This document shows, piece after piece, positions 1-32,000 of a DNA stretch of 32,000 nucleotides. The DNA is taken from positions 1,050,001 to 1,082,000 of the forward strand of contig NC_016012.1 of the NCBI RefSeq assembly GCF_000283555.1. The letters run 5' to 3'. Position 1 is the stretch's first letter. The number at the start of each line of letters is the position of its first letter. The position numbers and the translations under genes are program-made. This stretch comes from Candidatus Arthromitus sp. SFB-rat-Yit. GTDB lineage: Bacteria > Bacillota > Clostridia > Clostridiales > Clostridiaceae. The notes under the pieces were generated by a model. That model was not told the origin of the DNA and did no database searches. It saw only the letters and a program-made list of their open reading frames with translations.

Positions 1-1227
1 TACTCCTTCACGACTTAAAGGAAACTTACACGAAGGACAAACATCCGGTATATCTATCTCTTTCAAATTTCCGCAAGAAAAACCTTTAATAATCTCCGGA
101 ATAACATCATTTGATCTCCTAATTAATACATCGCAATTAAGTTTAACATTTTTTCTAACAATATCATCTATGTTGTTTAACGTCGCACGCTTTATTGTTA
201 TTCCCGAAATATCAACAGGTTCAAGTATTGCTGTTGGTGAAACCCTTCCACTTCGTCCAACATTCCACTCTACGTTAATAAGTTTTGTTTTCACTTCTTC
301 AGCTTCAAATTTATATGCTATAGAAAATTTTGGATGTTTAACCGTATATCCCAGTATTTCTCGTAAATTCAGCTCATTTATAGAAACCACGACACCATCA
401 ATATCATAATTTAAATTTTCCCTTAATGACTCGATCCTTTTTATTTCTTCCTTGACCTCATCAATTGTATTACACAATTTAAATTCAGGACACTTGAACT
501 TATTGTGACTTAAAAAATTTAATATTTCAAAATATGTAGAAAATTTTCCATCATTATAATATGCAACATCATAAATAAATGTATTTAGTTTCCTCTTCTT
601 CGTTTCACTCACATCTAAATTTCTCAAAGCTCCTGCTGCACCATTTCTTAGATTTTTAAGAGGTGTATCTGAGGTCTTATTATATTTTTCAAACTCATCT
701 TTGGTCATTATGACCTCTCCACGTATTTCAAAATTTCCCATGTCATCTATTGATAATGGTATACTTTTTATAGTTTTTGCTTGCTCTGTTACATTCTCCC
801 CAATCTCACCTGTTCCTCTTGTAGCTGCCTTTATAAATTCCCCGTTTTCATAAACAAGATTTATACTTACTCCATCAAATTTTTGTACAACTATATATGA
901 ATGGGGATTTAAATTATTTTCATTTGACAGATTTATATTTTTCTTGTGCCACATATCTAAACTTTCAAATGATGTAACCTTATCAAGACTCCACATTCTC
1001 GCTTTATGTACTGACTTTTCAAATTTATCTAAAATTATATCTCCAACTCTTTGAGTGGGCGAATTTTTCAAGACATAGTTACTCTCTTTTTCAAGCTTCT
1101 TAAGTTCATCATAAAGCTTATCATATTCCTTATCCTCAATTTTAGGATTATCAAGAACATAGTACTCATAAGAACATTCATTCAAATATAGGACAAGTTC
1201 GTGTATCCTTTTTATTTTATATTCCAA
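1..1227 (-). CDS. ligA: NAD-dependent DNA ligase LigA, N-terminal ~409 codons (3' end lies beyond the left edge)
   Basis: Not in the ORF track: TTG start at 1227, truncated by the window edge. Hand translation gives (M)EYKIKRIHELVLYLNECSYEYYVLDNPKIEDKEYDKLYDELKKLEKESNYVLKNSPTQRVG..., the typical LigA N-terminus. The frame stays open to nt 1, ending ...DVCPSCKFPLSREGV (LigA zinc-finger region). It sits 18 nt downstream of pcrA, the usual Firmicutes pcrA-ligA order. Confidence 0.9.
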   Translation of the reverse strand, partial: MEYKIKRIHELVLYLNECSYEYYVLDNPKIEDKEYDKLYDELKKLEKESNYVLKNSPTQRVGDIILDKFEKSVHKARMWSLDKVTSFESLDMWHKKNINLSNENNLNPHSYIVVQKFDGVSINLVYENGEFIKAATRGTGEIGENVTEQAKTIKSIPLSIDDMGNFEIRGEVIMTKDEFEKYNKTSDTPLKNLRNGAAGALRNLDVSETKKRKLNTFIYDVAYYNDGKFSTYFEILNFLSHNKFKCPEFKLCNTIDEVKEEIKRIESLRENLNYDIDGVVVSINELNLREILGYTVKHPKFSIAYKFEAEEVKTKLINVEWNVGRSGRVSPTAILEPVDISGITIKRATLNNIDDIVRKNVKLNCDVLIRRSNDVIPEIIKGFSCGNLKEIDIPDVCPSCKFPLSREGV

Positions 1228-1245
1228 AAATCCCCTCTCCTAATC

Positions 1246-3441
1246 TTAAATAAATTCAATCGGTGCATTATTCAATCCAAGTTTCTTAATTCCATTATTA
1301 TCAAAAGCAACCACAATTTTTGGACTTTCGGTATCCTCCTCAACTCTAACGATCACACCCAAACCAAAATTTTTGTGTTTGATCTTCATTCCCGCTCTAA
1401 CATCATCTTTTGAAACATTATTATATTTTTTGGGAGAATCACTAACAAGTGGATTATAATTAAATTTCCCAAAACTTTTTGATGGCATAGACTCACAAAT
1501 ATTAATTTCTTCACCCCTAAAATCAATATTTAATAATAAATTACTTGGAACTTCTCCCAAAAATTTAGATTTAGTTCTAAACCCTGTTTCACCATAAACC
1601 ATTCTCATGTTTGCATATGTAAAATAAAGTATATCTTTCGCTCTTGTTATTCCAACATAGCAAAGCCTTCTTGATTCTTCCATTTCATCAATATCATCAA
1701 AGCACTTATTACTTGGAAAAATTCCATTTTCCATACCAACCATAAACACAACAGGAAATTCCAATCCTTTCGAAGAATGAATTGTCATAAGTGTAATTGA
1801 AGAAGATTTTTCATCATATTTATCAATTTCACTAACAAGCATAATATTTTCAAGAAAATCTTCAATATTTCCATCAATATTCAATTGTTCAAAATTAACA
1901 GCCGCATTTATAAACTCCTGAATATTTTCAAAACGTGTATCTATATCAGAATCCTTAGATTTTTTTAAAGCATCAATATATCCAATTTTATCAATCATTA
2001 AACGAATAAACTCTGAAGGTTTTAAATCAATATATTTTCTAATCTCCTCAATAGATTTAGCAAAATTCTTTATGATATCTTGGGTTCTAAGACTAATTGT
2101 TGCAATTTCAGCACATGCAACCATCGCATCAAACAAACCAATTCCATTTCTTTCAGCATATTCCGATAATTTATACAAAGTTGTATCTCCAATGCCTCGT
2201 TTAGGTTCGTTTATAATTCTTCTAAGACTTATCTCATCACTCGGATTAACTATTGTTTTTATATACGCAATTATATCCTTAATTTCCTTTCTTTCATAGA
2301 AACGCATAACACCTACAAGCTTATACGGTATTTGATTTTTAACGCATATTTCCTCAAACATTCTTGATTGAGAATTTGTTCTATATAAAATTCCAAAATC
2401 TCTATATTCATATCCCTTTGATTTAATAAGTCTAAAAATTTCGTTAATAACAAACAACGCTTCTTCTTCTGCGTTACTTGCTCTAAATAATTTAATTTTA
2501 TCTCCTTCATTATTTATTGCTTTTAAAATTTTCTTCTTTCTTCTTACATTATTTAAAATCACTTTGTTTGCGGCATCTAATATAGTAGACTTAGACCTAT
2601 AATTCTTCTCAAGTTTAATAACCTTTGTATTTTTATAATCCTTTTCAAAATCCAAGATATTATTTATATCTGCACCCCTCCACTGATAAATACATTGATC
2701 ATCATCACCAACAACACAAATATTTTTGTTCATATCAGCGAGCATCTTAACCAAGTAATACTGAGAATAATTTGTATCCTGATACTCATCGACCATAATA
2801 TACTTAAATTTTGATTGATAGAAACTCAAAATTTCTGGATGTTTTTCAAATAATTCAATCGTTTTAAAAATTAAATTATCAAAATCAAGAGAATTGTTCT
2901 CAAATAATTTCTTCTCATAAACCTCATAAATTTGTGCAACAAGCCTTTCTCTATAATCAAAAGCATTTGAAATAGCTTCATCTGGTTTTATAAACTGATT
3001 TTTATAGTTAGAAATCTTCCTTAAAACTTCTGATGGATCAATATTATCTTGATTAATTTTAAGAATATCCATGCACTGTTTTACAAGAGCCTTTTGATCT
3101 GGAAAATCATAAATAGTAAATGAACTTGTATAACCAAGATTACCAATTTCCCTCCTCAAAATACGAACACATAAAGAGTGAAAAGTCGATATCCACATAT
3201 TTTCAGAAATTTCTCCAATTAGAGAACGAACCCTGTCTTTCATTTCTTTTGCTGCCTTATTTGTAAAAGTGATAGCAAGTATTTGATAGCTATTAATACC
3301 TAAATTTTTTATCATATGAGCGATTCTGTATGTAATCGTTCTAGTCTTTCCAGACCCCGCACCAGCTAAAATAAGTAATGGTCCATCAACACTTGTAACC
3401 GCACTATATTGTTCCTCATTTAATAACTCCCTTAATTCCAT
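1246..3441 (-). CDS. pcrA: ATP-dependent DNA helicase PcrA (UvrD/Rep superfamily 1)
   Basis: 731 aa. Walker A AGAGSGKTRT, motif II VDEYQDTN, motifs TIHSSKGLEF and YVGITRA. Followed by ligA. Confidence 0.95.
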   Translation of the reverse strand: MELRELLNEEQYSAVTSVDGPLLILAGAGSGKTRTITYRIAHMIKNLGINSYQILAITFTNKAAKEMKDRVRSLIGEISENMWISTFHSLCVRILRREIGNLGYTSSFTIYDFPDQKALVKQCMDILKINQDNIDPSEVLRKISNYKNQFIKPDEAISNAFDYRERLVAQIYEVYEKKLFENNSLDFDNLIFKTIELFEKHPEILSFYQSKFKYIMVDEYQDTNYSQYYLVKMLADMNKNICVVGDDDQCIYQWRGADINNILDFEKDYKNTKVIKLEKNYRSKSTILDAANKVILNNVRRKKKILKAINNEGDKIKLFRASNAEEEALFVINEIFRLIKSKGYEYRDFGILYRTNSQSRMFEEICVKNQIPYKLVGVMRFYERKEIKDIIAYIKTIVNPSDEISLRRIINEPKRGIGDTTLYKLSEYAERNGIGLFDAMVACAEIATISLRTQDIIKNFAKSIEEIRKYIDLKPSEFIRLMIDKIGYIDALKKSKDSDIDTRFENIQEFINAAVNFEQLNIDGNIEDFLENIMLVSEIDKYDEKSSSITLMTIHSSKGLEFPVVFMVGMENGIFPSNKCFDDIDEMEESRRLCYVGITRAKDILYFTYANMRMVYGETGFRTKSKFLGEVPSNLLLNIDFRGEEINICESMPSKSFGKFNYNPLVSDSPKKYNNVSKDDVRAGMKIKHKNFGLGVIVRVEEDTESPKIVVAFDNNGIKKLGLNNAPIEFI

Positions 3442-3452
3442 AACCTACTCTC

Positions 3453-4169
3453 CTAAACCATTTTTAATAAATTAATCTCTTCTACAGTTAAATGCCTATA
3501 CTCTCCCTCTTTCAAACTTTCATCAAGTTTTAAACCGCCAAACTCTATTCTCTTTAAATATGTAACCAAAAATCCAAATGTTTCAAACATTCTCTTAATT
3601 TGATGAAATTTCCCTTCAGTTAAAATGAGTTCACACTCTGACCCATCATTATGAACCTTAAGTATTTTTAACTTTGCTGACTTGCACTTAACACCATCTT
3701 CTAAAACTACTCCATCATTAAATATTCCAATAAATGAATCGTTTAAACATCCATCCACTCTAACAAAATATTTCTTTTCAACATGACGTTTAGGAGATAA
3801 AACCCTGTGGCACATATCTCCATCATTTGAAATAATTAAAAGTCCAACCGTGTCTTTATCAAGCCTTCCTATTGGATATGGCCCAAGAATTTTATCTTCT
3901 TCACTCACAATTTCCAAAACCGTCCTATCAAATTTATCAAAAGTTGCTGAAACAAATCCAGGAGGTTTATTCATCATCAAATAAACAAACTCTGTATACA
4001 AAACCTCCTCACCATTCACACAAACTTTATCCTTCTTTATATCAATATGTACAGATGGCTTGTCTGCAATTTCTCCATTAACACTAACACTATTTTGCCG
4101 TATCAATTTGTGAACTTCCTTCCTACTACCATATCCATTATTCGCAATAAATTTATCTAACCTCATCAT
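3453..4169 (-). CDS. RsuA/RluB-family rRNA pseudouridine synthase with N-terminal S4 domain
   Basis: 238 aa. S4-like N-terminus MRLDKFIANNGYGSRKEV...; catalytic-Asp motif GRLDKDTVGLLIISNDG; GKFHQIKRMF motif. 11 nt upstream of pcrA, so probably co-transcribed. Confidence 0.9.
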   Translation of the reverse strand: MMRLDKFIANNGYGSRKEVHKLIRQNSVSVNGEIADKPSVHIDIKKDKVCVNGEEVLYTEFVYLMMNKPPGFVSATFDKFDRTVLEIVSEEDKILGPYPIGRLDKDTVGLLIISNDGDMCHRVLSPKRHVEKKYFVRVDGCLNDSFIGIFNDGVVLEDGVKCKSAKLKILKVHNDGSECELILTEGKFHQIKRMFETFGFLVTYLKRIEFGGLKLDESLKEGEYRHLTVEEINLLKMV

Positions 4170-4229
4170 AAGTTCATTACTCCTATTTATTTCTAAACAA
4201 TATTTTACTACAACAAAGATAATTTTTTA

Positions 4230-4261
4230 ATAAAAAAATAAAGCAGCCAATAAAGCTACTT
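4230..4261 (-). terminator. Rho-independent terminator after the transglycosylase gene
   Basis: Minus-strand RNA: AAGUAGC-uuuauug-GCUGCUU, a 7-bp stem with one G-U pair that exists only in the minus-strand transcript. It is followed by UAUUUUUUUAUU and overlaps the stop codon at 4261-4263. Confidence 0.5.
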
Positions 4262-4908
4262 TAAAAACCATTATTATAATAGTGAATAATATTTGTAACG
4301 TGTACACGAGTTTCTTTAGGAAGCATAGAAACATCTTCCAAAGATCTAAATCCACTTTTGTCAAGAGCATTTCCACCACAATTATAAGCTGCAACTGCCT
4401 TAACTATATCTCCACTATATCTATCTATCATTCCTTTTAAATGTTTAGTACCTGCATCAACATTTTCATAAATATTATACGGATCTTGAACATTAAACTT
4501 TTTTATAGTATTTGGCATAATTTGCATAAGTCCAATAGCTCCAGCATGAGAAACACATTTAGGATTAAAATTTGACTCCTGCTTAATAAGAGATCTTATA
4601 AGCTTGTCATCAACTCCATATTTTTCAGAAGCTATCATTATTGCATTATCCACATCACTATGTACTTCACCTTTACATTTATCCTTTTCTAAATCATGAT
4701 CAATTTCAATGCATTCAAAATTATTAGTTATATTGATTTTATAACCTTTCTTTTGTAAACAAAATTGATTCACCTCATTTTCAGCACCAACCACAACATG
4801 ATCATGATGAATTATACTTGATGCCAAAGGACTATGTACATTATTGAAAATCACTTGTGATATCAGAAGTCCGACGGCACAAGCTACTTCAATGCTCTTA
4901 GCACCCAT
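4261..4908 (-). CDS. Lytic transglycosylase (SLT domain) with N-terminal hydrophobic anchor
   Basis: 215 aa. SLT signature LIKQESNFNPKCVSHAGAIGLMQIMP plus AYNCGGNAL. Hydrophobic N-terminus ACAVGLLISQVIF. SD TAGGAGGAA upstream of the ATG. Confidence 0.85.
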   Translation of the reverse strand: MGAKSIEVACAVGLLISQVIFNNVHSPLASSIIHHDHVVVGAENEVNQFCLQKKGYKINITNNFECIEIDHDLEKDKCKGEVHSDVDNAIMIASEKYGVDDKLIRSLIKQESNFNPKCVSHAGAIGLMQIMPNTIKKFNVQDPYNIYENVDAGTKHLKGMIDRYSGDIVKAVAAYNCGGNALDKSGFRSLEDVSMLPKETRVHVTNIIHYYNNGF

Positions 4909-4976
4909 ATATAAAAAATTCCTCCTAAATAATTTTTGTTAGTTTACTCATTTAGGAGGAATTTATTCATTTACTT

Positions 4977-7007
4977 TCAGGTCACATTAAATTCATATAT
5001 ATCATAATCTTCATAGTTACAAGTCTTATATTCACTCTTTGTAAGAACAAGTAACTTATATTGTCCTTCTTTAAATGGGATAAAGCTATAAGTATTCTTT
5101 CTACTATAAGCTTGTACTCTTCTCCACTCACCTTGCTCCATCAAATAAAATTCATATCCAATATCTCGTCCACCTTTTGTATTTACAACAAAGAATATTG
5201 AATTATTGACGAACAAATACTCATCTTTAACTTCACAAATAATTTTCGTATTCATAATTGGAAGCGAATCTTGAACATATATACGAGCTTCCTTCAAAGA
5301 ATCATATTCTAATTTTGAATTTTTATTTTTAGCCATAACGGAAAGTGTATACTTTCCCTTAACCGTTGGAACATAATCAAACGATGTGTCGTTAATAAAT
5401 TGAGTTTCAACTATAACCTGATCATCAATAGACAAAACATATTTAAATAACGTTTGTTTAGTGTTCTGTGCAATCAAGCTAAATATTATCGGTTCTCCTA
5501 CAACATAGCACTCTTGTTTTTTATAAAGAATATAATCTATTTTTGCCGGATAATAATCCCATACTTTAAAATGAAGTATTGTTGAAGCATCATACTCCTG
5601 CACCGAAAACATATCCTTAACTCTTATCTCAAGCTCATAGTATCCCTTCTCTTGAGGCATAAAAGTCAAAAAATTCTTATCACTATACTCTATATATCCA
5701 ACTTCTTTATTCTCTTTTGTAATTATAAAACTATATTGTAATTTTAATCCACCTTCAGCTTTAACAATAATTCCTATAGGCTTATTCTTAACGTGTTTGT
5801 TGTACGAATCTATTTGTACATCTAAAATTTTAACTACTTGAGAAATATAAGGCAATACGTCAAAATTCATTTCGCCATAAACATCGTAACCTTGTGGCGT
5901 ACTCTCATCTTTTACATAAACCTTAACATTATAATTCCCAGAAATTTTTGGTACCCATTGATAAAAATTTTCCCTTAGATAACCACTCTCTTCAATAAAA
6001 TGTTCATCATCACTGCTTGGACCATTTATTACATATTTGTACAATAAAGTTTTTCCACCTTCAACCTGTATATTAAAGTTTATTGGATGCCCTGTGTAAT
6101 GTGGAGAACTTAAATTTGCAGATAGTTCTATTATTTTTATCTCATTATACGGCTTAACATCGTATATAATAATAGCTCTATCATCATAATTATTTATAGA
6201 ATAAAGATCCTTAACAAGTACAAGCAACCTAAATTTACCATGTCTATTTTCAATAAACGAAACAATACTCTTGGTTGAATAATCTTGTATTACTTCTACC
6301 TTACCTTCCTCATCAACCACCAAGAATTTATACAAAACTGTTTTATTTTCTTCATTATTTATATCACATTGAAATATTAGTTCCTCACCTGAAATAAGTT
6401 CTTTACTTAAACTTTTCAAAGATAATATCTCAATCTTTCCAACATCATTAACGCTAAATTTTATTGTTGCAAAATCATCAAAATTATTTTCAGAATCTTG
6501 CTTTTTACACTGCACAAGTATTTCTTTTTCACCAATTTCATTTAAAGTTAAAATAAGCTTATCGTCATATGTATAATCTTTAAGTAATTCCCATCCATAT
6601 TGACCATTTATCCAAAATTTATAAAGACTTGGTGAATATGATGAGTCAACACTCAAAACCAATTGTTCCCCAACTGAATAACTATCTTTATCTAAATGCA
6701 CTGACTTTATTATTTTTTCATCTTCAATGTCTTTGCCGATTATATAATTTTCCCTAGCTATATAATCAAACGCCTTCTTGCTCGAAATTTTTTTAGCCTG
6801 AACCATAACTATATAATTACCATATTCCGAAGGAACCCATACAACTTCTTTTTGAGTAGAGAAATCTTGTATAGTATACCATACTCCATTAATTCCTACG
6901 CAAAATCTATATACCAATTCCTCATCTAATCCCGAAACCTTTATATTTATTGGCACATCTTTATCCTGTGGAGAGGCTAAGCTAAAATCCATCAATAATT
7001 CATTCAC
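4977..7007 (-). CDS. Protein built from seven tandem ~90-aa triple-tyrosine (Y_Y_Y-like, Ig-fold) repeats; no signal peptide
   Basis: 676 aa. Each repeat carries an aromatic motif (LVYRF, SLYKFW, VLYKFL, LLYKYV, LQYSFI, LFKYVL, GYEFYL). About 35 aa later each has G-x-Y/F-x-hydrophobic-x-V-x-x-K (GNYIVMVQAKK, GEKEILVQCKK, GKFRLLVLVKD, GNYNVKVYVKD, GYYELEIRVKD, GKYTLSVMAKN, GQYKLLVLTKS). SD AAGGGGGA lies upstream of the ATG at 7007. Confidence 0.75.
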   Translation of the reverse strand: MNELLMDFSLASPQDKDVPINIKVSGLDEELVYRFCVGINGVWYTIQDFSTQKEVVWVPSEYGNYIVMVQAKKISSKKAFDYIARENYIIGKDIEDEKIIKSVHLDKDSYSVGEQLVLSVDSSYSPSLYKFWINGQYGWELLKDYTYDDKLILTLNEIGEKEILVQCKKQDSENNFDDFATIKFSVNDVGKIEILSLKSLSKELISGEELIFQCDINNEENKTVLYKFLVVDEEGKVEVIQDYSTKSIVSFIENRHGKFRLLVLVKDLYSINNYDDRAIIIYDVKPYNEIKIIELSANLSSPHYTGHPINFNIQVEGGKTLLYKYVINGPSSDDEHFIEESGYLRENFYQWVPKISGNYNVKVYVKDESTPQGYDVYGEMNFDVLPYISQVVKILDVQIDSYNKHVKNKPIGIIVKAEGGLKLQYSFIITKENKEVGYIEYSDKNFLTFMPQEKGYYELEIRVKDMFSVQEYDASTILHFKVWDYYPAKIDYILYKKQECYVVGEPIIFSLIAQNTKQTLFKYVLSIDDQVIVETQFINDTSFDYVPTVKGKYTLSVMAKNKNSKLEYDSLKEARIYVQDSLPIMNTKIICEVKDEYLFVNNSIFFVVNTKGGRDIGYEFYLMEQGEWRRVQAYSRKNTYSFIPFKEGQYKLLVLTKSEYKTCNYEDYDIYEFNVT

Positions 7008-7115
7008 GGTTTATCCCCCTTGCGGCACGTAAGCATAAATCTAACCATCATATTTTTATCATATTTCTTAAAATTTTAAATTAATTTTACTAAAAATTAT
7101 AATATATTTAGGTAA

Positions 7116-7145
7116 ATTATACTTTATTTAATGTCATGTATTCAA
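7116..7145 (-). promoter_or_regulatory. Candidate sigma-A promoter for the repeat-protein/transglycosylase unit
   Basis: Minus strand: TTGAAT (7145-7140), 18 nt, TATAAT (7121-7116), about 110 nt upstream of the ATG at 7007. The A+T-rich background makes chance matches common. Confidence 0.45.
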
Positions 7146-7153
7146 CTATAAAC

Positions 7154-7179
7154 ATACTAAATTTACCAAAATTTAGTAT
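7154..7179 (-). terminator. Hairpin 5 nt after the pglX stop codon (possible terminator)
   Basis: Perfect 11-bp inverted repeat ATACTAAATTT-nnnn-AAATTTAGTAT. The all-A/T stem is followed on the minus strand by GTTTATAGTT, a weak U-tract. Confidence 0.35.
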
Positions 7180-7184
7180 TATAA

Positions 7185-10100
7185 TTATTTAAATATATTT
7201 TGATTGTAAAAATCACCTTCCATTTGCAATTTTTCATAAATATTTGAAATTCCATCTTCCAAATCTATATTTATAGATTTTTCACTTACAGCTTTAATCA
7301 TTTGATTATATTTTTTACATTCTTCAAGTTTTAAAATTAAAGTTTCTTTATACTTTTTAGATTTTAAAAATTTTTCATTTTCGTATATGTTCTCAAATTT
7401 TAATATTTCATCTTCATATTTGTGTTCTATAACATCTAAATAATTTATCTTAAACTTCAAAAAATCTTCTTTTGAAAATCTATGAATATATGTTAATGCA
7501 TTAATTCCATTATTCTTCCCTGAACAAAATTCAAAATAAATTGGGCATTTATTATAAATTTTTGAGTGAGTCTTAAAAAAATCTTTCAAAAAATAATTAA
7601 CAATGTTCTCCCTATAACTTCCACTTTTAAAACCAAGAGAAGTGCAAATAAATTTTAAATTCTCATCAACACATTCTCTATCGAAAATAACTTCTAAAAA
7701 TTTCAAAAGCAAATTATAAATATCATTTCCAAAATATTCTTCTGTTGAAATTATAACAAGATTATCCTTTTCTGGGTAAAATCTTCTATAACTTCTCTTA
7801 AAAATATCATCTACATTATCTATAACTTTTTCATAGTCTAGTGAATACCTTCCAAACACACATCCAACAAAATAACTCAAAAAGCTTTCAACAAATTTTT
7901 TCTCATCAATCTTTCTTATAGAAACATTTCCATCTTCAACTTCATGCGAAACTTCATCTGTAAATCCATAAATTTCTTTAAAAATAATGTTCATCTTCTC
8001 TTCATTTCTTTTGACTTCTTCAAACATAATTTCAATTTCTCTATAAAAATTCTCATATGAATCCCTAAGTCTTCCACTTATCCTAAACTCAATTGAAGGA
8101 TGAGTTTTAAAATCCCAAGACGTTTCATAAAAATCCCATTCCTTTTTGCAAAGATAAATATTTCTATTAGCAAGCCTTGTTATATCATCCAAATACAAAT
8201 CATTAATAATAATTGGAAGATCTCCAATATTTCCAATCTGAAAATTAACCGTAGGAGCTATAGAAGACAATAAATAAAAGCAAACATTTGAACACAAAAA
8301 AGCTAAAATATATTTTTCATACTTTTGATCTGGAAATAATGAAGATCCTGAAACATCAAAAATAAATCCATAGTCTTTATACCTAACACCAAAATTTTTA
8401 AAGCCAAATAGTGACCATGTAATTCCTTTTTTAAAATAATACTTTCTATTTTTAATCACAAACTCCGGATCACTTATTCGAGGATATTTTGACCTCACAA
8501 AATTTATGAGATTCTCACCAGCATTCTCATATTTAATTATGTACTCATTGTTGCCATACCACTTCCTATAATCTCCCCCTTTGTTGTATGGAAACCATTT
8601 TTTATCTATTTCCTTTACATCGTCATGATTTTTTGAACAAAATTCTATATCACTCTTGTTCAGTTCATACCAATACCTAACAAAAGTTTTATTGTCAGTT
8701 GTTGCCATTCCTTGTTTTGGTTCAAAATATTCCTTAAGAGGTTTATGCTCTCTAAAAATTTCTCTCGCCCTCTCGCTTATCCAATAATTTATTGGAGATC
8801 CTGGGACATCATCAAATGATCTTAATTTTATTTTTGAATTCCTATTTTGAGATATTGGAAAATTAAACGGCTCTCCACTCGCATTAATATCCTCATATTT
8901 AATATAATTGTAAACCCCTTCATAATCTTTAATTGCCTTCTTTTTAAATATTGTCGCACTCGTTCCAAAAGCAATTGACATTACATTATTATCCATGTGA
9001 AGAAGTGAAACTATTGTATTTTTATCTGAAATAGATTTTCTGAGTTTCTCAAACTTATAAAGGAACATCCATGATTGCATAGTAAGCATTACGTTGAATC
9101 CATTATCGTGCGTTAACTCAAACCCTCTTTCAATAAACACAGAAAATAAATCCATCTTACTATTTGGATAATTCTCTTTTAAATAAAGTGTGAGCTTCTC
9201 CCCCATTCCCCGACTACTCATATACGGAGGATTTGTCACAACAATATGATACTTACTGCTTAAGAGCTTTGAGAGATTAATTAAATTTTTCATACACTCA
9301 AGCTCTTCTTCATTTAAATATGGATACACAAGATCTCCTATTAAATCAAAATCAAGTTTTTTCACAGATAACAGCGATCCATATTCTTTTGAATCCTTAA
9401 AAGAATCTAATATGTATTTAACATCACAAAATTTATCATTATCGAGAATACTCGCCTTCGCAAGAACACTCTCATATATTTCATTGCTCTCAATAATTGG
9501 ATAAAGATTAAATTTAATATTTCTACTCTTAAAAAATTTTCTAGACTTACTTCTACCTTTCATCATAAGAGCAAAATATGCAAGCTCATAAGCTCTATCA
9601 TCAACATCAATACCGAACAAATTATTTTCAAATATTAAATAAGGAATTTCACTTTCCATATACCCATATTCCTTATAGATTTCAAAAAGGAGATCAAATG
9701 CGTAAACCAAAATATGACCGCTACCCATACAAGGATCAATTATTTTTATATCTTTAGGTAAAATATTTTTAAAATCCGCATTCCCAATCTCAGCATCAAC
9801 AAAATATTTAAGTTCTACTGGAAATTCACTCTCGCCACTATTTTCTATGTAAAACCTACCAAGAGAATTTTCAACCATATACTTAACAATCCACTTAGGT
9901 GTGAAAATTTGAGTTACTGAAGGTATGTTTTCTTTAGATATTTTTATATTTTGTTTAAGCCTTTTAAAAATTTCATCCTTCTTCTCTGTTATGTAATACT
10001 GATAAAGCCAACCAATAATCTCAACATTATCAAAAAAATACTTTTCATCGATATCATCTATAATTCTCCTAAGGAAGCTATTTTCATTAGAAAGATTAAC

Positions 10101-10652
10101 TGGAAAAATCAAATTTCTATAATCGTTTGTATTTTTAAAAATTCCCGGTAAAATTTCATTTAAAGCATTGCACTGCTCAATAAATAAATATTTGAATAAT
10201 TCATCAGCCTTATTTTCACTTTTAAGTCTTAAAATATATTCCCTATCAACATAAAAATCCAAATCATCAAAATATGTAACTATATCAGGATCAATCTTAC
10301 TTCTATTTAAAGATGACAACACACGAATTCCAGATGGAATATAATTATTAATTTCCATAAATCTTATAGCAATTACACGATTAAACCAAGTATAGGCTCC
10401 CTCCTCAACAATAGAATCAAACCCTCTTTCATTGATTTTCCTAACTAAGATTTCTCTTTTCTCTATATCTTGTCCAAAAATTCTATATACCTTATCTTCC
10501 CCTATTTTAAAATCTTCATATTCATTACCATACCTTACACCTTCTTGTATGTAATCTTTGGTTATTCCAATTAAAAGTAACCTATCACTTACCTCCTTTA
10601 TTAAACTTTTTCTGGCCCAAATAGCAAAATTTTTAACTACATTTTTATTCAT
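7185..10652 (-). CDS. pglX: BREX-type N6-adenine DNA methyltransferase PglX
   Basis: 1155 aa. PglX-like N-terminus MNKNVVKNFAIWARKSLIKEV. SAM-binding motif I IIDPCMGSGHIL (nt 9714-9737) precedes catalytic motif IV VVTNPPYM (NPPY at nt 9222-9233). Long C-terminal region as in PglX. The start overlaps the brxC stop by 8 nt (ATGAATAA), with SD AGAGGAA. Confidence 0.88.
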   Translation of the reverse strand: MNKNVVKNFAIWARKSLIKEVSDRLLLIGITKDYIQEGVRYGNEYEDFKIGEDKVYRIFGQDIEKREILVRKINERGFDSIVEEGAYTWFNRVIAIRFMEINNYIPSGIRVLSSLNRSKIDPDIVTYFDDLDFYVDREYILRLKSENKADELFKYLFIEQCNALNEILPGIFKNTNDYRNLIFPVNLSNENSFLRRIIDDIDEKYFFDNVEIIGWLYQYYITEKKDEIFKRLKQNIKISKENIPSVTQIFTPKWIVKYMVENSLGRFYIENSGESEFPVELKYFVDAEIGNADFKNILPKDIKIIDPCMGSGHILVYAFDLLFEIYKEYGYMESEIPYLIFENNLFGIDVDDRAYELAYFALMMKGRSKSRKFFKSRNIKFNLYPIIESNEIYESVLAKASILDNDKFCDVKYILDSFKDSKEYGSLLSVKKLDFDLIGDLVYPYLNEEELECMKNLINLSKLLSSKYHIVVTNPPYMSSRGMGEKLTLYLKENYPNSKMDLFSVFIERGFELTHDNGFNVMLTMQSWMFLYKFEKLRKSISDKNTIVSLLHMDNNVMSIAFGTSATIFKKKAIKDYEGVYNYIKYEDINASGEPFNFPISQNRNSKIKLRSFDDVPGSPINYWISERAREIFREHKPLKEYFEPKQGMATTDNKTFVRYWYELNKSDIEFCSKNHDDVKEIDKKWFPYNKGGDYRKWYGNNEYIIKYENAGENLINFVRSKYPRISDPEFVIKNRKYYFKKGITWSLFGFKNFGVRYKDYGFIFDVSGSSLFPDQKYEKYILAFLCSNVCFYLLSSIAPTVNFQIGNIGDLPIIINDLYLDDITRLANRNIYLCKKEWDFYETSWDFKTHPSIEFRISGRLRDSYENFYREIEIMFEEVKRNEEKMNIIFKEIYGFTDEVSHEVEDGNVSIRKIDEKKFVESFLSYFVGCVFGRYSLDYEKVIDNVDDIFKRSYRRFYPEKDNLVIISTEEYFGNDIYNLLLKFLEVIFDRECVDENLKFICTSLGFKSGSYRENIVNYFLKDFFKTHSKIYNKCPIYFEFCSGKNNGINALTYIHRFSKEDFLKFKINYLDVIEHKYEDEILKFENIYENEKFLKSKKYKETLILKLEECKKYNQMIKAVSEKSINIDLEDGISNIYEKLQMEGDFYNQNIFK

Positions 10653-13600
10653 TAATGGTTCCTCTATCTTTTAAAAATATACTTTCCATCTTAACCCCAT
10701 AGCTATCAAATAAACTAGTACATTTTTTAAGCTTCTCTTTTAAATCAATCAACAAACTTTCATCTATAAATTTTGAGATTTCACTATCTAAAAATTTACC
10801 AATAGATTTTATTGTTTGTTGCAAATATAAATTATGTACTTGATAAAAGTCATCAATATATCCTCTCAATTCTGCAATACTGCTATATAAAGATTCACTA
10901 TTTAAAATATTTTTAATTTTGAATGCACACTCACACACATCAATTTTATCAACAATAAAATTCTTATCCTTATCAAAAATTTCTACAACTGCAACACCTT
11001 TTTTAAATATTTCAAGTTGAACACTTGTATAAAAATTATAAACAAGTTCAAATTTATCAAACTTTCGTAATATATAATCCTCATCTATATCATGTAAATT
11101 CCCATCTTTAACCTGAAATGTAAAACTTTCAAATTTATTTATAAATTGAGTATTTAAATACACACCATTATTTTTTGAAATATTTTTAACCAACTTAATA
11201 CGGTGCAAAATCTCATTAAAATCATCACATGAACTTATCTTAAGTTCATCAAAAGTATTAACAAAATATTTTTTATCAAATATTTTTTCAAATAATTTTT
11301 TGTAAATATTAAATTTACATTTCTCTCCATAATCCAAAAAATTAATAATAATTTTATTTAAGCTCGATCTAGATAATATAAATTCTTCAAGTTTATTAAG
11401 ACTGTATTCACATGATAACTTTCCTTCTTTTACAAGATACAGAATGCCAAACAAAACATCATTTTTATTAAACCCATACGGTATTTGCTTAAAATGAAAA
11501 ATAACATCAGAAATGTTCATTTCTCTAGAATCTATCAAAAATTTCTCAAGTTCTTGTATAAATAGAGAATTACAATTTAATATTTCACTTAATATCTTAT
11601 TATTATTTAACGCTTCAACTATATCTCTCGGAGAATCCAAAATTTTATCAACATAAAACAATTTATTGAACCTACATGATATAAGTTCATTTAATGCTAA
11701 TCTAAAAATTTCATTTATGCTCGAGGAATTTTTACATAACATTTCTCCATTTACAAATATTTTGGAATTTTTAATCCCATCAAGTATCAAAACTTTAACC
11801 CTCTCTAAACGATTAAAATGTTCAATTTCCTTTTGATTAATAATTTCAAAAAATGATTCTTTATAAAAATCTTTATTATATTTCAAAAACTTATCTAACT
11901 TTAAATATAAGTTTATCTCTTCAATTAAATTTTTATCGTCATCTAAATAAACAATAACATTGTTTTCTATAATTGATGTTACTCTTATCAAATCCAAATT
12001 AAAATTCTCATCATAATTAGTCATAAGAATTTTAATTCCAATTAGATTTGACTTTGAAACTTTGTACTCCATATTATCAAACAATTGATTAATTCCAAAA
12101 TAATTCTTACCTCGATACTTAAATTTAGTAATTCCTATAATCTCATCAAATATTTCCCTACACAATAAATCATTTATATCGTGCGAATTAACATTGCTTC
12201 TAATAATTTTATAATTTATATCTCTCTCATTCTTCGATAAAAAATAAAATTTATCCCCATCTCTATTAACAAACCCCTCATTGATAAGTTTAGATAAAGA
12301 GTTTTTAACTTTATTTAACATACTCTGCTCTAAACTAATATCAGAAATAATTAATGATAATATAGTATCAATGTTCCCAACTAAATTCGGAACATATTTA
12401 ATAAGAAATAATACCTTTAATATATTGATATCAAATTCATCAAGCATCGTATAATCTTTCAAAATCAAAAATATGTACTGGTGATTATAATCAATGAAAT
12501 CACTAATCGCATCATAAAACATATAAAATGGAACAACACAATTAATATCATTATCTTTAAAATTAATTAATACTTTCTGAAAACAATTTATAAGACTTCT
12601 TTCACCTTTTGATATATCTCTGCTTATAACATTGTTTTTCATCATATAAAATATAATTTCTCTTAAAAGCTCAAGTTGATAAGGCAGAAAAGGATAATAC
12701 CTCATAAAACTATCTTTGTTTATACTATTTTGATTATTGGTAATACTCAATTCCGATCCAAACTTTGTCTTTATAAAGAATTTTTTCTCATCGTAAAATT
12801 CTTCTATCAAACTTTTAAACTCATCTTTCTTAACTAAAAGTCTATTACACAAAACTTCTCCTATATTAACACTCGATAAATAGAATTTATTTTTAAACCT
12901 ACTCTGTATTTTTGAAAAATCATATTTCTTATTACTTACCATGTCTAAAATATCAACATGACTTGTAACAATTACAAACGCCCTTCCTAAACATTTAATA
13001 GAAAGTTCTTCAACAATCGTTTGGAGATTTAAAATTTTATTTACATCATCAGCTATAAATTGTGAAACCTCATCTACCATAAATACAATGCTATGATCTT
13101 CACCATTTTTATTTAAGTAATCATTAACCTTCCGAGCAAAATTGTCAATATTCATCTTATAATTCTTCTCAATATTTAAAAAATACTCTTGTGCTACATC
13201 TAAACCAAAATTCTTACAAACACTTAACGCTTTAACTAACTGTTCATTATAAAAGTAAAACTTATCTCTTCCTTCCTCCCAACTTACATTTGAAATCTTT
13301 AAAAACTCTTCTTTAAAATCATCAAAAATATTTTCGTCAGATAATTGTTCCTCAAGTTCACATATAAATCCATAGCGAGAAGAAAACCCTCTCATAGCAT
13401 TAAACTCATTAACAAAAACATCAAGCATTGACTCCTCTTTAATATTTTTTGAATCTATATTGAAAATAATAACATCCTTAGAAATACCCGCTACAAATTC
13501 AAGTTCATTTTTAATTAATCCCAAGCACTCATTATTCTTAATTAATAAATCCAAATTAATTTTCTTAAGTATATAATACAAAATCTTAAGAAAATGTGAC

Positions 13601-13824
13601 TTACCACTACCAAAGAATCCTGAAATCCAAAATCCAATTGCATCATTTTTCATAACAAAAGAATTTTTATAAGTATCAATAAACTTTTCTATGTACCCAA
13701 AAATCTCCTGAGTAATAACATACTCATCTATCTCAACTATCTCTTTCCCTATATTTTCGGAAACTTTAACTACACTTTGTATATTCCTACCTACATCTTT
13801 AACAAAAATATCTTTGATAAACAT
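10645..13824 (-). CDS. brxC: BREX P-loop ATPase BrxC/PglY
   Basis: About 1059 aa from the ATG at 13824; the track's 13836 start is a TTG extension. N-terminus MFIKDIFVKDVGRNIQSVVKV. Walker A GFFGSGKSHFLK (nt 13594-13620). Walker B-like VFMVDEVSQF (DE at 13069-13074). Size and position immediately upstream of pglX match BrxC. Confidence 0.82.
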   Translation of the reverse strand: MFIKDIFVKDVGRNIQSVVKVSENIGKEIVEIDEYVITQEIFGYIEKFIDTYKNSFVMKNDAIGFWISGFFGSGKSHFLKILYYILKKINLDLLIKNNECLGLIKNELEFVAGISKDVIIFNIDSKNIKEESMLDVFVNEFNAMRGFSSRYGFICELEEQLSDENIFDDFKEEFLKISNVSWEEGRDKFYFYNEQLVKALSVCKNFGLDVAQEYFLNIEKNYKMNIDNFARKVNDYLNKNGEDHSIVFMVDEVSQFIADDVNKILNLQTIVEELSIKCLGRAFVIVTSHVDILDMVSNKKYDFSKIQSRFKNKFYLSSVNIGEVLCNRLLVKKDEFKSLIEEFYDEKKFFIKTKFGSELSITNNQNSINKDSFMRYYPFLPYQLELLREIIFYMMKNNVISRDISKGERSLINCFQKVLINFKDNDINCVVPFYMFYDAISDFIDYNHQYIFLILKDYTMLDEFDINILKVLFLIKYVPNLVGNIDTILSLIISDISLEQSMLNKVKNSLSKLINEGFVNRDGDKFYFLSKNERDINYKIIRSNVNSHDINDLLCREIFDEIIGITKFKYRGKNYFGINQLFDNMEYKVSKSNLIGIKILMTNYDENFNLDLIRVTSIIENNVIVYLDDDKNLIEEINLYLKLDKFLKYNKDFYKESFFEIINQKEIEHFNRLERVKVLILDGIKNSKIFVNGEMLCKNSSSINEIFRLALNELISCRFNKLFYVDKILDSPRDIVEALNNNKILSEILNCNSLFIQELEKFLIDSREMNISDVIFHFKQIPYGFNKNDVLFGILYLVKEGKLSCEYSLNKLEEFILSRSSLNKIIINFLDYGEKCKFNIYKKLFEKIFDKKYFVNTFDELKISSCDDFNEILHRIKLVKNISKNNGVYLNTQFINKFESFTFQVKDGNLHDIDEDYILRKFDKFELVYNFYTSVQLEIFKKGVAVVEIFDKDKNFIVDKIDVCECAFKIKNILNSESLYSSIAELRGYIDDFYQVHNLYLQQTIKSIGKFLDSEISKFIDESLLIDLKEKLKKCTSLFDSYGVKMESIFLKDRGTINE

Positions 13825-13834
13825 ATTACACCCC

Positions 13835-13881
13835 AAAAAATAGCAACCTATAATTCAAAGAAATAAATTATAAGTTGCTAT
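13835..13881 (-). terminator. Rho-independent terminator of pgi
   Basis: Minus-strand RNA: AUAGCAACUUAUAAUU-10 nt loop-AAUUAUAGGUUGCUAU. The 16-bp stem has one mismatch on the plus strand that becomes a G-U pair on the minus strand. A U-run follows, ending about 10 nt before the brxC ATG. Confidence 0.7.
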
Positions 13882-13895
13882 AAAATCTTTTTTAA
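13867..13895 (-). promoter_or_regulatory. Candidate promoter for brxC-pglX nested in the pgi terminator
   Basis: Minus strand: TTAAAA (13895-13890), 17 nt, TATAAT (13872-13867). The -10 hexamer sits in the 5' arm of the terminator stem. Speculative. Confidence 0.3.
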
Positions 13896-15248
13896 TTACA
13901 ATCTTTTTTCAAGTTCACTTTTCAAATCCTCAAATCCTTTCTTACCAAGAAGTGCAAACATATTTTTCTTATAATTCTCAACACCTTCCTGATTAAATGG
14001 ATTTACTGCAGACAAATAACCGCTTATTCCACAAGCCTTCTCAAAGAAATAGATCATATATCCTACATTGTAAGCATCTATCTTAGGTATAGTAACAACC
14101 ATATTAGGAACTCCACCATCCAAATGAGCAAGTAATGTTCCCGCAAAAGCTTTTTTATTAACAAAATCAACTGTCTTACCACTTAAATAATTAAGACCGT
14201 CAATATCCCCATCCATATTTTTAATCGTAAGATCTTTCAATGGATTTTCTACATTTATAACAGTTTCCATAATATTTCTCATTCCATCTTGGATATACTG
14301 ACCAAGTGAATGTAAATCAGTAGATAGGTTCACAGAAGATGGATAAATTCCTTTTTTATCCTTACCTTCACTTTCTCCATATAATTGTTTCCACCACTCA
14401 GAAAAGAAAGTAAGAGATGGTTCGTATGATGCCAAAATTTCCGTAGTATATCCTTTTCTATAAAGAATATTTCTTGTAGCAGCATATCTATAAGAATAAT
14501 TTTTCTCTAAATCATCACATTCAAAATCTTTTACAGCATCTCTAGCTCCTTGCATAAGGGCGTCAATGTCAACACCAGAAACAGCTATAGGTAAAAGACC
14601 AACTGGAGTTAATACAGAAAATCTCCCTCCAACATCATCAGGTATTACAAAAGTTTCATAACCTTCGCTATCAGCAAGACCTTTTAAAGCTCCTCTAGCT
14701 TTATCAGTTGTCGCAATTATTCTCTCTTTTGCTCCATCTTTTCCATACTTATCTTCTAAGAAACTCTTAAAAAATCTAAATGCAAGAGCTGGTTCTGTAG
14801 TTGTACCAGATTTAGATATAACATTTACATAAACACTTTTATCTTTAATAAGTTCTAATAAATCAATTAAATAGGTGGAACTTATGCTATTACCTGCAAA
14901 AAATATTTGAGGTGCTTTTCTCTTATCAGAACTTAAATAGTTAAAGAAAGTAGTATTTAAACATTCAATGCAAGCTTTCGCTCCTAAGTATGAACCTCCT
15001 ATACCTATAACTATCAAAACATCCGCATTATCCCTTATTTTTTGTGCCGTAACCTTAATTCTGTTATATTCTTCTTTATCATAATCATTTGGCAAATTTA
15101 CCCATCCCAAAAAATCATTGCCAGCTCCACTTCTATTTTTAATCAATTCATGGGCAAGCTTAACTTGGGGTACTATTAAATCCAATTCATCACTATTTAT
15201 ATAACTACCTAATTTTGAATCATCGAATTTCAATTTATCCATAGACAT
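13896..15248 (-). CDS. pgi: Glucose-6-phosphate isomerase
   Basis: 450 aa. PGI signatures [12 protein letters not shown] and [11 protein letters not shown], plus [14 protein letters not shown]. Strong SD AAGGAGG. Confidence 0.95.
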
Positions 15249-15277
15249 TTAATTACCTCCTTGAGATTCTCATAAAT

Positions 15278-15454
15278 TTATTTTAAGATAACTTTAGTTA
15301 AAAATAAAGTAAATAAAAAATAAATTAAAACTATAATAAATACAAAAGGCAAAATCGCCTTATAAGCTCCCTTAACAAGTAACCAAAAATCTTGCTTATC
15401 TATATCTATCTTCTTATTGATATCATCTTTTTTCTTATTTTTATTAAATAACAT
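15278..15454 (-). CDS. Small (58-aa) single-TM membrane protein, hypothetical; below the ORF-track length cut-off
   Basis: Hand translation: MLFNKNKKKDDINKKIDIDKQDFWLLVKGAYKAILPFVFIIVLIYFLFTLFLTKVILK. Lys/Asp-rich N-terminus followed by one hydrophobic helix. SD AAGAGGA about 12 nt upstream. Ends 30 nt before the pgi start. Confidence 0.4.
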   Translation of the reverse strand: MLFNKNKKKDDINKKIDIDKQDFWLLVKGAYKAILPFVFIIVLIYFLFTLFLTKVILK

Positions 15455-15514
15455 AGTTAAACTTTATCCTCTTAATACACTAATACATTAATTATAATTT
15501 TTAGATATAAAAAA

Positions 15515-15553
15515 AACAATAAAAAGCGTTAATAAAACAACTTATTTATTGTT
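15515..15553 (-). terminator. Possible terminator after the five-gene ABC operon
   Basis: Minus strand: AACAATAAA-21 nt-TTTATTGTT followed by TTTTTTT. The stem is all A/T apart from one G-C pair and the loop is long, so the call is weak. Confidence 0.3.
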
Positions 15554-15562
15554 TCCTAAAAA

Positions 15563-16204
15563 TTATATAATATCTATTACACTCAAAACATTTTTACAAT
15601 TAATATTAATGGTTTTATCTACTCCCTCTATCTTTCGTATATACCTACCATTTAATAAAACATTCCAAGATAAATCAGTATTCAAAACAATTTCACTCAT
15701 GTAAGACTTTATATTACAATCAACAATTTGATTATACATAATATCTGCATTAGAAAAATCCAAACTAATATTCGATACGAATGAAACCACGTTTATGTTT
15801 GAAAGATTTCGTGAAACACCATTAATGTGCAGTGTAGAAAACACTTCTTTTATATAAACCTTATCTCTACTATCTTTAAATACTCCTTTTTTATTGGTAA
15901 ATACTTTCGATTTCACACAGAGCAAATAAATTCCATAGCCTAAAAATGCTAATGCCAATATAAAATATAAACTAATTCCAGAAAATAAAGCAATCATACC
16001 TATACCAAATATGATAAATACCTTACCCACACTATTTGTATACCTATCTTTCAAAAGTGTGATACCATTATAAACAAGCAAAATTGAAGCTATATAAATT
16101 AAAACCCTGAAACTACTAAGCATCCTTACTCCACCAATTAGTAAAATAGCTCCAATAACTAAAAACAATATCCCTTTTAAAAAATTACTATCCTTCGAAA
16201 ACAT
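15563..16204 (-). CDS. Membrane protein with LiaF-like (DUF2154-type) C-terminal domain, putative
   Basis: 213 aa. About four N-terminal TM helices, then a soluble C-terminal part (VSFVSNISLDFSNADI...IKSYMSEIVLNTDLSWNVLLNG) resembling the LiaF/cell-wall-stress C-terminal pattern. SD TAGGAGGGA. Function assigned by pattern recall only. Confidence 0.55.
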   Translation of the reverse strand: MFSKDSNFLKGILFLVIGAILLIGGVRMLSSFRVLIYIASILLVYNGITLLKDRYTNSVGKVFIIFGIGMIALFSGISLYFILALAFLGYGIYLLCVKSKVFTNKKGVFKDSRDKVYIKEVFSTLHINGVSRNLSNINVVSFVSNISLDFSNADIMYNQIVDCNIKSYMSEIVLNTDLSWNVLLNGRYIRKIEGVDKTININCKNVLSVIDII

Positions 16205-16238
16205 ACAATCCCTCCTACATATGATCGTATAACTAAAC

Positions 16239-17420
16239 TCACTTATTCTTCTTTAAATTCGTACCTCTAAACTTAATAACCTGTTTATTAATACTAATAT
16301 TTATAAATATCAATATAACTATCGTAATTAACATTATTAATGAAGCAAATATATCTTTATATAAAATAAAACTACTCTCTGTAATTACCACAAATGGAGC
16401 GAAAAATGGAATGCATACTAATATATTTTTAAAATAATTATTAGGAAACTGTAAATTAAGCATCGACAAAAAATACCCAATAGAAATCAAAAACACAATT
16501 GGAATTATTCCTAACGATAACTCTTCAATCTTATCAATCACACTTCCTATAAAAACAAATAATAAACCATATATCATAAATCCCAATACAAAATACGATA
16601 TATATTTTAACACAAATAATCCATCAAATACTATAATTTCTTTAATTAATGGGAAATACTTATTACTCATCATTCCTGTTATTAAAAATAAAATAATTAT
16701 AAAGTATATCAGTTGTATCAGAGCAGCCAACAAATAACCAAATAATTTTCCTAATATAATTGTTGAAAATTTAACTTTAGTTATAAATATATCCATTATT
16801 TTTGAAGTTCTCTCTATGTTTACATTCATAGATATAAACTGTCCATATAATATAAAAATCATGTAAATAAATATTGTTAATAAAAAAGGATACGTGTAGT
16901 TCTTTATAATCCCTATGACTTTATTTTTAAATAGACTAAGAGATTCAACATTATAATTTGGATAACTTATATTCAAATCAGAATTTTGGTTTAAAATGTA
17001 TCTATCTAATATAAATTTAATTTCAGGATAGTTCTCTTTTGTGAAAATATTAATCTCTGATTTGGAAACTACATCTATGTATCCGTCAATCCCACCATTA
17101 TATAGCTTCTCTTTAAGTTCATCTTCTTTAACTCCTTTATCAACCAATTTAACATAATAGTTATTGTCCAAACTCTTCTCAATACTTCTTATATATAAAT
17201 TCAATTCCAAATCATCTTTAAAAATATAATTTTTAGGATCAGATATATAAATCAAATATTCACTTTTATCTTTTGATATAAAATTAAATTTTATAATTAG
17301 ATCTGGCAAAATTGATACAATTATAATTAAAAGAGATATTACCAAGGTAGATATCTTGAAAAAATTTCTACCAATAATATCTCTAAAATTGTAAGCAGCT
17401 ATTATGAAAAATTTGTTCAC
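16239..17420 (-). CDS. ABC-2 type exporter permease (NatB/YhaP-like)
   Basis: 393 aa. One N-terminal TM, a large extracytoplasmic loop, then about five C-terminal TM helices. GTG start directly abutting the ATPase stop codon, with SD GGTGA. Confidence 0.8.
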   Translation of the reverse strand: MNKFFIIAAYNFRDIIGRNFFKISTLVISLLIIIVSILPDLIIKFNFISKDKSEYLIYISDPKNYIFKDDLELNLYIRSIEKSLDNNYYVKLVDKGVKEDELKEKLYNGGIDGYIDVVSKSEINIFTKENYPEIKFILDRYILNQNSDLNISYPNYNVESLSLFKNKVIGIIKNYTYPFLLTIFIYMIFILYGQFISMNVNIERTSKIMDIFITKVKFSTIILGKLFGYLLAALIQLIYFIIILFLITGMMSNKYFPLIKEIIVFDGLFVLKYISYFVLGFMIYGLLFVFIGSVIDKIEELSLGIIPIVFLISIGYFLSMLNLQFPNNYFKNILVCIPFFAPFVVITESSFILYKDIFASLIMLITIVILIFINISINKQVIKFRGTNLKKNK

Positions 17421-18311
17421 CTATAAATCACCAGCCGTATCCAAAAAAATTTCATGTAATGATTTATATTTTAAACCAAAATTAAAAATCTTAACCCTGT
17501 TAGAATACAAAATATTTAATATATCACTTGTAATATTTTCATTTAATATATTTATCTCATAAACATTTCTATTTTTTGTTATTCCTTTGACTCCATATAT
17601 ATTTAAATTCGGTAAGTTACCATCTATCTCGAGAACCAGTTTATTCCTACCATATGATTTTTTAATGTTCATCAAGTTACCTTCAATGGCTTGAGCCCCA
17701 TTTTTAAAAATAGATATTCTATCACAAAATTCTTCTATATAATGCGTCTGATGAGTACAAAATATAATATATTTCCCCCTATTTACAAGTTCAGTTACTA
17801 TATTTCTTAAAATTTCAGAATTAACTGGATCTAATCCACTAAATGGTTCATCAAATATCAAGATATCTGGATCATGAATTATCGTTGAAATTATTTGTAC
17901 CTTTTGTTGATTCCCTTTAGATAAAGTTTCTATTGGCTTTTTCACATATTCCTCTAACTGAAACCTCTCCAACCAATAATTAATTTTACTTTTTGATTCC
18001 TTAACATCAAGCCCCGATATTCTTGAAAAATAAAATAAATTATTCCATACCGTACTCTTATAATAAAGACTCTTTTCCTCTGGTAAATATCCTATCTTTT
18101 CTCGTATAACATCTAAATCATTATTTTTAAATAACACCCGACCACTATCTTTAGATATTATATCTAAAATTATTTTTATGGTAGTAGTTTTACCCGCACC
18201 ATTTCTTCCCAATATACCATAAACTTTTCCAGCCTCAACCTCAAAATTAACTTTATCTACAACTTTTTTATCAAAATAAGATTTATTTAAATCTATAACT
18301 TTCAAACTCAT
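17421..18311 (-). CDS. ABC transporter ATP-binding protein (NatA/YhaQ-like, with C-terminal extension)
   Basis: 296 aa. Walker A GRNGAGKTT, signature LSKGNQQKVQ, Walker B ILIFDEPFSGLD. Confidence 0.93.
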   Translation of the reverse strand: MSLKVIDLNKSYFDKKVVDKVNFEVEAGKVYGILGRNGAGKTTTIKIILDIISKDSGRVLFKNNDLDVIREKIGYLPEEKSLYYKSTVWNNLFYFSRISGLDVKESKSKINYWLERFQLEEYVKKPIETLSKGNQQKVQIISTIIHDPDILIFDEPFSGLDPVNSEILRNIVTELVNRGKYIIFCTHQTHYIEEFCDRISIFKNGAQAIEGNLMNIKKSYGRNKLVLEIDGNLPNLNIYGVKGITKNRNVYEINILNENITSDILNILYSNRVKIFNFGLKYKSLHEIFLDTAGDL

Positions 18312-18314
18312 AAT

Positions 18315-18839
18315 CTACTTCTTTGTAATGTCAATTCCGTAGTTGTCTTTATAATAATTAATTATGTAATTCTCTGCCTCTGGAACTTCAACATTTTGGA
18401 ATTCATCTCTCTTTTCAGTCAAATGCTTTTGAGTTTGTTCATTCTGTTTAGCATGTTTATTTGACATTTCTCTAAAAGCAGCTGTTTGTAAAATACCACC
18501 TACAACTCCTATTACAAGCATACCTCCAGAGAAAATACTAGCAGCGGTAATAGCTCTATTAAATGGATGATTTTGCTTTTGTGAATCAATAGTTCTTTGT
18601 TGTTCTAAATTAGTAAGTCTTTGATTCAAACTATTAACACTTACGCTTGATTGCAATGTAGAACTAACTGTTCTCACGTTAGAAACTTGATTCCTAACTA
18701 ATGAAGAAGCTACACTGCTAACTCTTCCAACCACTGCATTCGCATTAACCATACTAGCACTTAAAACACACAAATTTGCTAAAGACAATATGGCTATAGA
18801 ATTTCTCTTATTTAATTTAAATTTACATACATTACCCAT
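18315..18839 (-). CDS. Small signal-peptide + single-TM protein, paralog B (hypothetical)
   Basis: 174 aa. Signal-like N-terminus ending VNANA. Then VVGRVSSVASSLVRNQVSNVRTVSS, a Gly-rich TM (AASIFSGGMLVIGVVGGIL) and a charged C-terminal tail. SD GGAGGA lies 7 nt upstream, inside the end of the preceding gene. Confidence 0.7.
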   Translation of the reverse strand: MGNVCKFKLNKRNSIAILSLANLCVLSASMVNANAVVGRVSSVASSLVRNQVSNVRTVSSTLQSSVSVNSLNQRLTNLEQQRTIDSQKQNHPFNRAITAASIFSGGMLVIGVVGGILQTAAFREMSNKHAKQNEQTQKHLTEKRDEFQNVEVPEAENYIINYYKDNYGIDITKK

Positions 18840-18843
18840 TTAT

Positions 18844-19311
18844 TTATCCTCCAATACTAAATCCCGGTTTTACTTCTTGGTTACTCTCCGGTTTACTTAT
18901 TGGATTTTTATACTTATCAGGCATAGGTACTCCCCAGCTATCAAATAAATTCTTCATGTACTTTTCACGCTCATTATAAAACGCATCATGTGTGTTCTGA
19001 AGAATCGTATGATTCACTTTTTCAGCTTCATTATACTGAAGTTGAGTTAAAGTCATTCCAACAATTGTACCAACACCAGCAATAACAGAAACTGCGAAAC
19101 CAAAACCTCCAATTACTTTCTCTCTGCTACTCAATGTATATCTAAGATTCTGAGCTTGAACTCTAGATACTGTAGTAGCCGCTCCCGCTGCCCTTCCAAT
19201 AGATGCATGAACTTCTTGACCCTGACCTGCTAAAATATTAAATGATATGGGCCCTGCAACTAGTGTGCCAAGCATATATTTTACTAATTTCGCCTTCTTT
19301 CTATGTAACAT
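18844..19311 (-). CDS. Small signal-peptide + single-TM protein, paralog A (hypothetical)
   Basis: 155 aa. Signal-like N-terminus ending EVHA. Then SIGRAAGAATTVSRVQAQNLRYTLSS, a Gly-rich TM (VIGGFGFAVSVIAGVGTIVGM) and a polar tail. SD TAGGAGGAG. Confidence 0.7.
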   Translation of the reverse strand: MLHRKKAKLVKYMLGTLVAGPISFNILAGQGQEVHASIGRAAGAATTVSRVQAQNLRYTLSSREKVIGGFGFAVSVIAGVGTIVGMTLTQLQYNEAEKVNHTILQNTHDAFYNEREKYMKNLFDSWGVPMPDKYKNPISKPESNQEVKPGFSIGG

Positions 19312-19458
19312 ATTCTCCTCCTAATTACTATAAAAATGATGTATCAACATCAAAACAAAAAATATTAATCTGCTAAAAATATTTTTAAAATTTTAGTATT
19401 ACATATCAATTATAAAAATAATATGAAGTGTTAATATTTTAAAAAGAGGTTTGATTTA

Positions 19459-20208
19459 ATGAATACTTTAACAGATACTATTAACGCAAAGTTAAATCAT
19501 TTAAATTTAGATATTGAGGAATTCCTATATACAGAACTGTTGTTTATAACAAATCAATTAAAATATGATTTCAAAAATCACTCACTCAATAATCTTTCAA
19601 ATTATATTGAAATATTAAATGAAATTAAAACACTGAAGCAAAACACATTATCATATACAAATTCTCCCGTAGAATCTAACCCATCTGACTTATTAAATGA
19701 TATAGAAAACGCAATAGCTACATCTGGAAATGTCTATACAAAACCAAATCAGGATGACAGTTATTATTTTTATAATTTTAATCCTAACTATGGAGAAACG
19801 GATAAAAACTTAAATCTTATCTACAAATTGATAAATATCGAAGATTTTGATTTATTCCCTTTAAAAATAAGTGGACTAAAATTATTTGACAACGTATTTC
19901 TTGGACAAACTTTTAGAGATTCAATGAAAAAATTATTCTCTTTCTTGTTCATGTTAAATGAGCAACCGTTCATAGAACTCTGCAGTGAAAAATCAAAATA
20001 TTTTTCAAATTCTGCTTCTGATATGAACAAACCTATAGTGCTAAAAGAAAATGAATGTTACTTCGAATCAAATATAGATGAAGATGAAGCTATAGAAATG
20101 ATAAAAACATTTTTAAATTATATAAATATCGATTTATCTGCTTGTAAAGTCTTAACACAGTGCTCTACTAATAAATCCGATGAAAATTATATTACAATTG
20201 TTCTATAA
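19459..20208 (+). CDS. Hypothetical acidic soluble protein (only plus-strand gene in the window)
   Basis: 249-codon ORF in a composition where stop codons are very frequent. SD AAAGAGG upstream of the ATG, and a strong terminator immediately downstream. No motif recognised. Confidence 0.7.
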   Translation: MNTLTDTINAKLNHLNLDIEEFLYTELLFITNQLKYDFKNHSLNNLSNYIEILNEIKTLKQNTLSYTNSPVESNPSDLLNDIENAIATSGNVYTKPNQDDSYYFYNFNPNYGETDKNLNLIYKLINIEDFDLFPLKISGLKLFDNVFLGQTFRDSMKKLFSFLFMLNEQPFIELCSEKSKYFSNSASDMNKPIVLKENECYFESNIDEDEAIEMIKTFLNYINIDLSACKVLTQCSTNKSDENYITIVL

Positions 20209-20212
20209 AATA

Positions 20213-20240
20213 AAGGCAACATATAAACATATGTTGCCTT
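20213..20240. terminator. Bidirectional terminator between convergent genes
   Basis: Perfect 12-bp stem AAGGCAACATAT-aaac-ATATGTTGCCTT between the stops of the 19459-20208 (+) and 20272-20625 (-) genes. Confidence 0.7.
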
Positions 20241-20271
20241 AAACTTTAAAGCTTATTATTTTATTACAAGC

Positions 20272-20625
20272 TTAATATTCAATATCTAATATACATATAG
20301 TATTATCTTCTAAGAAGTAATAAACAAACTCAACCATGTACTCATTTTCTAAACGAATTCTTATCTTATAGTATATATTACCTAAGAAATCAAATACATC
20401 CCTATATATATACTCAATAATATCATAATTTAAAATATCTTGAACTTTCTCTAAAAATATATCTTCATCTTTAAACTTTTTACATAAAAGAGTGTCCAAT
20501 ACCTCCACTAAAACTTCCCCCCATATCGATAATAATACAAGTCTAATTGCTAAATATGTAAATTCTAAACTATTTTTAATATTAATGTTATTACTATTAT
20601 AACATAATCTTTTAAAATTTTCCAC
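20272..20625 (-). CDS. Hypothetical protein; start uncertain
   Basis: 117-codon ORF beginning at a GTG 3 nt after the DJ-1 stop, with no SD. An internal alternative start GTG/TTG follows GGGGGGAAG (about 78 aa). No motif recognised. Confidence 0.5.
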   Translation of the reverse strand: MENFKRLCYNSNNINIKNSLEFTYLAIRLVLLSIWGEVLVEVLDTLLCKKFKDEDIFLEKVQDILNYDIIEYIYRDVFDFLGNIYYKIRIRLENEYMVEFVYYFLEDNTICILDIEY

Positions 20626-20628
20626 ATA

Positions 20629-21174
20629 TTAAAATAAAATCATTTTACTCTTAACTTCATCACTGTCATTATCACCCTTCAACACCGACAATAATTTAAA
20701 ACCAAAATCAAATACAGATCCAGCACAATTAGACGTTATTACCCTATTATTTATAACAACCTTTTCTTTAACATACGTACCATTCTTTACATATTGCTCA
20801 AATCCTTCATAACAAGTAAATTTATTATCTTCAAGTAAACCAGCATCGCCCAGAATTACAGGAGCTGCACAAATTGCTGCTAAATATTTATTATTTGAAT
20901 GCATATACTCAATAAATTCAAATATTGGTTTGAAATTTCTTATCTCCTCAACTCCTTTAACCCCACCCGGAAATATTGCCATCTCATATTCTGAAAAATC
21001 AATGTCTTTAAATAATTTATCACACACAATTTTTATATCATGTGCTCCAACTACTTGTAAAGAATCTGTTATGGATACTATATCAACATCTACATTTCCT
21101 CTTCTTAAAATATCTATAATTCCAATAGATTCTAGTTCTTCAAATCCATTTGCATTAAAAATACAAACCTTCAT
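20629..21174 (-). CDS. DJ-1/PfpI family protein (ThiJ/YajL-like)
   Basis: 181 aa. MKVCIFNANGFEELE N-terminus and the nucleophile-elbow motif AAICAAP. Confidence 0.88.
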   Translation of the reverse strand: MKVCIFNANGFEELESIGIIDILRRGNVDVDIVSITDSLQVVGAHDIKIVCDKLFKDIDFSEYEMAIFPGGVKGVEEIRNFKPIFEFIEYMHSNNKYLAAICAAPVILGDAGLLEDNKFTCYEGFEQYVKNGTYVKEKVVINNRVITSNCAGSVFDFGFKLLSVLKGDNDSDEVKSKMILF

Positions 21175-21340
21175 TATTTAATCACCTACGCTCAAAATAA
21201 AATTTTAATAAATATATAAACATTTACTTAAGTGTGCTATAATAGAAATATAGTTGCAAGTTATGTTTTGGGTAACTTCCATATATTATTAAATTAAACA
21301 TATTCTTCTCCTACTTTAACCTAAAACATATCTTGTAACC

Positions 21341-21778
21341 TTATTTTATTCCACTCGATCCAAATCCATTAACACCTCTATCAGTATCATGATTTATATA
21401 ATCCACTTTACATATTCTTACATCATATACAGGTTTTAATACTAATTGTGCAATTTTCATTCCTTCTTTTATCATAAAATCTTGTTTTCCATGATTTATA
21501 ATAACTATTTTAACTTCCCCTCTATATCCTTCATCTATTGTTCCTGGAGAATTTAATACAGTTAATTGATTGTTTAATGCAAGTCCACTCTTTGGTCTTA
21601 CCTGAATTTCAGTATTTTTAGGCAATTCCAATACAAGTCCAATAGATATTAATTCACTTTCTCCGCTTTTTATAAGTTTATTTTCTACAGAAAATACATC
21701 CATTCCTGCGTCACCATCATTTGCAAATTCTGGTAATTTAGAGTTTGAATATAATAATTTAACCTTTAATTCATACAT
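21341..21778 (-). CDS. dut: dUTP diphosphatase
   Basis: dUTPase motifs AGMDVF, PKSGLALNN, GTIDEGYRGEV and C-terminal RGVNGFGSSG. Start taken at the ATG (MYELKV...) rather than the track's TTG at 21790. Confidence 0.93.
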   Translation of the reverse strand: MYELKVKLLYSNSKLPEFANDGDAGMDVFSVENKLIKSGESELISIGLVLELPKNTEIQVRPKSGLALNNQLTVLNSPGTIDEGYRGEVKIVIINHGKQDFMIKEGMKIAQLVLKPVYDVRICKVDYINHDTDRGVNGFGSSGIK

Positions 21779-21856
21779 TTTTATACCCAACCTATGTTAT
21801 TTTTAATTATATATTAATCCTTAATTTCGTTTAAAACTACCCCTAATTTTACAAAT

Positions 21857-22759
21857 TTATTTTAAAAATACACTGCTTCCACCTGTCGATAATTTCTTCA
21901 CATCTAAATTTAAATTATTAATCCTAACTTCTATACAATCATCAATAAACCTAACACTACTAACATCCAAATCTAAATCTAAATTTCCAAACGCCTTCAA
22001 CAAATCTTTAACAAAAATTTTTATAGGAATATGTTCTATATTAACTCCTGGAAAAACACAGTTTATCATCTTAACTTGTATATATAATAAATTTTCCCTT
22101 AACTCCTTTATATTTAAAGAAATATCTCCAACCTCAAATGAACCAATTATTATCCCTTTTAAATAAATAGCTTGACTCACATCTATTCCAGAGATAGAAA
22201 AGTTGCCACTCTTTACAAAATCTCTAACAAAAGACATTATATCATCACCTGAAAGTCTTAATATGGTCTGTGTAAGTTTCAAAAATATCCCTCCATTTTT
22301 GTTTGAATTTTTATTTCTTGGATTAATCTTTACATTTATATCTTTTGAAATAATATGAATAAAACCATTTTTAGTAACTACATTTTTCAAATCAAAACTA
22401 AAATTTGAATGTTTAATTAAATTATTTAAATCTATTTCAAAAGTATGTTTATTTAATTTGTTTTCACTTATAATATTCATTGGAAAAAGTTTTATAAATA
22501 TATCAATTATGGACTTTGGGATACATATCCCATTAAAACTTATCTTTGTTATCTTAATATGAATTTTATTATCATGAACCTTAAGTATCTTAAAATGTAA
22601 ATTTAAATTTCTAAATATTTTATAACTAATATTTTTTATTTGTACTTCATCAACAATCTTGATCTCTTTAAAGTGAATCTTCCTACTCGCTAAAAATTTA
22701 ATTAAAATGTGTGTTAAATCTCTTTCACTGAGCAAAATAGAAATATTAGTTAACTTCAT
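21857..22759 (-). CDS. Hypothetical protein with internal two-fold duplication
   Basis: 300 aa. The halves begin MKLTNISILLSERDLTHILIKFL and LKLTQTILRLSGDDIMSFVRDFV, and both continue as alternating beta-strand-like hydrophobic patterns, joined by a linker (PRNKNSNKNGG). Possibly LmeA/DUF2993-like, from memory only. Confidence 0.65.
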   Translation of the reverse strand: MKLTNISILLSERDLTHILIKFLASRKIHFKEIKIVDEVQIKNISYKIFRNLNLHFKILKVHDNKIHIKITKISFNGICIPKSIIDIFIKLFPMNIISENKLNKHTFEIDLNNLIKHSNFSFDLKNVVTKNGFIHIISKDINVKINPRNKNSNKNGGIFLKLTQTILRLSGDDIMSFVRDFVKSGNFSISGIDVSQAIYLKGIIIGSFEVGDISLNIKELRENLLYIQVKMINCVFPGVNIEHIPIKIFVKDLLKAFGNLDLDLDVSSVRFIDDCIEVRINNLNLDVKKLSTGGSSVFLK

Positions 22760-22775
22760 CGATCATCTCCTGAAA

Positions 22776-22820
22776 CAAAAAAATAAAAAGCACATACCTT
22801 ATATATTTAGATATATGCTT
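22776..22820 (-). terminator. Rho-independent terminator of the 955-aa surface-protein gene
   Basis: Minus-strand RNA: AAGCAUAUA-15 nt-UAUGUGCUU, 9 bp with one G-U pair valid only on the minus strand, followed by UUUAUUUUUUUG. Confidence 0.6.
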
Positions 22821-22859
22821 ATCTTCTTCATTCTTATTCTATATTTAATTATTTTTCTT

Positions 22860-25727
22860 TTACTTCTCTTTTAACTGCTTCTCTAAAGATTTAAATCTAA
22901 CATTTGTAAACATTTTTTCTATTATAGTTCTTATAGATTTATTCATTTCTTCGCTTTTTAAAATTTTATTGAAATCATTTACCCATAAATTAAGACTTTG
23001 GTCACTTGGACTACTACCATAAATTACATTATACATTATTTTTATTTTCTCAGAATTATCTATGTATTTATTTTCAAAATTTTCTTCCTTAATTACGCTA
23101 AAAATAAAATTTCTAAGATCAACTTCCTTTTTCATTAATTTGTTATACCAAAACCAAAATTCACCTTCACTTGGAAATTCAATACTATTTTCATTCTTGT
23201 CTACCCCATTTTTAATATTTATATAAGTGCTTGAAATAAAATTTTTAATGTCATCCTCAGATTTTGGACACTTAAACTCTGGTAAATTTATCTTTAGTGT
23301 ACAACCTTTATCATTTTTAACTTCTATTTTAAAATCTTTATAAATTTTAAGTGGAACTAAATTTTTAATTGAAACATATCCATTTTCAATTTTAATTTCA
23401 ACTTTTTCAATTCCACACAAAACTTGATCAACTTTAAAAGAGTCATCAATATGATATTTGAATTTAATATCTCCATCTCCAAATTCAATAGAATTTATAT
23501 CTATAACTTTAATTTCTTCCTCATCGTCCATTATTTCTTCCTTATTTATAATTTTATCCGAAATATCTCTTTCATATTTTTTATCTTCTTTAATATTATT
23601 ATTAAATTCTAATATAAGAAATTCTCTTTCACCATTTTCCAAATAATAATTCAAATATATTAAATACGAATTATTTTCTTCAAAGCCTATTTGTTTTGGA
23701 ATGCTTAATTCTCCATTTTCATTTTTAGAAATATTTAAAATTGGTGTATCCAATAATTGAATACCTGTTGATTTATTTTTTATCCCAACAATGTCTATAC
23801 TACCGCTAATATTTAAATGTTTTGAATTCAAAACTAACATATTTTCATTTGTAAAATATCCAGTGACATATTTTATATTGTTATTTTCTTCAATAACTAT
23901 AGGTATAATTTCATCAAATTTAACTCCATTGATCTTAATTCTAATTCCATATTTATATTCAGCAACTATCGCACCTTTTAATTTTATAATTCCTTTTTTA
24001 GAATTTAATATCGTTCCTTTATCCTTGTCTATCAAATTAAAATTAATATCATCTAAATTAAAAACGCTGTCTATCTCTATCAAATCATAATTGCTAATAC
24101 AATCTATATTTTTAAAACAAACTTCTACCTCATGACTTGTGTTTTTGCTTTTAGCAATTGCTCCTTTAAAAGATATATTATTATTAACACTTACTTTCAA
24201 AACATCATCAAGCTCAATATCATTAATTTTGAATCTCACAAAATAATTATTTCTCGTATCCAATGTTTGATTTATGAATATACTTCCATTTAACTTTTCT
24301 ATCCTAGTATTGTAATTAGATTTTAAAAGATTCTTACCGTCACCTCCATCTTTAAAAACTCCAATCACCTTAACAACATCTGTTATTTTTAATCCCTTAG
24401 CATGATCCAAAGATATAAAAATTTTATTACTTATAACATCAGTTAACGCACTTGCATTTGATAAGTCTATAGGAATAACTTCAACACCAAAACCATTCAT
24501 CAAAAATCCATTTATCTTAAGTATGAGTTCATATGAGTTTCCTGACTCAATCCTTCCAAGAATATCAATCGTATTAACTTTATTTGTTAATTGGCATGGA
24601 GAGATTAAATTTTTCTCTTTCTCTTTAATGTCATGTAAAGATACGACTTCTATAACATCATCTTTACTCAAATTATTAATTCCGCTTAAATCTACTCTTA
24701 AATCTTTACCAACTTTTTCAATAGCAGTTGCTTTAATTTTTGAAATATCAAGATCCGTAACACTCACATCACAATCATCTTGTGGATCCAAATCAATTCC
24801 GTTTACTCTTAATCTTACCTTATATTTTTTGCCATGAGTTAAGGCATTTTTTAATACTATCTCACCTTGAAAATTTGTAATTTGATTTTGATTACAATCA
24901 AGATTTAATAACATATTCTCATTTGGATTCAATTCATCATAAACACTAACAACATAAACCTTATCATTTTCACTAATTCCACTATCTTTATCTATGCATA
25001 TATTTAATTTGTCAGATGCTTGAGAAATTATATTTAATTTCACGTTTCCTTTAACATTTATCTCCCTATAAACTGGGTTGATATGAAACGAATCTATTCC
25101 AACTATTTCAGATCCTTTTTTCAATAATACCGTATATGTAGATGTAGTTAAATCATTTATATCGTTTATATGTATAGTTGCCTTCCCTTCATTGTCTAAT
25201 TTAGAATTGCCAATTTTTGAATCATTTTTAAAAATACTTACCTCTGAATCACACAATAATTTACTCGTATCTTCAATTTCCAAACTATCCTTTAAGTCGT
25301 TATATGTAACCTTAATATCTAAAAATTTATAACCTTGATCACATTTATTTACAATTTTATAAACCTGACCAAGCTCTTTTGTATTCAAAACAATCGTATA
25401 TGTATCATCTTCTAAATTTGTCACAGGTTCACCTGATGAATCCAACAAAATTCTTCCATCATTTGAAAAAGTATATGAAATTGATTTATTTATAAGTTTG
25501 ACATCTAAAATAGTTACATTATTTGGAATATTTATTAATTTGTATACAGCATCTTCCTTTTTGGGACTTTCGTCTTTCACTATGCTAATTCCTAAAACAC
25601 TTTTGATTTCAAGTTTATTTACTATCTTTGAAATTGAATTTGCATTTAATTTATTGCCTATTAACATCATGAAAACCACCATACAAAAAACAAATGTTTT
25701 AATTGTATATCGATGTTTTATCTTCAT
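22860..25727 (-). CDS. Secreted/cell-surface protein with five ~95-aa tandem beta-rich repeats and a DUF4214-like C-terminal region
   Basis: 955 aa. Signal peptide MKIKHRYTIKTFVFCMVVFMMLIGNKLNANS. Repeats end KYKVRLRVNGIDL, SYELILKINGFLM, NYFVRFKINDIEL, KYGIRIKINGVKF and SYLIYLNYYLENG. C-terminus contains ...IYGSSPSDQSLNLWVNDFNK.... Confidence 0.8.
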   Translation of the reverse strand: MKIKHRYTIKTFVFCMVVFMMLIGNKLNANSISKIVNKLEIKSVLGISIVKDESPKKEDAVYKLINIPNNVTILDVKLINKSISYTFSNDGRILLDSSGEPVTNLEDDTYTIVLNTKELGQVYKIVNKCDQGYKFLDIKVTYNDLKDSLEIEDTSKLLCDSEVSIFKNDSKIGNSKLDNEGKATIHINDINDLTTSTYTVLLKKGSEIVGIDSFHINPVYREINVKGNVKLNIISQASDKLNICIDKDSGISENDKVYVVSVYDELNPNENMLLNLDCNQNQITNFQGEIVLKNALTHGKKYKVRLRVNGIDLDPQDDCDVSVTDLDISKIKATAIEKVGKDLRVDLSGINNLSKDDVIEVVSLHDIKEKEKNLISPCQLTNKVNTIDILGRIESGNSYELILKINGFLMNGFGVEVIPIDLSNASALTDVISNKIFISLDHAKGLKITDVVKVIGVFKDGGDGKNLLKSNYNTRIEKLNGSIFINQTLDTRNNYFVRFKINDIELDDVLKVSVNNNISFKGAIAKSKNTSHEVEVCFKNIDCISNYDLIEIDSVFNLDDINFNLIDKDKGTILNSKKGIIKLKGAIVAEYKYGIRIKINGVKFDEIIPIVIEENNNIKYVTGYFTNENMLVLNSKHLNISGSIDIVGIKNKSTGIQLLDTPILNISKNENGELSIPKQIGFEENNSYLIYLNYYLENGEREFLILEFNNNIKEDKKYERDISDKIINKEEIMDDEEEIKVIDINSIEFGDGDIKFKYHIDDSFKVDQVLCGIEKVEIKIENGYVSIKNLVPLKIYKDFKIEVKNDKGCTLKINLPEFKCPKSEDDIKNFISSTYINIKNGVDKNENSIEFPSEGEFWFWYNKLMKKEVDLRNFIFSVIKEENFENKYIDNSEKIKIMYNVIYGSSPSDQSLNLWVNDFNKILKSEEMNKSIRTIIEKMFTNVRFKSLEKQLKEK

Positions 25728-25810
25728 TTGAACTACTCCTTTAAAATATGGTTTGTTTTTAGTATGGTAATTCTATTTAATTATAATTAGTTAAAATTTT
25801 TTCCATATGT

Positions 25811-25855
25811 AAAAACAAAAAGGCAAGTTGCTAAAACAATTTAACAACTTACCTT
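25811..25855 (-). terminator. Rho-independent terminator of the amidase gene
   Basis: Minus-strand RNA: AAGGUAAGUUG-14 nt-CAACUUGCCUU, 11 bp with one G-U pair valid only on the minus strand, followed by UUUGUUUUU. Confidence 0.65.
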
Positions 25856-25867
25856 AAATTTTTAATA

Positions 25868-26545
25868 TTATTCTTCTATATCTTCAACGACACTTCTTAA
25901 AGATTTATCAAAATCATCATCATCTCGTAGAACAAAATCATCAATATAGAAACTATCCAAATAAGTTTCTATAAATTCTCTACATCTATAACGAATTTGT
26001 ATCTCTATATCCAAAGCATCACTCCCACTTTGTAACACATTGAATATAAAACTCGTCAAGTCATAAAATCCACCCCAAAGACTCCAATTATTTGGACTCA
26101 TAAACTCAGGACAAACTTTCCTACTTGCATCATAGTGTCTAACAAGCCTATCCATTTTTAAGTCATGCTTAATTAGAAGCTCAGCAGCCAATCTAGCCAT
26201 ACCTAAAATATTATTCTTATGATCAGAGTCTTTATTAACACACATCCCTATTCCAATACTATTATCATTTGTTATCCCATATTTGCCTCGGCCATCCCCA
26301 CAATGCCAAGATCTGTACTCTTCACCTACAAAATTATAAATTTTATACTCATTTCCTTCATTTCCAACTAAATAATGATAACTTGCATTATCAGATACAT
26401 TTTCAAAAAAGTTGTAATGCCTATCTAATCCAGAACCTTCATCCCAATTTCCTGTATCATGAATTACTACATATTCAATTTTTTTATTTTCTCTATTTGA
26501 AAAATTATTAGATATTAATCTTTCTTTCAATAAATATTGTTTCAT
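25868..26545 (-). CDS. N-acetylmuramoyl-L-alanine amidase (Amidase_2/PGRP fold, T7-lysozyme type)
   Basis: 225 aa. Zn-ligand pattern YVVIHDTGN ... VRHYDASRKVCP, with His and Cys 8 residues apart as in T7 lysozyme, plus WHCGDG and NSIGIGMC. No signal peptide and no recognisable wall-binding repeats. Acidic C-terminal tail. Confidence 0.88.
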   Translation of the reverse strand: MKQYLLKERLISNNFSNRENKKIEYVVIHDTGNWDEGSGLDRHYNFFENVSDNASYHYLVGNEGNEYKIYNFVGEEYRSWHCGDGRGKYGITNDNSIGIGMCVNKDSDHKNNILGMARLAAELLIKHDLKMDRLVRHYDASRKVCPEFMSPNNWSLWGGFYDLTSFIFNVLQSGSDALDIEIQIRYRCREFIETYLDSFYIDDFVLRDDDDFDKSLRSVVEDIEE

Positions 26546-26628
26546 GTTTCACCTTAAAAAATTATTATTGTATATCATAATATTTATAAAACATTTTTAG
26601 TATTCATTTAATTTTTTATCAATCTCTA

Positions 26629-27933
26629 TTAATCAAAAATTAATTTCTTCGTAATGCTTCTTACTCTCACAACAAAATTTATAAATATGAGCGATAAACC
26701 TTCAGAAAAAATTAAACTCATCCATATTCCAGTTAACCCAAACAATTTTGATAAAATTATTAGACTTATAGGTAGAAAAACAAAAGACCTAAATATACAA
26801 ATTACATTTGAATATTTAGGAATCTCCATTGATTGATAATAAATACTTGTAGTTAAATTTATTCCCAAAATAAAGAATGCTAAATTTGACACATTAAGTC
26901 CAAAATATGCAATACTCATAATTTCCAAATCAGACGTAAATATTCCAATCAAACTATTTCCCCATATTAAACATATTAAAACATAAATAAATGTTAACAG
27001 AAATCCAAACTTTTTTGAAAATCCATAAAATTTAAGCATATCTTTCCCATTCTTTTCTCCAAAAGAATAACTTATAAGAGGCTGTACTCCAAAATTCATT
27101 CCAAGAAGTACCATATAAATGTTTGAATTTATATAATTTATAACACTAAATGCCGTTAATGCCTTACTACCTACAAAAAATATGAGAGCAATGTTATAGA
27201 AAAATATAATCATTGAGAATGTTATTTCTGCAAGAAACGATGGAAAACCAATCATTACTATACTCTTTAATATGTTTAAATCAAACGTTGATCTTTTAAA
27301 TTTCAATAATCCTCTCTTAAAAATAAAATGATTCATCAAAATTATTATAGTTAATATTTGTCCAATTCCAGTTGCTAATGCTGCACCCTGTATTCCCCAT
27401 CTAAATTTAAATATAAAAATATAATCGAGCACTATGTTCGTAATCGCCCCAAATATATTCGCAGTCATTCCAAGTTTTGGATTACCATCATTTCTCACAA
27501 AGCTATTTATAACAATACCTATTAAATTAAAGCTACAAAATAAAGAATAATATTTCAAATACTCTGAAGAATAATACAAAATTTCATCACGTGCCCCAAT
27601 TAAATACATTATCTTATTGCATCCAAAGAAAGCAATTAAACTTAACATTAGACTCAATATAACAATGAGTCTTATAGTTTGTCCAAATATATTTTGTGCC
27701 TTAATCTTATTATTCTCTCCAAAACTTTTAGAAACAAGAGATCCACCTCCAACTGCTATCATAGTAGCCAATCCAAAATACATTATAGTAATTGGCAAAA
27801 CCATATTCACTGCAGCAAGACCAGTATCTCCTATTCCTCTTCCTACAAAAATTCCATCCATTATCGTATAAAGTGATGTGACTAGCATAGCTATCATAGA
27901 CGAAATTGAATATTTAAAAAACATTTTTACCAT
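26629..27933 (-). CDS. MATE family efflux transporter
   Basis: 434 aa, about 12 TM helices. N-terminal MATE pattern DGIFVGRGIGDTGLAAVNMVLPI. SD GGAGATAGG. Confidence 0.85.
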   Translation of the reverse strand: MVKMFFKYSISSMIAMLVTSLYTIMDGIFVGRGIGDTGLAAVNMVLPITIMYFGLATMIAVGGGSLVSKSFGENNKIKAQNIFGQTIRLIVILSLMLSLIAFFGCNKIMYLIGARDEILYYSSEYLKYYSLFCSFNLIGIVINSFVRNDGNPKLGMTANIFGAITNIVLDYIFIFKFRWGIQGAALATGIGQILTIIILMNHFIFKRGLLKFKRSTFDLNILKSIVMIGFPSFLAEITFSMIIFFYNIALIFFVGSKALTAFSVINYINSNIYMVLLGMNFGVQPLISYSFGEKNGKDMLKFYGFSKKFGFLLTFIYVLICLIWGNSLIGIFTSDLEIMSIAYFGLNVSNLAFFILGINLTTSIYYQSMEIPKYSNVICIFRSFVFLPISLIILSKLFGLTGIWMSLIFSEGLSLIFINFVVRVRSITKKLIFD

Positions 27934-27991
27934 AACCTATCTCCAAATAAGTTTAAAACATAAATCTTTAAAGATAGTTTGTACAAATCCC

Positions 27992-28027
27992 AAAATAAAA
28001 ACCACTAAATTTTAAATAATTTAGTGG
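27992..28027 (-). terminator. Rho-independent terminator of the Bce-type permease gene
   Basis: Perfect 10-bp stem CCACTAAATT-6 nt-AATTTAGTGG, followed on the minus strand by TTTTTATTTT. Starts 8 nt after the stop codon. Confidence 0.75.
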
Positions 28028-28034
28028 CTTAAAT

Positions 28035-30071
28035 CTATTTTGTTGTTTCGCTTACTATTCTGTAATACGAATTAGATGTAATTTTGTATATAATCATATA
28101 AAATATAGCAAATACAATAAAGCTACTTATTGTTGTTATAGCAAACAGTACCACATTATTAATACTAACTGTTAAAAGTAATCTACATATAATTGGAAAA
28201 GCAAATATCAAATGTATAAATGCTATAATCAGTGGCAAAAAAAATACAGTTAAAAGTTGTGAATTAATACTCTTTCTGATTTCTTTCTTGGTCATACCAA
28301 CTTTTTGCATAATTCCAAATCGTGATTGATCCTCATATCCTTCTGAAATTTGTTTATAATAAATAATTAGTACTGCTGCTGCGATAAATACAATGCTTAA
28401 AATAATCCCTATATAAAATAACGCTCCAAAAAGACTATTGAAATTTTCACGTTCAAATTCCTGACTTCTTAAATAAACACTTTTATATCCAAAATTTTCT
28501 TTGATTAATTCATTTGTGAAAATATCCAAGAAACTATTATAAAGTTCTATTTGTTTACTCGGTTCCATTCCAGTATCAAAGTTATAAATAAAACTTTTCC
28601 TAGCTAATTTTTCCCCATAGAAATCTGATAAATTATCAAAACTTCTGATAACACTTTCTATATCTGGCACAATTAATATTATATTGTATAACATATCAAT
28701 TGCACTGTCACCAATATTAACAAAATCATCAATCTTCTTTTTAATATTAAATATTTCCCCATTGCTAAAAGAAATCTTATCATCCTTATAACTATTTTTA
28801 TAAGAATATAATAACGCCTCTCCATCATTTAATGTTTCATTTGAATTCATAATTTCATTGTAATCATCAAGTGAAATAAAGTTTATTGAATATGCATTTG
28901 TTCCATTTGATGAATTATAATTTATTAAGGTTGTTTCAACATAACTACCATTAACTATTCCATAGATAGCAGCATTGCGATAAAAATATCTATTTTCTGG
29001 TACAACATTACGCTCTCTTAACTCATCTGATAATTTATCTTCTAATTTCTCAATATTTCTATTTAAAAAACTATCTAATTCATCAAACCTAAATTCTAAA
29101 TTAATATCACGTGGATATCTTGTATTTATTGCATCTTCTTTACCAAAATAAAGACAAGCTGTAGATGCCATCATAACCAAAACCATTGTAGCTAAAATAC
29201 AAATAGACGCAAGACCTGCTCCATTCCTTTTCATACGATAAATCATTGAAGAAACAGATACAAAATGATTTGTTTTATAATAGTACCTCTTTCTCTTTTT
29301 TAAAATACGTAAAAATAAAATAGAGCCTGAAATCATTGTAAAATATGTACCTATAATTACCATAATTACAGCGATGAAAAATGTAGGAAGTGCTTGAATA
29401 GGATCTTGAATTATAACTGAGATATAATAGGAAACTCCCAAAATCAAAATCCCCATAATCCCAATGAACCAATTACCTTTTGGAGGTTTTTCTCCAACAT
29501 TCTCACTTCGTATAAGATTAATTGCACTTGAAAATTGCACTTGACGGATTGAATTAATCAAAATCAAAATAAATATAATTCCAAAAACTTGAATAGTTCT
29601 TTCAATTGAAATCATCGAGATTGAAAAAGTATAATTTACAATACTACCCATAAGATTAACAAGTACAAGCTCAGCTAACTTCGAAAAAATAATTCCTGCC
29701 AACAGTCCAATACCAATTGATATAACTCCAATAATCAAAGTTTCCCAAAATAATATAATCCCTATATTTCTTTTCCCCATACCAAGGATATTATAAAGAC
29801 CAAATTCCTTTTTTCTACGTCGAGCTAAAAAAGAATTTGTGTAAAACAAAAAAATTCCAGAAAATACTGCAATAACCTGACTACCAAGATGAAGAACCGT
29901 CCTAATTGTTTCCCTACCTCTCAAATTATTTAATATATCGCTCACTCCTAAAAACATAACAATATAAAACATCATTATCATGCCAATACAAGTAAAAATA
30001 TATGGAACATACATCCTCTTATTTTTTCGAATACTACTCATAGCAAGTTTGAGATAAAAATTTATTTTCAT
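28035..30071 (-). CDS. BceB-type ABC transporter permease (FtsX domains, 10 TM, large extracellular loop)
   Basis: 678 aa. TM clusters flank a ~200-aa hydrophilic loop (approx. residues 320-530). The ATGA overlap with the upstream ATPase gene indicates translational coupling. Confidence 0.9.
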   Translation of the reverse strand: MKINFYLKLAMSSIRKNKRMYVPYIFTCIGMIMMFYIVMFLGVSDILNNLRGRETIRTVLHLGSQVIAVFSGIFLFYTNSFLARRRKKEFGLYNILGMGKRNIGIILFWETLIIGVISIGIGLLAGIIFSKLAELVLVNLMGSIVNYTFSISMISIERTIQVFGIIFILILINSIRQVQFSSAINLIRSENVGEKPPKGNWFIGIMGILILGVSYYISVIIQDPIQALPTFFIAVIMVIIGTYFTMISGSILFLRILKKRKRYYYKTNHFVSVSSMIYRMKRNGAGLASICILATMVLVMMASTACLYFGKEDAINTRYPRDINLEFRFDELDSFLNRNIEKLEDKLSDELRERNVVPENRYFYRNAAIYGIVNGSYVETTLINYNSSNGTNAYSINFISLDDYNEIMNSNETLNDGEALLYSYKNSYKDDKISFSNGEIFNIKKKIDDFVNIGDSAIDMLYNIILIVPDIESVIRSFDNLSDFYGEKLARKSFIYNFDTGMEPSKQIELYNSFLDIFTNELIKENFGYKSVYLRSQEFERENFNSLFGALFYIGIILSIVFIAAAVLIIYYKQISEGYEDQSRFGIMQKVGMTKKEIRKSINSQLLTVFFLPLIIAFIHLIFAFPIICRLLLTVSINNVVLFAITTISSFIVFAIFYMIIYKITSNSYYRIVSETTK

Positions 30072-30832
30072 TTTCTTGCTCCTCCTGTTATGAGTAAAGT
30101 CAATGTATCTGAAATTTTTTGATAAAATTGATCATCTGTATCATCCCCACGATAAATTTGATGAAATACTTCTCCATCTTTAATAAATAAAACACGATTT
30201 GCTACACTTGCAGCTCTAACCGAATGCGTTACCATTAGAATTGTTTGACCTATATTGTTAACCTCTACAAAAAGGCGAAGCAACTCATCAGTAGCTCTAG
30301 AATCTAATGCACCCGTTGGTTCATCAGCAAGAATTATTTTAGGATTATTTATCATTGCCCGTGCAACAGCAGCTCTCTGCTTTTGACCTCCAGATACCTC
30401 ATATGGATACTTTTTAAGAAGCTTGTGAATACCAAGTCGTTCTGATATTGATACCAAACGATCATGCATTTCTGTGTAATGTTTCCCTGCAAGTACGAGA
30501 GGTAAATAAATATTATCCTCCAAAGTAAAAGTATCCAACAAATTAAAATCCTGAAATACAAATCCAAGATTATCTCTCCGAAAATTTGCAATAAATGATT
30601 CCCTAATTTTAGAAATATCATTGCCATCTAAAATAACACTTCCACTTGTTGGCTTATCAATTGCTGCCATAATATTCAAAAGAGTACTCTTACCTGATCC
30701 AGATTCGCCCATGATAGAAACAAACTCACCCTTCTCTACACTGAAATTTACATTTTTTAACACCTCAACTTTATTTCCCCCAAAACGAGTACTATAAACC
30801 TTTTTTAAACTATTTACTTCCAAAATACTCAT
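30068..30832 (-). CDS. BceA-type ABC transporter ATP-binding protein (MacB/LolD-like)
   Basis: Walker A GESGSGKST, signature VSGGQKQRAAVARA, Walker B ILADEPTGALD. Start taken at the ATG 30832 (MSILEVNSLKKVY), 8 nt after SD GGAGGA; the track's 30853 is a TTG extension. Confidence 0.93.
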   Translation of the reverse strand: MSILEVNSLKKVYSTRFGGNKVEVLKNVNFSVEKGEFVSIMGESGSGKSTLLNIMAAIDKPTSGSVILDGNDISKIRESFIANFRRDNLGFVFQDFNLLDTFTLEDNIYLPLVLAGKHYTEMHDRLVSISERLGIHKLLKKYPYEVSGGQKQRAAVARAMINNPKIILADEPTGALDSRATDELLRLFVEVNNIGQTILMVTHSVRAASVANRVLFIKDGEVFHQIYRGDDTDDQFYQKISDTLTLLITGGARK

Positions 30833-30873
30833 AGATGTTGTTCCTCCACTCAATTTTATGATGTTATTTTAAC

Positions 30874-30916
30874 AAAAAAGGGAAATGACCCACCATCGAT
30901 TTGGCTTACATTTCCC
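30874..30916 (-). terminator. Terminator-like hairpin between the kinase and ABC ATPase genes
   Basis: Minus strand: GGGAAATG-21 nt (with internal CCA/TGG pairing)-CATTTCCC, followed by TTTTTTGTT. Confidence 0.5.
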
Positions 30917-30943
30917 AAGCTAAACCTTACATTTTTGTAAGGT
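30904..30943 (-). promoter_or_regulatory. Candidate response-regulator binding region (TGTAAG repeats)
   Basis: Perfect inverted repeat ACCTTACA-tttt-TGTAAGGT at 30924-30943, starting 2 nt after the kinase stop. A third TGTAAGC copy (30904-30910, minus strand) lies exactly 21 nt downstream of the minus-strand TGTAAGG. The region is about 70-110 nt upstream of the ABC ATPase ATG. Confidence 0.4.
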
Positions 30944-30944
30944 A

Positions 30945-31931
30945 CTAATCTCTTTTAAAATTATTTTGTTCTAAATTAATATGTACTATTGTTCCCTTAT
31001 AAAGTTCAGATGTAACATAAATATCAATCTCAAGATTATTACAAATTCGTTTACAAAGGTAAAGTCCAATTCCACTAGCCTTTTTATAAATCCTTCCGTT
31101 ATATCCCGTATATCCCTTCTCAAAAATACGAGATAAATCTTCTGGTGCTATACCAATTCCTGTATCCTCAATACAAAGTATTGCACCTTTAATATAAATT
31201 TTAATACTACCCTTACGAGTATACTTCAAAGCATTAGACAAAAGCTGATCGATTACAAAAGAAAACCATTTCTCATCTGTTACAATTATTCTTTCTATAG
31301 CGTCATATTCAATCCTAATCTTACGATCAATAAACTCAGAAGCAAATCTTGCAATTGAATGCTTTATAATATCCCCAACATTATGTTTCCTAAAAACATA
31401 ATCATTATAATCTGACTCAAGTTTCATAAATGCTAAAACCATTTCAACATACTGACTTATTTGTGATAAATCCGAAGATAATTTCCTAGAAATTAAAGTA
31501 TCTTCATTTTGTAAAGTAAGCTGCATTGAAGTAATAGGTATCTTGATTTGATGTACCCATAAAGTATAATATTCCATAAGATTTTTGTAACGTTCAGATG
31601 TAGATGCATTTAATTGTGAGACTTCACTCTTCAAGGATTCTATAACTTCTTGGTAATCACTATCTTCAATGCATTCAATAGATGGCATATAAGAGATCAT
31701 ATCAGCTGTTAATTTTTTCATTATTATAATCTGATTATGTTTACGCATTTTATTTAAAAATCCTATGCAAATAAATACGACACCAAAAATCAAACATATT
31801 AATGACGGATATATGACAGCTTTAAGTGGTAAACGATATAAAATAAAACTAACAATGAAAAATAAACAAAATAAGGTCCACACAAGAATTCCTTTTCTAT
31901 GTTGTTTTATATATAACAAAAATAATTTCAT
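30945..31931 (-). CDS. BceS-type intramembrane-sensing histidine kinase
   Basis: Two N-terminal TM helices with almost no extracellular loop. H-box YTLWVHQIKIPIT, N-box LLSNALKYT, G-boxes IEDTGIGI and ASGIGLYLC. The ATG at 31931 is preferred (SD GAGAGG 5 nt upstream); an alternative ATG lies at 31946. Confidence 0.9.
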   Translation of the reverse strand: MKLFLLYIKQHRKGILVWTLFCLFFIVSFILYRLPLKAVIYPSLICLIFGVVFICIGFLNKMRKHNQIIIMKKLTADMISYMPSIECIEDSDYQEVIESLKSEVSQLNASTSERYKNLMEYYTLWVHQIKIPITSMQLTLQNEDTLISRKLSSDLSQISQYVEMVLAFMKLESDYNDYVFRKHNVGDIIKHSIARFASEFIDRKIRIEYDAIERIIVTDEKWFSFVIDQLLSNALKYTRKGSIKIYIKGAILCIEDTGIGIAPEDLSRIFEKGYTGYNGRIYKKASGIGLYLCKRICNNLEIDIYVTSELYKGTIVHINLEQNNFKRD

Positions 31932-31965
31932 TGAAACCTCTCTCATTTTAGTAATTCTCTAAATT

Positions 31966-32000
31966 TCACTCAACAATATATCCAACACCAACCCTAGTGG
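31966..32000 (-). CDS. OmpR-family (BceR-type) response regulator, last 11 codons only
   Basis: Hand translation of the minus strand gives ...TRVGVGYIVE-stop (TGA at 31966-31968), the canonical winged-helix C-terminus. It lies directly upstream of the kinase gene. Very short fragment. Confidence 0.55.
   Translation of the reverse strand, partial: TRVGVGYIVE

What the first reader, a model, noticed from the sequence alone, without database searches (positions are those of the whole stretch)
7185..13836. Orphan brxC-pglX pair: a two-gene BREX-like module with no pglZ, brxL, brxA or brxB in 32 kb
Seen in sequence: a ~1059-aa P-loop ATPase with a BrxC-type N-terminus (Walker A GFFGSGKSHFLK at nt 13594-13620, DE of Walker B at 13069-13074). 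It is followed by a 1155-aa PglX-type methyltransferase (motif I DPCMGSGH at 9714-9737, NPPY at 9222-9233). The genes overlap by 8 nt (ATGAATAA) with an SD inside brxC, so they look translationally coupled. The pair is bracketed by the pgi terminator (13835-13881) and its own hairpin (7154-7179). The flanking genes are pgi on one side and a repeat protein plus transglycosylase on the other. No ORF on either strand of the window resembles an alkaline-phosphatase-fold PglZ, a Lon-like BrxL, or the ~200-aa BrxA/BrxB. Established knowledge: as I recall the original BREX classification (Goldfarb et al. 2015), every subtype contains pglZ together with brxC/pglY, and type 1 is brxA-brxB-brxC-pglX-pglZ-brxL. 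As I recall, genetic dissection of type 1 systems found PglZ and BrxB/BrxC necessary for PglX-dependent methylation. Inference: three explanations are possible. It may be a minimal autonomous ATPase+methyltransferase defence or epigenetic module derived from BREX, a split system whose other genes lie elsewhere, or a deletion remnant. Two intact ORFs of >1000 codons each, in DNA this rich in stop-codon-forming triplets, with preserved coupling, argue against simple decay. Hand counts on single 60-nt lines suggest the pair is even more A+T-rich than its neighbours. G+C was 9 (11281-11340), 12 (12301-12360) and 13 (8281-8340) of 60, versus 23 in pgi (14581-14640), 17 (16501-16560) and 15 (5401-5460). 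These are spot samples, not statistics, but they fit horizontal acquisition.
Basis: partly seen in the sequence, partly recalled or inferred. Interest (0 to 1): 0.85.

Follow-up and report, generated by a model that had tools for sequence, protein, structure and literature searches.

The report
Conserved two-gene BREX remnant in SFB
Segmented filamentous bacteria, the gut symbionts that train host immunity, all keep just two genes of a six-gene anti-phage BREX system (an ATPase and a DNA methyltransferase) at one fixed chromosomal site and conserve them like housekeeping genes, so the pair probably still marks DNA even though the other genes that every tested BREX system needs are missing from every locus examined.

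Summary
The window comes from Candidatus Arthromitus sp. SFB-rat-Yit. ORF 10645-13824(-) is a BrxC ATPase and ORF 7185-10652(-) is a full-length BREX-1 PglX methyltransferase. They overlap by 8 nt. No BrxA, BrxB, PglZ or BrxL is found in the 32 kb.

New here: the pgi-brxC-pglX-Y_Y_Y arrangement is present in all 10 SFB lineages examined, including rat, mouse and a turkey-type lineage.
- The pair has co-diverged with its flanking genes. dS is about 0.7, as in the flanks, and PglX distances track housekeeping distances (r=0.95).
- Both genes are under purifying selection: PglX omega 0.07, BrxC 0.19.
- GC3 matches the neighbours, so recent horizontal transfer is not supported.
- The PglX target-recognition domain is the most conserved part in SFB but the most variable part in ordinary PglX.
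- SFB BrxC keeps Walker A, Walker B and the arginine finger. It lacks the roughly 80-aa C-terminal dimerisation subdomain that all sampled canonical BrxC proteins retain.
- The nearest non-SFB relatives sit in canonical brxA-brxB-brxC-pglX-pglZ loci.

Best reading: an anciently domesticated, methylation-only BrxC-loads-PglX module.

Main gap: I could not scan whole SFB genomes for PglZ or BrxB located elsewhere.

Verdict: a new variant of a known kind, of moderately high interest.

The parts
13840..13881 (-). pgi intrinsic terminator hairpin. It is followed directly by a T-run (13835-13840), the brxC Shine-Dalgarno sequence GGGGTG (13829-13834) and the ATG.
   Evidence: The scan called it as terminator-like. 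RNAfold gives -20.5 kcal/mol. The hairpin, T6, GAGGTG and ATG are conserved in 8 SFB lineages; all 16 predicted pairs are kept in most sequences and 2 show compensatory changes. A TATAAT inside the left arm is promoter-like, but this is only an inference.
10645..13824 (-). brxC: a 1059-aa ORC/Cdc6-clade AAA+ ATPase of the BrxC family. It is a short form that lacks the C-terminal alpha/beta dimerisation subdomain.
   Evidence: NCBIfam NF033441 scores 677 bits, matching profile positions 2-1069 of 1173. PADLOC scores 727 bits, matching positions 1-1071 of 1190. Pfam finds BrxC_4th and the wHTH domain. It aligns to Acinetobacter BrxC 9ZDX with E = 3.5e-115. In a multiple alignment it ends at about position 1108 of a 1185-aa canonical BrxC. 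The AF2 model (pLDDT 83) is all-helical after aa 829. The canonical P0017 model has a linker and then a strand-helix-helix-strand subdomain at 1143-1188.
13585..13620 (-). BrxC Walker A motif, GFFGSGKSHFLK (aa 69-80).
   Evidence: Confirmed by translation. These columns are invariant in the 49-sequence alignment.
13069..13074 (-). BrxC Walker B motif, D251-E252.
   Evidence: It aligns with the Acinetobacter E269(Q) position in 9ZDX.
12898..12900 (-). BrxC arginine finger R309, in the sequence IQSRFKN.
   Evidence: It aligns with Acinetobacter R330, which is chain position 332 in 9ZDX. It is invariant in alignment A1. The role of R330 is taken from PMC13326643.
10645..10652 (-). The 8-nt overlap ATGAATAA between the brxC stop and the pglX start, with AGAGGA 7 nt upstream.
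   Evidence: The same 8-nt overlap occurs in mouse SFB and in L020. Other lineages have gaps of only 4-20 nt.
7185..10652 (-). pglX: a 1155-aa gamma-class N6-adenine DNA methyltransferase of BREX type 1, full length.
   Evidence: NCBIfam NF033452 scores 1150 bits, matching profile positions 1-1208 of 1210. PADLOC PglX scores 1228 bits. It aligns with Salmonella PglX 8C45 over residues 1-1141 against 1-1206. Motif I is at 9714-9737 and NPPY at 9222-9233.
8235..8714 (-). PglX target-recognition domain (aa 647-806, equivalent to Salmonella residues 684-838).
   Evidence: Mapped through the 8C45 alignment and the domain limits in PMC11341690. Identity between SFB lineages is 85-96%, with omega 0.04-0.07. 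The same columns are the least conserved in 26 canonical PglX proteins.
7154..7179 (-). A/T-only hairpin after the pglX stop codon; a possible weak terminator.
   Evidence: RNAfold gives -11.2 kcal/mol. The consensus terminator scan did not call it.

Best explanation
The pair is the central brxC-pglX portion of a Firmicute type 1 BREX system. It was fixed between pgi and a Y_Y_Y-repeat gene in the common ancestor of segmented filamentous bacteria and has been inherited vertically since. The proposed mechanism is inferred, not shown. BrxC is a still-competent AAA+ ATPase with its DNA-binding alpha+beta and wHTH domains. It loads or activates PglX on DNA in an ATP-dependent way. PglX then methylates the N6 of adenine on one strand of a short asymmetric motif, and that motif is the same in all SFB. 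The restriction arm (BrxA, BrxB, PglZ, BrxL and the BrxC C-terminal dimerisation subdomain) has been lost. The module would therefore act as a methylation-only, housekeeping-like epigenetic marker and not as an arms-race defence system. Expression would be low-level, coming from read-through of the pgi terminator or from a promoter embedded in it, with pglX translationally coupled to brxC.
For: **Shown here**
1. Identity of both proteins.
2. The same pgi-brxC-pglX-Y_Y_Y synteny in 10 of 10 SFB lineages, including the complete mouse genomes AP012209 and AP012202 and a turkey-type lineage.
3. Vertical co-divergence:
   - rat-mouse dS is 0.67 (brxC) and 0.71 (pglX), against 0.62 (pgi) and 0.78 (Y_Y_Y);
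   - PglX distances correlate with pgi+Y_Y_Y distances at r=0.95, and BrxC distances at r=0.87;
   - GC3 equals that of the neighbours.
4. Purifying selection: rat-mouse omega is 0.073 for PglX, against 0.078 for pgi, and 0.19 for BrxC.
5. The target-recognition domain is the most constrained part of PglX in SFB (85-96% identity, omega 0.04-0.07). It is the most variable part in canonical PglX.
6. Catalytic motifs are intact: Walker A, Walker B and the arginine finger in BrxC, motif I and NPPY in PglX.
7. All SFB BrxC proteins are 1046-1064 aa and lack the terminal linker plus alpha/beta subdomain. Sixty-nine canonical BrxC ORFs are 1174-1285 aa.
8. The nearest relatives lie in canonical loci. 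Among 80 sampled canonical loci, BrxA and BrxB precede BrxC in 68 of 68 with enough upstream sequence. PglZ follows PglX in 41 of 43 with enough downstream sequence.

**From the literature**
- C-terminal BrxC mutations in Salmonella StySA abolish restriction but not methylation (PMC9009780).
- A BrxB(R82E) mutant that breaks the BrxB-BrxC contact keeps 85% methylation but loses restriction (PMC13326643).
- In the BREX-related MANTIS system, the BrxC-homologous AAA+ protein loads the methyltransferase onto DNA (bioRxiv 10.64898/2026.09.23.753747).
Against: - In every type 1 BREX system dissected so far, deleting brxB or pglZ abolishes methylation as well as restriction (PMC13326643 introduction). 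A BrxC+PglX pair that methylates alone has no experimental precedent.
- No methylome, expression or phenotype data for SFB were found.
- I could not search whole SFB genomes for PglZ, BrxB, BrxA or BrxL, so a split system is not excluded.
- The BrxC tail evolves fast (omega 0.43-0.67). This could mean partial relaxation, not a new function.
- The MANTIS methyltransferase belongs to a different class (alpha) from PglX (gamma), so the loading analogy is indirect.
Confidence: 0.5

Rival explanations
1. Minimal autonomous defence. BrxC and PglX together, or with an unrecognised non-BREX partner, both mark self DNA and exclude unmethylated phage or plasmid DNA, for example by ATP-dependent binding at unmodified sites.
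For: SFB genomes carry prophages and CRISPR arrays, so phage pressure exists (PMC3158464). Both proteins are under purifying selection with intact ATPase and methyltransferase motifs. BrxC keeps its DNA-binding alpha+beta and wHTH domains.
Against: The target-recognition domain is frozen across all lineages, the opposite of the diversification seen in defence PglX. No phase-variation repeats are present. BrxC lacks the C-terminal domain genetically linked to restriction in Salmonella. All tested BREX systems need PglZ and BrxB, and usually BrxL, for restriction. No conserved candidate effector is adjacent: the neighbours are pgi and a Y_Y_Y-repeat protein behind a hairpin.
Confidence: 0.2
2. 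Split BREX. brxA/brxB and pglZ/brxL, or functional analogues, are encoded elsewhere in the 1.5-Mb SFB chromosome, and the system works as an ordinary type 1 BREX.
For: Only about 2% of the genome (32 kb, plus about 10 kb on each side of the pair in relatives) was inspected. Methylation in all studied systems needs BrxB and PglZ.
Against: Canonical loci are contiguous: 68 of 68 have BrxA and BrxB immediately upstream, and 41 of 43 have PglZ downstream. A split here would need two separate relocations. The spacer upstream of brxC is about 70 nt and is filled by the pgi terminator in all lineages. BrxC has lost a domain that all sampled canonical BrxC proteins retain. A 2026 survey of BREX neighbourhoods has no entry for Arthromitus in the supplementary text that is held, which is weak evidence.
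Confidence: 0.12
3. A function that does not use methylation. PglX and BrxC would be kept as a sequence-specific DNA-binding and remodelling pair, for example in chromosome organisation or gene regulation during the SFB life cycle, with catalysis dispensable.
For: The very strong constraint on the DNA-recognition domain fits any function that depends on binding one fixed motif.
Against: The SAM-binding motif I and the catalytic NPPY are retained, and the methyltransferase domain has omega 0.06-0.12.
Confidence: 0.1
4. Non-functional deletion remnant drifting towards loss.
For: Four of the six BREX genes and one BrxC domain are gone. The BrxC tail evolves fast.
Against: Both ORFs of more than 1000 codons are intact in 10 of 10 lineages, although synonymous divergence reaches saturation (dS at least 1-2). 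Omega is 0.05-0.15 for PglX and 0.19-0.32 for BrxC. In 27%-GC DNA, open frames of this length would not survive neutrally.
Confidence: 0.03

Closest known systems
Type 1 BREX (brxA-brxB-brxC-pglX-pglZ-brxL), e.g. the Acinetobacter, E. coli HS and Salmonella StySA systems
   Same: BrxC and PglX are clear members of the same protein families (above the NCBIfam cut-offs; alignments to 9ZDX and 8C45). The gene order brxC then pglX and the tight coupling are as in canonical loci. The nearest relatives (BrxC 32% identity, PglX 45%) sit in canonical loci.
   Different: BrxA, BrxB, PglZ and BrxL are absent from the locus in all SFB lineages. BrxC lacks the C-terminal dimerisation subdomain. The target-recognition domain is frozen, not diversifying. 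The pair lies in the core genome at a fixed site between housekeeping genes, not in a defence island.
BREX-related (BR) systems / MANTIS (Gao_RL): a DUF499 AAA+ ATPase, a methyltransferase and a helicase-nuclease
   Same: An ORC/Cdc6-clade AAA+ ATPase homologous to BrxC is paired with an adenine methyltransferase. In MANTIS the ATPase loads the methyltransferase onto DNA and ATP hydrolysis allows turnover. This is the best mechanistic model for a pair of ATPase plus methyltransferase.
   Different: The SFB ATPase is a DUF6079-type BrxC, not DUF499. The methyltransferase is a gamma-class PglX, not an alpha-class MtsC. There is no MtsB (DUF3780) and no helicase-nuclease effector.
Type IIG/IIL restriction-modification enzymes (MmeI, Eco57I family)
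   Same: The methyltransferase core and target-recognition domain are homologous (Pfam Eco57I and MmeI_Mtase; PADLOC IIG model 1032 bits).
   Different: There is no N-terminal nuclease domain: the N-terminus aligns with the PglX helical bundle. The PglX models score higher. The gene is coupled to a BrxC ATPase, which type IIG enzymes lack.
Orphan 'housekeeping' DNA methyltransferases (Dam, CcrM)
   Same: Conserved across a whole lineage, vertically inherited, with fixed specificity, no cognate restriction partner, and evolutionary rates like those of core genes.
   Different: These are unrelated small enzymes that work alone. The SFB enzyme is a 1155-aa BREX PglX that presumably needs an AAA+ partner. 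A regulatory role in SFB is only inferred.

Membership tests
BrxC (BREX P-loop/AAA+ protein, NF033441 / DUF6079) | Score above the curated family cut-off, with an N-terminal ORC/Cdc6-type AAA+ domain carrying Walker A, Walker B and the arginine finger | tested here: met
   677 bits against a cut-off of 400. G69-K80, D251-E252 and R309 are invariant and align to 9ZDX.
BrxC (BREX P-loop/AAA+ protein, NF033441 / DUF6079) | Complete domain set including the C-terminal dimerisation (alpha/beta) subdomain | tested here: not met
   The profile match stops at position 1069 of 1173. In the multiple alignment the SFB proteins lack the last ~77 canonical residues. The AF2 model has no strands after aa 829, whereas the canonical model has a strand-helix-helix-strand subdomain at 1143-1188.
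PglX (BREX-1 adenine methyltransferase, NF033452) | Full-length match above the cut-off; gamma-class motifs I (GxG) and IV (NPPY); target-recognition and C-terminal domains; no nuclease domain | tested here: met
   1150 bits against a cut-off of 500, matching profile positions 1-1208 of 1210. End-to-end alignment to 8C45. Motifs verified.
Type 1 BREX system | pglZ (alkaline-phosphatase-fold PglZ) in the locus | tested here: not met
   No PF08665 or PADLOC PglZ hit in the window ORFs scanned. tblastn found nothing better than E about 1. None within about 10 kb of the pair in 9 other SFB lineages. For comparison, 41 of 43 canonical loci have it.
Type 1 BREX system | pglZ, brxB, brxA or brxL anywhere in the genome | not testable with these tools
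The SFB papers and supplements searched do not mention these genes.
Type 1 BREX system | brxA and brxB immediately upstream of brxC | tested here: not met
   In all SFB lineages, pgi and its terminator lie about 70 nt upstream of brxC. For comparison, 68 of 68 canonical loci have BrxA and BrxB there.
Type 1 BREX system | brxL (Lon-like AAA+ protein) downstream | tested here: not met
   No hit in the window or in the SFB loci.
Type 1 BREX system | Asymmetric 6-bp N6mA methylation of host DNA, and phage exclusion | not testable with these tools
   This needs a methylome and phage assays. No published data were found.
Type IIG/IIL restriction-modification (MmeI-like) | Nuclease domain fused N-terminally to the methyltransferase and target-recognition domains | tested here: not met
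   Only the Eco57I and MmeI_Mtase domains are detected. The N-terminal 200 aa align to the PglX helical bundle of 8C45. The IIG model scores below the PglX model.
BREX-related (BR) / MANTIS | DUF499 ATPase plus a helicase-nuclease effector (and DUF3780 in type 2) | tested here: not met
   The ATPase matches BrxC models only. No helicase-nuclease is adjacent. The PcrA gene 3.7 kb away is the housekeeping UvrD/PcrA helicase, syntenic with ligA in the other lineages.
DISARM class 1 | DrmMI methyltransferase together with DrmD, DrmA, DrmB and DrmC | tested here: not met
   The DrmMI model hit (740 bits) is weaker than the PglX hit (1228 bits). No Drm partners are found in the window.

The most novel reading that the evidence does not exclude
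A BrxC AAA+ ATPase and a PglX methyltransferase are sufficient on their own, without BrxB and PglZ, for ATP-dependent site-specific DNA hemimethylation. Segmented filamentous bacteria have domesticated this minimal BREX core as a lineage-wide, fixed-motif epigenetic system. It could, for example, time gene expression through their filament, holdfast and spore life cycle, or mark self DNA. This would be the first 'housekeeping' descendant of BREX and a natural minimal system for working out how BrxC activates PglX.
Probability: 0.35. Interest if true: 0.8.

Novelty: new variant of a known kind. Interest (0 to 1): 0.62.

Why it matters
- **Mechanism.** The mechanism of BREX is still unresolved, and stable complexes containing PglX have not been obtained. 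A natural two-protein version kept by selection for the whole history of a bacterial lineage would be a minimal test bed. It could show how the BrxC ATPase switches on PglX, and whether PglZ and BrxB are truly indispensable for methylation.
- **Evolution.** It would be an example of a defence system turned into a core-genome function: fixed site, fixed specificity, and evolutionary rates like a housekeeping gene.
- **Practical use.** Segmented filamentous bacteria are the classic Th17-inducing gut symbionts, are barely culturable, and are only now becoming genetically tractable. Knowing their conserved methylation mark and whether it is tied to any restriction activity is relevant for DNA delivery. 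It may also matter for understanding regulation of their complex life cycle.

Tried and rejected
**Rejected readings**
- Recent horizontal acquisition. GC3, dS and synteny all say the pair is ancient and vertically inherited.
- Pseudogene remnants of neighbouring BREX genes. The spacers are only about 70 nt and 177 nt, and tblastn found nothing.
- Cryptic BREX parts among the unannotated window ORFs (213, 174, 155, 249, 117, 300 and 955 aa). None had a Pfam or PADLOC hit.
- Phase variation of pglX. No simple-sequence repeats were found.
- Type IIG enzyme or DISARM DrmMI. These models score lower, there is no nuclease domain, and no partners are present.

**Attempts that led nowhere**
- The genome-contig scan with BrxC returned only one locus, a chicken SFB MAG cut at the contig end.
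- Literature searches for BREX, restriction or methylation in SFB genome papers and their supplements found nothing.
- The original BREX classification paper (Goldfarb et al. 2015) is not in the held library.
- Attempts to extend the rat-genome context past the window ends gave only a 3.8-kb contig, or no record at all.
- Predicting the methylated motif from target-recognition-domain residues was considered but not attempted, because no table linking PglX residues to motifs was available.

Full report
**Source and observation.**
The BrxC ORF is 100% identical to 'BREX system P-loop protein BrxC [Candidatus Arthromitus sp. SFB-rat-Yit]', on a 1,515,556-bp contig. The window is therefore from the rat segmented filamentous bacterium (SFB), a host-attached Clostridium relative with a reduced genome of about 27% G+C.

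Every motif coordinate given was verified. The true brxC start is the ATG at 13824, which follows GGGGTG. The TTG at 13836 listed by the ORF finder is not the start, and all orthologues begin MFIKD/MFVKD.

**Identity of the two proteins.**
- BrxC scores 677 bits on NCBIfam BREX_BrxC (cut-off 400) and 727 bits on PADLOC BrxC. It contains the Pfam BrxC_4th and wHTH domains.
- BrxC aligns with the Acinetobacter BrxC structure 9ZDX (E = 3.5e-115). Walker A, Walker B (DE) and the arginine equivalent to R330 are conserved. R330 is the residue that completes the ATP site between BrxC protomers (PMC13326643).
- PglX scores 1150 bits on NCBIfam BREX-1 PglX (cut-off 500). It aligns end to end with Salmonella PglX 8C45.
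- The type IIG and DISARM DrmMI models score lower, and PglX has no nuclease domain.

**Surroundings.**
Pfam and PADLOC scans covered 20 of the 29 window ORFs of at least 80 aa, and PADLOC alone covered one more. They gave housekeeping or unrelated functions: PcrA, a pseudouridine synthase, an SLT transglycosylase, a seven-repeat Y_Y_Y protein, pgi, ABC transporters, DJ-1, dUTPase, an amidase, MatE, FtsX and a histidine kinase. Several SFB-specific ORFs had no hit. None matched PglZ, BrxA, BrxB or BrxL. tblastn with BrxA, BrxB, PglZ and a partial BrxL taken from canonical loci found nothing better than E about 1.

**The pair is a fixed feature of the whole SFB clade.**
- The BrxC homology search showed a tight clade of 14 clusters (50-100% identity, 1046-1064 aa). 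Below that there is a jump to 32% identity with ordinary BrxC proteins of about 1190 aa.
- PglX behaves the same way: 68-90% identity within the clade, then 45%.
- Every context I could retrieve has the same order pgi-brxC-pglX-Y_Y_Y-SLT. These contexts are:
  - two mouse-like contigs;
  - two NCBI MAGs;
  - three further metagenomic lineages;
  - the complete genomes SFB-mouse-Yit AP012209 and SFB-mouse-Japan AP012202;
  - the lineage carrying the SFB-turkey pgi;
  - a chicken SFB MAG.
- None has another BREX gene within about 10 kb of the pair.
- The roughly 70-nt spacer between pgi and brxC is conserved in all lineages. It consists of the terminator hairpin, a T6 run, GAGGTG and the ATG.

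**Evolutionary behaviour.**
- Rat against mouse: dS is 0.67 for brxC and 0.71 for pglX. The flanking genes give 0.62 (pgi) and 0.78 (Y_Y_Y).
- Rat against mouse: omega is 0.19 for brxC and 0.073 for pglX, against 0.078 for pgi.
- Across 21 lineage pairs, PglX protein distance tracks the pgi+Y_Y_Y distance (r = 0.95, slope 1.4). BrxC does too (r = 0.87, slope 2.4).
- GC3 is 0.19 for brxC and 0.21 for pglX, inside the 0.11-0.24 range of the other window genes. The lower total G+C of brxC comes from codon positions 1 and 2, that is from amino-acid composition.
- The pair is therefore ancient, vertically inherited and under purifying selection. Decay and recent horizontal transfer are both rejected.

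**Two structural and evolutionary peculiarities.**

First, the PglX target-recognition domain. In Salmonella it spans residues 684-838 (PMC11341690), which corresponds to SFB aa 647-806. It is the best conserved part of the SFB protein, with 85-96% identity and omega 0.04-0.07. The same columns are the least conserved in a sample of 26 canonical PglX proteins, with pairwise identity 0.36-0.45. Defence PglX proteins diversify or phase-vary their specificity. SFB PglX has kept one specificity and has no simple-sequence repeats.

Second, all SFB BrxC proteins end about 77 residues before canonical ones.
- Profile matches stop at position 1069 of 1173 and at 1071 of 1190.
- The multiple alignment shows the same end point, plus a 15-residue internal deletion.
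- The precomputed Pfam BrxC_7th and BrxC_ab domains are absent.
- The AF2 model of SFB BrxC (pLDDT 83) is purely helical after residue 829 and ends in a helix.
- The model of a canonical BrxC (pLDDT 78) continues through a disordered linker into a strand-helix-helix-strand subdomain at 1143-1188.
- That region is the 'C-terminal dimerization domain' of Acinetobacter BrxC (PMC13326643).
- In 69 complete canonical BrxC ORFs sampled from metagenomes, the shortest is 1174 aa.

**Origin.**
The closest non-SFB relatives of both proteins sit in standard brxA-brxB-brxC-pglX-pglZ(-brxL) loci. I sampled 80 canonical BrxC loci.
- BrxA and BrxB lie directly upstream in 68 of 68 loci with at least 1.3 kb of upstream sequence.
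- PglZ follows PglX in 41 of 43 loci with at least 3 kb of downstream sequence.

The SFB arrangement is thus a derived state. It is the middle of a type 1 locus with both ends removed, and a 2026 survey of BREX diversity does not describe it. That survey discarded unassigned hits, which it attributed largely to incomplete neighbourhoods, and its held supplements do not mention Arthromitus (PMC12839542).

**Mechanism (inferred).**
- Three published results show that the BrxC-PglX axis can be separated from restriction:
  - Salmonella BrxC C-terminal mutations lose restriction but keep methylation (PMC9009780).
  - BrxB(R82E), which breaks the BrxB-BrxC contact, keeps 85% methylation but loses restriction.
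  - In the BREX-related MANTIS system, the BrxC-like AAA+ protein loads the methyltransferase on DNA and ATP hydrolysis gives turnover.
- Combining these with the intact catalytic motifs, the lost restriction-linked BrxC domain and the frozen target-recognition domain, I propose a methylation-only module. BrxC would load or activate PglX to hemimethylate one fixed asymmetric motif.
- brxC starts 16 nt after the pgi terminator stem. Expression therefore probably depends on read-through, or on a promoter whose TATAAT lies in the left arm of the hairpin. This is inference only.

**Limits.**
- I could not scan the rest of any SFB genome for PglZ, BrxB, BrxA or BrxL. A split system remains possible (I put it at about 12%).
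- No methylome, expression or phenotype data exist in the literature I could search.
- A methylating BrxC+PglX pair without PglZ and BrxB has no experimental precedent. That absence is both the main argument against the model and the reason it would be interesting.

**Verdict.**
The feature is a new variant of a known kind: a clade-wide, domesticated two-gene derivative of type 1 BREX. Interest is moderately high (0.62). The deciding tests are a whole-genome HMM scan, a methylome and heterologous expression.

Noticed in passing
window 1607-1704 (-), inside pcrA: Rfam match RF03531 (n00280, 'Clostridioides difficile sRNA included into helicase gene') at 66.7 bits, just above the gathering score of 65.2. 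It lies within the PcrA coding sequence.
   Followed up: no
window 22860-25727 (-) and 21857-22759 (-): A 955-aa ORF and a 300-aa ORF have no Pfam or PADLOC hit. The large one (848-960 aa) is present in most SFB lineages but missing in L004 and L020, where MatE sits directly next to the 300-aa gene. It appears to be a variable, SFB-specific large protein.
   Followed up: partly
window 4977-7007 (-): A 676-aa protein made of seven Y_Y_Y repeats, starting at GTG. It is exactly 676 aa in all but one SFB lineage (677 aa in L020) and very strongly conserved (omega 0.04-0.11), more so than pgi in the rat-mouse comparison. Its function is unknown.
   Followed up: partly
window 13829-13895 (-): The pgi terminator hairpin contains a conserved TATAAT in its left arm, with a -35-like hexamer 17 nt upstream. 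A transcript started there would lack the left arm and so escape termination. This could be an overlapping terminator/promoter arrangement feeding brxC.
   Followed up: partly
L009 277-1880 and 20491-23168: In one SFB lineage a group II intron maturase gene lies next to a truncated dUTPase (55 aa), and pcrA is split into 227-aa and 475-aa pieces. The cause could be mobile-intron activity or an assembly artefact.
   Followed up: no
L004 19540-21319: One SFB MAG has an aldehyde dehydrogenase gene and a 2TM-domain gene inserted between SLT and the pseudouridine synthase gene. This is the only break in the otherwise rigid synteny around the pair.
   Followed up: no
L036 and L081 (metagenome loci): Two canonical brxA-brxB-brxC-pglX loci have more than 4 kb of sequence after pglX with no detectable PglZ. 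They may carry inserted cargo genes or be PglZ-less variants outside SFB.
   Followed up: no
L055 (metagenome locus): My locally built HMMs annotate a BrxA-BrxB-BrxC locus followed by BrxL, with no PglX or PglZ, in 9.6 kb of downstream sequence. This could be a divergent subtype or a rearranged locus.
   Followed up: no
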